Source: Candidatus Foliamicus sp.
Lineage (GTDB): Bacteria; Pseudomonadota; Gammaproteobacteria; Steroidobacterales; Foliamicaceae
DNA length: 64,000 nt
Reading direction: 5' to 3' (one strand)
NCBI GenBank assembly: GCA_965221325.1
Contig: OZ244880.1
Translations under genes and position numbers: made by a program
Notes under the pieces: generated by a model
Told to the model about the DNA's origin: nothing
The model's database searches: none
What the model saw: only the letters and a program-made list of their open reading frames with translations
In this document: positions 1-64,000 of the stretch, one piece after another
Position numbering within the stretch: the stretch's first letter is position 1
How the letters are laid out: the number at the start of each line of letters is the position of its first letter

Positions 1-189
1 CAGGAAAACGGCGGCATGCATCCAGGTGATGGTCTCCTGCAGCCATATCCAGCCCAGGCTGAACCCGTAGCGCAGCACCGCCACCAGGCAGGTGATCAAG
101 GCCATCAGGAAAGTCAGCCACGCTACGGCCTCCCCCACCCGTACGATCAGGCGTTCGGTTGCCGCGGCCAGTTTGAGCAGGCGATTCAT
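1..189 (-). CDS. TRAP-type transporter small permease (DctQ-like), N-terminal 63 codons; gene runs off the left edge
   Basis: Not in the ORF track because it is truncated. Reverse-strand ATG at 187-189 opens MNRLLKLAAATERLIVRVGEAVAWLTFLMALITCLVAVLRYGFSLGWIWLQETITWMHAAVFL, with no stop down to position 1. The TM helix followed by RY and W..E..W resembles DctQ-type subunits. Confidence 0.45.
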   Translation of the reverse strand, partial: MNRLLKLAAATERLIVRVGEAVAWLTFLMALITCLVAVLRYGFSLGWIWLQETITWMHAAVFL

Positions 190-199
190 GCTGGTAGTG

Positions 200-1651
200 T
201 CAGGGGCGCCAGAAAGTCGGCGACAGCAGCACCAGGAAGGTGAAGATTTCCAGGCGTCCCAGCAGCATGGCCACGATGCAGGCCCATTTCGCTGCGGGAG
301 CGAGCCCTCCATAGCCCGAAGCCACCTCACCCAGACCGGGCCCGAGGTTATTGAGAGTGGCGGCCACTGCGGCAAAGGCCGTCAGCGAATCCAGCCCAAT
401 GCCCTCCAGCACGATCAGGATCACGACGAATACAGCGACATACACGGCGAAGAACCCCCAAACCGAATCGATGACCCGTTTCGGCAGCGGCGTGTCGCCC
501 AGGGTTACCGGTATTTCGGCGCTCGGATGCACGAGGCGGCGCACCTCGCGCACACCCTGCTTGACCAGCAACATGATTCGCACACACTTCATGCCGCCGG
601 CCGTGGAGCCCGCGCAGCCGCCCATGAAGGCCGACAGAATCAACAGCATCGGAAGCAGTCCGGGCCACATCGAGAAATCGGCTGTAACGAAGCCGGTGGT
701 CGTCATGATCGACACCGACTGGAATATTCCGTCGAGCAGTGCCCGGGAAGGATCGCCGTAACTGCCCCAGAGGAGCAGCCCCCCGGTCACCAGAACGCAG
801 AGCGCAACCAGAGATATGGCGTAGGCTCGGCACTCGGCGTCCCTGAAGTAGCCGGCCAGAGTGCGGCGATTGAAAGCCACGAAGTGCAGCGCGAAATTGA
901 TTGCGGCCAGAAACATGAACACGATCGCAATCAGTCGGATAGCGGGTTGCGGGAAGAAGCCGAAACTTTCGTCGTGGGTCGAAAAGCCCCCTATGGCGAC
1001 GGTCGTGAACGCATGGCATATGGCGTCGAACAGGCTCATTCCTGCCAGACGGTAGGCAACCGCGCAGGCGGCGGTTAGCGCCAGGTAGATATACCAGAGC
1101 GCCTTGGCGGTTTCCTTGATGCGCGGAGTGAGGCGGTTGTCCTTCATCGGCCCCGGCGTTTCGGCGCGGTAGAGCTGCATGCCGCCCACGCCCAGAATGG
1201 GCAGCACGGCCACGGCCAGCACCACGATTCCCAAACCGCCCAGCCACTGCAGTTGCTGGCGGTAGTAGAGGATGGCCCGCGGCATCTCGTCGAGCCCCGC
1301 AAGCACCGTGGCGCCCGTGGTGGTGAGGCCGGAAATGGCTTCGAACAGGGCGTCGGTAAAGGCCATTTCCGGCTCTTGCGCAAACAGCAGCGGCACCGCG
1401 CCGAAACTGCCCAGCACCACCCAGAAGGACGCCACGATCAGAAATCCGTCGCGCAGCTTGAGCTCGCCCTGCACGCGGCGAAACGGCAGCCAGATCAAGC
1501 ATCCCGCGGCCAGCGCTGCGGCAAAACTCCAGGCGAAAGCGGGCCAACTGCCGTCGCCGAAATACAGGTCCACAGGCACCGGCGTCAACATGCTCACGCT
1601 GAACAACATCAGCAGGCGGCCCAGCACGCTGGCGATCAGCGCGAACTGCAT
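200..1651 (-). CDS. trkH: Trk-type K+ uptake permease TrkH
   Basis: 483-aa polytopic membrane ORF with four pore-loop-like motifs (GLTTTGATV, VAIGGFSTH, IMTTTGFV, LNNLGPGLG). Lies directly downstream of trkA. Confidence 0.9.
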   Translation of the reverse strand: MQFALIASVLGRLLMLFSVSMLTPVPVDLYFGDGSWPAFAWSFAAALAAGCLIWLPFRRVQGELKLRDGFLIVASFWVVLGSFGAVPLLFAQEPEMAFTDALFEAISGLTTTGATVLAGLDEMPRAILYYRQQLQWLGGLGIVVLAVAVLPILGVGGMQLYRAETPGPMKDNRLTPRIKETAKALWYIYLALTAACAVAYRLAGMSLFDAICHAFTTVAIGGFSTHDESFGFFPQPAIRLIAIVFMFLAAINFALHFVAFNRRTLAGYFRDAECRAYAISLVALCVLVTGGLLLWGSYGDPSRALLDGIFQSVSIMTTTGFVTADFSMWPGLLPMLLILSAFMGGCAGSTAGGMKCVRIMLLVKQGVREVRRLVHPSAEIPVTLGDTPLPKRVIDSVWGFFAVYVAVFVVILIVLEGIGLDSLTAFAAVAATLNNLGPGLGEVASGYGGLAPAAKWACIVAMLLGRLEIFTFLVLLSPTFWRP

Positions 1652-1670
1652 GGTCGGATATCCGCTGTGT

Positions 1671-3053
1671 TCAGGCGCCGGTCTCGAACAGTTGTTCGAC
1701 CTGCGCCTTGGCGCGTGGGTTGGTCATGAAAAGGATGACGTGGTCTTTGTCGCAGACCGTGGTCTCGCGGGTGAGCGGCAACAATTCTCCTGAGCGCACG
1801 ATGGCGCTCACCGAGGCGCCGTGGGGAAGCTTGATTTCTCCCACCGCGCGTCCCACCAGCGTTCCGTTGCCGGCGTTCCCGTGGGCCACTCCCTCAATGG
1901 CCTCGGCGCGTCCAAAGCGCAGCGAGTGCACCTTGGCCACATCGCCGTGGCGCATGTGACGCAGCAATTCGCTGATAGTGATCTGGTCGGGCGAAATCGG
2001 CACATCGATCCCCATCTGGCCGGCCAGCGAAGCGTAGGCGGGCCGCTTTGCCAGAGCCATCACGCGTTTGCAGCCGGCGCGCTTTGCCAGACCTGCGGCA
2101 AGCAGATTGGCTTCGTCGGCCTCGGTCAAGGCTACGAAAGCATCCATGCGTTCGATGTTTTCCTCGATCAGGAGCTCCTCGTGGGTCGCATCGCCCTGCA
2201 GCACGATCACGCGGCCGAGCCGTTCCGCCACCCGCTGCGCGCGCTCCGGCGAGCGCTCGATGAGTTTGACCTGCAATCGATTCTGCAGCCGCTCGGCCAC
2301 CTTCCGCCCGATGTTCCCGCCGCCTGCGATCATGACGTTGCGCACTTCCTGCTGTTCCGGGCGCAGCGCGCCCAGCGCGTCGCGCACGTGATCGGGGCCG
2401 GCAATGAAGAACACCTCGTCTCCATCGCGGATGGGCGTGTCGCTACGCACGGTTTGCGGGCGGCCGTCCCGGTAAACCGCGGCGATCCTTGCTTGCACGT
2501 TGTTTTCGCCCAGCGCCGCAGGCGTCTTGTCCACCAACCACGAGCCCTCCCGCGCGCGGGCGCCAAGCAGGAGCGCGCCGCCATCGGAGAACTCCATGAC
2601 CTGGGATGCGCCCGGGTAGCGGATGACCTGTTCAACATGACGCGTAATCAGATCTTCCGGCGCGATTACCACGTCCACCGGCAGCCCCTCGGGACCGAAC
2701 AGAGCGTGGACGCTCTTGTATTGGGTATAACTCAAGCGCGCGATCTTGGTGCGCGCGCGGGCGCCGGGCTCGTACTCGCGATAGCGCGAATGCACCACTT
2801 GGCAGGCCACCATGTTGACTTCGTCGTTGCCGGTGAGAGCGGCGATCAGGTCGGCGTCGCCGGCTCCGGCGTGGTCGAGCACCCCGGGATGCGATGCGTG
2901 TCCGGCCACGGTGCGTACATCCATCCGCTCATGGATGTTGCGCAGGATGCCAGCGTCGAGGTCCACCACGGTGATCTCGTTTTCCGGCTCGCGGGAAAGA
3001 CGCTCGGCCATCGTGGAACCCACCACGCCGGCCCCGAGAATCAGTATCTTCAT
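1671..3053 (-). CDS. trkA: Trk system NAD-binding subunit TrkA
   Basis: Two tandem Rossmann units: MKILILGAGVVGSTMAERL and VMIAGGGNIGRKVAERL. Length of 460 aa is typical for TrkA. Confidence 0.9.
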   Translation of the reverse strand: MKILILGAGVVGSTMAERLSREPENEITVVDLDAGILRNIHERMDVRTVAGHASHPGVLDHAGAGDADLIAALTGNDEVNMVACQVVHSRYREYEPGARARTKIARLSYTQYKSVHALFGPEGLPVDVVIAPEDLITRHVEQVIRYPGASQVMEFSDGGALLLGARAREGSWLVDKTPAALGENNVQARIAAVYRDGRPQTVRSDTPIRDGDEVFFIAGPDHVRDALGALRPEQQEVRNVMIAGGGNIGRKVAERLQNRLQVKLIERSPERAQRVAERLGRVIVLQGDATHEELLIEENIERMDAFVALTEADEANLLAAGLAKRAGCKRVMALAKRPAYASLAGQMGIDVPISPDQITISELLRHMRHGDVAKVHSLRFGRAEAIEGVAHGNAGNGTLVGRAVGEIKLPHGASVSAIVRSGELLPLTRETTVCDKDHVILFMTNPRAKAQVEQLFETGA

Positions 3054-3087
3054 TGTTTCAAGCGCCGCGCCCCGACACAGCGTCGCA

Positions 3088-5241
3088 CTATATCAACTCC
3101 AGGCGCGCATAGGCCACAACCAGCCACTTGGACCCATGGCGCTCGAAGTTGACCTGTACCCGGGCGTGCTCGCCCGAGCCTTCCCGATTGAGCACTACGC
3201 CCTCGCCGAACTTCGGGTGCGAAACCCGCTGACCGAGACCCGGCCCGGGGCCCGAATCCGTCTGCACGTCCGCGTCTGCCGAACCGCCCATGCGCACCGG
3301 CAGCGAAACGCTCGGTGCGGGGCGCACTTCTTCCAGCAGTTCCGCCGGGATTTCCGCGAGAAACCGCGATGGACGATTGCGGCGTTCCTGCCCGCGCAGC
3401 CGGCGCACCTCCGCGTAGCTCAAATTCAGCTCCTTCATGGCGCGCGTAATCCCCACGTAGCAGAGTCGGCGCTCCTCCTCCAGTTCCTCTTCGCTCTGCA
3501 TGGAACGGCTGTGGGGAAACAAGCCTTCCTCCATGCCGGTTAGAAAAACCACCGGGAATTCCAGGCCCTTGGCCGCGTGCATGGTCATAAGCTGCACTGC
3601 GTCTTCGTCTGCGCCGCTCTGATCGTCGCCGCTTTCGAGCGCGGCGTGGGCCAGAAAGGCGTTAAGCGGCGACTCCGGCTGGTCTTCCATGGCTTCTTCG
3701 ATCATTTGCGCCGCGTTGACCAGTTCGTCCAGGTTCTCGACCCGAATGCGGTCGGCTTCGCTGCCCGAAGCCGCCAGCCGCTCCACCAATCCGCTGCCCC
3801 GCACTACGCGGCTGACCTGTGCCTGCAGCTCAAGGCCGGCCACGTCCCCGGCCAGCGATTCAATGAGTGCGGTAAAGCCCTGGAGTGCTCCTGCCGCTCG
3901 TGCGTCGAGAAAGGTCTCCGACTTTTCCGCCGCTTCCCACAAGGTCAGGCCGTGGCGTCTGGCGTACGTGCGGACGTTGTTCAGGGTGGCCCCACCGATG
4001 CGTCGCGGCGGGTTGTTCACCACGCGCTCGAACGAAGGGTCGTCGCCGCGGTTGGCCACCAGCCGCAGATAGGCCAGGGCATCCTTGATCTCGGCCCGTT
4101 CGAAGAACCGCAGGCCGCCATAGACGCGGTAGGGCAAACCCGCTCCGACGAGCGCTTCCTCGAACACCCGCGACTGCGCGTTCGAGCGGTAGAGCACGGC
4201 GAGTTCGTTCAGGCGACCGCCGTGCTGCCGCGCCCGCGACGCCACCTGCTGCGCTTCATCCCACTCGTTGTAGGCGGCGAAAAGGCGCACCGGGCGCCCC
4301 TCGCCGCCGCGCGTCCACAGTTTCTTGCTGAACCGCGATGCGTTATGCGCGATGACCGCGTTGGCCGCCTTCAGTATGGTTCCCGTGGAGCGGTAATTGC
4401 GCTCCAGGCGCACGATGCGCACATCCGTGAAATCCCGCGTGTAGCGACGGATGTTCTCCACCTGCGCGCCGCGCCAGCGGTAGATGGACTGGTCGTCGTC
4501 GCCCACCGCGAAGGGCGTGCCGGTGGTTCCGCACAACTGCCTCAGCCAGTCGTACTGCACCCCGTTGGTGTCCTGAAACTCGTCCACCAGCAGCCAGCGA
4601 AAGCGCTCCCGGTAGCGGTCGAGCAAAGCCGGATGATCCTGCATGAGTTCCGCCGAGCGCAGCAGCAATTCGCCGAAATCCACCAGCCCGTAGGATTCGC
4701 AGCGCTGCTGGTAGAGCGTGTAGAGCTGCCGCTTTTCCTCGCCGTATGTGGTGGCGCTTGCCGGGGCCTGCTCCGGGCGCAGCCCCGCCTCCTTGGCGCC
4801 CGAGATGAAATACTGCAGGGTTTGCGGGGGGATCAGGCGTTCATCCACACGCTCATCCTTCATCACGCGCTTGATCAGCCGCTGTTGGTCGGCCGAGTCC
4901 AGGATCTGAAAATCCTCGCGCAGTCCTGCTTCATGCCAATGGCGGCGCAGCAGTCGGTGCGCCAACCCGTGAAAGGTGCCGATCCACAGCCGCCGCGTAG
5001 GCGTTTGCAACAGCGCTTCAATGCGCGTGCGCATCTCGTTGGCCGCCTTGTTGGTAAAGGTTACGGCGAAGAGGTTCCAGGGCGACGCCCCGTGTGCGCT
5101 GACCAGCCAGGCGGCGCGATGCACGAGCACCCGTGTCTTGCCGCTGCCGGCGCCGGCCAGGACCAGCACGGCCTGGTTGCCCGCCGTTACCGCCTCGCGC
5201 TGCGCCGTGTTCAGCGGCTCAAGAATGCGGGCGGCATCCAT
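3088..5241 (-). CDS. uvrD: DNA helicase II (UvrD/Rep/PcrA superfamily 1)
   Basis: Walker A VLAGAGSGKTRVLVHR, motif II LLVDEFQDTN, motif V/VI TMHAAKGLEFPVVFL. C-terminal GQRVSHPKFGEGVVL tail and 717-aa length fit UvrD. Confidence 0.85.
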   Translation of the reverse strand: MDAARILEPLNTAQREAVTAGNQAVLVLAGAGSGKTRVLVHRAAWLVSAHGASPWNLFAVTFTNKAANEMRTRIEALLQTPTRRLWIGTFHGLAHRLLRRHWHEAGLREDFQILDSADQQRLIKRVMKDERVDERLIPPQTLQYFISGAKEAGLRPEQAPASATTYGEEKRQLYTLYQQRCESYGLVDFGELLLRSAELMQDHPALLDRYRERFRWLLVDEFQDTNGVQYDWLRQLCGTTGTPFAVGDDDQSIYRWRGAQVENIRRYTRDFTDVRIVRLERNYRSTGTILKAANAVIAHNASRFSKKLWTRGGEGRPVRLFAAYNEWDEAQQVASRARQHGGRLNELAVLYRSNAQSRVFEEALVGAGLPYRVYGGLRFFERAEIKDALAYLRLVANRGDDPSFERVVNNPPRRIGGATLNNVRTYARRHGLTLWEAAEKSETFLDARAAGALQGFTALIESLAGDVAGLELQAQVSRVVRGSGLVERLAASGSEADRIRVENLDELVNAAQMIEEAMEDQPESPLNAFLAHAALESGDDQSGADEDAVQLMTMHAAKGLEFPVVFLTGMEEGLFPHSRSMQSEEELEEERRLCYVGITRAMKELNLSYAEVRRLRGQERRNRPSRFLAEIPAELLEEVRPAPSVSLPVRMGGSADADVQTDSGPGPGLGQRVSHPKFGEGVVLNREGSGEHARVQVNFERHGSKWLVVAYARLELI

Positions 5242-5272
5242 GCGTCGCTGCTCTTGGCGCCTGCAGGATGTG

Positions 5273-5848
5273 CTAACCGATCTTGGAAAGTTTGAGCAGA
5301 TGCCTGGCGTCGCGGAACAGGCCGTCGGCTTCGATATCAGGCGGATAGCTGAGGACCAGGTTGCCCATGGGGTCCACCAGCAACAGCTCTCCCGGCTGGC
5401 GTGCGCCGGCCTTTTCCACCAGCTCGAAACGCCCGGGTGCGTCCGGCCGCACTACGGCCATGCCGGGGAAGGCTTGCGCCAAACTCTCGCCCCTCTCCTC
5501 GGCGTCCAGCGGCACGAACACGCGCTGGAATCGGCTGGCGTCCTTGCCCAGCGCCAGCCGCACCTGGCGCATCCGCAACAGCGTTTCCTGGCAGGCCTGC
5601 TCGCAAGCGCCCTTGTGCATGTAGAGCAACGACCAGCGCCCCGTGAGCTGCCCCTCCACGCCGGCGTCGCCCCCGGTGGGCAGTTCCATTTCTCCCAGTG
5701 CAAGGGGTGGTTCGGCCAGAACGCCGCTCGCTTCGGGAACCTGGCTGGTGCCGGCCTCCCCGAAGAACATGAACCACGCCACTATGACCGGAGCCACGAA
5801 CAGCGCCGCGATCGCCGCGATCTGCGCCTTCTTGAAGTTAATTTTCAT
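5273..5848 (-). CDS. SCO/SenC-like thioredoxin-fold membrane protein (CxxxC)
   Basis: Preferred start MKINFKK (ATG 5846-5848) overlaps the SURF1 stop. One N-terminal TM helix; GRWSLLYMHKGACEQACQETL carries a CxxxC like SCO copper chaperones. Occupies the post-SURF1 position seen in aa3-oxidase assembly clusters. Confidence 0.5.
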   Translation of the reverse strand: MKINFKKAQIAAIAALFVAPVIVAWFMFFGEAGTSQVPEASGVLAEPPLALGEMELPTGGDAGVEGQLTGRWSLLYMHKGACEQACQETLLRMRQVRLALGKDASRFQRVFVPLDAEERGESLAQAFPGMAVVRPDAPGRFELVEKAGARQPGELLLVDPMGNLVLSYPPDIEADGLFRDARHLLKLSKIG

Positions 5849-6560
5849 TGCCCGCTCTCCTGCGCTTGATCGCAATTGCCAACCATATGCCGACCGCTGC
5901 CGCCGCCAGTCCGTACCATTGCACGGCATAGGCGAGATGGCGTTCGGGCAACATGCCGTAGGGCTGCCAAGCGCGCACATAGCCATCCGCGGCGCCACTG
6001 TCCAGCAGTATCTGGTATTCGGGGAGCCGGGTGTCGATAAGGGCGCGCAATTGTTCGCTGGTGGGATAGGTCATGCGGCGCGGCCAGGAAGCATCCCGGC
6101 TCTCCGCCTGCAGCTCAAGACCGGCACGGAAATACGGCGCCGCCAGCCCGATCACCTGCCGCTCGCCGCCGTCAACCGACAGATCGGGCAGTTGCGAGCG
6201 GTCCATGCCGGCGGGCACGAAGCCGCGGTTTATCAGCACCACGCCGCTGTTCATGTACAGCGGCGTCAGCACGTGATAGCCGCGCGCTCCCTCGTGGGTC
6301 ATGTTGTCCATCAGTATCTGCCGCCCGCCGGCGTAACGACCGGAGAGTTTCACGCGCAGGTAATCACCTGGCGCGGAAACTTCGGCAAGCCCTTCAGCGG
6401 GCGCCGCCGCCTGGGCTTGTTCAAAGGCCTGGAGCTCCGCTTGCCGCTCGCCCGAACGATTGAGCTGCCAGGTTCCCAACCACCCGAACGCGGCCACGCC
6501 CAGCAGCATAAGCAGCAGGTTGCGGAGGCCGGCTCCCATTGTTGCGGGCAGGGGTATCAT
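5838..6560 (-). CDS. SURF1-family cytochrome oxidase assembly protein
   Basis: N-terminal TM plus GWLGTWQLNRSGERQAEL, and C-terminal HLAYAVQWYGLAAAAVGIWL TM, match SURF1/Shy1 architecture. Start set at MIPLPATMGAG (the longer ORF reaches 6653). Confidence 0.8.
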   Translation of the reverse strand: MIPLPATMGAGLRNLLLMLLGVAAFGWLGTWQLNRSGERQAELQAFEQAQAAAPAEGLAEVSAPGDYLRVKLSGRYAGGRQILMDNMTHEGARGYHVLTPLYMNSGVVLINRGFVPAGMDRSQLPDLSVDGGERQVIGLAAPYFRAGLELQAESRDASWPRRMTYPTSEQLRALIDTRLPEYQILLDSGAADGYVRAWQPYGMLPERHLAYAVQWYGLAAAAVGIWLAIAIKRRRAGNEN

Positions 6561-6575
6561 GCAGTCAGACGGTGG

Positions 6576-6794
6576 TTGGAAGAGTTGATTCGCGCGCTTA
6601 TCGTTGTGTTGCTGCTGGCTATTATCGCCAGCTTGGGGTCGGGTTTGTACCACATGGTGGCGGCCAAGGGTGATCCGGCCCGCATGGTACGCTCGCTGGC
6701 CTTGCGCGTGGCGCTGTCGGTTGCGCTATTCGCCCTGATCATCGTGTTCTGGATGCTGGGCCTGATCGAGCCCCACGGCATCCTGCCGCGCTAG
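6576..6794 (+). CDS. Small twin-transmembrane protein (DUF2909-like), divergent from SURF1
   Basis: Tail of ORF 5643..6794 encodes two hydrophobic helices (LIRALIVVLLLAIIASLGSGLY and LALRVALSVALFALIIVFWMLGLI). A small protein like this sits beside SURF1 in oxidase clusters. Start uncertain: TTG 6576, TTG 6585 or ATG 6654. Confidence 0.5.
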   Translation: MEELIRALIVVLLLAIIASLGSGLYHMVAAKGDPARMVRSLALRVALSVALFALIIVFWMLGLIEPHGILPR

Positions 6795-6819
6795 GCTGGG
6801 CCCGCCGCCCGCGGGCGCA

Positions 6820-8319
<1,500 letters not shown>

Positions 8320-8343
8320 TGCCGTCCCTGGCTCTGGTGGGCT

Positions 8344-8586
8344 TCAGTCGCGCTTTTCTTCGAGTTCGGCGAGCGTTCGTTCCAGTGCTTCGGCCTTCTC
8401 CCGGGTTCGTTCGAGCACGCGCTTTTGCGCCTCGAATTCTTCGAAGGTCACGTAATCCCCCTTTCCCAGCGCTGCCTGCAGCATCGCGCGAAAGTTTGTT
8501 TCCAGGTCGCCGGCGGCGCCCTGGAGCGTGTCCGGGACGAGCTTGCGCAGCCGTTTCGCCAAGTCGGATATGAATTCTTCATTCAT
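8344..8586 (-). CDS. ubiK: UbiK/YqiC-family coiled-coil accessory factor
   Basis: About 80-aa coiled-coil protein: MNEEFISDLAKRLRKLVP ... EFEAQKRVLERTREKAEALERTLAELE. Internal ATG at 8584-8586 preferred over the ORF start at 8616. Confidence 0.65.
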   Translation of the reverse strand: MNEEFISDLAKRLRKLVPDTLQGAAGDLETNFRAMLQAALGKGDYVTFEEFEAQKRVLERTREKAEALERTLAELEEKRD

Positions 8587-8705
8587 GTGCAGCAAGGTTG
8601 CGGTATTTGGCGCCACTTTGTCCAGAGCGCAATTGTGCGCTTAGTGCGCATTTTGCGTCGCATTGAGCCTTCAGTTGATAGACTACCCCGGATATCGGAG
8701 GACCT

Positions 8706-9821
8706 ATGGCGGAACCGAAGAATAATGCGGCCGGCAAGAAGCCCCGCACCCGAAAGCGCGCGGCCGAAAAGGCCGCTGCGCCGAGCGAGACGCCGCCGGA
8801 GATCGTGGCGCCGGCGGCCGAGAAACGGGCCGGCCGCAAGCGCTTGTGGTGGCTGTGGCTGATTCCCCTGGCGCTGCTGGCGGGAGGCGCCTGGCTGGGT
8901 TACCAGTACCTGGCGGAGGTTCCCGAGCGTATCGGACAATTGGAAGCGCGCGTTGCCGAACTCGCGGAGCTTGAACGCGAACTTGAGGAAATAAGGCGAA
9001 AGCGCACCGAGGACGCCGCGCTGCTGAATGCTGACGCTCAGGAAGCAAGGCTGGCGGTGGCGCGGGTTCGGGAAGCGCTGGAAGTTCGCCTGTCCGCTCT
9101 GGAGCGCGGGCTGGAGACGATTGGCGGACCGCCCGCGGCACAACAGACCGTTTGGAAGCTGGATGCCGCCGACGGTCTGCTGGCGCTGGCCGACCGTCAG
9201 AACAGGTTTGCCAGAGACTACGCGGGAGCGGCGTTGGCGCTGCGCGAGGCTTTGATACTCCTGGAAGAGTTGGGCGATCCGCGCTACGGCGCCCTGCGCG
9301 CGGAACTGGAAGAGCAGGCGCGGGCCCTGGAGCGGCTTCCGGACCGCGATATCGAGGGCGTGGTGGTGCGCATCAGCGCGCTGATCTCGCGTATCGAGAG
9401 GCTTGCTCCGGCCACTCGTCCCGACTCTCCCGCAACCGCCGCGGAGGCGGAGTTGCCGCCGCAAGGTTGGGAGCGGGCCTTGGCCAGCATCCGGCGCGCT
9501 TTGCGATCGCTGATCACCGTGCGGCGCGCCGACAGCGGGTCCGGCGCCCTTCTCACCGACACCGATACGGAAACGTTGCGGCGCCTGCTTGCGGCCGAAT
9601 TGCACCTGGCTCGTCTGGCTTACATTCAAAACGATCTGCAAGCGTATTCCGCGGCCCTGGTCGCAGCCCGCGCTCGCGTCGCGCGCCTGTATGCAGCAAG
9701 CGACCCGGACGCCGCCGATACCGTGGCCGATATCGACCAACTGCTGCAACGGGGTCAGGCCCGCGAGACGCCGGATATCGCCGCTTCTCTGCGGCGCATG
9801 CGCGCCTTGCGCTCGGACTGA
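8706..9821 (+). CDS. hemX: HemX-like membrane protein (heme-cluster associated)
   Basis: GGAGG RBS before the ATG. Basic N-terminus, single TM (LWWLWLIPLALLAGGAWLGY), long Ala/Leu/Glu coiled coil. Immediately precedes hemY. Confidence 0.65.
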   Translation: MAEPKNNAAGKKPRTRKRAAEKAAAPSETPPEIVAPAAEKRAGRKRLWWLWLIPLALLAGGAWLGYQYLAEVPERIGQLEARVAELAELERELEEIRRKRTEDAALLNADAQEARLAVARVREALEVRLSALERGLETIGGPPAAQQTVWKLDAADGLLALADRQNRFARDYAGAALALREALILLEELGDPRYGALRAELEEQARALERLPDRDIEGVVVRISALISRIERLAPATRPDSPATAAEAELPPQGWERALASIRRALRSLITVRRADSGSGALLTDTDTETLRRLLAAELHLARLAYIQNDLQAYSAALVAARARVARLYAASDPDAADTVADIDQLLQRGQARETPDIAASLRRMRALRSD

Positions 9822-9822
9822 G

Positions 9823-10989
9823 ATGCGCGCGGGCCTGATTGTCATCGTGTTGCTGCTGGCGGTAGCAGTGGCGGCGCAATTGCTGGCTGCCGATCCCGGT
9901 TACGTGCTGCTGTTGTTTCAGGGTTGGGTGGTGGAAATGACCGTCCCGATTCTGCTGGTCCTGCTGGTGGCGCTGCTGGTAGTGGCCGGCCTTTTCCGGC
10001 GCATTCGTCAGGCGCCGAGGCTGGTCGCCGAGCGGGCCGCAAAGGCGGGCGCGCGGCGCACCGGGAAGCGCGTGGCGCGCGGGCTTGTGGAGCTGGCGGC
10101 CGGCCGGGTAAGTCGCGCCGAGCGTTTGCTGGCGCGCGCAGCAGGCAGGAGCCAGGCGCCGGTTTTGCAGTATCTAGCGGCGGCCCGTCTCGCTCACGCG
10201 GCGGGCGATGAGAAGAGATGCGAGCATTGGCTTGGCCTGGCGGAAAAGGCGCAGCCGGAGGCGCGCGACGCCATTTCGCTCGAGCGCGCGGAACTGCACT
10301 TGCGCGCGGGCGGGTTGGCGGCAGCGATGCGTTGCCTCAAGGATATTCTGGAGCGCGAACCACGCCATCTTCAGGCTCTGCGTCTGGCTATACCTCTCTA
10401 CATGCAGCGCGGTGAATGGGCTGAGGCCAGCCGCCGCTTGAAGGCCCTGCGCAAGCATGGCCAGCCGGCTGCCGAGGGTGCGGCGCGCTGGACGGTCGAG
10501 ACCTATACGGGCTTGCTTGGCGACGCCGAGGACGTTCGCAGCATCCGGCGCATCTGGGCAGAAGTGCCCAAGGAACTGCGCTCCGAGGAGGGACTGGTCC
10601 TTGCCCATGCGCGCGCATTGATGCGTCATGGCGCCCACGATCTGGCCGAGCAAGCGCTTCGGCGGCGCCTTGCGTCCACCTGGAGTTCGATGTTGGCCGC
10701 CGCCTACGGAGAGGTCGAACCGCGCGACATTGCAGCGGCTATCCGCCACGCGGAGACTTGGCTGGGGGAGCATCCGCAGGACGCCGGCCTGCTGCTTGCC
10801 TTGGGGCGTCTATGCCGCAAGGCGCAGCTTTGGGGCAAGGCGCGCTCCTACCTGGAGTCGGGGCTAAGCCTTGATGAATCGCGCCACGCCTGGCTGGAAC
10901 TGGCCGAAATGCTGGAAGAACTCAACGAGAAGGAGGCCGCCGACCAAGCCTTCCGCAAGGGGCTGAGAGCAGGCATTACCCGCGGCTAG
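9823..10989 (+). CDS. hemY: HemY-like TPR membrane protein
   Basis: ATG at 9823 lies 1 nt after the hemX stop. MRAGLIVIVLLLAVAVAAQ and a second TM are followed by TPR-like helical repeats (AARLAHAAGDEKRCEHWL...). Confidence 0.75.
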   Translation: MRAGLIVIVLLLAVAVAAQLLAADPGYVLLLFQGWVVEMTVPILLVLLVALLVVAGLFRRIRQAPRLVAERAAKAGARRTGKRVARGLVELAAGRVSRAERLLARAAGRSQAPVLQYLAAARLAHAAGDEKRCEHWLGLAEKAQPEARDAISLERAELHLRAGGLAAAMRCLKDILEREPRHLQALRLAIPLYMQRGEWAEASRRLKALRKHGQPAAEGAARWTVETYTGLLGDAEDVRSIRRIWAEVPKELRSEEGLVLAHARALMRHGAHDLAEQALRRRLASTWSSMLAAAYGEVEPRDIAAAIRHAETWLGEHPQDAGLLLALGRLCRKAQLWGKARSYLESGLSLDESRHAWLELAEMLEELNEKEAADQAFRKGLRAGITRG

Positions 10990-11121
10990 TCCGCATGGGT
11001 CACGGCGGTTGCGCGCGGTTCGCATCGGGCCCGCAAGTCGGAGTACAATTGCGGTTCAACGAACGGAACCCGGCCTAGCCGGCAGGAGCCACCCGATCCG
11101 ACTGCGGAAGGTGGCGTTTTT

Positions 11122-11526
11122 ATGTTTGAATCCATGCGAAAGTCGGTCATGCGGCTGGTGTTGATACAGGCGGCGGCGGGCGCCTTGGCGGGCGCCACGG
11201 CGGGCCTTATTTTCGGTTCGCGCGTGGCCGTGGCCACCCTGGTCGGCGCCGCGATAGGTCTGGGCGGAAGCCTGTTCATGGTTGCGGGACTGCTGCGGGT
11301 GCGCGCGGGAACCACGCCGGGTGGGATGCTTGCACGCCTGCTGCTGGGAGAGACCGCCAAGCTGGCAGTCACGGCTGCCGGGTTCGCCGTTTGCATCGCC
11401 GCATTCGACATGCACTTTCTCGGCTTGCTGGCCGGTTTCGTAGCGACCTTGCTGGGCTACTGGGCCGGCCTGCTGCCGGCGGTGCTGGGAGAGCCCGGCC
11501 AGCCCGCCGTTTCGGCCGGCTCATAG
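11122..11526 (+). CDS. atpI: F-type ATP synthase protein I
   Basis: 134-aa hydrophobic protein with four TM segments, located directly upstream of atpB. Confidence 0.75.
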   Translation: MFESMRKSVMRLVLIQAAAGALAGATAGLIFGSRVAVATLVGAAIGLGGSLFMVAGLLRVRAGTTPGGMLARLLLGETAKLAVTAAGFAVCIAAFDMHFLGLLAGFVATLLGYWAGLLPAVLGEPGQPAVSAGS

Positions 11527-12721
<1,195 letters not shown>

Positions 12722-12731
12722 GCGGCCGCAC

Positions 12732-13202
12732 ATGAACATCAACGCAACACTGCTGGGGCAAATCCTCGTATTTGCCGCGCTGGTGTGGTTCACGATGAAG
12801 TTCATCTGGCCGCAGGTGATTGATGCCATCGAGCAGCGCAACAAGGAAATTGCCGACGGCCTGGAGGCCGCCGCGCGCGGGCGCAGTGAACTGGACGCGG
12901 CCCAGGAACGGATCGAGAGTCTGGTCAGCGAGGCCCGCAGCCAGGCATCGGAAATCATCGACCAGGCGCATGGACGCGCGGCGCGCATCGTCGAGGAAGC
13001 CCGCGAGGAGGGCGAGCGCGAGCGGCAACGCCTGGTGACGTCGGCCCACTCGGAAATCGAACGCGAGGCCTCCCGGGCACGTGACGAACTGCGCGGGCAG
13101 GTGGCGGATCTGGCCCTCGCGGGAGCCGAGAAGATCCTCCAGCGCGAAATCGACGCGCGCGCTCACGGCGAAATGCTGGAGCGCTTCGCCAGCCGCATCT
13201 GA
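12732..13202 (+). CDS. atpF: F0F1 ATP synthase subunit b
   Basis: N-terminal TM (LLGQILVFAALVWFTMKFIWP) followed by a long charged helix, in operon position. Confidence 0.9.
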   Translation: MNINATLLGQILVFAALVWFTMKFIWPQVIDAIEQRNKEIADGLEAAARGRSELDAAQERIESLVSEARSQASEIIDQAHGRAARIVEEAREEGERERQRLVTSAHSEIEREASRARDELRGQVADLALAGAEKILQREIDARAHGEMLERFASRI

Positions 13203-13756
13203 TGGACTCGTCCGGCGCCATTGCCAAGCCCTACGCGCGGGCGGCTTTTGCGTATGCCAGGGAGCATGCCGCGCTGGGCGCGTGGTCGGCGGCTCTGAAG
13301 GCGGCAGCCGGCGCGGCGGAATCCGACGCCATGCAAACCGCACTGGACTCGCCCGAAACGGGCGCGCAGGCGCTTGCCCTGCTCTGCGAGCTTGCCGAAG
13401 GAGCGGCGGACGATCAGCCCCAGGGGGTTGCCAACCTGCTTCGCGTGATGCGCGAGAACCGCCGGCTCGGCTCGCTTGGGGAAGTTGCGCGGCAGTTCGA
13501 GGCATTGCGGCGCGAGGATGCGCGGCGCGTAGAGGCGGTGATGGTCACCGCGGCGCCGGTCCCCGAGGCGCAGCAGGCGGAGGTGGCCCGGGCACTGGAG
13601 GCGCGGCTGGACCGCGCGGTGGATTTTCGCGTGGAGGTGGATGAGGGGCTGCTGGGCGGCGCCCGCATCCGCGTTGGCGACCGGGTATTGGACGGTTCGG
13701 CCCGCGCAGGCTTGCAGGATCTTGCCGCGGCGCTGGCGCGTCCGGCGACACGATAA
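13202..13756 (+). CDS. atpH: F0F1 ATP synthase subunit delta
   Basis: ATG overlaps the atpF stop (TGATG). N-terminal AKPYARAAFAYA is typical of delta/OSCP. Confidence 0.9.
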   Translation: MDSSGAIAKPYARAAFAYAREHAALGAWSAALKAAAGAAESDAMQTALDSPETGAQALALLCELAEGAADDQPQGVANLLRVMRENRRLGSLGEVARQFEALRREDARRVEAVMVTAAPVPEAQQAEVARALEARLDRAVDFRVEVDEGLLGGARIRVGDRVLDGSARAGLQDLAAALARPATR

Positions 13757-13773
13757 AACCATAAGCAGGTAAC

Positions 13774-15318
13774 GTGATGACGCTCAAAGCGAACGAAATC
13801 AGCGACCTGATTCGGCAGCGCATCGAGAACTTCGAAGTAGCGGCCGAGCAGGTAGAGGTGGGCACGGTGGTGTCCGTAACCGACGGCATCTGCCGCATTC
13901 ATGGCCTGGCGGGGGCGCAATACGGCGAAATGCTGGAATTTCCCGGCGACACCTTCGGCCTGGCCCTGAACCTCGAACAGGACTCGGTGGGCGCGGTGAT
14001 TCTGAGCGACTATCGCCACATCACCGAAGGCGACATGGTCAAGGCCACTGGCCGCATCCTGGAGGTGCCGGTGGGCGAAGCGCTGCTGGGCCGCGTGGTG
14101 GATGCGCTCGGAAATCCGGTGGACGGCAAGGGCCCGGTGGAAACCAACGACTTCTCGCCGATCGAGAAAGTGGCCCCGGGCGTCATTACCCGGCAATCGG
14201 TGAGCGAACCGGTGCAGACCGGTTTGAAGTCGGTGGACGCCATGATTCCGATCGGCCGCGGCCAGCGCGAACTGATCATCGGCGATCGGCAAACCGGCAA
14301 GACTGCGGTAGCCGTGGACGCCATCATCAATCAGCGCGGAACCGGCATCAAGTGCATCTACGTGGCCATCGGACAGAAGAATTCTTCGGTCGCCAACGTA
14401 GTGCGCAAGCTTGAGGAGTTCGGCGCGCTGGAACACACCATCGTGGTTTCGGCGCCGGCTGCCGATACCGCCGCCATGCAGTACATCGCCCCCTATGCGG
14501 GCTGCGCCATGGGCGAGTACTTCCGCGACCGTGGCGAGGACGCGCTGGTGGTCTATGACGATCTCACCAAGCAAGCCTGGGCCTATCGCCAGGTTTCCCT
14601 GTTGCTGAGGCGCCCGCCCGGCCGCGAGGCCTATCCGGGCGATGTGTTCTACCTGCATTCGCGCCTGCTGGAACGCGCGGCGCGGGTTAACGCGGAATAC
14701 GTGGAAGAGATGACGGGCGGGGAAGTGACCGGACGCACCGGATCGCTGACCGCTTTGCCGATCATCGAAACCCAGGCCGGCGACGTGTCGGCTTTTGTGC
14801 CCACCAACGTCATTTCCATTACCGACGGCCAGATCTACCTGGTCACCGACCTGTTCAACGCCGGCATTCGTCCGGCTATCGACCCCGGCATTTCGGTGTC
14901 GCGGGTGGGCGGCGCGGCCCAGACCACCATCATCAAGAAACTCGGCGGCGGCATCCGCCTGGCACTGGCGCAATACCGCGATCTGGCGGCCTTCGCCCAG
15001 TTCGCCTCGGATCTCGATGCGGCCACCCGCCGGCAGTTGGAACGCGGCCAGCGCGTTACCGAGATGATGAAGCAGAACCAATACGAGCCGCTTTCGGTGG
15101 CCGAGATTGCGGTGTCGCTGTTCGCGGTGCAGGAAGGCTACATGGACGACATGGAGGTCGAGCAACTGTTGCCGTTTGAACGGGCCCTGCATGCGCACGC
15201 GCGCGACAAGCACGCCGAACTGCTCGAACGCATCAACGCGACCGGCGACTATGACGACGAGATCGCGGCCGGCCTCAAGGCACTGGTCGAGGAGTTCAAG
15301 AGCAGCGGCGCTTACTAG
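13774..15318 (+). CDS. atpA: F0F1 ATP synthase subunit alpha
   Basis: Walker A GDRQTGKT; 514 aa; operon position. Confidence 0.97.
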
Positions 15319-15354
15319 CCGCTTAGGTTAGCGAGCGACAGGGGAAACACGGCC

Positions 15355-16215
15355 ATGCCCGGCGCGAAGGAAATCCGCGGCAAGATCGGCAGCGTCAAGA
15401 ACACGCAGAAGATCACGCGCGCCATGGAAATGGTGGCCGCCAGCAAGATCCGCCGCACCCAACAGCGCATGACCGCGGCGCGCCCCTATGCCGACGGCAT
15501 ACGCAAGATTGCCAGCCACCTCTATCACGCGCGGCCGGATTACACGCCGCCCTACCTGGCCGAGCGCGAGGAAAAGTCGGCCGGCTACATCGTCATTGCA
15601 ACGGACCGCGGCCTCTGCGGAGGTCTGAACGTGAACCTGTTCCGGCACGTTCTGGGCGAACTCAAACGGCAGGCCGACGCCGGTGTTCCCACCCAGATCG
15701 TGCTGATAGGCGCCAAGGCGGTGCAGTTCTTTCGCAATCTCGACGTGAATATCACCGGGGTCGCGACGCACCTCGGTGAGGAGCCGCACGTCGTGGACCT
15801 GGTCAGCGCGGTGCGGGTTTTCCTCGAAGCGTACCGCGAGGAGCAAATCGACCGCATGTATCTGGCGCGCAACGTGTTCGTCAACACGATGCGCCAGCAG
15901 CCGATGATCGAGCAACTGCTGCCGGTGGCGCTGCAGAAGGACGATCAACTCGCGGCGCACTGGGACTACATCTACGAACCGTCGGCGGGCGAGCTGCTCG
16001 ACGGCGTTTTGGAACGCTATATCGAGACGCAGGTTTTCCGGGCCGCAATGGAGAATGTCGCCTGCGAGATGGCGGCGAAGATGGTGGCGATGAAGTCGGC
16101 CACCGACAATGCCGGCAAGCTGATCGATACGCTGCAATTGCAATACAACAAGGCCAGGCAGGCGGCGATTACCGCGGAGATCGCGGAAATTATCGGCGGC
16201 GCCGAGGCCGTGTAA
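15355..16215 (+). CDS. atpG: F0F1 ATP synthase subunit gamma
   Basis: MPGAKEIRGKIGSVKNTQKITRAMEMVAASK N-terminus and C-terminal NKARQAAITAEIAEIIGGAEA. Confidence 0.95.
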   Translation: MPGAKEIRGKIGSVKNTQKITRAMEMVAASKIRRTQQRMTAARPYADGIRKIASHLYHARPDYTPPYLAEREEKSAGYIVIATDRGLCGGLNVNLFRHVLGELKRQADAGVPTQIVLIGAKAVQFFRNLDVNITGVATHLGEEPHVVDLVSAVRVFLEAYREEQIDRMYLARNVFVNTMRQQPMIEQLLPVALQKDDQLAAHWDYIYEPSAGELLDGVLERYIETQVFRAAMENVACEMAAKMVAMKSATDNAGKLIDTLQLQYNKARQAAITAEIAEIIGGAEAV

Positions 16216-17679
<1,464 letters not shown>

Positions 17680-17681
17680 CC

Positions 17682-18098
17682 ATGGCCTCGATTCACATCG
17701 ACATCGTCAGCGCCGAGGGCGCAATCTTTTCCGGCGAAGCCGATTTCGTGGTGGCGCCCGCCTCGCAGGGCGACATCGGTATCGCGCCCCGGCACGCGCC
17801 GCTTTTGACCGAGCTCCGCCCAGGCCCGGTACGGGTGCAGCGCGAAGCGGAAGATGAACAGCTCTTTTTCGTTACCGGGGGCCTGCTGGAGATCCAGCCC
17901 AGCGCCGTGACGGTGCTGGCCGACTCCGCTCTCAGGCCCGAGCAGCTTGATGTGGACGCTGCGGACGAGGCGCGCAGAAAGGCGGAGGAGGCTTTGGCCG
18001 GCGCCACCGAAAAATCCGACATAGAGAAGGCGCAGCGCGACCTTGCCGAGGCCGCCGCCCGCTTCAGGGCCCTGAAAAAGCTGCGCGGGTCGGACTAG
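17682..18098 (+). CDS. atpC: F0F1 ATP synthase subunit epsilon
   Basis: ATG at 17682, 2 nt after the atpD stop. MASIHIDIVSAEGAIFSG is a typical epsilon N-terminus. Confidence 0.93.
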   Translation: MASIHIDIVSAEGAIFSGEADFVVAPASQGDIGIAPRHAPLLTELRPGPVRVQREAEDEQLFFVTGGLLEIQPSAVTVLADSALRPEQLDVDAADEARRKAEEALAGATEKSDIEKAQRDLAEAAARFRALKKLRGSD

Positions 18099-18317
18099 TC
18101 TGGGGTGGCCGCGCCCGCGGCGGCATGAACAATTTCGCTTGCGCTTTCTTTACGGACCGGGGGTTACGGCAGAAATCTCACAATCCTTTTGCTTGAATGT
18201 ACGCAAGCAATTGATATAAAAGGCGTTTAGATTTTGGGTGAATTTTTCGCCAAAACTAAGGAAATGTGACAACCGTGCGCGTTTCAGAGCCATTCCGTCC
18301 ACTTCCCCACAGGTTTT

Positions 18318-18334
18318 TCCACAGAAAATGTGGA
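18318..18334. promoter_or_regulatory. Dyad TCCACA-N5-TGTGGA in the AT-rich spacer upstream of the amidase
   Basis: Perfect 6-bp inverted arms read directly from the sequence. Function unknown. Confidence 0.25.
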
Positions 18335-18402
18335 TACTCCAAGCCGGCCCCAAAAACCCGGGCAGGCGCGTTCGGGACGCAATTCGCCCGGATGCAGCAC
18401 CG

Positions 18403-18414
18403 ATTTCCGGAAAT
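18403..18414. promoter_or_regulatory. Perfect 12-bp palindrome ATTTCCGGAAAT, 12 nt before the amidase ATG
   Basis: Self-complementary 12-mer read directly from the sequence. Its position over the translation-initiation region suggests an operator or an RNA hairpin. Confidence 0.25.
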
Positions 18415-18426
18415 CCGGTTGTGAGC

Positions 18427-19863
18427 ATGTTTCTCGAATACGAGTCGTACGACGCCGTGGGTTTGGCGGAGCTGGTGCGAACCGGGGAGGTTACGCCGCT
18501 GGAATTGCTTGACGCGGCGGCCGAGCGATGCGAGCTCCGCAATCCGGAGATCAATGCGGTGGTGCATACGTTCGCCGGCAGGGCGCGGGAGTCTCTGCGC
18601 ACACACGCAAACAGCGCCTTTCTGAGCGGCGTGCCATTCCTGCTCAAGGACGCCGGCGCCCACCTGGCGGGCGAGCCTACCCGGTGTGCCTGCCGCTTGT
18701 TTGCCGATCACGTGGCGGAGCAGGACTCGACCCTGGTGCGCCGCTACAAGGCTGCCGGGCTGGCGATATTCGGCAAGACCAACACGCCGGAGTTGGCGCT
18801 GGCGGTTACTACCGAGCCGGAGCTGGGTGGTTCTACGCGCAACCCCTGGCATACCGACTACTCGTCCGGTGGCTCCAGTGGGGGCGCGGCCGCGGCCGTA
18901 GCGGCGGGCATCGTTCCGGCGGCGCACGGCAGCGATGCCGGCGGCTCGATCAGGATTCCGGCCTCGGCCTGCGGCCTGGTGGGTCTGAAGCCGACCCGCG
19001 GGCGGATGCCGTCCGGGCCGCGCGCAGCCGAGGGCTTCTCGGGCATGTCGCAACACCATGTGCTTACTCGCAGCGTGCGGGATTCCGCGGCCTTTCTCGA
19101 CGCCGTGGCGGGCGCCGAGCCGGGCGATCCCTATCATGCGCCGCCTCCTGCGGGCTCCTGGCAGGATGCGCTGAAGCGGGCGCCGCGCGGACTGCGCATC
19201 GGGCTTGTTCGCGACGCCTTCAATGGAGTGCCCGTGGCGCCCGAGGTCACGGGCGTATTGGAAGATACGGCCCGCCTCTGCGAGGACCTGGGGCACCGGG
19301 TGGAAGAGGCGCGCGTTCCACTTGCGCCGGAACAGTTGCGCGATTGCGCCACCTTGATTCTTTCGGCGCACGTGCATGCCGATATCGAGGCGCGCTGCCG
19401 CATGCTCGGGCGGAAGTTTCGCCGCGAGGACGTGTCGCTCGTGACCTGGAAAATGGCCCGCTTCGGCGCTGAGGCCAGCGCCAGCGATTATGCTGCGGCA
19501 TTGACGCATATCCATTACATTGGACGCCGGATGGGGGAGTTTTGCGGGCGCTATGACCTCTTGCTATCTCCGACCTTGGCCGCGCCGCCGCCGCGCCTTG
19601 GGGTTATTGACATGAATGGCGAAGACACGAAACGATATATGCGCATCACGAGCCGCTACATGGCCTTTACCCAGTTGTTCAACGTTACCGGTCAGCCCGC
19701 CATTTCGCTGCCGCTTGGGCGGTCGGACGAGGGTTTGCCCATCGGCGTTCAGTTGGCCGCGCCGCAGGGGGGCGAAGCCTTGCTGCTCAGCGTGGCGGCG
19801 CAGTTGGAACGCGCCCGGCCCTGGACCGGTCTGGCGCCCATGGCCAGCGCCGACGCACCATGA
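18427..19863 (+). CDS. Amidase-signature family hydrolase
   Basis: GGSSGGAAAAVAAG...GSDAGGSIRIPAS amidase signature and FLLKD catalytic Lys context. Start set at MFLEYESYDAVGLAELV (ATG 18427); the Arg/Pro-rich upstream extension to 18238 was rejected. Confidence 0.85.
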   Translation: MFLEYESYDAVGLAELVRTGEVTPLELLDAAAERCELRNPEINAVVHTFAGRARESLRTHANSAFLSGVPFLLKDAGAHLAGEPTRCACRLFADHVAEQDSTLVRRYKAAGLAIFGKTNTPELALAVTTEPELGGSTRNPWHTDYSSGGSSGGAAAAVAAGIVPAAHGSDAGGSIRIPASACGLVGLKPTRGRMPSGPRAAEGFSGMSQHHVLTRSVRDSAAFLDAVAGAEPGDPYHAPPPAGSWQDALKRAPRGLRIGLVRDAFNGVPVAPEVTGVLEDTARLCEDLGHRVEEARVPLAPEQLRDCATLILSAHVHADIEARCRMLGRKFRREDVSLVTWKMARFGAEASASDYAAALTHIHYIGRRMGEFCGRYDLLLSPTLAAPPPRLGVIDMNGEDTKRYMRITSRYMAFTQLFNVTGQPAISLPLGRSDEGLPIGVQLAAPQGGEALLLSVAAQLERARPWTGLAPMASADAP

Positions 19864-21209
19864 GCCGCGCGCTGAACGCGGTCGTTCTCGCGGCCGGCCA
19901 AGGTACGCGGATGCGCTCGGCGCTGCCCAAGTCATTGCACCTGCTTGGCGGCAAACCGTTGCTGGCGCACGTGCTTGATGGCGCCCGCCATCTTGCGGCG
20001 GAGCGCATCATCGTGGTTTGCGGACACGGCGCCGAGCCGCTGCGTGACGCCTTTTCGGACGCCGGCGTCGAATGGGTAACGCAAGCGGAACAGCTCGGTT
20101 CGGGACATGCCGTACTCCAGGCCTTGCCCAAGGTCGATCCCGCGTCGCGGGTCCTGGTCCTGTACGGCGACGTGCCCCTGGTTCGCAATGAAACGCTTGA
20201 GCGCCTGACGGCTCAAACAGATGGCGTGGCGTTGCTGACCGCCAAGGTGGAGGACCCCACCGGCTATGGGCGCATCGTGAGAAAACCCGACGGTTCGGTG
20301 GCGGGCATCGTCGAACATGCCGACGCCACCCCGGAGCAGCTTCGCATCCGTGAGATCAACGTGGGGCCGATGGCCGCGCCTGCCGAGTGGCTGGCCGGGG
20401 CCTGCCGGGCGCTCAAGCCGGCTGGCGCCAAGCAGGAGATATACATTACCCACGCCGTGGACATCGCGCTTGACGAAGGTGTTCCGGTGCATGCGGTGCG
20501 CGCGAGCGGCGCGGAAGAAGCGCAGGGCGTCAACAGTCCGTCGCAACTGGCCGACGCTTGCCGGGCGCTGAATCGCCGACGCGCCGAAGCGCTGCTGGAA
20601 CAGGGGGTTCGCATCGCCGATCCGCGGCGCATCGAGATCAGGGGCGAGGTCAGCGCCGGCCGCGACGTTTTTCTCGATGTGGGCGTGGTGCTGGAGGGAG
20701 AGGTGCGGCTTGGGGACGGCGCCACTGTCGGCCCCTACAGCGTGGTCTCGAATTCACGCCTGGACGCCAACGCGCGCATCGAGTCTCACTGCGTCGTTGA
20801 CGGGGCCGATATCGGCGCGGGCGCCTGCATCGGACCCTTCGCGCGCCTGCGGCCGCAAGCGCGGCTGGGCGCCGGGTCGCGAATCGGCAATTTCGTGGAA
20901 GTCAAGAACAGCGAAATCGGTCCCGGCGCCAAGGCTTCGCACTTGAGCTATGTCGGCGATGCGCAGGTCGGACAAGACACCAACATCGGCGCCGGCACGA
21001 TTACCTGCAATTACGATGGCCGCGCCAAGCACCGCACCGTGATCGGGGCGGGCGCCTTCATCGGTTCGGGGGTGGAATTGGTGGCGCCGGTGGAAGTAGG
21101 CGCCGGCGCGCTGATTGGCGCCGGCTCCACGATCACCAAGGATGCGCCCGCCGCAAAACTGACGGTGGCCCGTTCGCGGCAGAAAACGCTGCCGCTGAAG
21201 AAGCGCTGA
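19860..21209 (+). CDS. glmU: Bifunctional GlcNAc-1-P uridyltransferase / GlcN-1-P acetyltransferase
   Basis: LAAGQGTRMRS nucleotidyltransferase motif and C-terminal hexapeptide-repeat beta-helix. ATG overlaps the amidase stop (ATGA at 19860-19863). Confidence 0.95.
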   Translation: MSRALNAVVLAAGQGTRMRSALPKSLHLLGGKPLLAHVLDGARHLAAERIIVVCGHGAEPLRDAFSDAGVEWVTQAEQLGSGHAVLQALPKVDPASRVLVLYGDVPLVRNETLERLTAQTDGVALLTAKVEDPTGYGRIVRKPDGSVAGIVEHADATPEQLRIREINVGPMAAPAEWLAGACRALKPAGAKQEIYITHAVDIALDEGVPVHAVRASGAEEAQGVNSPSQLADACRALNRRRAEALLEQGVRIADPRRIEIRGEVSAGRDVFLDVGVVLEGEVRLGDGATVGPYSVVSNSRLDANARIESHCVVDGADIGAGACIGPFARLRPQARLGAGSRIGNFVEVKNSEIGPGAKASHLSYVGDAQVGQDTNIGAGTITCNYDGRAKHRTVIGAGAFIGSGVELVAPVEVGAGALIGAGSTITKDAPAAKLTVARSRQKTLPLKKR

Positions 21210-21225
21210 CGCGGCGCAGTCCGGC

Positions 21226-23061
21226 ATGTGCGGAATCGTTGCCGTTGCCGCGAAGCGCGATATTGCGCCGGTACTGCTCGACGGATTGCAGCGCCTGGAG
21301 TACCGAGGTTACGACTCGGCAGGCCTGGCGCTGCTGCTGGCCGATGGCAGCTTGGGGCGCTTGCGCCGCGTCGGCTTTGTCTCGCGGCTGATCGAGGATT
21401 TCGGACGTGAACCCCTGGCCGGCGAAGTGGGCGTGGCCCACACGCGCTGGGCTACGCATGGCGCTCCCACCGAACGCAATGCGCATCCCCTTTTTGCCGG
21501 GCATGAAGTCGCGGTGGCGCACAACGGCATTGTCGAGAACTACGAAGAGATCAGGGACGAACTCGCGGCGCGGGGCGTGCGTTTCTCCAGCGACACCGAC
21601 ACCGAGTGCATCGCCCACCTGGTGGCGCTGGAATTGCGCGCCGGCAAGGATCTGGCAGCGGCCACCCGCGACGCGCTATCCCGACTGATAGGCAGTTACT
21701 CGGTGGTAGTGCTGGCCGCCGCCGAACCCGGCGCTTTTGTGGCCGCGCACCGGGGCGCGCCAATGGTGGTGGGACTGGGCGAGCGCGAGAATTACGCGGC
21801 GTCCGATATTTCCGCGCTGCTGAAAGCAACGCGCCGCCACAGGTTCCTGCGCAACGGCGATGTGGCCTTGGTCCGTGCCGAGCGCGTAGAGATTTGCGGG
21901 CCGGACGGCGAGGCCGTGGAGCGCCCCGTGGTGGAAAGCGAGTTCGGCCCCGAGTCTGTCGAGCGAGGCGCCTACCGGCATTACATGCAAAAGGAGATTT
22001 TCGAGCAGGCCACAGCAGTGCGGGATACCGTGTTTCCGCTGATTGAAGGAGGGCTGCCCAACGCCTCGCTGTTCGGCGCTGACCTTGGCGCGCGGCTGGG
22101 CGAAGTGGCGGCGGTGCATATCGCCGCTTGCGGCAGCGCCTACAACGCCGGGCTGGTGGCGCGGCAATGGCTGCAGGAATATGCCGGTCTGCCATGCACT
22201 GTGGAAATCGCCAGCGAATACCGCTATCGGCCCCCGCCTTGCCCGAGGGACTGTCTGTATCTCGCTATTTCGCAATCCGGAGAAACGGCCGACACGCTGG
22301 CGGCTACGCGTGTCGCGCTGCAGCGCGGATACCTGGGCGTGGTGGCTCTGAGCAACGTGGCGACGAGCAGCCTCGTGCGTATGGTCGAGCATAGCCTGCT
22401 CACCCGCGCCGGCCTGGAAGTGGGCGTGGCATCGACGAAGGCGCTATTGACCCAGCTTGCGGCGCTGGCCATGGTGGCCTTGGCGCTGGCCCGCGCGCAG
22501 GGAAAATCCGATCGGGAAATACGCGGCCTGACTCAGCAGGTGGCGGCCTTGCCGGACCTGATCGGCCAGTTGCTGGAAATGGACAGCCAGCTTGCGCAAC
22601 TTGCCGCGCACTTCCAGGGCCGCAACCATGTATTGTTCCTGGGCCGTGGCCCCATGTGGCCGGTGGCGATGGAAGGCGCGCTCAAGCTCAAGGAACTGTC
22701 GTATATCCATGCCGAAGCGTATGCCGCGGGCGAACTGAAGCACGGGCCGCTGGCCTTGGTCGATGAGAGCATGATGGTGGTTGCGCTGGCGCCCGACGAT
22801 GGACTGTTACGCAAGTTGCGGTCCAATCTTGAGGAGGTTCGCGCGCGTGGCGGACGCTTGTTCGTGGTGTCCGGGCCGCAAGCCAACTTGGGCCGCGAGG
22901 ACGGAATGATAGTGCTCAGACTGCCGGCGCAATCAACCGATATGCAGGCGCCCGTCCTCTACACCGTGCCGTTGCAGTTGCTTGCCTACCACGTCGCCGT
23001 TAGCCGAGGGAAAAACGTTGACCGGCCTCGCAACCTCGCAAAATCCGTGACCGTGGACTGA
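21226..23061 (+). CDS. glmS: Glutamine--fructose-6-phosphate aminotransferase
   Basis: MCGIVAV N-terminal nucleophile Cys, two SIS domains, C-terminal NLAKSVTVD. Confidence 0.97.
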   Translation: MCGIVAVAAKRDIAPVLLDGLQRLEYRGYDSAGLALLLADGSLGRLRRVGFVSRLIEDFGREPLAGEVGVAHTRWATHGAPTERNAHPLFAGHEVAVAHNGIVENYEEIRDELAARGVRFSSDTDTECIAHLVALELRAGKDLAAATRDALSRLIGSYSVVVLAAAEPGAFVAAHRGAPMVVGLGERENYAASDISALLKATRRHRFLRNGDVALVRAERVEICGPDGEAVERPVVESEFGPESVERGAYRHYMQKEIFEQATAVRDTVFPLIEGGLPNASLFGADLGARLGEVAAVHIAACGSAYNAGLVARQWLQEYAGLPCTVEIASEYRYRPPPCPRDCLYLAISQSGETADTLAATRVALQRGYLGVVALSNVATSSLVRMVEHSLLTRAGLEVGVASTKALLTQLAALAMVALALARAQGKSDREIRGLTQQVAALPDLIGQLLEMDSQLAQLAAHFQGRNHVLFLGRGPMWPVAMEGALKLKELSYIHAEAYAAGELKHGPLALVDESMMVVALAPDDGLLRKLRSNLEEVRARGGRLFVVSGPQANLGREDGMIVLRLPAQSTDMQAPVLYTVPLQLLAYHVAVSRGKNVDRPRNLAKSVTVD

Positions 23062-23116
23062 CGCGCATACTGCGCAGTGCCGCGCCGCGCCGTTTCAGCG
23101 GCCTTCAAGGGGCGTT

Positions 23117-23881
23117 TCAGCCCAGGCGGACAAGCACGGGGGCGTGATCGGAGGGCCTGTCGAGCTTGCGGGGCGCCGTATCAATCCGCGACGCGCGGCA
23201 TTCGGAGGCCAGCGCTTCGGACAGCAGAATGAGGTCTATGCGCAGTCCGCGGTTGCGCCGAAACCCAGCGGCGCGGTAATCCCACCAACTGAACGAACCT
23301 TCGGGTTGCTTGAAAAGGCGAAAGCTGTCGCGCAATCCCAGGGCTTCCAGCGCCTGAAATCGAGTCCGCTCCGGCTCGCTGCAGAGGATTTTGCCGCGCC
23401 ATTCTTCCGGATCATGCACATCGCGGTCGTCGGGCGCGATATTGAAATCGCCGATCACCGCCAGCCGCGGCCAGCTCCTCAACTCTTCGCGCAGCCAGTC
23501 TGCCAGCGCCTCCAACCAGCGGAGCTTGTAGCGATAGTGCTCGTGACCCACCTCCTTGCCGTTGGGCACATAGAGATTCACCACGCGGGTGTCGCCGACC
23601 GTGGCCGCAACGGCGCGCGCCTGCGGGTCATCAAGTCCCGGAATTCCCCTGACCGCGTGCGACGCCGGGCGGCGAGTCAGCAGCGCCACGCCGTTATAGG
23701 TAGGCTGCCCGTGCGCCAGGCAGAAGTACCCCAATTCCTGAAACTCCGCGGCTGGAAAGTCCTCGTCACGGCATTTCAATTCCTGCAAACCCAGCACATC
23801 CGGGCCCCTCGTCTCCAGCCAGTCGAGTGCCTGTTCCTTGCGCACCCGCACGGAATTGACGTTCCAACTGGCGATCATCAT
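23117..23881 (-). CDS. xthA: Exodeoxyribonuclease III
   Basis: MMIASWNVNSVRVRKEQALDWL...LGLQELK and C-terminal SDHAPV are ExoIII/AP-endonuclease motifs. Internal start at 23881 preferred. Confidence 0.9.
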   Translation of the reverse strand: MMIASWNVNSVRVRKEQALDWLETRGPDVLGLQELKCRDEDFPAAEFQELGYFCLAHGQPTYNGVALLTRRPASHAVRGIPGLDDPQARAVAATVGDTRVVNLYVPNGKEVGHEHYRYKLRWLEALADWLREELRSWPRLAVIGDFNIAPDDRDVHDPEEWRGKILCSEPERTRFQALEALGLRDSFRLFKQPEGSFSWWDYRAAGFRRNRGLRIDLILLSEALASECRASRIDTAPRKLDRPSDHAPVLVRLG

Positions 23882-23906
23882 GGCCGGATACTCGGCTGCG
23901 ATGGAA

Positions 23907-24599
23907 TCAGGGACGTGGCTGGCCCATCCGGATATGCACCTCGCCCACCCGTTCCACGCCCGCGGTGACATGATCGCCGGGCTTGAGAGGCCCTACGCCG
24001 GCCGGCGTTCCGGTAAAAATGAGGTCGCCCGGCTTCAGCTCGAAATACGCCGATATCTGAGCGATCAGGTTGCGGGGTTTATGCATCATCTTCTCCAGGT
24101 CCGCTTCCTGCCTGAGCTCGCCATTGACGCTCAGCCAGATGCGGCCCTTGGCCGGGTGGCCTATGCTGGATGCCCTGCGCAGGGTGCTGACCGGCGCCGA
24201 GTAGTCGAAGCTCTTGCTTTGTTCCCAGGGTTGACCGGCTTTCCTGGCTTTGGCCTGCAAGTCGCGGCGCGTGAGGTCTATGCCCACGCCGTAGCCGTAA
24301 ACGTGGTCCAGCGCTTCCTCGGCCGCGATGTTCAAACCCCCGCCTTGCAAGGCCACGACCAGCTCCACCTCGTGGTGCAGATCCTTTGTTTGTGGGGGAA
24401 ACGGAATTTCTCCACCGCCGGGCAGTAGCGCGTCCGCCGGCTTCATGAATACGGGAGGCTGCGGAACTAGCTCCCGCTTCATCTCCTGGACGTGGTCCAG
24501 GTAGTTCCAGCCGATGCAAAAGACACGGCGCGCCGGAAAGCGCCGTTCGATTCCCTTGACCGTCAGACTGGGACGGTAATAGTCAAACAATTCCGTCAT
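23907..24599 (-). CDS. Fumarylacetoacetate hydrolase (FAH) family protein
   Basis: About 230 aa; RVFCIGWNYLDHVQE, HHEVELVVAL and GDLIFTGTPAGVGPLKPGD are FAH-fold motifs. Start at MTELFDYY. Confidence 0.8.
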   Translation of the reverse strand: MTELFDYYRPSLTVKGIERRFPARRVFCIGWNYLDHVQEMKRELVPQPPVFMKPADALLPGGGEIPFPPQTKDLHHEVELVVALQGGGLNIAAEEALDHVYGYGVGIDLTRRDLQAKARKAGQPWEQSKSFDYSAPVSTLRRASSIGHPAKGRIWLSVNGELRQEADLEKMMHKPRNLIAQISAYFELKPGDLIFTGTPAGVGPLKPGDHVTAGVERVGEVHIRMGQPRP

Positions 24600-24711
24600 A
24601 ATCAATGGCGCTTTTACTATCAGTTCCCCGCGCCGGTGGCACACTTTCCCGGATTTTTGCGGGCGGGTCAAGACACACCCGCACTCCATACCTGCAAAGC
24701 GATACTGTCTG

Positions 24712-27700
24712 CTATCGAGCTTGCCGGGCGCGGCTCAGGCGGGGGGTGAAGCGGGCGGTGTGCGGGGCTGCGATGGGCGCGGGAGTCAGGTCGCCCAGGA
24801 GATCGGAGAGGTCTTCCAGGCGCCGAGCCACCAGGTGAACGACATCATTTTCGCGTTGCACTTCACCCTGTACGCCGAGCAGCACGGATCCCATCAACGT
24901 GTTCCGATTGCGCTCGAAAACGCCGGGCCAGAGCACCACGTTCACCACGCCGGTCTCGTCTTCGAGAGTCAGAAATACAACTCCGCTGGCGCTATGCGGC
25001 GCTTGCCGCACCAGCACCAGACCGGCGGCGGCGCACAGATCGCCTTGCGAGGCTTCGGCCATCATTTCCGCGTTCCAATAGCCGAGCGTTTCCAGTTGCG
25101 CTCGGCAAAATGCCAGCGGATGGCCTTTGAGACTGAGGCCCAGCGCATCGTAGTCGCGCAGAACGCGCTCGCCCGGCGCTTCGCTCGGCAGTGCGGCGGA
25201 CGGTTCGGCCGGCAACTCGTCGAGGCCGCCGGCGGCAAACAGGGGCAATGGCCGTCCGCCAGGCAACCGTTCTATCTCCCACAAGGCGCGCCGTCCGGTC
25301 ATGCCCATGGAAGCGAACGCGTCGGCGCGCGCCAGGTAGCGCAGCGCACCCTTGTCCAGAAACGTCCGGCGGCAGAGCGTGGCAATGTCCAGATAGCCCT
25401 CTTCCCGCCTCGCCGTCAGGCGCTCGGCGGCGGCGGCGCCCAAGCCGCGCACCTGCCGCAGACCCAGGCGCAGCGCCGGCCTGGTGCCGTTATCCGCGGT
25501 TAGTGTGCAGTCCACTTCGCTGAAGTTCACATCCACGGGCAGCACATTCACGCCGTGCTCGCGCGCGTCGCGCACGATCTGGGCGGGCGCGTAAAAGCCC
25601 ATGGGCTGGCTGTTGAGCAGGGCGCAAGCGAAAACTTCCGGATAGTGATGCTTGAACCATGCCGAGGCGTACACCAGGATTGCGAACGAGGCGGCGTGGC
25701 TTTCGGGGAATCCGTATTCGCCGAAGCCCTCGATCTGACTGAAGCACCGTTCGGCAAATTCCAGCGAGTAGCCACGACCGGTCATCCCGGCCACGAATTT
25801 CTCGCGGAACGCCTTTACGGTTCCGGTATTCCGGAAGGTGGCCATGGAGCGCCGCAGAGCGTCGGCCTGGGCCGGGCTGAAACCGGCAGCCACCACCGCA
25901 ATGCGCATGGCCTGCTCCTGAAACAGCGGTACGCCCAGCGTGTTGTCCAGCACTCTTCGCAGTTCTTCCGACGGATACTCGACCGGCTCCTTGCCGTGCC
26001 TGCGGCGCAGATAGGGGTGGACCATGTCGCCCTGTATGGGGCCGGGACGAACGATTGCCACCTCGATCACCAGGTCGTAGAAACAGCGTGGCCGCATACG
26101 CGGAAGAAAGCTCATCTGCGCCCGGCTCTCCACCTGAAACACGCCCACGGTATCGGCCCGGCAGAGCATGTCATAGACCTCCGGGTCCTCCGCCGGGATG
26201 TCCGCCAGCGTGAGCGGTCGATCATGGTGGCAGGCCAGCAGGTCCAGGCACTTTCTCAGGCAGGTGAGCATGCCCAGGGCCAGCACGTCCACCTTCAGCA
26301 TCCCGAGATCGTCGAGGTCGTTCTTGTCCCACTCGAGCATGGTGCGCCCGGCCATCGCAGCGTTGGAAATAGGCGCAACTTCGTCGAGGCGCCCACGTGT
26401 CATTACCATGCCGCCCGGATGCTGGGAAAGATGCCGCGGGAATCCCACCAGTTCGGCAGCCAGGGCCAGGACCGTTTTCAGCCGCGGGTGTTGCGGATCT
26501 AGCCCCAAGGCCTTGATGCGCGCCTCATCCGGCCAGCCGCCTTCCCGGCCCCAGATCTGTCCGGTCAGGGTATCCAGCATCGCGGGCGGCAAACCCAGCG
26601 CCTTGCCCGTTTCGCGCAGAGCGCTGCGCGGCCGATAGTGAATGACCGTGGCAGTGAGACCGGCACGCTCCCGGCCGTAGCGCCGATAGAGGTATTGAAT
26701 CACCTCCTCGCGCCGCTCGTGCTCGAAATCCACATCGATGTCCGGCGGCTCGCCGCGGTCGCTGGAAATGAAGCGCTCGAACAGGAGATCGATCTTTTCC
26801 GGGTCCACCGCGGTGATACCCAGGCAGAAGCAGACTGCGGAATTGGCCGCGCTGCCTCGCCCCTGGCAAAGAATGCCCTGTTCCCTGGCATGCCGCACCA
26901 GGTCGTGGATGGTGAGGAAATAAGGTGCGTAATCCAGCTCTTCGATCAGCTTGAGCTCGCGCTGCACAAGTTCCCGCACCCGCTGCGGAATGCCCCGCGG
27001 ATAACGCTCGGCCGCCGAGTCCCAGGTCAGCCGCTCCAGCCACTCCTGGCGCGTATATCCCGGCGGGGCCTGTTCTTCCGGATACTCGTAGCGCAGTTCG
27101 TCGAGGCTGAAGCGCAAGCCTGCCGCTATTTCTTCGCTGCGCGTCACGGCGTGCTCGTAGCCCTCGTAGAGACTCAGCATTTCGTCGGCGCTGCGCAAAT
27201 GGCGTTCGGCATTGGCGTCCAGCCGAAAGCCGGCGGCATCGATCGTCACGCCCTCGCGCACGCAAGTCATCAGGTCCGCAAGCGGTTTGCGGCAAGGCGC
27301 GTGCATCCAGGCATCCGCCACTGCAACCATCGGGATGGACTGCCTGGTGGCGATGGACGCAAGCCGCATGAGCCGGTTGGCATCCCCGCCATCGAAGCAA
27401 AGCGGCGCGGCCAGCCCCAATTTCCAGACGCCGGCGTTCTTCAGACGCGGCAAACAGGGAATGTCACTGGCGTGGGGCGGCGGCAACACCAGCAGTAGCT
27501 GGCCCTCGGCGTGTGCGCAGAGTTCGGTGAGGCTGAAATCGCACTCGCCCTTGGCGGCGCGGCGCTTGCCGAGCGTAAGCAGTCGGCACAGTCGGCCCCA
27601 GGCCGCGCGGTCACTGGGATAACAAAGAATATCCGGGCCGTCGCGCGGTTTGAGGCGCGCGCCCGGAAGAAACCGTATCCCCGCTTCGCGCGCCGCAACA

Positions 27701-27858
27701 TGACCCCGCACCAAGCCGGAAACGCTGTTGCAGTCGGTCAATCCAATTGCGGCAAGGCCCAGCTCGGCAGCCCGCGACACCATTTCTGCGGGATGTGATG
27801 CGCCGCGCAGAAAAGAGTAGTTGCTTGCTGCCGCCAGTTCGACGTAGGCCGCATTCAT
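24712..27858 (-). CDS. dnaE2: Error-prone DNA polymerase III alpha-like (DnaE2/ImuC)
   Basis: 1048 aa with an N-terminal PHP domain (YVELAAASNYSFLRGASHP). Lies directly downstream of imuA-imuB. Confidence 0.93.
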   Translation of the reverse strand: MNAAYVELAAASNYSFLRGASHPAEMVSRAAELGLAAIGLTDCNSVSGLVRGHVAAREAGIRFLPGARLKPRDGPDILCYPSDRAAWGRLCRLLTLGKRRAAKGECDFSLTELCAHAEGQLLLVLPPPHASDIPCLPRLKNAGVWKLGLAAPLCFDGGDANRLMRLASIATRQSIPMVAVADAWMHAPCRKPLADLMTCVREGVTIDAAGFRLDANAERHLRSADEMLSLYEGYEHAVTRSEEIAAGLRFSLDELRYEYPEEQAPPGYTRQEWLERLTWDSAAERYPRGIPQRVRELVQRELKLIEELDYAPYFLTIHDLVRHAREQGILCQGRGSAANSAVCFCLGITAVDPEKIDLLFERFISSDRGEPPDIDVDFEHERREEVIQYLYRRYGRERAGLTATVIHYRPRSALRETGKALGLPPAMLDTLTGQIWGREGGWPDEARIKALGLDPQHPRLKTVLALAAELVGFPRHLSQHPGGMVMTRGRLDEVAPISNAAMAGRTMLEWDKNDLDDLGMLKVDVLALGMLTCLRKCLDLLACHHDRPLTLADIPAEDPEVYDMLCRADTVGVFQVESRAQMSFLPRMRPRCFYDLVIEVAIVRPGPIQGDMVHPYLRRRHGKEPVEYPSEELRRVLDNTLGVPLFQEQAMRIAVVAAGFSPAQADALRRSMATFRNTGTVKAFREKFVAGMTGRGYSLEFAERCFSQIEGFGEYGFPESHAASFAILVYASAWFKHHYPEVFACALLNSQPMGFYAPAQIVRDAREHGVNVLPVDVNFSEVDCTLTADNGTRPALRLGLRQVRGLGAAAAERLTARREEGYLDIATLCRRTFLDKGALRYLARADAFASMGMTGRRALWEIERLPGGRPLPLFAAGGLDELPAEPSAALPSEAPGERVLRDYDALGLSLKGHPLAFCRAQLETLGYWNAEMMAEASQGDLCAAAGLVLVRQAPHSASGVVFLTLEDETGVVNVVLWPGVFERNRNTLMGSVLLGVQGEVQRENDVVHLVARRLEDLSDLLGDLTPAPIAAPHTARFTPRLSRARQAR

Positions 27859-27874
27859 GGGTCAGCCCGCGTTG

Positions 27875-29254
27875 TCAGGCAGCCAGCGCTTGAACGTACC
27901 AGCGCGGCGGCCCGCTGTCGGGCGCCTGTTTGCGGTATGCGCTAAAGCACCGCCCAAGCTCATCCTCCAACAGCCAGTATTCGCGGGCGTTTCGCTCCCC
28001 GCTGCGCCACCATTCCGGCGCTAAGCGCCGGGGTCCCTGCGCCCGCCGCAGGGTCAGCCGTTGGCGCCGCCAGCGAATCCAGGCCGGCGCACCGCCTGCC
28101 GCTGGGGCGGAAGCTTCCACGGGCTCGGCGTCTTCCAGCAACAGCAGCGGCGCGCGCATGGGCTTGCCGTTCGGTCTGAATGATGGATTCTCCGCCGGAC
28201 GCGGGTCCAGGGCGGAAATCAGCCGCCAGCGCCGTTCGGGCAGATAGCTGGCTTCCGCCACTGCAATGCGCACCGCCTCGGCTCCCAACCGGCTGCAAAG
28301 CCGATCCACGAGGCGCGCGAAATCGCCTTCCAGGTTGCCGGCGGAGGCCCCGGAAAGCCAGTCCGCCTGCTCTGCCGTTGCTTCTTCGGCATCGTAAGCA
28401 TGCAGGCTGACCGCGTCGTAGCCAACCCCGCGAGCCATGCTCGGCGGCTTCGCTTGCAGCTTTTCGTGCAGAAGCTCGGCCAGTTGCGGCGCCGGCTGAA
28501 TAAGACGCGCCGTGCGCAAACGATGCGTGAGGCATTCGCCGTCCGAGCGCAGCAGACGCAGTTCGAAGCGCCGCGAACCCATGCCCGCGGCGGACAATTG
28601 ACCGCAAATCCGAACGGCCAATTCAGCAGTCGCCGCGGCAATCGCTTGCTGCAAGACCACGGGGCTATCGAATTCCATGCGGGCCTCGAACCTGCGCGGC
28701 GGCGGCAGATAATCGAGCGGTTCGGGAGCATGGCCTGCGGCCTGCTGCAGGCGCAGAGCCGTCGCGGCGCCAAATCTGGCCTGCAGAGATTCGGGTGCAA
28801 TGCGGCTCAAGGCGCCGATCGTGTGCAGGCCCAATTCCCGCAATACGCTGCAAATTTCGGTCTCCAGCCGCAGCGCTTCAACCGGCCACGCGCCCATCGC
28901 CTCCAGCCCGCTGCCCGGCGCAAGCAGTACCACAGCTTCCGACGCGCCCCGGGTTCCGGCCCAGGCCGCGCCCGGAGTATCCGCAATGCAAACCTGCGCC
29001 GCTTCGCCCCGCCGACGCAACTCGGCCACAACCTCGCCCAACAGTTCGGATTCCCCGCCGAACAGGCCGATGGAGCCGGAAACATCCAGAAACAGGCTGT
29101 TGCCGGGGGCCAGGGCGATCTTCGGCGTAAAACGCCAGCAGTGATGCGCCAACTGCGCCAGGCGCTGCGCCAGCAACCGCGCCGCTGATTCAGCCGGCGG
29201 CGCGGATGTCGCTTGCTGGTGCAGGCGGTGCAGCCAAACGCAAACAATTCTCAT
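27875..29254 (-). CDS. imuB: Y-family-polymerase-like protein ImuB
   Basis: FLDVSGSIGLFGGE and the overall ImuB layout, positioned between imuA and dnaE2. ATG at 29254 (MRIVCVW) would overlap imuA by 65 nt, so the start is uncertain. Confidence 0.8.
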   Translation of the reverse strand: MRIVCVWLHRLHQQATSAPPAESAARLLAQRLAQLAHHCWRFTPKIALAPGNSLFLDVSGSIGLFGGESELLGEVVAELRRRGEAAQVCIADTPGAAWAGTRGASEAVVLLAPGSGLEAMGAWPVEALRLETEICSVLRELGLHTIGALSRIAPESLQARFGAATALRLQQAAGHAPEPLDYLPPPRRFEARMEFDSPVVLQQAIAAATAELAVRICGQLSAAGMGSRRFELRLLRSDGECLTHRLRTARLIQPAPQLAELLHEKLQAKPPSMARGVGYDAVSLHAYDAEEATAEQADWLSGASAGNLEGDFARLVDRLCSRLGAEAVRIAVAEASYLPERRWRLISALDPRPAENPSFRPNGKPMRAPLLLLEDAEPVEASAPAAGGAPAWIRWRRQRLTLRRAQGPRRLAPEWWRSGERNAREYWLLEDELGRCFSAYRKQAPDSGPPRWYVQALAA

Positions 29255-29918
29255 GCTCGCTCCATTCGATGTTCCATTCGCCGGGCGTCCAGCCGGGGGC
29301 CCGCTCAAGACCTATACGCCAGCTTCGCGCGCCCGGCAATTCGAATCCGCGCCAGGCCAGAGTGGAGGGCGCGCTCGGCAAGGGCTCCACGCGCCAGCGG
29401 GTGCGCGCGGAGGTGGCCTCGCGGAGCCTGGCGCCGCGCGCCAGGAAGACCCTCGACCCGCCGCGCAGGGCACGCAGCGACAAACGCCGCGAAGCGGTAA
29501 AGCCATAGTGCCGCTCCACGCCGGGCAAGCAGCCCACCACCGCCAGCAGCCCGGGGCAGTCCAGCGCTTGTTCCAGCGCCCAGAGCAGCTCCCGCTCATC
29601 GCCGGGCTCCACCAGCAGCAGATTGCGGGGGTTCAAACCGATTTCTTCGAAACCCTCGCCGCAGGGCAACCCCCAGCGGCGCGAAGATGCGCGCGTTTGC
29701 ACCCACACCAGACGGCCCGTAGAGGCGCCCGGTAATTCCGCGGCGCAACAGGCAAGCAGCGCCAGCGCGGCAGCCCGACCGCCGCTGCGCCCGCCTAGAA
29801 ACTCGTGAACTCCGGAACGCGCAAGCGTCGCAAGCGGCCAGCTTCGATCCGCTTCCGCACCCGAAACCGCCCGCAGAAGCCGGGGACGGGCGGTCAAGCG
29901 CTCCCTCCACCGGGCCAC
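29190..29918 (-). CDS. imuA: SulA/RecA-like translesion accessory protein ImuA
   Basis: GVHEF..., GRLVWVQTRA and LLWALEQALDCPGLLAVVG match the ImuA pattern. First gene of the cassette. Confidence 0.75.
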   Translation of the reverse strand: MARWRERLTARPRLLRAVSGAEADRSWPLATLARSGVHEFLGGRSGGRAAALALLACCAAELPGASTGRLVWVQTRASSRRWGLPCGEGFEEIGLNPRNLLLVEPGDERELLWALEQALDCPGLLAVVGCLPGVERHYGFTASRRLSLRALRGGSRVFLARGARLREATSARTRWRVEPLPSAPSTLAWRGFELPGARSWRIGLERAPGWTPGEWNIEWSEHENCLRLAAPPAPASDIRAAG

Positions 29919-30802
29919 GGCTCAATCCCGACGGCCTGCTCGCTCCAATCCCAAAGGCGCTTCATTTCCGCGCGGTCGTGGGAGGCGGGAGAACTCTCCT
30001 TGGTGGCCAGGTGCTCCCAATACTTGCCGGTTTCCTCCGCAATCGTCGGCGAAACCGCCAGGTACACATAGGTCCTCACCGAGCGTTCCGGATCGTTGAA
30101 GAACGGGCGCAGCAGCTTGCAGCCCAGACGGAACAGCCCGCGCATATTGTCGTAAACCGTCGTCTTGATGAAGTAGCCCGGAGAAATCGCGTTGACGGTT
30201 ACCCCGCTGCCTTCCAGACGGCGGGCCATTTCATAGGTTGTGAGGGTCATGGCCAGCTTGGACTGCTGGTAGGCGGCGAAGGCGCCGCGGTTGGAAACGC
30301 TGCGCCGCCCCCAGGGCTTCCTGATTTCCATGTCGTCCCAGTTCAGCGGCCCGCCGGCCTTGTGCCCGTCCGACGAAATCATGATCACGCGCGCCGGCGC
30401 CGACTCCTTCATGCGCTCCAGCAGCAGACGGGTGAGCAGGAAATGCCCGAGATGATGCACGGCCATGTGTTGCTCGAACCCATCCTCGCTCAGCCGATAG
30501 ACGGGATCGACGACTCCGGCGTTGTTGATCAGCACGTGCAGTTGGCCGTAGTGCTCAAGCACGTGCCGGGCAAGCGCGCGCACTTGCGTAAACGAGGAGA
30601 TGTCGCAATGCACGAATTCCAGCGCATCGTTGCCGGTCAACTCCACGATCTCGTCACGCGCCTGACGCCCTTCCTCGTCCTTGATATCCACCAGGATCAG
30701 CCGAGCGCCCAGGCTGGCCAGTTCGCGCGCGGCAATCCTTCCCATGCCGCGGGCGGTGCCGGTAATCAGGCAGGTTCTGTTACGCATGCTCTGTTCAATC
30801 AT
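29894..30802 (-). CDS. Short-chain dehydrogenase/reductase (SDR)
   Basis: TGTARGMGR (TGxxxGxG), NNAG and YQQSK (YxxxK). Confidence 0.85.
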   Translation of the reverse strand: MIEQSMRNRTCLITGTARGMGRIAARELASLGARLILVDIKDEEGRQARDEIVELTGNDALEFVHCDISSFTQVRALARHVLEHYGQLHVLINNAGVVDPVYRLSEDGFEQHMAVHHLGHFLLTRLLLERMKESAPARVIMISSDGHKAGGPLNWDDMEIRKPWGRRSVSNRGAFAAYQQSKLAMTLTTYEMARRLEGSGVTVNAISPGYFIKTTVYDNMRGLFRLGCKLLRPFFNDPERSVRTYVYLAVSPTIAEETGKYWEHLATKESSPASHDRAEMKRLWDWSEQAVGIEPWPGGGSA

Positions 30803-30854
30803 GGCTCTGTATCTCTCCCGACCTAACCTTCAAGTTTAGCCCGCCCCGGACACG

Positions 30855-30880
30855 CCGCTTGCTTCTCACTCTGCAAGCGG
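30855..30880. promoter_or_regulatory. Dyad CCGCTTGC-N10-GCAAGCGG in the divergent SDR/gor intergenic region
   Basis: Perfect 8-bp inverted arms read from the sequence. A second small dyad, GGCAT-N7-ATGCC, follows immediately. Confidence 0.25.
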
Positions 30881-30948
30881 CATTGGCCCGATGCCGGGAA
30901 GCGCCAGGCAGGTGTAGGAGAGTCCTGGAGACGTTATCCTTCCGGCCT

Positions 30949-32292
30949 ATGCGGGAATTCGACCTGGTTGTTGTGGGTGGCGGCAGCGGTGGCCTGGCGA
31001 CCGCTCAACGCGCGGCCGAGCGCGGCGCCCGGGTGGCGCTGATCGAGTCGGGACGTTTGGGGGGCACTTGCGTCAACCGCGGCTGCGTACCCAAGAAGGT
31101 CATGTGGCACGCCGCGGAACTGGCGCGCCAGCTTGCCGACTCCCGCGAGTACGGGTTCCATTTGTCCCTGGAGAGCCACGACTGGTCCGAACTGGTGCGC
31201 CGCCGGGAAAGCTACATCCGCCGTCTGAACGGAATCTACGTAGAAAACCTTCGCCGCCGGGGCGTGGAATATGTGGACGGATTCGCAGCATTTTCCGGCG
31301 CGCGGACTATTGCCGCGAACGGCGAGGAGTACGCCGCGCCGCGCATCCTGATCGCCACCGGGGGCGCGCCCGTGATTCCGGAGATTCCCGGGGCGGAACT
31401 GGGCATTACGTCCGACGATTTCTTCGCGCTGGAAAGCTGTCCGCGCAGGGCAGCCGTGGTGGGCGCCGGATATATCGCCGTGGAACTGGCCGGGATTCTG
31501 CGTGGACTGGGCTCGGAGGTAACGCTGCACCTGCGCCGCAAATCGGTGCTGCGGCGTTTCGACGAGATACTCCAACAGGCCTGTCTTGAGGGACTTGCCG
31601 ACGCGGGCGTGCGCATTGAGACGGATTTTTCGCCGACAGCCGTCGCCCGCAGCCAGAACGGACTGCACGTTACATCTTCCCGAGGCGCAAACAGCGGACC
31701 TTTCGATACGCTGCTTTGGGCCGTGGGCAGGCGGCCGCTAACCGACGATCTCGACTTGGAGACGCCTGGCGTGGCCCGCGATGCGCGCGGCGCGATCAAG
31801 GTGGACCAGTGGCAGGAAACCACCGCCCGTGGCGTGTTCGCCCTGGGCGACGTGACCGGTCGTCACGAGCTTACCCCGGTGGCGATCGCCGCCGGCCGAC
31901 GCTGGGCGGATCGGCAGTTCGGCGGCATGTCCGAACGCCGCATGGACTACACAAACATCCCGACGGTGGTGTTTGCGCATCCGCCACTGGGCTCGGTAGG
32001 GCTTACCGAGGCCGAAGCGCGCGACGCACATGGCGATACGGTGCGCTGTTACCGCTCCGAGTTCGTGCCGCTCTACTACGGCATCGCTGCCCACAAACCC
32101 AAGGCGCGCATGAAGCTGGTCACGGTGGGCGAGGAGCAGCGCGTGGTGGGATGCCACGTGGCCGGCCCGGGCGCGGACGAGATGCTGCAGGGTTTTGCCG
32201 TGGCCATCAGGATGGGCGCCCGCAAAGCAGACCTCGACGACACCGTCGCCATTCATCCCACCGCCGCCGAAGAACTCGTGACCATGCGCTAA
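30949..32292 (+). CDS. gor: Glutathione-disulfide reductase
   Basis: FAD motif VVGGGSGGLA, redox-active GGTCVNRGCVPKK, C-terminal HPTAAEELVTMR. Start at MREFDLVVVG. Confidence 0.9.
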   Translation: MREFDLVVVGGGSGGLATAQRAAERGARVALIESGRLGGTCVNRGCVPKKVMWHAAELARQLADSREYGFHLSLESHDWSELVRRRESYIRRLNGIYVENLRRRGVEYVDGFAAFSGARTIAANGEEYAAPRILIATGGAPVIPEIPGAELGITSDDFFALESCPRRAAVVGAGYIAVELAGILRGLGSEVTLHLRRKSVLRRFDEILQQACLEGLADAGVRIETDFSPTAVARSQNGLHVTSSRGANSGPFDTLLWAVGRRPLTDDLDLETPGVARDARGAIKVDQWQETTARGVFALGDVTGRHELTPVAIAAGRRWADRQFGGMSERRMDYTNIPTVVFAHPPLGSVGLTEAEARDAHGDTVRCYRSEFVPLYYGIAAHKPKARMKLVTVGEEQRVVGCHVAGPGADEMLQGFAVAIRMGARKADLDDTVAIHPTAAEELVTMR

Positions 32293-32391
32293 CCCGGATG
32301 AAGCCTTCGGGCATACCGGTGCGGTCCAGACCTGCTGACCGGTGACTGTGAGGGACCTCGGTCGCTGCCCCTGTCTGCGGCACGAAGCCGC

Positions 32392-32427
32392 CGCTATAGT
32401 CGCTCAAAGCTTCGGTGGCGCTATAGT
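32392..32427. repeat. Direct repeat CGCTATAGT x2 (27-bp spacing) upstream of the 481-aa ORF
   Basis: Copies at 32392-32400 and 32419-32427. Each contains a TATAGT -10-like hexamer. Confidence 0.3.
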
Positions 32428-32462
32428 GGCCTGTACGGAGCCGATCAGCTGGAGTCCAAGTG

Positions 32463-33908
32463 ATGTTCATAGCACGAAATGCTGGTGAGGTGCTGGCGGA
32501 ACACACTGGAGGAAAGACGGAGGACCCCTTCGGCATGCAAACAGGAGTTCGTCCTCTGTGGGCGATGCAGGTCGGCAAGCCGCATCCAACGGGTATCAAG
32601 CTAAACGTCTTGGTTCGCTTGCCACCAAGCGACAAAATCGACAATCAGATTCGCGGAGTCGTCGACGTACCGGGCCACCCTTTTGGAGACGAAGAGAGAT
32701 GCTACTTGGCAAAAGTACTTATCGAGGCTGTTGACGATATTCCGCAATGCAAATTTGAGTATCAAGTAGTGGACTGGGTGGCGACTGAAGGGGGCAAGGG
32801 CATCCAAGTCGCCCAGTGCCGCCCAATAGCGGTCTCAGTTGGTCGAGATTTCGTTAACTTAAGGGTGTTTGAGCCACCAGACATTCAAGAGCCTCTTGAG
32901 AACAGCCAGATAAGTGCAGAGCAGCAAGACGAGTGGATTCGCGAATACGCTGCTAACAGGTACTGTCGGTACCTGACGAGGCAGGAGTTGAACCAGCGTT
33001 TTCAAGATCTGTTGGTGAACATCCAAGTTCTCACACCATCCGGACGATTGGGGTTGAGCACCGACGAGACTTGGTACCGCCTGCTGCAGCACGTTATTGA
33101 CGAGATGCAATTCAGGGGTGAGCCGCCAACCGCTTCTAACCATCACCCTCATGTGCAAAGGTCCCGACCGTTTTTCGACGGTGAATTCTGCCGGAAGGCG
33201 GCGAAAGTGGTTGCTGCGAGTTCCACTGATCAAGACGTGCTCGTAAAGTACGGCAAGCGCGAGCACATGTATTCACTATTCCAGAGGGGCATCGTGTATC
33301 TGAACCCTGCCACCTGGTACAGCGCGTCCGACCACAATCAGGCTATCGAAGACAACGAACTGGCTATTGGCTTCAAGGGTGGATTCATAAGGACCACCCG
33401 TCCTCTGCAGTTTTACGACAGGAACAATGCGCCACCGATGGAAATTGCCGCCCGCGCCGTAGGATTTCGAACGATATACGAGCTTCCAGAGTTGCATAGC
33501 GACCAATTTTGCACTGCCACCATACAAGCACCTACGGACTACTGGATGTTCTGCATGGCCGATATTCTCGACCCAAGGCTCTTCGCCGACTTCCAAGCCG
33601 ATTGCTGCCTCATCATCAAGCGTAGGCCGTTCGCGGAACGCCTGTTGCGGACTGCCGCGGAGCAGCTGACCAATGAAACGTGCTACTTCGACCGCGTCCA
33701 GTATGTGGATCCTCTAGGTGCTTGGCCTGCTAGCACACACGTAACGAATTCCATCCCGCTCCACATGACAAAGGTGTTTCGTTACGCCTATCAGAGGGAG
33801 GCCCGCTTCGCCATTGTCCCCAATGAAGGCCGAGATGACCTGCAACCAAGAGAAATCGAAGTCGGATCAATCTCGGATATTGCCGATCTCGTGCCGCTCA
33901 TGGGCTAA
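32463..33908 (+). CDS. Hypothetical 481-aa protein; C-terminal half weakly DUF2971-like
   Basis: GGAG lies 8 nt before ATG 32463. Intact long ORF in AT-richer DNA. The C-terminal segment LVKYGKREHMYSLFQRGIVYLNPATWYS...EDNE ... YWMFCMAD ... VFRYAYQREARFAIVP resembles the DUF2971 layout, recognised by eye only. Confidence 0.6.
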   Translation: MFIARNAGEVLAEHTGGKTEDPFGMQTGVRPLWAMQVGKPHPTGIKLNVLVRLPPSDKIDNQIRGVVDVPGHPFGDEERCYLAKVLIEAVDDIPQCKFEYQVVDWVATEGGKGIQVAQCRPIAVSVGRDFVNLRVFEPPDIQEPLENSQISAEQQDEWIREYAANRYCRYLTRQELNQRFQDLLVNIQVLTPSGRLGLSTDETWYRLLQHVIDEMQFRGEPPTASNHHPHVQRSRPFFDGEFCRKAAKVVAASSTDQDVLVKYGKREHMYSLFQRGIVYLNPATWYSASDHNQAIEDNELAIGFKGGFIRTTRPLQFYDRNNAPPMEIAARAVGFRTIYELPELHSDQFCTATIQAPTDYWMFCMADILDPRLFADFQADCCLIIKRRPFAERLLRTAAEQLTNETCYFDRVQYVDPLGAWPASTHVTNSIPLHMTKVFRYAYQREARFAIVPNEGRDDLQPREIEVGSISDIADLVPLMG

Positions 33909-34338
33909 TAGGGCGCATACGCCATACATGACCGGGCTGGTGCTGCGCCTCGCGCAATTCACCCGTGCCCCGGTCAATGACCTCGTCGTTTGGGCCGCGC
34001 ATTCCACGAACAGCTTCTCGCCCGCACGTTAGTCTTGGCGCATGACCATGTCCAGCCGGCCTAGCCAGGCGCGATTTTGCTCGCAAAACCAACTGTATTG
34101 GTAGCCGTCGCGGCACGACGACCGATGGATACTCCTGCCGCAGCAGGAACAACTCCGCACCCTTGCTCTGGAGTCAGTGGAAAGCTTCCAATGGACTGGG
34201 TGACCGCTTTCGATCGAAATCAGTGGCAAACTTCATCTGAAATACGCAGGCCCGCCGAAGCTGGCTAGTCCCAGATGTAGTGAACCCGCGCTGCTTCCTG
34301 CCCTTTTGGGCCTGACGTATACTGTCCGCAAGAACAAG

Positions 34339-34632
34339 ATGCCCCAAGCTCGGGCGATACGCCTAACCGCGCCGGATGGCGGGGCGTTATACAAGAGGTC
34401 ATCGACGCGGCGCGACGCCGCAAGGGGGACCGATGCCCATTGGACTGAAGGTCGAGGAACGATCGACCCTATCGCCAGTGCCGTTCGCATCGCGCGGACC
34501 GCGCCCGGCGAAGAAGAACAGCTTGTCGATACGTGCAAGCGCAAGGGAGGCAGGTCCCGAACGCAGAAGATGGGCCTTGAGCGACGGCGGGAAATCGCGA
34601 GAGCCGCCGCCGCATGGCGGGCCAGTACTTGA
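34339..34632 (+). CDS. Small basic protein with C-terminal GGRSRTQKMGLERRREIARAAAAW motif (hypothetical)
   Basis: ATG 34339 follows a TATACT hexamer. The C-terminal motif resembles the GG-K-x-R-x3-L-x2-E-R-x-EIARKAA-x-ARW tails of small bacterial proteins. Stop lies 13 nt before the next ORF. No clear RBS. Confidence 0.3.
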   Translation: MPQARAIRLTAPDGGALYKRSSTRRDAARGTDAHWTEGRGTIDPIASAVRIARTAPGEEEQLVDTCKRKGGRSRTQKMGLERRREIARAAAAWRAST

Positions 34633-34645
34633 CCGGCGCATAGCT

Positions 34646-34921
34646 ATGAAATCCGATAATTGGGCCATCATGGGCGCCGAGGTCGCCATCTTCGCCTTGA
34701 ATATCGCGGCTATGACGGTGCTGACGCTGAGTACAAGCAACCGGCTCGACTGGCTTGAGGCGTCGGTCAACAGCCGCCTGGACTCCATCGACAGACGGCT
34801 GGATTGCTTCAAGGTCGAGCTTGTTCACCTACGCAATGATGTCGGCACGCTCGCCGAGCGTGTCTCACATATCGAAGGGCGGCTGGCCATAGATCGAGCA
34901 GGCGGGCGCGCCGCACCGTGA
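34646..34921 (+). CDS. Small membrane-anchored coiled-coil protein (hypothetical)
   Basis: MKSDNWAIMGAEVAIFALNIAAMTVLTLS (TM) is followed by heptad-like NRLDWLEASVNSRLDSIDRRLDCFKVELVHLRNDVGTLAERVSHIEGRL. Stop overlaps the methyltransferase GTG (GTGA at 34918-34921). No clear RBS. Confidence 0.35.
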   Translation: MKSDNWAIMGAEVAIFALNIAAMTVLTLSTSNRLDWLEASVNSRLDSIDRRLDCFKVELVHLRNDVGTLAERVSHIEGRLAIDRAGGRAAP

Positions 34922-36516
34922 AGTTTCAACCGGACTCGCTGTACTGCGGGGATTGTCTCGACATCATGCGAGCGTGGCCCGACGGCTGCATCGATCTCTG
35001 CTATCTCGACCCGCCGTTCAACTCCAAGACGGACTACAACATCCTGTTCGGGCAGGATCGGGCGCGGACCAATGGCGGCAAGTTCGCCCAATTTGTCGCG
35101 TTCGAGGATACATGGATGTGGGACGATGCCGCTCAGGACCGCGTCGATTCCATTGAGCGCGCAGTCGCGCATCCGGCGCATAAGATCGTCAAGGGTCTGC
35201 GCTACGCGATTGGCGACTGCGGCATGCTCGCCTATCTCTCGTACATGGCCGAGCGCCTGGTCGAAATTAGGCGCGTTCTGAAGCCGACAGGGAGCGTCTA
35301 CCTGCATTGCGACCCCACTGCGAGTCATTACCTCAAAGCCGCATTGGATGGCGTGTTCGGAGCCAAGTGCTTCCTGAACGAAGTAAGCTGGCGACGCACA
35401 ACGACGAAGGGCGACTATCGACAGGGCGCGCTCAACTGGCCGCGCGTACGCGATGTGCTGCTGCATTACGCAAGCGATCCGCGCGGCGGCGGGCGAATGT
35501 TCCGGCAGCCGTTCACCGAATACGATCCCGCCTACATCAAGAGTCACTACTCCATGGTCGAGCCGGACACCGGTCGGCGTTATCGGTTGGACAATTTGAC
35601 CGCGCCAGGCGCGGGCTCACGTGGGCACCCGAAGTACGAACTCATGGGCGTCGAGCGGCACTGGCGATACAACGCCGAGAAAATGGCCGATCTGATCGCG
35701 GCGGGTCGCGTCGTCCAGACCGCGCCCGGTCGGGTACCAGCCTACAAACGATACCTCGACGAAATGCCCGGCGTGGCGGTGGGCGACGACTGGAGCGACA
35801 TCAAACCGATCAATTCTCAGGCAAAGGAACGCTTAGGTTATCCGACTCAAAAGCCCGAGGCGCTGCTGAGGCGTGTCATAGAGGCATCCAGCAACGAAGG
35901 GGACATCGTTCTGGACCCGTTCGCTGGATGTGGCACCACGGTGGTTGCGGCCCGCAATCTTAAGCGTCGTTTCGTCGGAATTGACATCTCGCACTTCGCT
36001 ATCGACATCGTTCGGGAGCGCCGATTGCAGGACAAAAGCATCCCGATCAACGGCTTCCCGGTGGATCTGCCGAGCGCCGAGATGTTGGCGCGGGAGGTCC
36101 CGTTCGAGTTCGAGAAATGGGCGATCACACGGATACCCGGCATGGTGCCGAACGCCGTGCAGATTGGCGATGGTGGTATCGACGGTCGCGGCATAATCCA
36201 CGGAGACGGCTCGCTTGTGCTCGCCCAGGTGAAGGGTGGGCGCTCATTCCAGCTCGGTCACGTCCGGGACTTCCGACACGTTCTAACGCGCGAGCAAGCC
36301 GCCTGCGGCGTGTTCACGACGCTCCGACCTGTCACGTCGCCCAAGGCGAAGGCGGAAGCGAAAGGCGCCGGATATCTCAAGTTCGGTGCGAACCGCTATC
36401 CGGCGGCGCAGTTGTGGTCGATTCAGGACTATTTTCAGGAGCGTCTCCCGATGCTCCCACCTTTGGCCGACCCGTACACCGGGAAGGCCATGCAACTAGA
36501 CATGCTAGCGCATTAG
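34918..36516 (+). CDS. Beta-class N6-adenine/N4-cytosine DNA methyltransferase fused to a C-terminal Mrr-like PD-(D/E)xK nuclease domain
   Basis: Motif IV DPPFN at the N-terminus (GDCLDIMRAWPDGCIDLCYLDPPFN) and motif I GDIVLDPFAGCGTTVVAA after a long insert give beta-class order. C-terminal FEFEKWAI...GDGGIDGRGII...LAQVKGG...GVFTT matches the Mrr_cat pattern. Confidence 0.85.
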   Translation: MKFQPDSLYCGDCLDIMRAWPDGCIDLCYLDPPFNSKTDYNILFGQDRARTNGGKFAQFVAFEDTWMWDDAAQDRVDSIERAVAHPAHKIVKGLRYAIGDCGMLAYLSYMAERLVEIRRVLKPTGSVYLHCDPTASHYLKAALDGVFGAKCFLNEVSWRRTTTKGDYRQGALNWPRVRDVLLHYASDPRGGGRMFRQPFTEYDPAYIKSHYSMVEPDTGRRYRLDNLTAPGAGSRGHPKYELMGVERHWRYNAEKMADLIAAGRVVQTAPGRVPAYKRYLDEMPGVAVGDDWSDIKPINSQAKERLGYPTQKPEALLRRVIEASSNEGDIVLDPFAGCGTTVVAARNLKRRFVGIDISHFAIDIVRERRLQDKSIPINGFPVDLPSAEMLAREVPFEFEKWAITRIPGMVPNAVQIGDGGIDGRGIIHGDGSLVLAQVKGGRSFQLGHVRDFRHVLTREQAACGVFTTLRPVTSPKAKAEAKGAGYLKFGANRYPAAQLWSIQDYFQERLPMLPPLADPYTGKAMQLDMLAH

Positions 36517-36566
36517 ACTGGCTAAAATGCCTGACATATATTGTTGATTGCGCGCCAATTGACGGC

Positions 36567-36879
36567 ATGAACAAGCTATCCGAAACCAAGCGCACCACAA
36601 CCTGACGATGCGCAGGGGATGCGCCGATTTATCCGCCTCACCAACGCGTTCAGCAAGCGAGTCGAGAAGCACACGACGATGCGGAGCCTCTACTTCGTGC
36701 ATTACAATTTCTGCCGCTTTCACCAAACGCTGAAGGTCGCGCCCGCGATGTCGGCCGGACTGAACACCACCTTGCGAGACTACGAATGGATCGTGGTTCT
36801 GATCGACGCCGCAGCGCCGAAGGCTCGGAAGACCGGCCCGAAGCCCGGAAGCGGCGGACGGCACCGTAAAGCAAACTGA
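36567..36879 (+). pseudogene. Internally deleted DDE transposase remnant (IS1-like C-terminus)
   Basis: MNKLSETKRTTT-stop (36567-36605) resembles the N-terminus of a transposase family. ORF 36619..36879 (RLTNAFSKRVEKHTTMRSLYFVHYNFCRFHQTLKVAPAMSAGL) matches only the last ~85 aa. The catalytic core is missing. Confidence 0.6.
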
Positions 36880-37484
36880 TGCACTATCCGCGTAAGCGTT
36901 TCGGAACCGGATTTGAACGCTAGCGTACGCACTTGGTCGCGCTCTTGGCCGGAGGCATACTGGAAGCGCCAAGTGTCGTTGCGTAACCAGTGAGGAACTC
37001 GGGTATCCACTTTCGGCATCCGGGATGGAGTCTACAGCCGCTGATTGGGTCGCACGGGTCGGTGCTTCCACTTTAGCGGGCGCGAGCGTATTTCATGGGC
37101 GTGCGCATTCTTCAGCTGCCATTAACAGCACCGCTTCGCGTCCCGTGCGCTGGCGCCGGGCGAGATTCGGTCCATATTCGGAAAGACGCTCAGACATCGG
37201 AACGTGCGGAGCACGGCCCGTTACACCCGCGATCCGGTCAACCCACCTGCGCGCTTGGCCAAGAGCCTTTGGGTGGATCTAGCGAGTGACGGCGAGTTGG
37301 CGTATTGCAGGGGGCTGCATCTTCGCTGCCTAGACTCCGTACCGCCGATGGCGAAAGGGACGCTGATAGTAGTAGAGCAGCCTTATGCAGCCAGCACTCA
37401 CTAAACAAATAATACCAGTGGTTGACGGGGACTGGGCTGGCGAGCGGGGCACGGGCATCTAAATTTTATCCTCCCGCAATCTTG

Positions 37485-38381
37485 TCATGCCGGCCACCAA
37501 TCACTCTTCGATTTGACGGTCAAAGAAAGGACTACGTCATCATCTCCCTTAACGCTTGAGATAAACCAGTCGTATCGTGGTGCACTCTTCTCAACCAAAG
37601 GACACACGTAGAATGCAAAAAATGTTGCCTTGTTTTCTGCTCCCTGAACGGCGGTCAGGCTTGCGTCGTCTTCGATTAGGTCTACGCAATCTTCTGTGAG
37701 TCCGCCAAATGCGGGAGATTTGATCAGTTCCGCTAGCACATATTTCAAGCCAGGTTCGTGTACAAAGCTCATTACTTTTGGATCAACTTTCACCCCAGAG
37801 ACCGTACGGACACGGCAGATGAATATGCCTTTTGGTTGAATGGCTTCGCCTAAAGATACGCAGTATTGATTGTCTGGGATGTCCTCCTCCATTCGATTCT
37901 GCGGACGAAGGAAGGCTTCACTTCGACTGATGTGAATCCAACCAAGCATCTGCAGAAAAATCTCAGGTTTGTTGTTCAATCTCGTAGGCACAAAGCCGTG
38001 GAGGTTTTTGGCGCTACTCACGAAGGGGTTCTCGGTGCGGCCCGGCAAATCCGTTCCGGAAATATGGAAGTTCCCGTCGGCATGCCAGTGCATTTTCACA
38101 TCTTGCGTGTTGGCTTGCATCATGGTACGCCAAATGTTGTTGCCTAAATATTCGATCGCTATGCCTCCCAGCGAAGCGATATGGTTGTTGACCAAAAATT
38201 CATATTTGGACGGTTGCCCGGCAAGATCCCTCTTTTCGATGAAGCATCGTTTGTTGGGAGCATCGACGTATTTCGGCGGCGCCATTACCGCGAGGCTTTC
38301 ACCTTGATCGCCGATGACAAATCTAAACGCCTTGAACGTGTGTCCCTCATGTTCAAATGCGATAACGCCATTCGTTTCCAT
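37485..38381 (-). CDS. Hypothetical 298-aa protein, no recognisable family
   Basis: GGAAGGA RBS 8 nt before the ATG. Intact ORF in the most AT-rich DNA of the window. No motif I can name. Confidence 0.55.
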   Translation of the reverse strand: METNGVIAFEHEGHTFKAFRFVIGDQGESLAVMAPPKYVDAPNKRCFIEKRDLAGQPSKYEFLVNNHIASLGGIAIEYLGNNIWRTMMQANTQDVKMHWHADGNFHISGTDLPGRTENPFVSSAKNLHGFVPTRLNNKPEIFLQMLGWIHISRSEAFLRPQNRMEEDIPDNQYCVSLGEAIQPKGIFICRVRTVSGVKVDPKVMSFVHEPGLKYVLAELIKSPAFGGLTEDCVDLIEDDASLTAVQGAENKATFFAFYVCPLVEKSAPRYDWFISSVKGDDDVVLSLTVKSKSDWWPA

Positions 38382-38569
38382 TTGCGAATCCTTCCGACTA
38401 AACCGTATCGGGCTCTTTGGAAGCCGATTGCATCTGAGAATCTGGAGCCATGAGACAGTGTAACAGTTATTCCTCGGAGGAACGGGAACGGGTGGTCCAG
38501 CCTGTCGTATGCGATGCAGACGTGGAGCATGTCCTCGGAAAATTCAAACTGCGCGCTGAACCACTGTAG

Positions 38570-38870
38570 AGATTCCAGGACTCAGTGCGTGAGCTGTCGT
38601 TGACGCCGTCCAAAGCTAAGGCAAACCTGAGCTACCTCAACAGCGCCGTTCTGTCCGCCCTGCGTGATCTGCGCGTTGGCTCGGTCGCCCGAGTGTCACC
38701 GGCATTGCCTTAATCTCCCGCACTTACGGGCGCAGAAAGCCGAGCGGCGAACCTGAGTCATGAGATGCTGCGCAACATGTTCGGCTACGCCATCGCGTGG
38801 GGCCCTTGGCGAGAAGCCGTCGGCAACCCAATTGAGGGCATCGGACACTTCAACCGCGCCTCGTTCAATT
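38570..38870 (+). pseudogene. Tyrosine-integrase N-terminal (SAM-like domain) fragment with in-frame stop
   Basis: One frame reads RFQDSVRELSLTPSKAKANLSYLNSAVLSALRDLRVGSVARVSPALP*SPALTGAESRAANLSHEMLRNMFGYAIAWGPWREAVGNPIEGIGHF. The ..LPALG..v..vtr.dv.. and ..AN..l..l..mF..A..WG....NP...i..f pattern is integrase-like. TAA at 38711-38713. Similarity ends near 38870 and no catalytic domain follows. Confidence 0.45.
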
Positions 38871-39607
38871 CGGTTGACCAGAGCTCTCGCAAGCTCCTTG
38901 TTAAGGTACTCACTGGGCGTAGAGGGCATTCCAACATTTTCTGGTGTGTAGCTGGCAACTCTGCGGATATTCTCGAAATCCACGCCATCAAAATGGTTGC
39001 CTAAAATGCGATAGACCTCATTTTCTGGAATGTGCTTTACTGTGCTTACCCACTCTATAGGAAACCCAAGCATACTAACGATGTCGGACAGTTTAAGGTC
39101 GAGGAACTTGAATCCTCCTGTTGCGACAGTGCGTCTTGGACAGGAATGATTTGGAAAAGCGTTTGCACACTTGAGGACAATACGCGCAAGCTTACCGAGA
39201 TGCTCAAGGCAACAATCAACAACATCTCGGTGGAGAAGCGCTTTAGGAACCGCCTGTTTATTTCCAGCAAATCTATAGCTCCAAAGCAAATTCCCTTCAC
39301 AATCTTTACTCGTTGTCCCAACCAAGGAAACTCGTCCTTCTTTCTGCGAAAAATTCCTCAACTCCAAAAAATACTTCATTCCGGCATCTTCCCTCATTTT
39401 CTTTCGGCGTTTTACCCACCATTCCTTGAATCCAGGGACCCTTCGCATTTCTTTCTGAAGCAAAAAAGTTACACTTCGGGCAGCCGATAGAAATGCGTTA
39501 AATTCATATGTGAAGTTCTCCCCATTCAGCGCTCGTAATCTGCGCGCAAAATTTTCGGCTTCGAGAATTTTTTCTTCAACCAACAAAAGGCTGTTTAACT
39601 GGGCCAT
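38696..39607 (-). CDS. Hypothetical ~303-aa protein; the 3' ~58 codons run antisense through the integrase remnant
   Basis: ATG 39605-39607 follows a purine-rich stretch (the ORF-track start at 39628 is TTG). The N-terminal helical region has FNAFLSAARSVTFLLQKE and LELRNFSQKEG. The AT-rich body ends near 38880, but the reading frame continues into GC-rich DNA to the stop at 38696. Confidence 0.5.
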   Translation of the reverse strand: MAQLNSLLLVEEKILEAENFARRLRALNGENFTYEFNAFLSAARSVTFLLQKEMRRVPGFKEWWVKRRKKMREDAGMKYFLELRNFSQKEGRVSLVGTTSKDCEGNLLWSYRFAGNKQAVPKALLHRDVVDCCLEHLGKLARIVLKCANAFPNHSCPRRTVATGGFKFLDLKLSDIVSMLGFPIEWVSTVKHIPENEVYRILGNHFDGVDFENIRRVASYTPENVGMPSTPSEYLNKELARALVNRIERGAVEVSDALNWVADGFSPRAPRDGVAEHVAQHLMTQVRRSAFCARKCGRLRQCR

Positions 39608-39760
39608 TCTGCTCTCTTCCTCGATCAATCCCAGAAGACTTTATCGTCGTATGGAGTGTTCCGGGAATAGTTGACACCATCGCGCCTCAAAGTGAGGTTG
39701 CTTCAAAGGCTTCGGGGAGTGACACCGCCAAGATGGCTATTGTCCATGTCGTCTCCGGCG

Positions 39761-40213
39761 TCAGTAGCCCATGTCCAGAACCTGGGCATCTGCGGCCAGT
39801 TTGTCAAGCGCCCGGCGCCGGCCCGCATCCGTCGTGTTCTTGTAGCGCATGATGGCGTCGGAATGGACGCGGCGGTGCGTTCCGACCTTGTGAAAGGGGA
39901 TGGTGCCCGATTCGAGAAGCTTGACGAGGAAGGGGCGCGAGACATTGAGTAAGTCGGCCGCCTGCTGGGTGGTTAGCTTGGTGTCCTTGCGAATCACTGC
40001 GACCGAGCTGCCAGACGCTATACCCTCAAGAGCTTCCAGCAGCATGTCGCCGGCCGATGCCGGCAGCTTGATTGCCTCGTCTCCGTGAGCGTCGCTGACA
40101 AGGAGCGATGGGGCGGGGTCCGCGCCCAGCAAAGCGCGCAGGCGTTCACTTGATTCTTGTGCGATCTCGGCATCCGCTTTCGAAGGAAGGATTGAGTGTG
40201 TCTGCATGTTCAT
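39761..40213 (-). CDS. Excisionase-family (HTH_17/MerR-like) DNA-binding protein, antitoxin-type
   Basis: LTTQQAADLLNVSRPFLVKLLESGTIPFHKVGTHRRVHSDAIMRYK is the excisionase-type HTH. The 150-aa layout ending LDKLAADAQVLDMGY resembles antitoxins paired with PIN toxins. Confidence 0.65.
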   Translation of the reverse strand: MNMQTHSILPSKADAEIAQESSERLRALLGADPAPSLLVSDAHGDEAIKLPASAGDMLLEALEGIASGSSVAVIRKDTKLTTQQAADLLNVSRPFLVKLLESGTIPFHKVGTHRRVHSDAIMRYKNTTDAGRRRALDKLAADAQVLDMGY

Positions 40214-40260
40214 TATTCATCCCCGCGCCTCTGCGCGGCTTCACGGCCACCCTAGCGGCT

Positions 40261-40281
40261 GATATTGCTAAACGCAATATC
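40261..40281. promoter_or_regulatory. Dyad GATATTGC-N5-GCAATATC, candidate operator upstream of the HTH gene
   Basis: Perfect 8-bp inverted arms centred about 58 bp upstream of the start codon at 40213. Confidence 0.35.
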
Positions 40282-40321
40282 CGAAAAGCCTGGCACGATT
40301 GGAATAGCAGATGACGACCAA

Positions 40322-41134
40322 TTAGCCGCCGCGCGGACTCAGCAGTTCCTGGGTGTCGGGGCGCTGTCCATGCCAGATTGCAAAGCTTTCGGCCGCTTGT
40401 TCCACCAGCATTCCCCATCCGTCGTGGATCGAACGTGCCTTTCCCTGGCGCGCCCAGGCCGCAAAGGCCTCGGCTGCCGGCCCGTAGGCCAGGTCGATGC
40501 AATGCGCGCCTGCGGCCGCCGAATGATCAATCGTAGGCGCGGTGCCCGTCATGCCGGCGGAACTGGCATTGATCACCAGATCTGCGCGCGGCGGAGTCGC
40601 CGCGCCCTGTTCGGCCACCTGGATGGCGCCCAGGGGTGCGAAGCGGCGCGCCAGGTCCAGTGCGCGGTCGCGGGTGCGGTTGACCAGCGTGATCGAGGCG
40701 ATGTTGGCTTCGAACAAGGCGGGGATCAAGCCACGCGCAGCGCCGCCGGCTCCGAGCAGCAGCAGCGTTGCGCCCGCGAGTTCGAGGCCGAGATTGCAGC
40801 GCAAGTGGCGGAGCAGGCCGGAGCCGTCGGTGTTGTCGCCATGAATGCGATCCTCATCACCGACTGTGAGGGTGTTGGCAGCTCCCGCCAGCCGGGCCCC
40901 GGAACCGAGGGAGTTGCTGAGTGCCGCCGCCTCCTCCTTGAGCGGCACGGTGATGTTGCATCCCCGCCCGCCTTCCTGCGCGAAGCGGCTCACTGCTTCG
41001 GCCAATAAGCCTTGGCGGACCTCCACGCGCCGGTATTCGAGGGCAATGCCGAGTTGCGATGCAAAGCGGCGATGAATTTCGGGCGAGCGGCTGTGACCGA
41101 TCGGATGGCCCATTACGCAGAAGATTGCCGGCAT
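40322..41134 (-). CDS. aroE: Shikimate dehydrogenase
   Basis: FCVMGHPIGHSRSPEIH N-terminal motif, NITVPLKE, GAGGAARG NADP site, 270 aa. Confidence 0.9.
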   Translation of the reverse strand: MPAIFCVMGHPIGHSRSPEIHRRFASQLGIALEYRRVEVRQGLLAEAVSRFAQEGGRGCNITVPLKEEAAALSNSLGSGARLAGAANTLTVGDEDRIHGDNTDGSGLLRHLRCNLGLELAGATLLLLGAGGAARGLIPALFEANIASITLVNRTRDRALDLARRFAPLGAIQVAEQGAATPPRADLVINASSAGMTGTAPTIDHSAAAGAHCIDLAYGPAAEAFAAWARQGKARSIHDGWGMLVEQAAESFAIWHGQRPDTQELLSPRGG

Positions 41135-41238
41135 TGTTGCCTGGTTGGCTGAGAACGCGGGCTAGGGTACAGCAGGATTCCCGGTTCGGTTCCAGCGACT
41201 GGCGAATCTGCAAAGGCACTGTGCTAGACTTCGCGCAC

Positions 41239-41253
41239 CGGGAAGAGTTCCCG
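41239..41253. promoter_or_regulatory. Dyad CGGGAA-N3-TTCCCG upstream of the small secreted peptide gene
   Basis: Perfect 6-bp inverted arms about 90 bp before ATG 41339, flanked by TAGACT and TAGGCT hexamers. Confidence 0.2.
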
Positions 41254-41338
41254 ACTAGGCTTATCGTGCGATGGGTTCGCACTATCAGCCATGAAAATCC
41301 TCTTCGGAGGGGAAAAGCCACAAACTGGAGAAATTTCT

Positions 41339-41566
41339 ATGACCAGTCCTGAACGCAAACTTCTTGCTCTTGCCCTTAGCGCCGCCTTGGCGGCCGGTGC
41401 TGCCGGAACCGCTGCTGCGGCCAGCGTTGGCACCTTCGAGGCCGGTGGAACGGCCCCGACGGTATTCGACGGCCATGGCGGCGACGATGAAGGCAGTTGC
41501 GGCGAAGGCAGTTGCGGCGACGACGACGGTGACGAGGAAGAGGAAGAAGAGGAAGAAGAGAGCTAG
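41339..41566 (+). CDS. Small secreted Cys-containing acidic peptide (EGSCGEGSCG motif, poly-Glu tail)
   Basis: GGAG lies 9 nt before ATG 41339. Sec-type signal MTSPERKLLALALSAALAAGAAGTAAAA. Mature part is SVGTFEAGGTAPTVFDGHGGDDEGSCGEGSCGDDDGDEEEEEEEEES. Strong terminator downstream. Confidence 0.6.
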   Translation: MTSPERKLLALALSAALAAGAAGTAAAASVGTFEAGGTAPTVFDGHGGDDEGSCGEGSCGDDDGDEEEEEEEEES

Positions 41567-41599
41567 TTCTCTGCTATCGCAGTAGTTCTCTTTAAGCGA

Positions 41600-41636
41600 C
41601 AGCCGGCGAACTTTCGAGTTCGCCGGCTGTTTCTTC
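41600..41636 (+). terminator. Rho-independent terminator
   Basis: Perfect 12-bp stem CAGCCGGCGAAC / GTTCGCCGGCTG with a 6-nt loop, followed by TTTCTT. Confidence 0.7.
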
Positions 41637-41645
41637 CCTCCCCGG

Positions 41646-41736
41646 CTGTCTTGCGAGAGCCGAAGCATTCTGCTGCTGCCAAGCAGGCGGTGGCAGATTT
41701 ATGCTTCGGGCTCTTCTTGTGTACGCCTGTCTTGCG
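41646..41736. repeat. Imperfect long hairpin bracketed by a 10-bp direct repeat (CTGTCTTGCG)
   Basis: Direct-repeat copies at 41646-41655 and 41727-41736. Between them, GAGAGCCGAAGCAT (41655-41668) pairs with ATGCTTCGGGCTCT (41701-41714), giving 13 bp with one bulge. Confidence 0.35.
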
Positions 41737-41788
41737 TAATTCCGGGCTGGCTTGCCCCCTGCGGGCGGCCTGCTCGGGCCGGGCCTGA

Positions 41789-42388
41789 ATGAAAACCCGT
41801 TGCCCCTGGTCTCTGGGAGTCAGTTCCGAGTACCAGGCCTATCACGATCAGGAATGGGGCGTTCCCGCCCTTGAGGACTCCGTTCATTTCGAGTTTCTGA
41901 TCCTCGAATCCGCGCAAGCGGGATTGTCATGGCGGACTGTGTTGCACAAGCGCGAGGGCTATCGCAAGGCGTTCGCCGACTTTGACCCGCAAGTCGTGGC
42001 CGAGTTCGGTGAACGCGAGATCGAAGCCTTGACGCGCGATGCGAGCATTGTTCGCAATCGGCAAAAGATTCGCGCCGCGGTGGGTAATGCCGCGGCATTT
42101 CTGCGCGTCGCGGAGGAATGCGGATCTTTCGCCCGCTATATCTGGCGGTTCGTAGGCGGCGCGCCGATTGTTAACCAGTGGACTCGGCAGGATCAGGTGC
42201 CGGCCACTTCGCCGGAGTCGGACCGCTTGGCTGCCGACCTCAAGGCCCGCGGGTTCCGGTTTGTCGGCTCCACCATCCTCTATTCCCACATGCAGGCTTG
42301 CGGCCTGATAAACGACCACCTGGTGACCTGCTATCGACACGCGGAATGCCGCCACGCCTGGCCCGGCGATTTATCGCGCGCGAGTTAG
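41789..42388 (+). CDS. tag: DNA-3-methyladenine glycosylase I
   Basis: MKTRCPWSLGVSSEYQAYHDQEWGVP is the Tag N-terminal Zn/HhH signature. 199 aa. Confidence 0.9.
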   Translation: MKTRCPWSLGVSSEYQAYHDQEWGVPALEDSVHFEFLILESAQAGLSWRTVLHKREGYRKAFADFDPQVVAEFGEREIEALTRDASIVRNRQKIRAAVGNAAAFLRVAEECGSFARYIWRFVGGAPIVNQWTRQDQVPATSPESDRLAADLKARGFRFVGSTILYSHMQACGLINDHLVTCYRHAECRHAWPGDLSRAS

Positions 42389-42975
42389 CCGGAGCGCAGC
42401 ACCTCGCCAGTAGTGGCGTTGCGGATTTCGGTCGGGCCATCAAGCGGCCCGCATTGTCCGTCCAGTATCCAATCCACTCCAGAGCCGAAATAGTCGCGCG
42501 CATGCTTCGCGTTGCGCGCCGGCGCCTGGCCATGCGGATTGCAGCTCGTTGAAACCAGCGGTGAATCCGCGGCCCGACTCAGCTCAGCGGCCAGGGGATG
42601 TAAGCTGCGGCGAATAGCAATCGTGGCGTGCGCACCGGTAATCCAGTCTGGCACCTTGGGGTCCGCGCTCACGATCCATGTGACGCCCCGGCTGCGCAGC
42701 AATTCGCGGCTCTTGGGCTCAGCGGCCAGCGCATTGGCCCAGCCGTCGAACTGTTCCCACTCCGCAGCGATGAGAATCACGCCCAAGGAGCGCTGGCGAT
42801 CCTTGAGCGCAAGAATGCGTTCCACCGCGCGTTCATTTTCGGGCAGACAGCCCAAGCCATAGACTGATTCGGTGGGGTAGGCGATTACCCCGCCGTCGCG
42901 CAGGATGGCCGCGGCCCGCGCGACTTGATCGGCACTATCTGCCGGAGCGTCTCCGGGCGCGCTTCGCGGGGGCAT
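42385..42975 (-). CDS. tsaC: L-threonylcarbamoyladenylate synthase type 1
   Basis: ILRDGGVIAYPTESVYGLGC is the YrdC/TsaC motif. About 190 aa. The start may be downstream because the ORF overlaps the topA 3' end. Confidence 0.85.
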   Translation of the reverse strand: MPPRSAPGDAPADSADQVARAAAILRDGGVIAYPTESVYGLGCLPENERAVERILALKDRQRSLGVILIAAEWEQFDGWANALAAEPKSRELLRSRGVTWIVSADPKVPDWITGAHATIAIRRSLHPLAAELSRAADSPLVSTSCNPHGQAPARNAKHARDYFGSGVDWILDGQCGPLDGPTEIRNATTGEVLRSG

Positions 42976-45685
42976 TTTCCAACAATTCCCGGCACTGCTC
43001 CAGACTCATGCCCGCTGGGTCCTGCCCGCGGGGCACGGATGCGTTGCGGCTGCCGTCGGTTACGTAGGGTCCATAGCGGCCGTTCATGACCTGGATCGAT
43101 TCGCCTTCGAACGCCTTGATCGGCTCGCGGCCCGCGCGAGGCTCCGGCTTGACCGCCAGGGCTTCCTCCAGCGTAACCGTAAACACCGAAAGCGGCTTGG
43201 GCAGGCGGATATAGCGGGGACGGCCCTTGCCGCCTCTTTCTCCAATCTGCACATAGGGCCCCTTCACCCCGCAGCCGGCGAAAACCGGCCGGTTGTCGGT
43301 GGGGTGCTGTCCCAGTTTGCGCGGCAGGCTCAGCAGCGCCACGGCTTCGTCGAGACCCACGGTGTAGGGAGAAATGTCCGGCGGCAAGGAAGCGTATTTC
43401 GGCTTCCCCTCGGCGCGGTCGCCCAACTGCACGAAAGGACCCCAGCGGCCAATGTTGGCGCTGACCGGCTGGCCGGTTTCCGGGTGCGTTCCCAGCGTTC
43501 GTGGCAGGGACAGCAGCTTGAGCGCTTCTTCGAGGGTTACGCTCTCTTCGGTCAGCCCGTCCCTCAGCGAAGCGTAACGCGGCTTGACCTCGCCGTCCCG
43601 TTCGCCCAGCCGCACATACGGTCCCCGCGCGCCTTTCCCGGCATAAACAGGCTGGCCGCTGTCCGGGTCCTTGCCCACCAGCCGCGGTCCTCGCAGCAGC
43701 TCGACGGCCTGCTCCAGACTGACGTCCTCGTATTTCATGCCGTCGTGCAGTGTGGCGACGGGCGGCTTGTGGTCTTCCGTGCGTTCTCCGTGCTGCACGA
43801 AATAGCCGTATGGTCCGAGCCGCGCATATACGGGTTCGCCGCTGTCCGGGTGTTTTCCGAGCAGCCGCTGCGGGCGTTCTTCCGAGCCTTTCAGCGTCCG
43901 CTTCTTCTCCGAGAGTTGCTCCGAATAGTGGTTCCAGAACTCGTCCATCAGCGGCACCCATTGCTTCTCCCCGTTGGCGATGGCGTCCAGGGATTCCTCC
44001 ATGCCTGCGGTGAAGTCGTAATCGACGTAGTCGCTGAAGTGCCGGCCCAGAAAATCCGCCACCAGCGTGCCTTTCTGGGTGGGCACGAATGACCGCTTCT
44101 CCATCACGGCATATTCGCGGTCGCGCAGTTTTCGCAGCGTTTCGGCGTAAGTTGATGGCCGCCCGATACCGTGATCTTCCAGCGCCTTCACCAGGCTGGC
44201 CTCGGTGTAGCGGGGCGGAGGCTCGGTGAAATGCTGCTCTGCGTCGAGCTTCCTGACCGCAAGCTTTTCGCCCACCGCCAGGGCCGGCAGGGTCTTGTCC
44301 GTGCTGTCGGCCGAGCGCGTCAGCACCTTGAGGAAACCGGCGTGAACGAGGGTGTTTCCGGTGGCCCGAAAGCGGCCCGCGGGGGTTTCCGGCGATGCAT
44401 CGGAGCCTTTTTCACCCGGCGCCAGCACGGCTGCCACGCGGTCGAACAGCGCGTCGCTCATCTGGCTCGCTACGGAGCGCCGCCAGATCAGGTCGTAGAG
44501 CCGCAACTGATCGGAGTCCAGGTGGTGTTTCAAAACCTCGGGCGGGCGCTCCATGCTGGTGGGACGGATAGCTTCGTGCGCCTCCTGCGCGTTGCGCGTG
44601 CGGGTGCGATAGCGGCGCGCGGCCTTTGGAAGATACTCCGGCCCCAGGTTGTCGCGGATATAGTCGCGAATTTCGCCGACCGCGTCCGCGGCCAGTTGCA
44701 CGGAATCGGTGCGCATATAGGTAATGAGTCCGACCGCTCCGCTGCCGGTATCGACGCCCTCGTACAAGCTCTGGGCCACGCGCATGGTTCTTTGCGCCTG
44801 CATTCCCAATAGCCTGGAGGCCGTTTGTTGCAGCGTCGATGTCGTGAACGGCGGCGGAGGTCTGCGCTTGGCGCGGCTTTCGGTAACGTCGTGTACCGTG
44901 AGGTTGCCGTGCTCGCTGCCGGCCGCGCCTTCGCGCATCGCCTGCAACAGCGTTTCCCGGGCCCGTTCGGTGTCGTCGGCATTGCCAAGCGAGAATTTGC
45001 TCAGTTTCTTGCCGCCGAGTTCCACCAGTGCCGCCTCGAACTCCACCTCCGACTTTTGCAAGTGCGCGGTGAGCGTCCAGTACTCGCGGCGCTTGAATTG
45101 CGCGATTTCCTTTTCGCGTTCCACGATCAGCTTCAGGGCCGGGCTCTGCACACGCCCCGCCGAAAGGCCGCGCGTGATGGTTCGCGACAATAGCGGCGAA
45201 AGCGTGAATCCCAACAGGCGATCCATGCAGCGGCGCGCCTTTTGCGCCTCTACGAGAGGCATGGCCACGTCCCGCGGCGCGTCCAATGCTTCGGTAACCG
45301 CCCGGCGCGTGATCTGGTTGAATGCCACGCGGAATACCTGCTTGTCCTTGAGCGCTTTTTCGCTGTCGAGAAGCTCCAGCAAGTGCCAGGCAATCGCTTC
45401 GCCTTCGCGGTCCGGGTCGGTGGCCAGGTAGAGCGTGGGCATGCTTCTCAGTGCCGTGCGGATCCGCCGCACAGCGGCCTTGGAGCTTTCCAGCGGCTCG
45501 AATTCCATGGCGAAGCCGTTGCGCGTATCAATGGAGAGCCCGCCCTGCTTCAAGTCGCGCACATGCCCATTGCAGGCCAGCACACGGTAGCTATTGCCCA
45601 GATAGCGCTGCAGGGTGCGCGCCTTGGCCGGAGATTCGACCACGATCACGCCTCCCGTGGCGGTGTCGGATGCGCTGCGCGTCAT
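42935..45685 (-). CDS. topA: DNA topoisomerase I
   Basis: Toprim N-terminus (VVESPAKARTLQRYLG), active-site region and GLITYMRTDS. The C-terminus has tandem G.HP..G.PV....G..GPYVQ.G repeats. Confidence 0.95.
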   Translation of the reverse strand: MTRSASDTATGGVIVVESPAKARTLQRYLGNSYRVLACNGHVRDLKQGGLSIDTRNGFAMEFEPLESSKAAVRRIRTALRSMPTLYLATDPDREGEAIAWHLLELLDSEKALKDKQVFRVAFNQITRRAVTEALDAPRDVAMPLVEAQKARRCMDRLLGFTLSPLLSRTITRGLSAGRVQSPALKLIVEREKEIAQFKRREYWTLTAHLQKSEVEFEAALVELGGKKLSKFSLGNADDTERARETLLQAMREGAAGSEHGNLTVHDVTESRAKRRPPPPFTTSTLQQTASRLLGMQAQRTMRVAQSLYEGVDTGSGAVGLITYMRTDSVQLAADAVGEIRDYIRDNLGPEYLPKAARRYRTRTRNAQEAHEAIRPTSMERPPEVLKHHLDSDQLRLYDLIWRRSVASQMSDALFDRVAAVLAPGEKGSDASPETPAGRFRATGNTLVHAGFLKVLTRSADSTDKTLPALAVGEKLAVRKLDAEQHFTEPPPRYTEASLVKALEDHGIGRPSTYAETLRKLRDREYAVMEKRSFVPTQKGTLVADFLGRHFSDYVDYDFTAGMEESLDAIANGEKQWVPLMDEFWNHYSEQLSEKKRTLKGSEERPQRLLGKHPDSGEPVYARLGPYGYFVQHGERTEDHKPPVATLHDGMKYEDVSLEQAVELLRGPRLVGKDPDSGQPVYAGKGARGPYVRLGERDGEVKPRYASLRDGLTEESVTLEEALKLLSLPRTLGTHPETGQPVSANIGRWGPFVQLGDRAEGKPKYASLPPDISPYTVGLDEAVALLSLPRKLGQHPTDNRPVFAGCGVKGPYVQIGERGGKGRPRYIRLPKPLSVFTVTLEEALAVKPEPRAGREPIKAFEGESIQVMNGRYGPYVTDGSRNASVPRGQDPAGMSLEQCRELLENAPAKRARRRSGR

Positions 45686-45798
45686 TGGGAATCTGCCTGT
45701 AGTCGGTAGTGCATCAGGTAGGAAGTCATTTTGCCTGTTTGTCGCTTACGTCAAGTTTTGATTTATGCCGGGCGTGCATCATACGACACTTGCATGGC

Positions 45799-46884
45799 TT
45801 AGCGGCTTGCTTGAAACCGGCCGTCGGGCAGCGGCGCGACGCGGCCTTGAATCTCCAGGCGGGCCAGTTCCGCAGCCACCTCGGCGGCGCCCAGACCGGT
45901 TTGCCTGGCCAGGTCGTCAATGGTTTGCGGCGCATGCAGCAAGAGCCCGCCAAACAGCGGCAGCTCCTCAAGGGCGGGGGGCGCCTGTTGTCCGCCGCCG
46001 GCGTTTGCGCCGGATGCTTGCAGCAGCGGCGGCAGTTCCTCAAGCACATCCTCGGGCTTTTCCACCAGCTTGGCCCCGTTGCGGATCAGGGCGTGGCATC
46101 CTCTCGAAGTGGGGCTGTAGATCGAGCCCGGCACGGCGAACACTTCGCGCCCCTGGTCGGCCGCCGCGCGGGCCGTAATGTTGGCTCCCGACCGGCTGGC
46201 GGCTTCCACCACCACTACGCCCGTGGACATGCCGCTAATGATGCGGTTGCGGTGCGGGAACATCCATTGCTTGAGGTCAGTGCCCGGCGGATTTTCGGAC
46301 AGCAGTGCGCCTTGCTGGGCGATGCGCCGCGCAAGTTCCTGGTGGTGCCGCGGGTAAATGCGGTCCAGCCCGCCGGCGCAGACGCCCAGCGTGCATGCGC
46401 CGCTGTCGAGCGCCGCCTGGTGAGCGGCCGCATCGATGCCTTCCGCGAGGCCGCTAACAATACAAAGACCGCTGCGGCCTAGAGCGCGGGCGAAGTCGGC
46501 GGCCGTGGCCCGCCCGAGCGGCGTTGCGGAGCGGCTTCCGACGATCGCAATTCGCGCCTGCTTCAGGCTGTGTAGTTGCCCAAGCACGAACAGGACGGTC
46601 GGGGGGTCGTGGATTTCGCGCAGCAGGGCCGGATAACAGGGGTCGTTGATTGGAATCAGGTGGGCGCCATCGCCCTCAAGCCATTCCAGGCTGCGCCGCA
46701 TGACCGCTGCGTCGGGCCGCACAAGCGCTTGCAGCGCCCGCCCGCCAAGGCCGGCCGCGCGCAGTTCGGGGGGCGGAGCCTTGATCAGCGTGGCCGCGTC
46801 GCCGTAGCGTTTCAGCAGCAGCCGACGCGTGCGCGGCGGTACGCCGGGGCAAAAGTGAAACGCGAGCCAGGGTTCTGCTTCCAT
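45799..46884 (-). CDS. dprA: DNA-processing protein DprA (Smf)
   Basis: IAIVGSRSATPLGR, IVSGLAEGIDAAAH, FPHRNRIISG and a C-terminal winged-helix. Start at MEAEPWLAF (ATG 46882-46884). Confidence 0.9.
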   Translation of the reverse strand: MEAEPWLAFHFCPGVPPRTRRLLLKRYGDAATLIKAPPPELRAAGLGGRALQALVRPDAAVMRRSLEWLEGDGAHLIPINDPCYPALLREIHDPPTVLFVLGQLHSLKQARIAIVGSRSATPLGRATAADFARALGRSGLCIVSGLAEGIDAAAHQAALDSGACTLGVCAGGLDRIYPRHHQELARRIAQQGALLSENPPGTDLKQWMFPHRNRIISGMSTGVVVVEAASRSGANITARAAADQGREVFAVPGSIYSPTSRGCHALIRNGAKLVEKPEDVLEELPPLLQASGANAGGGQQAPPALEELPLFGGLLLHAPQTIDDLARQTGLGAAEVAAELARLEIQGRVAPLPDGRFQASR

Positions 46885-46942
46885 GCCGGGATGTCCTTCG
46901 AGCGGATGTGAGAAAATAACACAACCCATAGATGCCCATGCC

Positions 46943-47470
46943 TTGAGCGTGCCCGAACTTACCATCCTCACTTTTCCCGACCGCCGTCTGCGGCTCAAGG
47001 CAAAGCCCGTATCGATGGCCAGTAATCGGCTGCGGCGTTTGGCCGACGACATGCTTGCAGCGATGTATGCGGCCCAGGGCGTTGGGCTGGCGGCTACGCA
47101 GGTAAACGTGCAGGAGCGCCTCCTGGTGATGGACACCTCGCCTGAGCGTGACGCGCCCCAGTGCCTGTTGAATCCGGAAATCGTGGCCGCAGAAGGCGAG
47201 GTTGTCAGCGAGGAGGGGTGTCTTTCGGTGCCGGAATTCACGGCCGAGGTAACTCGCGCCGAGCGGGTCTCGGTGCGCGCCTATACGGTGGACATGGAGC
47301 CTCTGGAACTGCACCTCGACGGGCTGGCGGCCATCTGCGTACAACACGAGATCGATCACCTCGACGGCAAGCTGTTCATCGACTATCTGTCGCCTTTGAA
47401 GCGCCGCATGCTGCGCAAGCGAATGGAAAAAGCCGACCGCGCCGGCAAGCCCGCGGCGCTGGAGCTGTAG
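46943..47470 (+). CDS. def: Peptide deformylase
   Basis: GVGLAATQV, EGCLSVP and HEIDHL metal-site motifs. Start is probably TTG 46943 or GTG 46949 (LSVPELTILTFPDRRLR). Confidence 0.9.
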   Translation: MSVPELTILTFPDRRLRLKAKPVSMASNRLRRLADDMLAAMYAAQGVGLAATQVNVQERLLVMDTSPERDAPQCLLNPEIVAAEGEVVSEEGCLSVPEFTAEVTRAERVSVRAYTVDMEPLELHLDGLAAICVQHEIDHLDGKLFIDYLSPLKRRMLRKRMEKADRAGKPAALEL

Positions 47471-47494
47471 CGCGAACATCCTTGCGCCGCCGGC

Positions 47495-48430
47495 ATGACC
47501 GCGCCTGCCCGGATACTGTTTGCAGGCACCCCCGGTTTTGCCTTGCCCGCTTTACAGGAACTGCATGCTGCCGGTTATGTGGTGCCGGCCGTGATTACGC
47601 GCCCCGACCGCGCGGCCGGCCGCGGCCGCAAGCTCAAGGTTCCGCCCGTCAAGCAATGGGCGCAGAACGCCGGCCTCGAATTGCTGCAGCCCTCGCATTG
47701 GCGAGATGCCGGCTTGCTTCGGCAATTGCGCGCCATGCAGGCGGATCTGATGGTGGTCGCGGCATATGGCGCCATCCTGCCCCCCGCCGCGCTTGAAGTG
47801 TGCCGCTTGGGCGCAGTCAACATTCATGCCTCCCTGCTGCCCCGGTGGCGGGGCGCTTCGCCGGTTGCGGCGGCGATTCTGGCCGGCGATCAGCGCACCG
47901 GGGTCACGCTGATGCACATGGAAGCCGGCCTTGACACCGGTCCGCTTCTGGCCTGCAGCGAAACACCGGTGGGCGAGCGAGAAACCGCCGGCGAACTGGA
48001 GGCCCGCCTGGCCCATCTCGGGGCCGAGCTGCTGCTACGGAATATTTCGGAAATCCTCGCTGGCCGGCTCAAGGCTTTGCCGCAGGATGCGCATCTGGCC
48101 AGCTACGCGCCCCTGGTGACGAAGCAGCAGGCGCGCATCGACTGGCAGTTGCCGGCGATGCAGTTGGCGCGCGCCGCACGCGCTTACGATCCCTGGCCGG
48201 TTGCACACGCGCTATGGCGAGGTGAGGCCATCCGCTTCTGGAATGCCTTGGCCCTGGACGGTGGCGACGCCCAGCCCGGAACCGTGCTGCATGTAGGGCG
48301 GGAAGGTCTGGATGTAGCTACCGGCGAAGGTCTGCTGCGCATACATGAGATTCAGCTTCCGGGCCGGCGCCGGATGCCGGCTGTCGATGCGGCCCGGGGC
48401 GCGCCGCTGGACGGGGCCGTGTTCACTTGA
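47495..48430 (+). CDS. fmt: Methionyl-tRNA formyltransferase
   Basis: [15 protein letters not shown]-terminus and [13 protein letters not shown] motif. Confidence 0.95.
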
Positions 48431-49758
48431 TCGGCGCCGAAGCCCGCAAAGTTGCCGCGTTGGCAGTGCATGGGGTGCTGGGTGGACGCAGCTATATCCA
48501 GGCGCTGCATGACGCCGGCCATGCCGAGCTCCCGCGTGAGGAACAAGCTCTGGCTGCGGAACTCGCGCAGGGAGCCTTGCGCTGGCAGCATCGTCACGCC
48601 GAGCTGCTGCGCCGCCTTCTGGATCGCCCGCGGCCGGGCAGCAAGCTGGAGGCTCTGCTTTCCGTGGGACTGTTCCAACTGGGCCGTACGCGGGTTCCCT
48701 CGCATGCCGCGGTGAGCGCCTGCGTGGCCGCCGCGAAGAGCTTGCTGGCGCCCACCAGGGCGGGCGTGGTCAATGCGGTCCTGCGCCGCTATCTGCGCCA
48801 GCGCTCCGAACTGGAAGCGGCAGCGGATCGCAAGCCCGAAAGCCGCTTTTCGCATCCAGGCTGGATGATCCGGCGGTTAAGGGCCGCGTGGCCCGGCCAC
48901 TGGGAATCCGTTCTGCATGCCGCCAACCGCAAACCGCCGCTGTGGCTGCGCGTCAATCGCTCCAGAATCAGCCGGCGCCAGTATCGCGCCGCGCAACTCA
49001 ATGCCGGGACATGGAGATGCGGCCTGCCGCGCGGCTTGCCCGACGCCCTGCAGCTCGACCCGCCCAGGCCGGCAGCGCGGATTCCGGGATTTACTGCCGG
49101 ATTGGTATCTGTGCAGGACGCGGGCGCGCAGTTGGCCGTTCCCTTGCTTGGCGCCGCGCCGGGGATGCGGATTCTCGATGCGTGCGCGGCCCCAGGCGGC
49201 AAAACAGCGCAATTGCTGGAGACTTGCCCGAAAATAAGCGAGCTTGTGGCCCTGGATTCCGATGCCGGCCGGCTCGTCCGGCTTCAGGAAAACCTTGATC
49301 GGCTGGGGCTGAAGGCAGAGATGCGCGCCGGCGATGCCCAGCGCCCGGACGAGTGGTGGGACGGCCGCCAATTCGACCGCATTCTGCTGGATGCGCCGTG
49401 TTCGGCAACCGGCGTCATTCGGCGCCACCCGGACATCAAGCACTTGCGCCGTCCGGCCGATATTCAACGCTTTGCAAGGCTGCAATCGCGCTTGCTGCGG
49501 AGCCTTTGGCCGCTGCTCAAACCCGGTGGGCGGCTGCTGTATAGCGCCTGTTCGGTACTGCCGGAGGAAACCGCATGCGTAGTCAGGAGTTTTTTGGGGG
49601 AAAATACAAGCTTGGCGCGCGAAGTGAGGGGTACGGACGGTTCGTCGGGGGGTTGGGCGCTGCCATTGTCGGATTGCGGCTATCAGGCGCTGCCGGGTAG
49701 GCGCGGCGCGGACGGACATTTCAATGCGCTACTGGAAAAAACTGCAAGGACATCCTGA
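48427..49758 (+). CDS. rsmB: 16S rRNA (cytosine967-C5)-methyltransferase
   Basis: NusB-like N-domain, SAM site [11 protein letters not shown], catalytic [13 protein letters not shown]. Completes the def-fmt-rsmB synteny. Confidence 0.9.
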
Positions 49759-50317
49759 ACCCTTGGGCCGAAGCTGCCGCTTGGCTGTTTTCGGACTGCT
49801 GCTGGCGCCCCTGTTGGCATCGGCATCGGAAGTCGATGTGCGCCTGGCATATGCGCGTGCCGCCGACGGACAGTGGCTGGTTACCACCCGCGTGGATTTC
49901 GAACTCGACGAGGAGGCCGAGCAACAAGTTCGGCAAGGCTTGCGGCTGAGGGTGGAGGTGGAATTCAGCGTGGCGGAACCGCGCCCGATCATCACGTCCA
50001 GGGAACTGGGCCGGTTTGTGCGTGTCCTCTACCTCGAATATGACGAGGCGTCGGGCCGCTTTGTTGTGGGTGCTCCGTCCGCAGATGCGCGCACGGAATT
50101 CGCGACGATGTTTTCGGCCTTGCGGAAGATCGGCTATCTGGCCGATCAACCGGTCATCGCAGAGTCGGCACTCGTGCCCGGGCAGTCGTACGTGTTCTCG
50201 GTGCAGGCGCGCGTATTTCCGGAAAACGCCGGTTGGTGGCGCCGCAACGTTACGGGACGCCTGGGTTTGGGGCTGTCTTTGAGCAGCGACGCTTATGCCT
50301 GGATGCTAACCCCGTAG
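49724..50317 (+). CDS. DUF4390-like exported protein
   Basis: Signal peptide (LAVFGLLLAPLLASASE). Post-rsmB position and the VDFELDEEAEQQVRQGLRLRVEVEF pattern resemble DUF4390. Confidence 0.6.
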   Translation: MRYWKKLQGHPEPLGRSCRLAVFGLLLAPLLASASEVDVRLAYARAADGQWLVTTRVDFELDEEAEQQVRQGLRLRVEVEFSVAEPRPIITSRELGRFVRVLYLEYDEASGRFVVGAPSADARTEFATMFSALRKIGYLADQPVIAESALVPGQSYVFSVQARVFPENAGWWRRNVTGRLGLGLSLSSDAYAWMLTP

Positions 50318-51067
50318 CAGCAGACTGGCGGCCATGCCCGCAACGGCGATCACGAACACCACTCGGATCACTCCTTCGCCCTTGGACAAGGTCACTCGGG
50401 CGCCCAGCCAGCCTCCCGCGCCATTGCCTACGGCCAGCGTCAGACCCACCAGCCAGAGAATCTGCGATTGCCAGGCAAAGATTCCCAGCGCCAGAAGCGT
50501 GCAGGGGATCAGGATGACCACCTTGTACATGTTCACCCGCACCAGGTCCATGCCGAGTATGCGTTGCAGCGTCGGCATCAGCAGGAATCCCACGCCAACC
50601 TGTATGAAGCCCGCCCAGGCGCCACATAACAGCAGCGCCGCGTAGCCCAGTCTCCGCCGTGCTGGGGTCATGGCTGCTTTCTCGTTCGCGGCGCCCGGCT
50701 TGCGCCGAAGAATTGCCAGGGTCGCCAGGATCATGGTCAGCGCCACGATGCGCTCGAACCATGGTCCGGCCACGCGCACACCTATCATGGCCCCGCCCGC
50801 GGCGCCTATGCAGGCGAACAGCGACAGCCACAAGGCTTCTTTCAGTTCCGAGAACCCGCGTCTGCGGAAAGTGCTGACCGCGACCAGGTTCTGGATGATG
50901 ATGGCCACGCGCAAGGTGCCGTTGGCGACCGGCGCTGGCAAGCCGGCCAGCAACAGGATCGGCAGGCTCAACATCGAGCCGCCGCCGGCCATTACGTTGA
51001 GGAAGCCGGAAGCGCAGCCCGCCAGAAGAAGCAAAGGCAGGAATTCCGCCGGGAGTGATTCCATCAC
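50306..51067 (-). CDS. TauE/SafE-family sulfite/anion exporter
   Basis: 253-aa polytopic protein with duplicated 4-TM halves and the GGGSMLSLPILL motif of the DUF81/TauE family. Confidence 0.85.
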   Translation of the reverse strand: MMESLPAEFLPLLLLAGCASGFLNVMAGGGSMLSLPILLLAGLPAPVANGTLRVAIIIQNLVAVSTFRRRGFSELKEALWLSLFACIGAAGGAMIGVRVAGPWFERIVALTMILATLAILRRKPGAANEKAAMTPARRRLGYAALLLCGAWAGFIQVGVGFLLMPTLQRILGMDLVRVNMYKVVILIPCTLLALGIFAWQSQILWLVGLTLAVGNGAGGWLGARVTLSKGEGVIRVVFVIAVAGMAASLLLRG

Positions 51068-52131
51068 GCGCCGGCTGGCAAACTACTTTGCAGGATCTCG
51101 GGAAGATTCGCGCGCTGCAGAGGCGGCAGGTCGGCGGGCGCCGGGCGCGAGTTATAGGTGTTCCAGAACATGACGTTCAGACCCTTGAAGCGTCCGGCGC
51201 GGCCGTCATGCAGCAGGGCGGCTGCGGCCTTGCCCGAATACGTGTATTCCAGTTGGGTGGCGGCGCTGTTCTTCATCAACTCGATGGCTTCGAGCGCAGC
51301 GCCGGTGGGCAGCGCATATCCGTCCCCGAAGAATTCCTCGCGAAACTCCACACGCCCCAGCGCGTCGCCCTGGACCGGTACGCCAGCCTTGCCCAGCAGC
51401 GGGCGAAGGCTCCCGGCCAGATCTCGTATGTTGTGCATGGAGGTCATCTGATCGGTCACGACCCGGGCTGCCACGATACGGGTTTCGAGCCCGGCTAAAG
51501 GCAGGCCGAAGTCCAGCCCAACGGTGGTGCCCGAGGAGCCGCAAGGCAGGTAAATCAGGTCCGGTGCCGGACACTCGCCGGCCGCTACCTGTTCGGCCAG
51601 TTCCAGCGCGGCGCAAACGTAGCCGAGGCTGCCCAGAGACGAGGAGCCGCCGAGAGGTATTTCATACCATGCACCTTCGTCGGCCAGAAATCGTGAGCGT
51701 ACCGCCTGCATCTGCTTCGGGCCATCGGCAGGTTCCAGCCGGGTTCCCAGCAGCAGGTGATGGCGCAGCGTTGCCTCGGCATATGGCGTAGGCGGCTGCG
51801 GTCGGACGATCCCCACGCACTCCAAGCCGAGTTGGTGCGCGTACAGCGACGTGGAAAGGATGTGATTCGAGCCCACCGCGCCGTAGGTGAGCACGCCGCG
51901 ACAGCCGCGCTGCCGAGCGTCGGCAAGCAGAAATTCCAGCTTGCGGAGCTTGTTGCCGCCGTGCTCAGCGCCGCTGATGTCGTCGCGCTTGATCCAGACC
52001 GATTCGGCGCCTAGTTCCTTGGCCAGCCCGACATGGCGGTCCACCGGCGTCGGAGTGTCGGCGATGGCTGTCCACGGGAAATGGCGCCGAATTTGGTCGC
52101 GGTACGCGCAGGCGCTGGTGCTGTGCGTCAT
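51064..52131 (-). CDS. PLP-dependent D-cysteine desulfhydrase / ACC deaminase family enzyme (possibly L-cysteate sulfo-lyase-like)
   Basis: WIKRDDISGAEHGGNKLRKLEFLL (PLP Lys) and GAVGSNH are motifs of this fold-type II family. Stop overlaps the TauE start (ATGA). Confidence 0.8.
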   Translation of the reverse strand: MTHSTSACAYRDQIRRHFPWTAIADTPTPVDRHVGLAKELGAESVWIKRDDISGAEHGGNKLRKLEFLLADARQRGCRGVLTYGAVGSNHILSTSLYAHQLGLECVGIVRPQPPTPYAEATLRHHLLLGTRLEPADGPKQMQAVRSRFLADEGAWYEIPLGGSSSLGSLGYVCAALELAEQVAAGECPAPDLIYLPCGSSGTTVGLDFGLPLAGLETRIVAARVVTDQMTSMHNIRDLAGSLRPLLGKAGVPVQGDALGRVEFREEFFGDGYALPTGAALEAIELMKNSAATQLEYTYSGKAAAALLHDGRAGRFKGLNVMFWNTYNSRPAPADLPPLQRANLPEILQSSLPAGA

Positions 52132-52204
52132 GAGTGCTTGAGTATCAGAAGGGCGGGGAAGAAAACAATCGAGCTTTGTGCTTGGTCTTGTCGAAGCATC
52201 AAGA

Positions 52205-52831
52205 CTATTGAACCAGTTTCAGAAGTATTACGTCGAAGCGATGATCGCGCAATCGAGCCCGGTCGGCGTTGAGCTGCGCCAGGTCGCTGGTGGGGCCGAC
52301 CCGCACGCGGAAATACGTTTGTCTGTCGAGCCTGACCGGTTGGATGCGGGCGCTCATACCCACCAGCGCCACCCGCGCGCGCAGCGATTCCGCATCCTCC
52401 TCGCGTGTGAATGCGCCCAACTGCAACACATACATCCCCGGTGTTTCCACCGGCCTGGGCGCTTGCGGTTCGGGTGCGTCTGAAGCCACGGGGCCCGGTT
52501 GTGCAGCGCTATAGGCAGTCGCTTGCGTCGCGGCATCGGTGGTCTGCAGAGGCTCGGATTCGGTGGTCGATTGTGTGGATGTTTGCGCCGGCGCCGACAG
52601 GGTCTCCTCCATCACTTCTTCGCCGCGCTCCAGGATGTCGTAGAAGTCGAACCTGGGGTTGGCGGGCGGAGGGGCGGACAGCACTTCCGGCGACGGTTCG
52701 GTCAGCCATTGCATGAACTGCGGATAGACCCAAAGCGCCAACGCCAGCCCCAAGGCCCCTCCCACTGCCAGTCCTGCGGCAAACTCGCCGCGGCGCCCGC
52801 CTCGCGCCCGAGTCTTGCTGCGCTTCGCCAT
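52205..52831 (-). CDS. SPOR-domain membrane protein
   Basis: N-terminal TM, low-complexity linker, C-terminal YVLQLGAFTREEDAESLRARVALVGMSARI...YFRVRVGP SPOR fold. Lies downstream of argS. Confidence 0.75.
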   Translation of the reverse strand: MAKRSKTRARGGRRGEFAAGLAVGGALGLALALWVYPQFMQWLTEPSPEVLSAPPPANPRFDFYDILERGEEVMEETLSAPAQTSTQSTTESEPLQTTDAATQATAYSAAQPGPVASDAPEPQAPRPVETPGMYVLQLGAFTREEDAESLRARVALVGMSARIQPVRLDRQTYFRVRVGPTSDLAQLNADRARLRDHRFDVILLKLVQ

Positions 52832-52833
52832 TC

Positions 52834-54576
52834 CTACATACTCTTTGGCGCTGAAACGCCCAGCATTCCCAGCCCGTTGCGCAGAACCTGACCGCCGGCA
52901 TGCGCCAGCAGAAGCCGCGCAGCGCGCAGGTCCGGCTCCGCATCCAGCACCTTGCAGTGGTTGTACCAGCCGTGAAAGGCCTGGGCCAGACCGATCAGGT
53001 AGTGCGCCAGCACCTGAGGCGCTCTCTGCATGGCTGCCTGTTCCACGGTTTCCGGCAAGCGGGCCAAGGCCAGCATCAGGTCGGTCTCCCGGGGATGGCT
53101 GAGCGCGTCCGTATGCTCCATGGCGTCGTCGGGGGAGAATGAAAGGCCGCGCGCCTGTAGTTTTTCGAACAGGCTGGCGACGCGTGCGTGGGCATACTGA
53201 ACGTAATAGACGGGATTGTCGTTGGAGTGGCGCTTGGCGAGATCAAGGTCGAAGTCAAGATGTTGTTCTCCCGCCCTGGTTACGTAAAAGAAGCGCGCTG
53301 CATCGACGCCTACCTCTTCGCGCAAGTTCCGCAAGGTCTCAAACTCGCCTCCGCGGGTCGTCATCGCTACCCGCTTGCCGCTACGCAGCAGCGCAACGAA
53401 TTGCACAAGCCGCACTTCGAGGCAGGAAGGCGGCTGGTCCAGCGCTTCCAGGCCCGCCCGCACCCTGTTGATGTAGCCGTGGTGGTCCGCGCCCAGCACG
53501 TCGAGCAGCAGGTCTGCACCCCGTTCACGCTTGGCGTAATGATAGGCGATATCGGAGGCGAAATAGGTGCTGCGGCCGTCGGCCCGCACCACGACGCGGT
53601 CCTTTTCGTCGCCATAGCGCTCGGCGGGGAACCAGAGCGCCCCGTCGCGCCGGTAGGTGATTCCGTCGAGACGTCTCAGGCAGTTGTCGATGGCGCCGCC
53701 GTCCACCAGTTCGCGCTCGGATTGCCAGCGGTCGAAACGCACGCCGAACTGCTTGAGATCGTCACGAATATCGTCCAGCACCCACTCGCCCGCGGTGCGT
53801 CCGAGGTCGAAAAACAGCGCTTCTCCAAGCTGGCGCCGCGCCGCTTCAATGAGCGCGTCAACATACTGGTCCGCATCCGCATCGCCGTCTTCGTTCTTGT
53901 TCGGCCATGCGAAGCCGCGCTGCACCGCCGCCGCGGCTTCTGGTAGCGCCTCGGCCATCCGCTCAGCCAGGTCCCGAATGTAATCGCCGCGATAGGCCCC
54001 TTTCGGAAAAGACTTCAGACCCGCGGCCTGTTCCAGCATGCGCAGCCATACGGACAAGCCCAGCACTGCCACTTGGCGGCCGGCGTCATTCACATAGTAT
54101 TCGCGCCAGACCTCATGCCCGGTTGCTTCCAGCAGCCGCGCCAGACTGTCTCCGATGGCCGCATGGCGACCATGACCGACATGCAGCGGGCCGGTCGGGT
54201 TGGCGGACACAAATTCCACCAGCACTCGCCGCCCTTCGCCCAAGTCGCTGCGCCCATATTTCTCGCCTCGCTGGGTGATACGGCCGAGTTCGCCCTGCAG
54301 CGCACCGGCGTGCAGCCACAAGTTCATGAAGCCCGGGCCGGCTATTTCGGTGCGCTCGATCAGCGAATTCTGCGGTAAGGCATCCACTATTTCGCGGGCA
54401 ATGTCCCGCGGTTGGCGCTTCAGCTTGCCGGCAAGCTGCATCGCAGCGCTGCAGGCGTAGTGTCCATTGCGCGGATCGCGCGTTTGCTCAATCGCGGCGT
54501 GCCGCAGGCTATCCGCATGATTGCCGGCAATGGCGCGCAAGGCTGGCGCGATCAGGGTGCTGAGTGCTTTCTTCAT
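52834..54576 (-). CDS. argS: Arginine--tRNA ligase
   Basis: HIGH-type motif NPTGPLHVGHGR, DALR anticodon-binding C-terminus, ends LGVSAPKSM. Start at MKKALSTL. Confidence 0.93.
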   Translation of the reverse strand: MKKALSTLIAPALRAIAGNHADSLRHAAIEQTRDPRNGHYACSAAMQLAGKLKRQPRDIAREIVDALPQNSLIERTEIAGPGFMNLWLHAGALQGELGRITQRGEKYGRSDLGEGRRVLVEFVSANPTGPLHVGHGRHAAIGDSLARLLEATGHEVWREYYVNDAGRQVAVLGLSVWLRMLEQAAGLKSFPKGAYRGDYIRDLAERMAEALPEAAAAVQRGFAWPNKNEDGDADADQYVDALIEAARRQLGEALFFDLGRTAGEWVLDDIRDDLKQFGVRFDRWQSERELVDGGAIDNCLRRLDGITYRRDGALWFPAERYGDEKDRVVVRADGRSTYFASDIAYHYAKRERGADLLLDVLGADHHGYINRVRAGLEALDQPPSCLEVRLVQFVALLRSGKRVAMTTRGGEFETLRNLREEVGVDAARFFYVTRAGEQHLDFDLDLAKRHSNDNPVYYVQYAHARVASLFEKLQARGLSFSPDDAMEHTDALSHPRETDLMLALARLPETVEQAAMQRAPQVLAHYLIGLAQAFHGWYNHCKVLDAEPDLRAARLLLAHAGGQVLRNGLGMLGVSAPKSM

Positions 54577-54734
54577 TGCCGGGCCGCCGGGGATTTTATT
54601 CGCTCGCGGCACTGCGCGTGCGTAGCGGTTGGCTGGGGTTGCCTGCTTCGGTTTGCCTCGGGAACTGCGTTTTGGGCCATATCATGGGGTGCCGGACACG
54701 AGCGCTGCGGCAGGGCAGCAAGGGCAAGGCGGAC

Positions 54735-55781
54735 ATGATGAAGAGACTTGTGGGTTTGGCGCTCTGCGCCGTAGCTGGCGCAACTGCCGCGCAGGACAGC
54801 GCAACGGTAACCGCGGCGGGATTGGAGCGCTTCGAGGGCGGACAGATCGAACTAGGGTTCTCCGACCCGCGCATTGAAACGGGATTCGAGGTCCTGAGCT
54901 CCGCGCGCGTCAGGGACGGTGGCGCCACGCTGACCTTCCCGCTTGCCGAGCCTCTGCAGGTCGAGGTCAAGCTGCAAGCCGGGTCATCCACCGAAGGCTT
55001 CCGCGCGCAAGGAATCGCGGAGCCCGGCGCGCGTCACGAAGTGGCCTGGAACGCCCGGCAAAACGCACTGGAGTATTCGGGAGGACGCTACGACGACCTT
55101 ATCAAGCTGGCGCTGGCCGAACCGGAGGAAACCCGGACACTTGCCCTGCGTCAGATCTACCTCAATGACTCCGACCCGCGCGCCCGCCTCATGGCACTGC
55201 AGGCGGGGTGGCGCGAAGGGCAGGACGCGGAGCAAATGGCGGTGCTGGCCGAGCTGGAATCGCTGTTGGGCGACGGCCTCGTCATTGACCTGCTGAAGGT
55301 TGCGGCGGAACAGCGTGATGTTGAGCGCGCCCGCGCAATCCAGGGCTATTCCGCCTTCGATCTTGCCGGCGACGAGGTGCGTTTTGCCGACGTGCTGGCT
55401 GCAAACAAATTCACGCTGGTGGAGTTCTGGGCTTCCTGGTGCGCGCCGTGCATCGTGGAGATTCCGAATCTCAAGGCCGCATACGCGAGCTTCGGGGAGC
55501 GAGGGTTCGAAATATTGGCGTTCAATCTCGACGACGACAGGGAGGATTGGCGGCAGGCGTCCGAAGACGACTACAGCATCCCGTGGCTGGACGTCTCAGA
55601 CGACTTGTCTTTCGACAGCCCGTTCGCAAAGCTCTACGGCGTGGACGCCATCCCCGCCAGCTTCCTGCTCAATGCCGAAGGCAGGACGGTGGGCCGCAAC
55701 CTGCATGGCGCCGCGCTCGCAGCCCGGCTTGAGGAACTCCTCGCCATGGAGACGGAGCCCGGTTCGCTGTCCGCTCCATAG
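54735..55781 (+). CDS. TlpA-like thiol:disulfide oxidoreductase with an N-terminal domain of unknown function
   Basis: Signal peptide MMKRLVGLALCAVAGATAAQ. C-terminal thioredoxin fold FTLVEFWASWCAPCIVEIP (CxxC). Confidence 0.8.
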   Translation: MMKRLVGLALCAVAGATAAQDSATVTAAGLERFEGGQIELGFSDPRIETGFEVLSSARVRDGGATLTFPLAEPLQVEVKLQAGSSTEGFRAQGIAEPGARHEVAWNARQNALEYSGGRYDDLIKLALAEPEETRTLALRQIYLNDSDPRARLMALQAGWREGQDAEQMAVLAELESLLGDGLVIDLLKVAAEQRDVERARAIQGYSAFDLAGDEVRFADVLAANKFTLVEFWASWCAPCIVEIPNLKAAYASFGERGFEILAFNLDDDREDWRQASEDDYSIPWLDVSDDLSFDSPFAKLYGVDAIPASFLLNAEGRTVGRNLHGAALAARLEELLAMETEPGSLSAP

Positions 55782-55867
55782 CCCGCAAACAGCGTCACTC
55801 CCCGCCGACGCCCGGCGCCAGCGGAAGAGAGGCCCGCTGGCGGGGCGGCGGGCGAGTGCCCGCGCCG

Positions 55868-56884
55868 TTACATGGGCGCGGGTTCGTTCTCCTTCATGTA
55901 CACCTCGAACGAGGATTCGCTGGGCATGTCCTCGTCCAGCTCTTCGACCAGGTATTCGGGGTAGTTCTTCTCGGCGTACGCGGAAATGTGCGGCGGCAGC
56001 TCGCTGAGATCGCCCAGGCTCTTGGTGGTGCAGCGATAGAACAGGCGGCCTTCATGCTGGCCCATCATCATCCATGGCAGCCAGGGCGCCAGTCGAATCC
56101 AGGAGCCGCTGTGCTTGACGCGGTGCAGTGACGGGTCGCGCAGTTCGTCGGCATCGCAGACGTACTCGAACATCTCGCAAACCGGCAGGCGCTCGCCTGT
56201 TGATTCCCGTACCCAGACCTTGGGGTCGAGCAGGTTGGGCACCTCGGCGCGGAAATCCAGCCACACGGAGGTCTGCTTGCCGATGGTCTGCCAGTTCAGA
56301 ATAAACGGATTGGAAGGATCGTCGGACGCTCTGTAATTGGGAAACTTGAAATCCATGCGGCCGGTTTGGGCTCCCACGGGCGCACCGATGCGGAACTGCG
56401 GCCCGAAAACGCCCTTCACCATCCGGTTGTGGATATGCATCACCTTGTTGGTCTCGCCGGTGTACGGGTTCTCCCAGGTCTCGATCACCTCGTTGGTCTT
56501 CAGGTCCTTGTAGAAGCCCACTTCCTTCCAGAAACTCGCGAATGCGCCGTTCTCCATGCGCACCGTGTAGCCGAGGCCGAATCCTTCCAGTCCGAACAAG
56601 GCGTCCGGCGTCTTGTTCGGCAGCATTCCGAACACCAGACCGGAATACCAGCCATGCACCCAGTCGCGGTCCTTCAGCGAATTGGAGAGCTTGAAGTAGG
56701 CTTCGAGATTGTCGTTGGGGTTCATCCAGTCGAAATCGATCGGCGGCTGATCCGGGGTCTGCGCCTGTTCCTGGCCCTCGTCCTGGCCTCCGCCGCAAGC
56801 GGGCAGAGTCGATGCAGCCGCCAGAGCGGCGCCTCCGAGCAACAGGTTGCGGCGATTGAGCGGTGAGTCGAATTGAAGCAGCAT
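55868..56884 (-). CDS. DUF1838-like protein with Tat signal and lipobox
   Basis: NRRNLLLGGAALAAASTLPACGG gives a twin-Arg plus L-P-A-C. The core motif FYKDLKTNEVIETWENPYTGETNKV is shared with the divergent paralog. Confidence 0.65.
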   Translation of the reverse strand: MLLQFDSPLNRRNLLLGGAALAAASTLPACGGGQDEGQEQAQTPDQPPIDFDWMNPNDNLEAYFKLSNSLKDRDWVHGWYSGLVFGMLPNKTPDALFGLEGFGLGYTVRMENGAFASFWKEVGFYKDLKTNEVIETWENPYTGETNKVMHIHNRMVKGVFGPQFRIGAPVGAQTGRMDFKFPNYRASDDPSNPFILNWQTIGKQTSVWLDFRAEVPNLLDPKVWVRESTGERLPVCEMFEYVCDADELRDPSLHRVKHSGSWIRLAPWLPWMMMGQHEGRLFYRCTTKSLGDLSELPPHISAYAEKNYPEYLVEELDEDMPSESSFEVYMKENEPAPM

Positions 56885-56958
56885 GACGGTTCTCCCCTTG
56901 AATTCCGGAGCTTGCCTGCCCATGATACCGGACACCCTACGGCACCGGGAGGAATGAA

Positions 56959-57807
56959 ATGAAACGCAGAACAGCATTGGGACTTATTGCTTCCGCCGCG
57001 GCCGCGCCGCTGGCGCGGGTGGCTTCGGCGGCGCCGGCAGAAATGCTTGAGTTGGACCCGTCCAATCCCGCGCACACGCTCATGATTACGCGCAAGCTTG
57101 CGCACAGCATGGATGACGGCATTGTCTATTGGTGGGCAAAATTGCTGCGCACGGCGGTGCTGGACAAGATCGTCACGCCGCTGTGGAACGTGCATGTGGC
57201 TGCGGCGCTCAAGACCCGGGATGTCACCGAGCACACGGCTTACGAGACCACGGCCATCAGCATGGTTTTCTACACCGACCTGCAAACCGGCCAATACATG
57301 GAAACCTTCAACAACCCCTTCACGGGCCAGGAGGTCGAAATCGGATATTTCCCCGCCACGCCGTCGAAGCGCGTGGCCAGCATTGATGAAACGCCCGAAG
57401 AGCGGCCAGGCCGGGAGGGGTTCAAGCGCATCAACATCCACCCCCTTGGCCCGGCCCTGATCGAGGGCGACGATGTCTGGGTGCGGGACGACGACGTGTT
57501 TCGTAGCGAACCGCTCACGCCCGAGGCCGGACTGCCGTTTCGCGGCAACGATTGGAGCACTTATCACGGTTCGCTGGCGCAGGTGGCCAATCCCGAGGTT
57601 CTGAATGCGCCCGCCACCTGGCACTTCAACGATATTCTCAGCTATCCACCCTGGCTGGGCATGGGCGATCGGCCGGGCGATTTCGTGTCCCGGGGCTTTG
57701 GGCGCAAGGTGTCGTCATACCAGGAAATGCCGGCACAACTGCAGGAGTTCATCAAGATGCGCCACCCGGACATCTATGCCGACCCTGCGGGCGCGCTTGA
57801 GGGATGA
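56959..57807 (+). CDS. DUF1838-like protein (paralog) with Tat-like signal
   Basis: MKRRTALGLIASAAAAPLARVASA signal; FYTDLQTGQYMETFNNPFTGQEVEI core motif. Confidence 0.65.
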   Translation: MKRRTALGLIASAAAAPLARVASAAPAEMLELDPSNPAHTLMITRKLAHSMDDGIVYWWAKLLRTAVLDKIVTPLWNVHVAAALKTRDVTEHTAYETTAISMVFYTDLQTGQYMETFNNPFTGQEVEIGYFPATPSKRVASIDETPEERPGREGFKRINIHPLGPALIEGDDVWVRDDDVFRSEPLTPEAGLPFRGNDWSTYHGSLAQVANPEVLNAPATWHFNDILSYPPWLGMGDRPGDFVSRGFGRKVSSYQEMPAQLQEFIKMRHPDIYADPAGALEG

Positions 57808-57845
57808 GCGCGCATATCGGCTGCATCCAACAAGGGGAGAAAAAC

Positions 57846-59015
57846 ATGAGTGAGCAGTTCAACCGTAACAACGAACCGCAATCCTTGAGTCGTCGCCAAC
57901 TGCTGGCTGCAGGTTCGGCCGGCGCAGCGGCAGTATTGGCAGGCGGGTCGCTTTCGGCGCAAACTGCGGATTCGGGCGCTGGCGGCCAAGCAGTCAGCGT
58001 GGCCGAGGACGGCAACTACGAGCGCGTGCCGCTGCGCAAGGATACGGTGCGTGTGACCGCCGTGCAGTCGATCATGCGCGCGGTGCGCAACACGAACAAC
58101 CCGGGGCCCGAAATGAAGGCCAATCTCGACCACATGATCGACCTGATCGACAAGGCGAACGGCTTTGGGGGACCGCAGGATCTCGTGTGTTTCCATGAGC
58201 AACCCATCATGGGCTGGAATCCATGGACGCGCGAAGAGGCGCTGCGCGTAGCCATCGAGATACCGGGGCCGGAAACCGAGGCGCTAGGCGCCAAGGCGAA
58301 GCAATACGGCTGCTACATTACCTTCGGTACGTACGCGAAAGACGCCGATTGGCCGGGCCACCTGCTTCTCAACGGCGTGCTGATCGGGCCTGACGGCAGC
58401 GTCGTTGCGAACCATTGGAAGACCAACAATATTCGCGGTTTCATTCCCGGCTGGGACATCATCACGACCTCGATTTACGATGTTCTCGACCGTTATCGCG
58501 AGATGTACGGCGAAGAGGAGGTGCTGCAAGTCGCGCGCACCGACATCGGCAATATTTCCTGTGCGATAACCCCGGGCCAGCCGGATGTCATACGCGCGCT
58601 GGCGATGAAAGGGCTGGAACTTCGCTTGAGCTCTTCTTCGGGTGGTTACAGCATCAGCGGCGCCCAGGTGATAGCGCGCCACAATCGGTTGTGGAGCGTG
58701 GTCTGCAATCAGTCCATTTCTCCGGAGCAACCCGGATTTCCCGAATTCTCGGGCTCGGGCGACACTGCCATTTTCGGTCCGGGCGGCGCCATTGAGGCGC
58801 GCGCCCGCTCGGCGCATGAAGAGTTTGTTCGGGTAACCATTCCGATGGCGGCGTTTCGCGGTTCACGTACGCTTCCGCCCGGGGTTCCTATCGAAATGCT
58901 CAGGCCGGTTCACGATCGCTATGTGCCCCGTGATGGCCCGAATTCCCAGGCTTCCTATCAGCCTACGGACGCCGCGGACGCCGCCCGCCATTTCACCAGC
59001 ATACGGAACTGGTAG
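57846..59015 (+). CDS. Carbon-nitrogen hydrolase (nitrilase-superfamily) protein with Tat signal
   Basis: LSRRQLLAAGSAGAAAVLAGGSLSAQ twin-Arg signal. Candidate E-K-C triad contexts: LVCFHEQP, ANHWKTN, DIGNISCAITPGQPDVIRALAMKG. Confidence 0.7.
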   Translation: MSEQFNRNNEPQSLSRRQLLAAGSAGAAAVLAGGSLSAQTADSGAGGQAVSVAEDGNYERVPLRKDTVRVTAVQSIMRAVRNTNNPGPEMKANLDHMIDLIDKANGFGGPQDLVCFHEQPIMGWNPWTREEALRVAIEIPGPETEALGAKAKQYGCYITFGTYAKDADWPGHLLLNGVLIGPDGSVVANHWKTNNIRGFIPGWDIITTSIYDVLDRYREMYGEEEVLQVARTDIGNISCAITPGQPDVIRALAMKGLELRLSSSSGGYSISGAQVIARHNRLWSVVCNQSISPEQPGFPEFSGSGDTAIFGPGGAIEARARSAHEEFVRVTIPMAAFRGSRTLPPGVPIEMLRPVHDRYVPRDGPNSQASYQPTDAADAARHFTSIRNW

Positions 59016-59110
59016 GTACACGACCGCGCCGGCTTCCTTGCCGGCCAACGGTCGGCGAGCAGCCGTAGCCCTCAGCTACTCGGCTGCGTGCCGGGCGGGT
59101 TAGCCGTAGG

Positions 59111-61510
59111 CTATCCTTGGCCGAAACGCGCCTGGAAGGTCACGCCCACCTGCCGCGGATCGGGCAAGGTAAGCGTGAAGCCGATGGCGCCCGTAGCGAA
59201 ACTGCTTGTGAAGCGGCGCGCCGCCAGCACGGCGTCGCTGTCGGTCACATTCTCGACCCATGCGGTAATCGTGTAGCGATCGTTGCGCCAGCCGCCGCGC
59301 AAGTTGCTCATCACCTCGCTTTCGGTGCGGGCCAGGTTATGCACCCAGGCAAAAGTACCGTCCTGGTAGAAGGAGTCCAGGCGCCCGAACCACTCGCCGC
59401 CCCATGCCGCGGGCATGTTGAATGTCAGAGAAAACGACGCCGAGTTTGTGGGGTTGCGGGCCAGTTCGCCGTCCCTTGCGTCGAAAAAGCCGAAGACCTG
59501 CGAAAAGGGAGCGTCCAGGTATTTCTTGATCTTGGTTCGGTTGTAGTTGTAAGCCAACTGCACGCGCCAGCACTCGCTCAACGCATAGGCCGCGCTCAGC
59601 TCGGTGCCGTATATGTCGGTATTTCCCGCTCCCGAGAAATCGATCTGCCGGCCGAGGACATCGTTGTCGTCGAAAACGCCGTCGCCATTGCTGTCCACGT
59701 TGGTCAGGAAGGTCTGAAAGCGCTGGTTTGTCCATTCCATGTAGTAGGCGCCCGCGTTGATGAAGCCGCGGCCGTTAGCGAAGCTATGCTTGACGCCCGC
59801 CTCGTAAACGTCCAGTACGCCCTCGGGAACCGTGGGGCCGACTCCGAAGGTTTCCTCGAAATACTGCGCTGAGGACGGCGCCATGCCCACGATTTCCTGA
59901 TTGAATCCACCGGGGTTGTTGCCCTCCGCATAGCTCAGGAAAAGCATGGTGTCGTCACCGAGTTTGTAGTCCAGAATGACCCGTGGCGTCGTGGAGCTGA
60001 AGGTGCTGTTCAGCGTCACTTCGGCGCCGGTCATTCCCGGTAACGCCTCCTGAACAATCGTTTCCCCGAAATCCAGCTCTTCGTCCGCGCGCCGCACTTC
60101 GATGCTGAGCGTCAACTGCTCGCTGATGTCGAAGTTCAGACTGCCGAACAAGGCCTGGTTGGTTACGGTCGTATCGGGGTCGAGCAATTCGCCGAGGCCG
60201 AAGGCTCCGCCGAAGGCGCCTCTGGCCGAGGCGCCGTGGAAGCGGGGGCCGAAAAACGGACTGCAAAAGAAGCTTGACGTGGACGAGCAGCCGAAACCGG
60301 CGCGGCGCTTGCCGTAGGTGAGGTCGAGATAATAGGCGCCGATCATCCAGCGCAGCCGCCCATCCTGGGGTGAGTTCAGGCGCAGTTCCTGCGAGAAAGA
60401 AGTGTCCTCCCATTCCGCATATACCAGTAGTTCGCCCGGCAACAGTTCGCGCATGTCCTGCGTGTCGTCCTTGAATGTGCCCGTCACCGAATTCAACGTG
60501 TAGTCGCCCAACTCGACACTGACATCCAGGCTGTTGAGGTTCACTGCGCGTTCGAGACCCATGCTGTCCTTGGGCCAGGACGCGCCCGGCGTCGATAGGT
60601 CCACGGAAGTATCCAGCGCCAATCCCGTCAATCCGGCGCGCGTAATGGTGCCGCAGTAATAGTTCCTGGCGGTGATGCCGGGAATCGAGCCCGGCGCAAA
60701 GAATGGGCCGCAGTTGTTCTCGGCGGCTAACTGCAGAAACCGTACGCCCGCTCCATCGTCATCTTCGGTATAAACCGAGCGGAACCTGATCGACACGCTG
60801 TCCGAGGGGGTGGCGTAGAGCGTGAGGCTTACGGCGCGAGTCTCCTGCGCACCGAGCTTGTCGCCACCTGGCCACTCGTTGTCCCAGCCGCCGTCGTAGC
60901 TGTAAACGCGCCCGGACAGCCGGTACGAAAGCCTGCCGTCAACCAGTGGGCCTTCCACGCTGCCCTCCAGGTCCAGGCGGCCGTCCTGCCCGGTCACGAG
61001 CTCTACATCGGCTGCCCACTCGTCGCCAGGTGTCTTGGTGATGTAGTTCACCGCGCCGCCAAACGTGGCGCGGCCGAAGAAGGCGCTTTGCGGACCCTTC
61101 ACTACCTCGACCCTTTCAATGTCGTTCATCGACACCCACTGGCTGGTGCCGCTCAAGTAGATGCCGTCCACGAATGACGACGCCAGTTGCTGATCGCGCA
61201 CCGTATTGCTGTTGTCCATTCCGCGGAATCTGAGCGCCGGGTCGTTGCGGTTGGCTAACACGTTGCTCATATGCAGGCCGGGCGTGAAGTTGGCGATGTC
61301 CTCAATGCCGACGATTCCCTGTGCTTCGATGTCTTCGCTCGTGAAGGCGGAGATGCTCAGCGGAATCTCCTGAATCGATTCGCCAACCTTGCGGGCTGTA
61401 ACCAGGATTTCCTCCATCAGAGGACCCTCGTCCTGGGCGAAGACTGCCGTGGGTGTTGCCAGCCCTGAGGTTACGAGAATAAGGGTTGCGAGAGTTTGTC
61501 TTGTATACAT
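59111..61510 (-). CDS. TonB-dependent outer-membrane receptor
   Basis: Signal peptide, plug domain (EEILVTARKVGESIQEIPLSISAF...VEVVKGPQSAFFGRATFGGAVNYITK), and a ~600-aa beta-barrel rich in alternating aromatic residues. Confidence 0.92.
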   Translation of the reverse strand: MYTRQTLATLILVTSGLATPTAVFAQDEGPLMEEILVTARKVGESIQEIPLSISAFTSEDIEAQGIVGIEDIANFTPGLHMSNVLANRNDPALRFRGMDNSNTVRDQQLASSFVDGIYLSGTSQWVSMNDIERVEVVKGPQSAFFGRATFGGAVNYITKTPGDEWAADVELVTGQDGRLDLEGSVEGPLVDGRLSYRLSGRVYSYDGGWDNEWPGGDKLGAQETRAVSLTLYATPSDSVSIRFRSVYTEDDDGAGVRFLQLAAENNCGPFFAPGSIPGITARNYYCGTITRAGLTGLALDTSVDLSTPGASWPKDSMGLERAVNLNSLDVSVELGDYTLNSVTGTFKDDTQDMRELLPGELLVYAEWEDTSFSQELRLNSPQDGRLRWMIGAYYLDLTYGKRRAGFGCSSTSSFFCSPFFGPRFHGASARGAFGGAFGLGELLDPDTTVTNQALFGSLNFDISEQLTLSIEVRRADEELDFGETIVQEALPGMTGAEVTLNSTFSSTTPRVILDYKLGDDTMLFLSYAEGNNPGGFNQEIVGMAPSSAQYFEETFGVGPTVPEGVLDVYEAGVKHSFANGRGFINAGAYYMEWTNQRFQTFLTNVDSNGDGVFDDNDVLGRQIDFSGAGNTDIYGTELSAAYALSECWRVQLAYNYNRTKIKKYLDAPFSQVFGFFDARDGELARNPTNSASFSLTFNMPAAWGGEWFGRLDSFYQDGTFAWVHNLARTESEVMSNLRGGWRNDRYTITAWVENVTDSDAVLAARRFTSSFATGAIGFTLTLPDPRQVGVTFQARFGQG

Positions 61511-61731
61511 GATGGAGCCCTCCTCTCCAAAACGCCGCCGCGCAGACGCGTCATGCTACAGGATACCGGCGGCGTGGAACAAACGGAATGGCCCTGGGTG
61601 CCGCGAAAAGCAGCTCCGACAGTGCGGGAGACGCATCCTGGCCGTGCTGTTGCCCTGGCCGTTGGACGCTGCTCGAAAACGCGGTGGTATTGTTACGCGG
61701 CGAAGCGTTCCGGCGCGAAAGAGTAGCGAAA

Positions 61732-62673
61732 ATGTTTGACTTCACTAAGCGCAAATGGGTTAGCGGCGCGGGCGTTCTGGGCCTGGCCATGTTTCTTGCG
61801 GCACAGCCGGGTCTGGCGGAATGGGACTATCGGACTGTCGAGGGCTCGGGAGGTGTGCCTCTGAACATGATCACGGCCGGATCCGCACAAGCGCCCGCGA
61901 TCCTTTTCGTGCATGGCTTTGGTCAAAGCCATTACAGCTTCGTTGACCAACTGGAGTCCGATCTTGCCGACGACTACTACCTCGTGGCGTTCGACCTTCG
62001 CGGGCACGGAGCGTCCGGCAAGCCCTGGGCCGTGGAGGCGTACCGCGATTCCACCGTGTGGGCCCAGGATGTTGCTGCCGTTATCGCGGCCAGCGGCATT
62101 GAACGGCCCCTGGTGGTGGCCTGGTCGTACGGCACGATGGTGGCGATGGACTACATCCGCGAATTCGGCGACGACGGTATCGCCGGGATTTTGTTGACCG
62201 GCGGCCAAGGTGCCCTGAGACCTTTCCAGATGCCGGCGGCCGACGATCCGGGCGCCGAGGAGTTCGCGCGCATCCGGGAATTGCAGCAGAGTCCGGCCCT
62301 GATCGACTATATCCGCGCCGGCGAACGCGTGATTCCCTTGCTTACGGCGTCACCCCTGCCGGAGCGGCAGACGCAAGTGTTTCAGGCCATCGGCATGATG
62401 TTGCCGGCTTATGTCCGGCGCGCCATGGCGCAGCGCCGTCTGGACAATCAGGACCTGGTCGGGCAACTCTCTTTGCCGGTGCTGTTCTGCCTGGGGCAGC
62501 AGGATAATCCGTATCAACTCGACGACGCGGCCGAACTTGCCGCTGCTCACGAGAACATGCGCCTTACGGTCTATGAAGGAGCCGGGCACTCGGTGTTTAT
62601 CGAACAGCCTCAGCGTTTCAACGCGGAATTGCGCCGCTTTGCCGAACAAGTTCACGCAGGCGATTCCCACTAG
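61732..62673 (+). CDS. Secreted alpha/beta-fold hydrolase
   Basis: Signal MFDFTKRKWVSGAGVLGLAMFLAAQPGLA; oxyanion FVHGFGQSH; nucleophile elbow VVAWSYGTMV; C-terminal GAGHSVF. Confidence 0.85.
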   Translation: MFDFTKRKWVSGAGVLGLAMFLAAQPGLAEWDYRTVEGSGGVPLNMITAGSAQAPAILFVHGFGQSHYSFVDQLESDLADDYYLVAFDLRGHGASGKPWAVEAYRDSTVWAQDVAAVIAASGIERPLVVAWSYGTMVAMDYIREFGDDGIAGILLTGGQGALRPFQMPAADDPGAEEFARIRELQQSPALIDYIRAGERVIPLLTASPLPERQTQVFQAIGMMLPAYVRRAMAQRRLDNQDLVGQLSLPVLFCLGQQDNPYQLDDAAELAAAHENMRLTVYEGAGHSVFIEQPQRFNAELRRFAEQVHAGDSH

Positions 62674-62724
62674 GCTGCACGCGCACTTCGGGGAGTTGCC
62701 GTGACGGATTGGGGCAGCCGCTAA

Positions 62725-63519
62725 GTGACCAAGCCTTGGCACAAAATAGCCGAGGCAATCGATTTGCCATTGGGGACTGCGATTTGGGTGCTGGGCGCCC
62801 ACGTGCTCACGCTACTGGCCCCCATTATCTTGCTGTGGTCGGTTATGCACTATGAGCAAGATCTTGAGCAGATCATGTATGCCCCTCAATGGCTATATGG
62901 CAGTGTAATTTGCATGATGATTGCCAGTGCCTTCGAAGCTGCCGATAACAGTTTTGATCGTTGGTATCTCACCGGCCTTCCGCCGTCCCAGTGCGACTTC
63001 ATGTTCGGTGTTGGCATATGCCTGTCCATGGCCTTTACGATTTTGGCTTGCGTTGGTCAATTTATTTCGGTGGTGGTATCAGGTTTTGTCCTGGTAGCTG
63101 TCTTTGCATACTTGTATCTGATTGATGGCCCCAAAGAAGCGCCGCGAACGATTCTTGGCTTGGGTTCAACCATTGCGCTCTATTGGGTGACGGGCGACCC
63201 GATAGTCTTTCTCGCTTTCGTGGCAACCTTTTTGACCATCAATTTCTTTTCCATTCTCTGCGCGACTTTGTGCCAGGCAATGCATGGTTTTACTACCATC
63301 GTTAATGCCTTTGGCATGTTATGTATCCCTTGGGCTTTCTATAACGTCTCGTCAGGGCGCTCGACCAGCGAGATGTTTGTTATTGCTGTGGCTACGTCAA
63401 TTGTGGGCGTGGCGATATTGGTTAAACCAAGGTTGATGCGGCTGAAGGCGACGCCCAGAAAAGAGCCTGCCAACAGGGTGATTCAGCATTCAACAGAAAT
63501 CTCCAATAGTTCCCGATAG
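62725..63519 (+). CDS. Hypothetical polytopic membrane protein
   Basis: GTG start. About 7 hydrophobic segments. AT-richer DNA (48% in the sampled line at 62881). No recognisable family. Confidence 0.55.
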   Translation: MTKPWHKIAEAIDLPLGTAIWVLGAHVLTLLAPIILLWSVMHYEQDLEQIMYAPQWLYGSVICMMIASAFEAADNSFDRWYLTGLPPSQCDFMFGVGICLSMAFTILACVGQFISVVVSGFVLVAVFAYLYLIDGPKEAPRTILGLGSTIALYWVTGDPIVFLAFVATFLTINFFSILCATLCQAMHGFTTIVNAFGMLCIPWAFYNVSSGRSTSEMFVIAVATSIVGVAILVKPRLMRLKATPRKEPANRVIQHSTEISNSSR

Positions 63520-63523
63520 TTCT

Positions 63524-64000
63524 TCATGGCAAAGCAAAGGCGGTAACCCAATCCCCCGGGTCCTGATCAACAAATGGATGCCCACCAGAAACAATAACCA
63601 CGTATTGCTTTCCATTAATCGCATAGGTCATTGGGTGAGCGAAGCTGCTGGTCGGTAATTTTGTTTTCCAGATTTCTTCGCCGTTTTCGACATCAAAGGC
63701 CCGGAATCGGTTGTCCGCCGTGGCACCAATAAACACGACGCCACCGGCAGTCACTATGCCTCCGGAAAAACTGGGAGCGCCCCACTTTAATGGAATGGGA
63801 ATAGGGGAAACTTTATCGATTGTGCCGAGAGGGACATCCCATTTGATCGTGCCTTTTTCCAGATCGACCGCCACCAGTTTTGCCCAGGGAGGAGGGTTGC
63901 AGGGAGTAAAGCGGGGTGACATTACAGGCCCCTGTTTTAGGTGGTAAGGCGTACCCAATAGTGGCTGGGCGCCGGCCATGGGATTGCCATCGGCTTCCTG
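63524..64000 (-). CDS. PQQ-dependent dehydrogenase (beta-propeller quinoprotein), C-terminal part; gene runs off the right edge
   Basis: Propeller-blade motifs NRFRAFDVENGEEIWKTKLP and AHPMTYAINGKQYVVIVSGG. The frame is open to the window end. Confidence 0.75.
   Translation of the reverse strand, partial: QEADGNPMAGAQPLLGTPYHLKQGPVMSPRFTPCNPPPWAKLVAVDLEKGTIKWDVPLGTIDKVSPIPIPLKWGAPSFSGGIVTAGGVVFIGATADNRFRAFDVENGEEIWKTKLPTSSFAHPMTYAINGKQYVVIVSGGHPFVDQDPGDWVTAFALP

Follow-up and report, generated by a model that had tools for sequence, protein, structure and literature searches.

A mosaic accessory island between gor and aroE in Candidatus Foliamicus sp.

In the window examined here, a 64,000-nt stretch of Candidatus Foliamicus sp. 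DNA (GCA_965221325.1, OZ244880.1), 8,029 bp (32293–40321) lie between the conserved genes gor and aroE and form a lineage-specific insertion, the site being empty in five related genomes. We conclude that this segment is a real but ordinary accessory island, in which one gene, ORF A, is the best lead. The history that best fits the data, to which we assign a probability of roughly 0.75, is that several independent insertions entered the short gor–aroE spacer and that deletions then eroded the result. As the island is known from one genome only, the order of the insertion events cannot be reconstructed.

Results

An island of about 8 kb bracketed by gor and aroE had been proposed from a sequence-only reading of the window, and Pfam domain matches confirm both flanking genes (Table 1). 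Aligning the interval to related genomes (L013–L017), we found that gor and aroE are convergent neighbours in all five, with stop codons 5–66 bp apart in L013, L015, L016 and L017 and 318 bp apart in L014. The order sua5-tag-aroE-gor is kept in related genomes; gor is 79–82% identical at the amino acid level to its aroE-adjacent counterparts in the five, and aroE is 73–75% identical to its counterparts, which there abut gor. None of ORFs A, B and C, the methyltransferase or the HTH gene was found in the five related 20-kb gor–aroE loci. Present here and missing from the same conserved site in these relatives, the segment is a genomic island. A site-specific integrative element would carry an intact integrase and att repeats; this island carries only a weak recombinase remnant, and no att-like site or direct repeat was found at any of its junctions. 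Flanking direct repeats did not go beyond chance matches of 14–29 nt, and the window contains no tRNA or tmRNA gene.

The compositional patchwork that the sequence-only reading described holds for the sampled 60-nt lines, for 500-nt windows and for GC3 of individual genes. G+C content is 56.3% in the island and 64–65% in the flanks, and 500-nt windows outside the island average 64.3% (sd 3.5). Inside, blocks of 44–54% alternate with blocks of 59–62%. The 60-nt lines at 32701, 37921, 38881 and 39001 have 41.7, 40, 50 and 40% G+C, and those at 20041 and 35041 have 61.7 and 63.3%. By composition, A, B and C are foreign, while the methyltransferase and the HTH gene resemble the host. The IS21 remnant, the 91-aa protein, the methyltransferase, the IS1 and recombinase remnants and the HTH_17 antitoxin together form a scaffold with a host-like G+C content of 59–62%.

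Table 1. Features of the gor–aroE interval and its flanks, in window coordinates. GC3 of host genes is 0.71–0.80.
Feature	Position	Strand	G+C (%)	GC3	Remarks
gor, glutathione-disulfide reductase type	30859..32292	+			left conserved flank; Pyr_redox_2 3.8e-63, Pyr_redox_dim 7.9e-33
ORF A, 482 aa	32460..33908	+	54	0.62	solo gene, uncharacterised family
IS21-family remnant (istA fragment and upstream end of the element)	33943..34249	-			internal deletion of ~375 nt, stops, frameshifts
Predicted membrane/coiled-coil protein, 91 aa	34646..34921	+			stop overlaps methyltransferase start by 4 nt
Beta-class N6/N4 DNA methyltransferase with C-terminal Mrr-like PD-(D/E)xK domain, 532 aa	34918..36516	+		0.75	solitary, DPPF motif
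IS1-family transposase remnant	36567..36879	+			retains ~12 N-terminal codons (36567-36605) and 83 C-terminal codons (36619-36879)
Probable tyrosine-recombinase C-terminal (box II) remnant	37135..37284	+			stop codons just upstream; weak
ORF B, 298 aa	37485..38381	-	49	0.54	near-orphan family
Spacer	38382..38860		56-62		replaces native 3' end of gene C
ORF C, 310 aa (303 aa from annotated start)	38696..39607	-	45 (native part)	0.44 (core)	Ea47-N-module family
Orphan HTH_17 (excisionase-family) antitoxin, 150 aa	39761..40213	-		0.72	HTH_17 2.8e-12, TIGR01764 5.7e-16
aroE, shikimate dehydrogenase	40322..41134	-			right conserved flank; Shikimate_dh_N 1.6e-21

Much of the scaffold is debris of mobile elements. 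The stretch 33909–34338, earlier thought to lack a convincing ORF, holds the IS21 remnant, which by blastn matches L014 at 79% over 233 nt (7774–8002) and at 83% over 81 nt (8377–8457). In that sister genome the element is intact, with an ORF (6733–8274) carrying rve and Mu-transpos_C_2 and a following ORF matching IstB_IS21 (7.5e-75). The internally deleted transposase that had been noticed proved to be of the IS1 family and keeps only its terminal codons, about 200 being lost from between the two pieces. By tblastn it is 60% identical to residues 215–290 of an annotated Hoeflea IS1-family transposase of 293 residues, and its N-terminus, MNKLSETKR, compares by eye with MANVLDTSKR. Compared with live elements of the IS21 and IS1 types, the two remnants are dead: each has an internal deletion and stop codons, and on neither are terminal inverted repeats recognisable. 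The second stretch reported to be without a convincing ORF, 36880–37484, contains a weak, probable tyrosine-recombinase remnant, recognised through a single chain of similarity in which tblastx links it to a fragment in L039 (E 1.5e-4, 57% over 30 aa) and that fragment aligns to residues 291–339 of a Pfam-annotated Phage_integrase. Searches of the window fragment itself against Pfam, phages (tblastn) and PDB were negative.

The antitoxin-type HTH gene is without its toxin, as first read. It is 50% identical over all 150 aa to genes of HTH_17/PIN pairs on Phaeobacter and Paracoccus plasmids, which overlap a PIN-domain gene at their stop. Here, in contrast to those pairs, the overlapping PIN gene is absent and the low-G+C cassette C starts about 130 bp downstream. 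A tblastn search of the whole island with the Phaeobacter PIN protein gave a best E of 3, so that of a type II toxin–antitoxin pair only the antitoxin is present.

The methyltransferase is indeed fused to an Mrr-like nuclease domain. It matches N6_N4_Mtase over the full profile (3.3e-38) and Mrr_cat (5.9e-5) in Pfam, MTase_II in PADLOC (1.7e-53) and the CcrM structure 6pbd (1.1e-21), and its DPPF and FxGxG-type (DPFAGCGTT) catalytic motifs are conserved in the alignment. In the Mrr-like domain GDxGIDG...VKGG is conserved; at the E/Q position of (E/Q)xK this copy has Q, and three homologues have S. Full-length homologues are solitary on plasmids, without a partner nuclease, among partition, relaxase and toxin–antitoxin genes. 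With these solitary plasmid beta-class enzymes (the structural class of CcrM, M.RsrI and M.MboIIA) the island protein shares the same two domains and 35–45% full-length identity. It differs from the three plasmid homologues in having Q-V-K for S-V-K and in the 91-aa membrane protein that lies just upstream, translationally coupled to it. The latter, annotated identically as WP_446831228.1, has a hydrophobic segment read from the sequence, AIMGAEVAIFALNIAAMTVLTL, and no family match in PHROGs or PADLOC. No separate nuclease gene lies beside the methyltransferase in the island. Since the enzyme belongs to a solitary plasmid family without a partner nuclease, it gives no evidence of an active restriction system.

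The sequence-only reading had also reported three intact ORFs of roughly 300–480 aa belonging to no recognisable family. All three exist at about those sizes, but C is not intact, and C can be placed. The window protein, P0123, carries a precomputed match to Pfam PF26900 (Phage_lambda_Ea47). Its homologues number 279, and PF26900 is precomputed on all of them among the matches listed; the model is newer than the Pfam release scanned directly, and membership is taken from these precomputed matches. Against residues 27–99 of lambda Ea47, hhalign gives a probability of 96.6% (E 5e-10, 72 columns), and BLASTP against Ea47 gives 6e-8. C shares with Ea47, an accessory protein of the phage lambda b region, an N-terminal helical module of about 72 residues, and the C family likewise consists of non-essential cargo near integration modules and nucleases. 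In contrast to Ea47 (410 aa), native C-family proteins have about 250–275 aa, and similarity is absent past the module. Of 73 papers mentioning Ea47, the 15 ranked highest do not deal with its function in title or abstract.

C is also truncated. Family homology ends at residue 256 (position 38860), the 64% identity to P0124 covering residues 8–256 only, and the native part of the gene is 38861–39607. About 14 native C-terminal residues are missing relative to the closest homologue, and the last ~54 codons (38696–38860) are a foreign read-through tail in unrelated DNA of 62% G+C. The AF2 model of C (pLDDT 86.8) falls below 65 past residue 250, and its fold has no PDB match. Relatives of C adjoin integrases, insertion sequences or nucleases. 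The spacer that took the place of the native 3' end (38382–38860) has no match in Pfam, PHROGs or plasmid blastn and tblastn searches; by eye only, it resembles an integrase N-terminus.

ORF B has no Pfam, PADLOC or PDB match, and a HMMER search of 1.84 billion representative proteins returned only three relatives, P0122 (65%), P0243 (37%) and P0244 (32%), in contexts unrelated to one another. ORF A, which has no match in Pfam, PADLOC or NCBIfam, is more widespread, with 131 relatives in a word-index search, 223 in JGI metagenomes and 4 in IMG/VR. Its core spans residues ~150–480, and an N-terminal beta domain of about 150 aa is limited to one clade. The AF2 model of A is good (pLDDT 89.1, pTM 0.87) and finds no counterpart in PDB or BFVD, where the best Foldseek E values are 0.68 and 0.38. 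No conserved partner was found for A: across 62 loci, each neighbour family turned up in 3 at most. We observed hundreds of bp of duplicated target DNA around the B homologue in L120 and around the A homologue in L007.

Discussion

Repeated insertion and deletion had been offered as the source of the mosaic, and the IS21, IS1 and recombinase remnants, the toxin-less antitoxin, the 3'-truncated C and the alternating G+C blocks all agree with this. In the history that we favour, several independent insertions would have occurred between the convergent gor and aroE. The scaffold, close to the host in G+C, resembles a wrecked integrated plasmid or integrative element, and A, B and C would be low-G+C single genes positioned at the left end of the island and inside that scaffold; elsewhere, members of their families mostly occur singly, and the loci examined show no conserved partner. 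Deletions would then have eroded the island. Of what is left, the methyltransferase is probably still active on DNA, acting alone or in self-protection and not as part of a classical restriction system; the HTH_17 antitoxin would be a leftover, and C is probably crippled. A and B are intact cargo and most plausibly serve as accessory genes when hosts and mobile elements are in conflict.

A different reading is that this is a working defence island and that at least one of A, B and C makes up, by itself, an anti-phage system not yet described; its product would sense infection and then kill the cell or arrest it, or would attack the nucleic acid of the phage. Its appeal lies in the company that relatives keep. 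The B relative P0122 sits between hsdR of a type I restriction-modification system and a giant DEAD/UvrD helicase (1455–1715 aa), relatives of B and C adjoin restriction-modification genes and large helicases, and A homologues occur beside TIR/STAND and TIR plus AAA_16, NACHT, AbiEii, SIR2, HEPN and type I S genes. In addition, A and B are intact with upstream Shine-Dalgarno-like sequences, and A, B and C are all foreign by G+C. Against this, the A neighbourhoods are also rich in plain mobile-element genes (transposases, integrases) and in housekeeping and metabolic genes, and the copy of C in this island is truncated. We recognised neither a catalytic motif nor a known effector fold, and PADLOC has no match for any of the three, for their relatives or for the 91-aa protein. 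We regard a working system as unlikely; guilt by association is the only ground for assigning A, B or C to defence.

Like defence islands and hotspots between core genes, the segment occupies a conserved site at which relatives lack it, has foreign G+C and holds decayed mobility genes, and it combines a restriction-modification-type gene, toxin–antitoxin debris and hypothetical genes with relatives located near defence genes. The earlier defence-island reading is partly supported, by the lineage-specific insertion, the mosaic and the neighbours of A, B and C relatives. A defence island would hold at least two recognisable anti-phage systems; here, PADLOC finds no complete known system, only the methyltransferase and a generic match of the HTH gene to mad1. 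The island also differs in lacking a tRNA or att site, in its small size and in being largely decayed. MADS was considered and rejected, as the HTH_17 match to the 60-residue mad1 profile is only 4e-8 and no other mad gene is present. Nor is there any sign that A, B and C form one system: no conserved partner of A was found in 62 loci, the G+C of the genes differs, and mobile-element debris lies between them.

For ORF A taken on its own, it is possible, and in our judgement unlikely, that it represents an undescribed single-gene accessory or defence family with a core of about 310 aa and a fold without solved or viral counterpart, spreading solo in many phyla by way of phages, integrative elements and variable parts of the chromosome. 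Under the same proposal A, B and C may be single-gene units without a recognised adjacent recombinase gene that insert with hundreds of bp of duplicated target DNA.

Alternatively, the whole 8 kb could have entered in a single event, having become mosaic in a donor, as a piece of a plasmid, integrative conjugative element or prophage; the recombinase and the HTH gene would be its own integration module, later inactivated. The island does contain a recombinase remnant and an excisionase-family HTH gene, homologues of the methyltransferase and of HTH-PIN pairs are typical plasmid genes, and small modules of an integrase, an Ea47-like gene and a 260-aa gene exist elsewhere. However, the HTH protein is homologous over its full length to PIN-linked antitoxins and not to integrase-adjacent excisionases, att repeats do not flank the island, the IS21 remnant is ~80% identical in nucleotides to a sister-genome element, suggesting local insertion, and the island contains three very different G+C classes. 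Such a single arrival seems quite improbable to us. That fragments from co-resident bacteria of one metagenome were joined into a MAG contig is far less credible still: the nearest homologues of A, B and C (59–66% identity) derive from ENA assemblies whose accessions fall in similar ranges, and A and B homologues both occur in one sample (ERZ25072670), but cross-assembly would call for far higher identities, the contig spans 2.45 Mb with conserved synteny on both sides, and the junctions match biologically sensible breakpoints (remnants of insertion sequences, a truncated gene).

On the other side of gor lies a second lineage-specific segment, which we counted as evidence of a hotspot.

The gor-aroE spacer holds a lineage-specific insertion

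The source contig (2.45 Mb) bears the NCBI label Candidatus Foliamicus sp., a gammaproteobacterium. In the window, gor and aroE are convergent, with 8,029 bp separating their stop codons. To look for an empty site, we used AroE as the query against one genome per species (GTDB) and recovered five related genomes, with amino acid identities of 73-75% for AroE, 79-82% for Gor, 81-84% for Tag and 73-77% for Sua5. The gene order sua5-tag-aroE-gor is kept in all five. The gor and aroE stop codons lie 5-66 bp apart in four of them and 318 bp apart in the sister genome L014 (L014:10799-11115), where long palindromes fill the spacer. None of the three low-G+C island ORFs (A, B and C), the methyltransferase or the HTH gene was found in the 20-kb loci of these relatives. 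The sequence-only reading had named the same gene set in conserved synteny in relatives as an outcome that would count against it; we found the opposite. The site is empty in all five, and the island is therefore a lineage-specific insertion. At its ends we found neither a tRNA gene nor an Rfam element, and direct repeats flanking the island, looked for at both ends, were not found either. An Rfam and tRNA search of the window, including its ORF-free stretches, gave no match.

The sister genome also carries an intact IS21 element (istA, istB) and a GPP34-domain gene between sua5 and tag (L014:4950-8470); together with its palindrome-rich aroE-gor spacer, this insertion indicates that the neighbourhood is unstable in relatives too.

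The island is a compositional mosaic

The G+C content of the island is 56.3%, compared with 64-65% in the 20 kb on each side. Every low or high value reported earlier for sampled 60-nt lines was reproduced, and the boundaries between island segments are sharp. The island is a mosaic, as the sequence-only reading had proposed, and its explanation of the patchwork by repeated insertion and deletion is supported.

Features of the island and its flanking genes in the window
Feature	Coordinates	Strand	G+C	GC3	Remarks
gor	30859-32292	+			Pfam
Gene A	32460-33908	+	54%	0.62	482 aa
Segment between A and B	33909-37484		59-62%		
IS21 remnant	33943-34249				79-83% nt identity to L014 7774-8002 and 8377-8457
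91-aa gene	34646-34921				one hydrophobic helix, coiled-coil-like tail
N6/N4 DNA methyltransferase	34918-36516	+		0.75	532 aa; beta class
IS1 remnant	36619-36879				last 83 residues of IS1-family transposase
Probable tyrosine-recombinase remnant	37135-37284				box II-like: FASRALAPGE...LRHRNVRSTARYTR
Gene B	37485-38381	-	49%	0.54	298 aa
Segment	38382-38860		56-62%		
Gene C	38696-39607	-	45% (core)	0.44 (core)	303-310 aa
HTH_17 protein	39761-40213	-	61%	0.72	150 aa; plasmid homology
aroE	40322-41134	-			Pfam
Host genes				0.71-0.80	

Dead mobility genes and a dead toxin-antitoxin pair

Two stretches of the island had been described as lacking an ORF. The first in fact holds the IS21 remnant, from which about 375 nt of the L014 element are absent; the L014 copy is intact, its istA carrying rve and Mu-transpos_C_2 and its istB matching IstB_IS21 at 7.5e-75. 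The second holds what is probably a tyrosine-recombinase remnant, judging by one tblastx match (E 1.5e-4; 57% over 30 aa) to a fragment at L039, a locus carrying an A homologue. That fragment in its turn aligns to an integrase annotated by Pfam, at residues 291-339. Searched directly against Pfam, phage and PDB collections, the window fragment was negative.

The IS1 remnant fits the internally deleted transposase of the sequence-only reading. A 12-codon ORF at 36567-36605 (MNKLSETKR...) resembles the N-terminus of an IS1-family transposase, and the C-terminal 83 residues share 60% identity with residues 215-290 of a 293-residue Hoeflea transposase of this family. We looked for terminal inverted repeats of the IS remnants and found none. 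An integrase N-terminal fragment, suspected by eye at 38382-38860, found no support in Pfam, PHROGs, plasmid tblastn and blastn searches, all of them negative.

Over its full length, the HTH_17 protein shares 50% identity with the products of plasmid genes that each overlap a PIN-domain gene at their stop codon. There is no PIN remnant in the island, and the protein is therefore an orphan antitoxin; its PADLOC 'mad1' match reflects the shared HTH only. Both the mobility genes and the toxin-antitoxin pair of the island are dead.

An intact methyltransferase with plasmid relatives

The methyltransferase and the 91-aa gene, which overlaps its start by 4 nt, are intact. The smaller gene is annotated in the public record and has no family match. 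An end-to-end match to the N6_N4_Mtase profile (3.3e-38), a DPPF motif and a match to CcrM (6pbd; 1.1e-21) characterise the methyltransferase, whose C-terminal domain fits Mrr_cat (5.9e-5). Full-length homologues (35-45% identity) lie on plasmids of Microbacterium, Mesorhizobium, Bradyrhizobium and Rhizobium, as single genes adjoining partition, relaxase or toxin-antitoxin genes and with no conserved partner. Among the homologues aligned, a GDxGIDG...VKGG signature is invariant. The E/Q position of the (E/Q)xK triad is Q in the window copy and S in three homologues, which makes nuclease activity of the Mrr-like domain uncertain on sequence grounds.

Gene C is a truncated member of the Ea47 family

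Gene C has 279 homologues, and all among the matches listed carry the precomputed Pfam assignment PF26900 (Phage_lambda_Ea47). C is genuinely related to lambda Ea47 itself, but only through a helical module of about 72 residues at the N-terminus (hhalign probability 96.6%, E 5e-10). Native proteins of the C family have 250-275 aa. The window protein aligns to residue 256 only (64% identity) and then continues through about 54 codons of 62% G+C DNA, a tail in which the predicted model has low confidence. The 3' end of C has been replaced, leaving the gene truncated. The sequence-only reading had taken C as intact and unplaceable; apart from these two points and the two supposedly ORF-free stretches, its description was accurate. 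The confident part of the C model has no PDB match, and the titles and abstracts of the top-ranked papers offered no described function for Ea47.

Ea47-like genes repeatedly adjoin nuclease genes. In Mesorhizobium (L010-L012:8001-10725), they are followed by Mrr_cat and then DUF7662-HNH genes, and in phage lambda (L121, 22686-26973) ea47 comes after ea31 (HNH) and ea59 (AAA ATPase). One compact module (L128-L131, e.g. L128:5873-8561) consists of an integrase, an Ea47-like gene and an overlapping 260-aa protein (CxxC...H...CxxC). Ea47-like genes and nucleases may form a two-gene module, of which the window copy would be decapitated; the recurrent pairing could help explain an old unknown in the lambda b region.

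Gene B is rare and stands alone

Gene B is intact. Searched exhaustively with HMMER, 1.84 billion representative proteins yielded three genuine relatives, at 65, 37 and 32% identity, and the four sequences have a WHxDGNFHISG motif in common. Two long proteins also matched weakly (E about 1e-7), via 8 and 13 short stretches, and these matches were taken as repeat artefacts. No family or PDB match was found for B. One relative lies between type I hsdR and a 1455-1715-aa DEAD/UvrD helicase. Another (L120:7131-9246, also L119) is a single-gene insertion with a 300-nt direct repeat on either side; the two repeats, 94% identical, are duplicates of the DUF6635-DinB junction. We rejected the idea that C and B form an operon or conserved pair, as the genes downstream of a C homologue at L009 have no similarity to B, and B homologues never adjoin Ea47-like genes.

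Gene A belongs to a widespread family with a confident predicted fold

Gene A is intact and has no match in Pfam, PADLOC or NCBIfam; its best PHROG match is sub-threshold (E 0.073). Homologues numbered 131 in a word-index search, 223 in JGI metagenomes (on many contigs) and 4 on IMG/VR contigs. Most are about 310 aa long and match residues ~150-480, and the N-terminal beta domain of ~150 residues occurs only in the clade closest to the window protein. AlphaFold2 gives a confident model (pLDDT 89.1, pTM 0.87). By Foldseek this model resembles nothing in PDB (best E 0.68) or BFVD (best E 0.38), and sequence profiles found nothing credible in PDB.

Two assignments were set aside. An 'NDxxE' motif, which we took to be DUF2971-like, is unsupported as a family assignment by the Pfam search of 55 family members, none of which had a match even at E <= 1. 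A homeodomain match of the A1 profile to engrailed (E 1.5e-4) was taken as an artefact: the target is a tandem construct, and single domains reach only E 0.5-1.2.

ORFs called in 62 A loci gave 575 proteins; after clustering, no family of neighbours was shared by more than three of the 62 loci. The 150 nearest neighbours are mixed, comprising integrases, transposases, AbiEii, Hypoth_Ymh, HEPN, type I S subunits, SIR2, ArdC, phage tail genes and ordinary metabolic genes. Around the closest homologues are TIR + AAA_16 proteins, a NACHT protein and many transposases. In three genomes (L004-L006:7241-7990), a 249-aa HTH_3 (XRE) protein that ends 10 nt before the A homologue may be a regulator; it is missing from the window and most other A loci. 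At L007:7396-10099 (also L008), the A homologue is a single-gene insertion with an HU gene on each side, the two HU genes sharing 76-78% nucleotide identity.

A full-length homologue at L039:3432-5128 (38% identity, N-terminal domain included) has a truncated tyrosine-recombinase gene within ~70 nt downstream, the closest match to the window recombinase remnant. This pairing hints that A-type genes once travelled with an integrase of this type. Widespread, intact in the window and confidently modelled, family A is the most useful of the three and the one component that might repay experiments.

Proposed origin of the island

Such accessory islands are common, and this one, a small and typical example at a hotspot flanked by core genes, is not surprising in kind. 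In flavour it is similar to defence islands, but it holds no complete known system. The undescribed system that the sequence-only reading expected here is not supported but may exist. We infer that the scaffold of host-like G+C is the remnant of an integrated plasmid or integrative element, and that A, B and C would each have been acquired on their own, as single genes, from donors of lower G+C. As the plasmid location of its homologues suggests, the methyltransferase would serve as an orphan or self-protective enzyme; A and B would be accessory conflict genes. The long flanking duplications at A and B relatives hint at single-crossover insertion of a circle with a target copy. No such duplications were seen in the window. 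Long duplicated host DNA may mark a mechanism of mobility for which the cassette itself requires no recombinase gene. The island offers three uncharacterised cargo families to defence or mobile-element screens.

Other features of the region

Near the window end, G+C drops a second time, to 44-50% in 500-nt windows; this patch, at 62725-63519 (+), encodes a 264-aa multi-pass membrane protein, without a match in an NCBIfam search. Between aroE and tag, a small ORF (41291-41566, +) has a signal-peptide-like N-terminus and an acidic tail, EGSCGEGSCG followed by a glutamate run, that recalls Cys-rich RiPP or metallophore precursors; an HvfA-type RiPP precursor was rejected on the lack of an NCBIfam match. 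The gor/aroE spacer, and the region around gor generally, is marked as a gene-exchange hotspot in this uncultured Candidatus Foliamicus lineage. The DNA flanking gor opposite the island is lineage-specific as well: ~6 kb there (24712-30802) is missing from the syntenic position in the five relatives, in which gor directly adjoins sequence that matches window ~23000-24680. By eye, this segment seems to encode imuA (242 aa), imuB (477 aa) and dnaE2 (1048 aa), then a short-chain dehydrogenase.

Follow-up and report, generated by a model that had tools for sequence, protein, structure and literature searches.

A methyltransferase with an Mrr-type domain as probable passenger of a decayed IS1-family element in Candidatus Foliamicus

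Layout of the locus

The window, a 64,000-nucleotide stretch of contig OZ244880.1 (assembly GCA_965221325.1) from Candidatus Foliamicus sp., contains three reading frames packed one behind the other on the same strand, as the first-pass annotation had described: ORF1 ends at 34632, ORF2 occupies 34646-34921 and a large methylase gene occupies 34918-36516. ORF1 and ORF2 are separated by 13 nt, ORF2 and the methylase gene share a GTGA stop/start overlap, and no AGGAGG-like site lies at normal distance before ATG 34339, ATG 34646 or GTG 34918, all of which agrees with the earlier description. The remnant of a transposase gene and a terminal repeat follow downstream, so that the locus comprises the following features:

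34339..34432, plus strand: N-terminal part of ORF1 as first drawn, probably non-coding leader sequence
34433..34632, plus strand: leader-gene ("ORF1fam") remnant, a frameshifted homolog of a ~75-aa gene of IS1 elements
34646..34921, plus strand: ORF2, encoding a small membrane protein of 91 aa; GC by codon position of the coding type; called gene
34918..36033, plus strand: beta-class Mod-like DNA methyltransferase module, residues 1-372 (Pfam PF01555)
36034..36516, plus strand: Mrr-family PD-QxK restriction-endonuclease-fold domain, residues 373-532 (Mrr_cat, model and motifs)
36616..36879, plus strand: C-terminus of an IS1-family DDE transposase, ~80 codons, the first ~214 codons being deleted
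36871..36889, minus strand: right terminal inverted repeat (IRR), GGATAGTGCATCAGTTTGC, which overlaps the stop codon of the transposase gene

Whether the two small frames are real had been doubted, which was justified for ORF1 as drawn and not for ORF2, which looks like a real gene. The GC content of ORF1 (34339-34632) is flat over the three codon positions (0.64/0.66/0.66), compared with 0.62/0.46/0.73 for ORF2 and 0.64/0.45/0.75 for the methylase, and the frame was left uncalled by the gene callers behind the public records. In the form drawn, ORF1 is no gene; its first part (34339..34432) has no counterpart in any homolog compared and is probably a non-coding leader rather than part of a protein.

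ORF2, named "hypothetical protein" by NCBI, has the single hydrophobic stretch (about residues 7-31 in the hydropathy profile) and the polar helical segment that had been ascribed to it. An N-terminal transmembrane (TM) helix is followed by a coiled coil of the RxDxxxxRxD type and, at the C-terminus, by the motif ERVSHIEGRL, and ORF2 thereby fits the hallmark of a family with N-terminal TM helix, RxD-repeat coiled coil and ERVSxIEGxLG tail. Exhaustive phmmer recovered thirteen distant homologs (E 8e-6 to 9e-4), which have the TM helix and the C-terminal motif in common. ORF2 belongs to no curated family, its best Pfam match, DUF7310, reaching 13.6 bits where the cut-off is 40, and Pfam, NCBIfam, PADLOC and PHROGs gave no meaningful match for either small frame. 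Word-index searches with ORF1 and ORF2 returned only the query itself or nothing, which reflects a sensitivity limit and not absence; both families were recovered afterwards by exhaustive phmmer and neighbour-guided comparison. Type II restriction-modification (RM) operons with a C protein carry a small helix-turn-helix (HTH) protein upstream, whereas in the window ORF1, corrected ORF1 and ORF2 have neither an HTH nor a significant Pfam, NCBIfam or PADLOC match.

A methyltransferase fused to an Mrr-type domain

The frame at 34918-36516 encodes a 532-aa protein that matches Pfam PF01555 (N6_N4_Mtase) over residues 25-366 with 132.3 bits, the cut-off being 26.7. Motif IV (DPPF, residues 31-34, 35008-35019) precedes motif I (DPFAGCGTT, residues 333-341, 35914-35940), which is the beta-class order already read from the DNA in the first-pass annotation. 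The insert between the two motifs had been suspected to recognise the target, and the in silico comparisons point the same way: about residues 156-300 (35383-35817) are predicted to form the recognition domain of a Mod-like methyltransferase. Sequence matches in the PDB are CcrM (best, E 1e-21), M.BceJIV, MboIIA, RsrI and a Mod protein, while the full-length model (pLDDT 86) has EcoP15I Mod (E 3e-18) and 6k0w as its best structural neighbours. From the DPPF motif and the similarity to adenine methylases, the product of methylation is probably m6A.

The methylase family comprises at least 8000 proteins from many phyla and also occurs in phages and plasmids, with full-length homologs in 29 phage genomes, such as gp48 of Streptomyces phage Hippo, which lies beside an integrase gene. 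Identity to the relative P0003 over four regions is 77/29/93/90%, and to P0005 54/79/72/46%; such mosaicism indicates that the recognition domain is swapped by recombination among relatives. The methylase is solitary. The 146 flanking ORFs of homologous loci match 132 Pfam families, none of which occurs in more than three, and no neighbour cluster recurs beside the family. Public annotation knows the family members only as methyltransferases.

The C-terminal part had been read as an Mrr-type catalytic pattern, and this reading stands: Pfam Mrr_cat (PF04471) is found at residues 413-483 above the cut-off of 21 bits, albeit marginally (23.6 bits; homologs score 25.8-41.7), and all three nuclease motifs are present with their catalytic residues in place. 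Motif I is F398-E399 (the Glu codon at 36112-36114), motif II is D418-G-G-I-D422 (36169-36183) and motif III is Q437-V-K439 (36226-36234). At least 202 of 207 homologs have the D-x-G-x-D of motif II; at motif III, 120 read QxK, 70 SxK and 2 ExK. The domain model has a pLDDT of 90, and Foldseek relates it to "restriction endonuclease" proteins of phages (E 1e-4, TM 0.55) and more weakly to EcoO109I, Rpb5-N, Can2 and Ecl18kI, the PDB matches on their own being weak (best E 4e-3). A PDB profile search with the sequence of the domain returned nothing. According to the model, the predicted fold is the restriction-endonuclease alpha/beta core. In one relative with the same recognition domain (L039), an HNH domain (E 3e-14) replaces the Mrr domain, a single case among the 207 homologs. 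The literature search found neither an experiment on nuclease activity of the methylase-Mrr family nor a paper on the fusion or on "Foliamicus".

Among the known RM systems, Type III (EcoP15I Mod2Res1) provides the closest structural match in its Mod subunit, which has the same beta-class order and central recognition domain. The Type III Res subunit also ends in a PD-(D/E)xK nuclease (PMC3424549). The window protein differs in that its Mod-like chain itself carries the nuclease fold, and a Res or SF2 helicase is found neither among the proteins of the surrounding island nor as a recurrent gene among the 146 homolog neighbours. Type ISP proteins, with a gamma-class methyltransferase and a length of about 1500 aa, differ from the window protein, which at 532 aa is beta-class, has its nuclease domain at the C-terminus and lacks a motor. 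In the Type ISP enzymes LlaGI and LlaBIII, one polypeptide methylates DNA and restricts unmodified DNA with an Mrr-family nuclease (PMC2790908, PMC3553950), the order being N-terminal Mrr, helicase-like motor, methyltransferase and target-recognition domains (PMC3553950). The E, D-x-G-x-D and Q-x-K motifs are common to these enzymes and the window domain. Type IIG/IIC enzymes are gamma-class and about 900-1000 aa long, and they differ in domain order as well as in methylase class, so that only the idea of restriction and modification in one chain is shared, cleavage by the window family being putative. MmeI and BpuSI, encoded by solitary genes, unite nuclease, methylase and recognition in one chain, in which an N-terminal PD-ExK nuclease is followed by methyltransferase and recognition domains and changes of specificity alter both activities together (PMC2582602, PMC3185434). 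CcrM shares with the window protein a methylase domain followed by an extra C-terminal domain that contacts DNA, but there this domain is SAND/PWWP-like, with no nuclease fold, and a large central recognition domain is missing.

That the protein might be a single-polypeptide RM enzyme had been suggested before, and judged in silico this is a reasonable reading because the Mrr motifs are present and no separate nuclease partner is conserved beside the homologs. The protein would then be self-contained and do without a helicase motor such as Type III or Type ISP systems have, and its one recognition domain would direct both the methylation of host DNA and the Mrr-type cleavage of unmethylated incoming DNA. 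Being one gene, such a unit could be disseminated by transposons, phages and plasmids. For the window protein we give this function an even chance. The wider proposal, which we make tentatively and consider rather doubtful as a whole, is that the protein represents a very large unrecognised class (at least 8000 members) of minimal single-chain RM enzymes, in which the recognition domain of a Mod-like beta-class methylase would also aim a C-terminal Mrr-type, occasionally HNH, nuclease with neither motor nor partner gene. Databases file all members of the family as plain methyltransferases.

The alternative, a serious one to which we give somewhat less than an even chance, is that the Mrr-like domain does not cut and that the protein is an orphan methyltransferase whose nuclease-fold domain would bind DNA non-specifically or mediate dimerisation. 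Carried by mobile elements and phages, such an enzyme would protect their DNA from host restriction or act in epigenetic regulation. A precedent exists in CcrM, a beta-class methylase whose C-terminal DNA-binding domain is essential but non-catalytic (PMC6787082), and the family member is the only methylase-like gene in the phage genomes, just as every source names the family methyltransferases. In about 70 of the 207 homologs, moreover, motif I has Q and motif III has S, and these proteins fit Pfam NA-iREase1 ("inactive restriction endonuclease") better than Mrr_cat. To read this subfamily as proof of a non-catalytic domain is not warranted in view of the LlaGI mutagenesis data (PMC2790908). 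In the Mrr/LlaGI motif definition, a Glu with adjacent Phe is followed by a catalytic Asp with an extra Asp four positions before it, linked via Gly, and by Q-x-K; the critical residues are both Asp and the Lys, E-to-A and Q-to-A mutants keep partial activity, and Ser is found at motif III of active Type II enzymes (PMC2790908). Members of the Q/S subfamily are therefore not necessarily dead. The residues critical in LlaGI are the very ones conserved in the methylase-Mrr family: D418, D422 and K439 hardly vary, if at all, across phyla, and conserved acidic residues that are essential for LlaGI cleavage are hard to square with a purely DNA-binding surface. The HNH nuclease that stands in for the Mrr domain beside the same recognition domain, and the shuffling of recognition domains, which is typical of defence enzymes, also speak against an orphan methyltransferase.

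A probable IS1-family element and its cargo

Downstream of the methylase gene, the 86-aa ORF 36619-36879 lies inside the transposase remnant, whose translation (tblastn) is 73% identical to residues 215-293 of the transposase of another locus, L081, and 60% and 56% identical to proteins of L091 and L092, both annotated as IS1 family transposases. As the DDE core is deleted, this is a remnant and not a functional member of the family. The IRR at 36871-36889 differs from the family repeat GGTAGTGTCTCAGTTTG at three positions; the window holds two matches to this repeat, with 0.07 expected, and in L081, L092 and many metagenome copies the IRR sits at the same place with respect to the end of the transposase gene. 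A left inverted repeat or an upstream duplicate of the flanking 8-mer was not found in the window by pattern search, local alignment or best-mismatch scan, and the copy is therefore filed as decayed. A 14-nt inverted pair at 33962/37442 was judged to be due to chance.

The closest intact relative is L081, in which an IRL at 4048 and an IRR at 7261 match at 17 of 18 positions and enclose a leader gene, a DM9 gene, a 71%-identical methylase and the transposase, here with no target duplication. The order of small gene, slot gene, methylase and transposase is thus that of the window, and in this sense the packing of the window ORFs exceeds chance. The element group as a whole has 22-bp inverted repeats and 8-bp target duplications. 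In a survey of the leader gene over 80 metagenome loci, an IRL was found within 1 kb of the gene in 41 of the 47 loci with enough upstream sequence and a same-strand transposase in 22 of the 26 with enough downstream sequence; inverted-repeat pairs number 22 and span 0.8-4.3 kb, and of the 14 examined for target duplications, 11 have a perfect 8-bp duplication on either side and a twelfth (L108) has a near-match. The cargo differs between copies, its 51 ORFs falling into 26 clusters, and the methylase must be rare in it, as this gene is absent from all 80 loci of the survey. Upstream of the other close methylase relatives, L082/L083, L084 and L085, there are remnants of the leader gene or of the IRL.

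These elements resemble transporter IS (tIS) in their terminal repeats of ~22 bp, 8-bp target duplications, passengers inside the repeats and IS1-family DDE transposase (Pfam DDE_Tnp_IS1 in the intact relatives). They differ in the conserved ~75-aa gene, and the window copy is a fossil with the right end only. The concept of transporter IS denotes IS derivatives with passenger genes (PMC9330008). The literature search found no description of the leader-gene element group and no mention of ISMhu11, the cargo-bearing IS1 subgroup. The leader gene, which mostly occurs without any methylase, has no Pfam or NCBIfam model.

ORF1 is linked to this gene by a BLASTP match to L081:4193-4411 and by alignment with plasmid homologs. 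A profile of 82 homologs matches only residues 42-94 of ORF1, while the N-terminus typical of the family (MPxGxK..R) lies in the +1 frame, that of an ORF at 34376, where it reads MPIGLKVEER from ATG 34433 with an AGGGGG site 4 nt upstream. A shift of 1 nt at about 34460-34463 is needed to reach the ORF1 frame (IDPIASAVRIAR...AAAWRAST, stop 34630-34632), and joining the frames raises the HMM score from 29.4 bits (profile positions 12-73) to 38.7 bits (positions 1-73).

The leader gene could be intact in the living organism and still be expressed, the frameshift near 34460 being a consensus error of a long-read metagenome assembly and the element less decayed than it appears. We hold this to be unlikely. 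The source is indeed a metagenome-assembled genome with contig names typical of long-read assemblers, L085 from another such assembly has two copies of the leader gene, each broken across frames, and the shift site adjoins a CGATCG palindrome, at which base-callers can err if it is methylated. Against an error stand two public assemblies that are identical over 13.6 kb and the other long ORFs of the window (700-1048 aa), which are unbroken. Besides the frameshift, the window copy has lost the family-invariant residues P5, G7, K9, P11 and terminal RW as well as 8 residues of the GGK region, and the truncated transposase and missing left repeat are independent signs of decay.

The preferred explanation, which we hold with fair confidence, is that window 34433-36889 represents the remains of a cargo-carrying IS1-family element with the methylase-Mrr gene as passenger; the assignment draws on the right end, on what is left of two genes and on the gene order shared with one intact relative, in which, as in metagenome copies, the leader lies upstream of the cargo on the strand of the transposase. 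Intact relatives consist of left inverted repeat, ~75-aa leader gene, variable cargo, IS1-family transposase and a right inverted repeat that overlaps the transposase stop, with 8-bp target duplications outside. The window element would have inserted into the low-GC island that separates gor from aroE and decayed afterwards, its cargo of ORF2 and the 532-aa methyltransferase being still intact and seemingly selected. As shown by sequence comparison, the element is immobile, since its leader is frameshifted, its transposase is reduced to ~80 codons and its left repeat is unrecognisable. The island holds three further proteins without PDB or family matches, which lie outside the element and differ from it in GC; one of them could be a nuclease. 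A 150-aa HTH protein with a PADLOC "mad1" match was set aside, the match covering only an HTH_17 domain with no other MADS component present.

The position between leader and methylase gene is a variable slot. In L081 it is filled by a gene for a secreted DM9 protein, in L084 (69%-identical methylase) by one for a non-homologous tail-anchored coiled-coil protein with C-terminal TM helix, and in L082 (72%-identical methylase) it is empty. Since the slot of the relatives is occupied by other genes or empty, ORF2 is no conserved partner of the methylase and, on this comparison, is best described as a fellow passenger, which is probably co-translated with the methyltransferase via the GTGA overlap. 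Translational coupling of the methylase to the gene upstream, as proposed earlier, stays plausible, there being no Shine-Dalgarno (SD) site in the window or L081. The further proposal that the small ORFs are accessory or regulatory partners of the enzyme found no support: neither co-occurs with the fusion in 80 more distant methylase loci (43-60% identity), where tblastn with ORF1 and ORF2 detected nothing.

A dedicated operon, in which the membrane coiled coil and perhaps the basic small protein would regulate, localise or assist the enzyme, could draw on the tight packing with its GTGA overlap, on the methylase without its own SD, on the envelope proteins encoded in all three filled slots (window, L081, L084), one of them again a small coiled-coil protein with TM helix, and on the ORF2 homolog 1.3 kb from the methylase in L082, but it is very improbable, as the three slot proteins are mutually unrelated, the L082 element contains no slot gene and the ORF2 homolog there is encoded on the opposite strand beyond the left repeat, ORF1 is a pseudogene whose intact form belongs to IS elements, and the ORF2 family, with two homologs left out of the context comparison for their short flanks, is multi-copy in ordinary chromosomal contexts beside sulfatase-maturing, glyoxalase and DUF6152 genes and no methylase. 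The three packed genes are thus, in our judgement, probably what remains of a cargo-carrying IS1-type element.

Meaning for the family and its carriers

The packing of the three genes would accordingly be the leftover architecture of a dead transposon, and ORF2 would not be a new RM accessory factor. The conserved, unannotated 75-aa gene marks widespread cargo-carrying IS1 elements and offers a handle for finding their passengers. The fusion of methylase and Mrr-type nuclease domain is a widespread, uncharacterised architecture that may represent a one-protein RM enzyme. If the C-terminal domain cuts DNA, thousands of "orphan" methyltransferase genes would be complete one-gene defence systems, and both methylome-based counts of orphans and censuses of defence islands would need correction. 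At only ~530 aa and with recognition domains that can be exchanged, such enzymes would in that case also make attractive programmable reagents.

The methylase gene as cargo of a decayed IS1-family element

The three packed ORFs described in the first-pass annotation are present as drawn: ORF1 begins at 34339 and stops at 34632, ORF2 runs from an ATG at 34646 to 34921 after a 13-nt gap, and the methylase gene runs from a GTG at 34918 to 36516 across a GTGA overlap. The window has the same sequence as a contig in a Candidatus Foliamicus sp. assembly. The gene callers of the public records annotate ORF2 ("hypothetical protein") and the methylase ("site-specific DNA-methyltransferase") and omit ORF1. 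By codon position, ORF2 (0.62/0.46/0.73) and the methylase gene (0.64/0.45/0.75) show the GC pattern of coding sequence, and ORF1 (0.64/0.66/0.66) is flat.

The locus of the closest methylase relative with context (L081; protein P0002, 71% identity) carries a 72-aa and a 92-aa gene immediately 5' of the methylase, and the 72-aa product aligns with the last 55 residues of ORF1. Homologs of this leader protein on alphaproteobacterial plasmids are 76-78 aa long with the N-terminus MPTGPKGxKRPAD; its counterpart in the window (MPIGLKVEER) lies in the +1 frame, at an ATG at 34433 with an AGGGGG site upstream. As called, ORF1 scores 29.4 bits against a profile of 82 homologs, in an alignment that begins only at profile position 12, and with the frames joined at about 34460 the match becomes full-length and rises to 38.7 bits. 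Several invariant family residues are also gone from the window copy, in which an assembly error is the less likely source of the frameshift. By the N-terminus in the +1 frame, the gain in score and the lost residues, ORF1 is a degenerate, frameshifted copy of a conserved small gene, and as originally drawn it does not stand as a gene.

Two further features lie at the other end of the methylase gene:
36619-36879, just 3' of the methylase: 86-aa ORF, remnant of an IS1-family transposase of which the last ~80 residues are left
36871-36889: terminal repeat copy GGATAGTGCATCAGTTTGC, containing the stop codon of the transposase remnant

With the full-length gene 3' of the L081 methylase the remnant shares 73% identity; against annotated IS1 family transposases near the leader homologs on plasmids the values are 60% and 56%. 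The repeat GGATAGTGCATCAGTTTGC is a copy of GGTAGTGTCTCAGTTTG, whose two inverted copies in L081, at 4048 and 7261, bracket the small leader gene, a gene for a DM9 protein, the methylase gene and the transposase gene. A sequence search of the window found no surviving left repeat or target duplication. The window element is a fossil of which the cargo alone looks intact, and the locus, which works like a transporter insertion sequence with a defence-type or modification gene as cargo, is a decayed example of that kind. Pieces of the same IS1-family element are retained at the other close methylase relatives, as a left-repeat-like site 230 nt upstream and a leader gene with an internal deletion (L082/L083), an N-terminal leader-gene remnant (L084) or split leader-gene copies (L085).

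In L081 itself, the transposase (L081:6344-7603) lacks its stop codon, changed from TGA to TGG within the right repeat, so that its reading frame runs on through part of a group II intron maturase (GIIM). The L081 element also has no target duplication, which suggests that it inserted into, or was struck by, another mobile element. A RES toxin / Xre-MbcA-ParS antitoxin pair lies directly outside the element on two unrelated replicons, the Boseongicola chromosome (L082:6661-7628) and an Acidiphilium plasmid (L092:6339-7177).

The window locus sits in a lower-GC island (32300-40300, 45-60% vs 62-70% in the flanks), a mosaic of at least three compositions bounded by a glutathione-reductase-like gor (30859-32292) and aroE (40322-41134, minus). 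Neither an integrase nor a tRNA was found in the island, whose other genes include:
32463-33908: singleton "hypothetical" protein, 481 aa
37485-38381, minus: singleton "hypothetical" protein, 298 aa
38696-39628, minus: singleton "hypothetical" protein, 303/310 aa, precomputed Pfam Phage_lambda_Ea47
39761-40213, minus: excisionase-type HTH_17 protein, 150 aa

A variable slot and a widespread element family

The position between leader gene and methylase is filled differently at each locus:
Window, 34646-34921: ORF2, an N-terminally anchored coiled coil
L081:4424-4702: secreted DM9 protein with a signal peptide
L084:4742-4948: non-homologous 68-aa coiled coil, tail-anchored through a TM helix at its C-terminus
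L082: empty

An exhaustive phmmer search returned 13 relatives of ORF2 (E 8e-6 to 9e-4), which have in common a TM helix at the N-terminus, RxDxxxxRxD repeats and a tail of the form ERVSxIEGxLG. Those with context are multi-copy and stand beside unrelated chromosomal genes, with no methylase close by. One locus holds three such paralogs within 5 kb (L173:2162-2542, 5001-5444, 6887-7327), interleaved with FGE-sulfatase-domain genes. Across 80 methylase loci at greater distance, no relative of ORF1 or ORF2 was found. As slot content varies and the distant loci lack both genes, ORF2 is a co-passenger, and the membrane-tethered accessory partner envisaged earlier is unsupported. All three filled slots do hold envelope proteins, mutually unrelated and two of them membrane coiled coils, and in Boseongicola an ORF2-family gene (L082:3342-3680, minus) precedes the 72%-identical methylase by 1.3 kb. 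This gene, beyond the left repeat of the element and in opposite orientation, may be there by coincidence or by linkage. The two observations were not considered enough to offset the lack of co-occurrence.

A metagenome scan with the small leader protein as query yielded at least 468 relatives, 80 of which were analysed. A left repeat was present within 1 kb upstream in 41 of the 47 loci with sufficient upstream sequence, and a same-strand transposase in 22 of the 26 with sufficient downstream sequence. The 22 repeat pairs span 0.8-4.3 kb; perfect 8-bp duplications flank 11 of the 14 inspected, with a near-match (L108) as the twelfth. The content between leader gene and transposase varies greatly, with 51 ORFs on either strand that fall into 26 clusters. 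These elements are a family of transporter insertion sequences (for the concept, PMC9330008) with a conserved leader gene.

This IS1-family group is widespread, with elements of 0.8-4.3 kb, 21-22 bp repeats GGTAGTGTCTCAGTTTGAAAT and 8-bp target duplications (L091:3735-7958, L093:5737-9609, L106:670-3603, L108:384-2741 and about 20 more among L093-L172). Some repeat pairs of 0.8-1.4 kb apparently have no transposase. The leader protein (consensus MPTGPKGxKRPAD...GGKxRA..ERRkEIAkKAA..RW, ~75 aa) is unannotated and has no model in Pfam or NCBIfam; one member is an "RNA-binding protein" in NCBI naming.

The methylase-nuclease fusion

The 532-aa methylase has the motif order first reported, from an N-terminal DPPF to DPFAGCGTT, and matches Pfam N6_N4_Mtase with 132 bits over residues 25-366. 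The closest structures to its full-length model (pLDDT 86) are EcoP15I Mod and another Mod-like enzyme. The family comprises at least 8000 significant protein matches, with at least 580 confirmed in species-representative genomes of many phyla; members also occur on plasmids, and full-length homologs in 29 phage genomes. The methylase-Mrr-like fusion is full-length in the genomes of 22 Streptomyces phages and 5 Mycobacterium phages, among them Streptomyces phage Hippo, whose gp48 (L176:2971-4614; 46% identity by BLASTP, motif III SVK) adjoins a serine integrase. Flanking ORFs of homologs (n=146) match 132 Pfam families, many of them housekeeping and none found in more than three members; the methylase gene is thus solitary.

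Across residues 1-155/156-300/301-372/373-532, identity is 77/29/93/90% for P0003 and 54/79/72/46% for P0005, a pattern in which the central region is exchanged among relatives. In the public records the starts of P0003 and P0004 (L082:4955, L084:4953) are placed 15-16 codons too far downstream; the conserved N-terminus (V/M)(K/D)F(Q/R)PDSLYCGDC begins at an upstream GTG, 13 nt or 4 nt past the preceding stop.

The C-terminal domain gives a marginal Pfam Mrr_cat match (23.6 bits, cut-off 21, residues 413-483). Its model (pLDDT 90) is closest to phage proteins named "restriction endonuclease" (E 1e-4, TM 0.55), with weaker matches to EcoO109I, Rpb5-N, Can2 and Ecl18kI. The catalytic pattern noted at first reading is borne out against the Mrr-family definitions from mutagenesis of the LlaGI nuclease (PMC2790908), all three motifs being found:
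Motif I: F398-E399
Motif II: D418-G-G-I-D422, including the Mrr-specific first Asp
Motif III: Q437-V-K439

Among 207 homologs, D-x-G-x-D is kept in at least 202, motif III reads QxK in 120, SxK in 70 and ExK in 2, and motif I has E in 122 and Q in 79. In LlaGI, two Asp and the Lys are essential, and alanine mutants at the E and Q positions keep partial activity (PMC2790908). The residues conserved throughout the family are those essential in LlaGI; the variable ones are at the E and Q positions. A chromosomal homolog from Candidatus Rariloculaceae (L039:3974-5347) shares its recognition domain with the window methylase and carries an HNH endonuclease domain (E 3e-14) where the window protein has the Mrr domain. 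This non-homologous swap argues that the C-terminal module would be there to cut.

The earlier idea of a single-polypeptide RM enzyme gains strength from motifs I-III and the HNH swap, short of proof, and we put the chances that the fusion is a single-chain RM enzyme at about even. Against the nuclease reading, the Mrr_cat score is marginal, one third of the homologs better fit the Pfam "inactive" NA-iREase1 model, the HNH replacement is a single case, and a literature search found no experimental study of the family. A non-catalytic DNA-binding module, for which CcrM is a precedent, is slightly less likely.

As a candidate RM enzyme, the window protein belongs to none of Type III, Type ISP or Type IIG. 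Its Mod-like part is common to Type III and its Mrr nuclease to Type ISP, but it has the motor of neither; from Type IIG it differs in methylase class and domain order. It may nevertheless work like these enzymes. More widely, the fossil in the window points to two under-described things: a methylase-nuclease family, and IS1 cargo elements marked by a leader gene.
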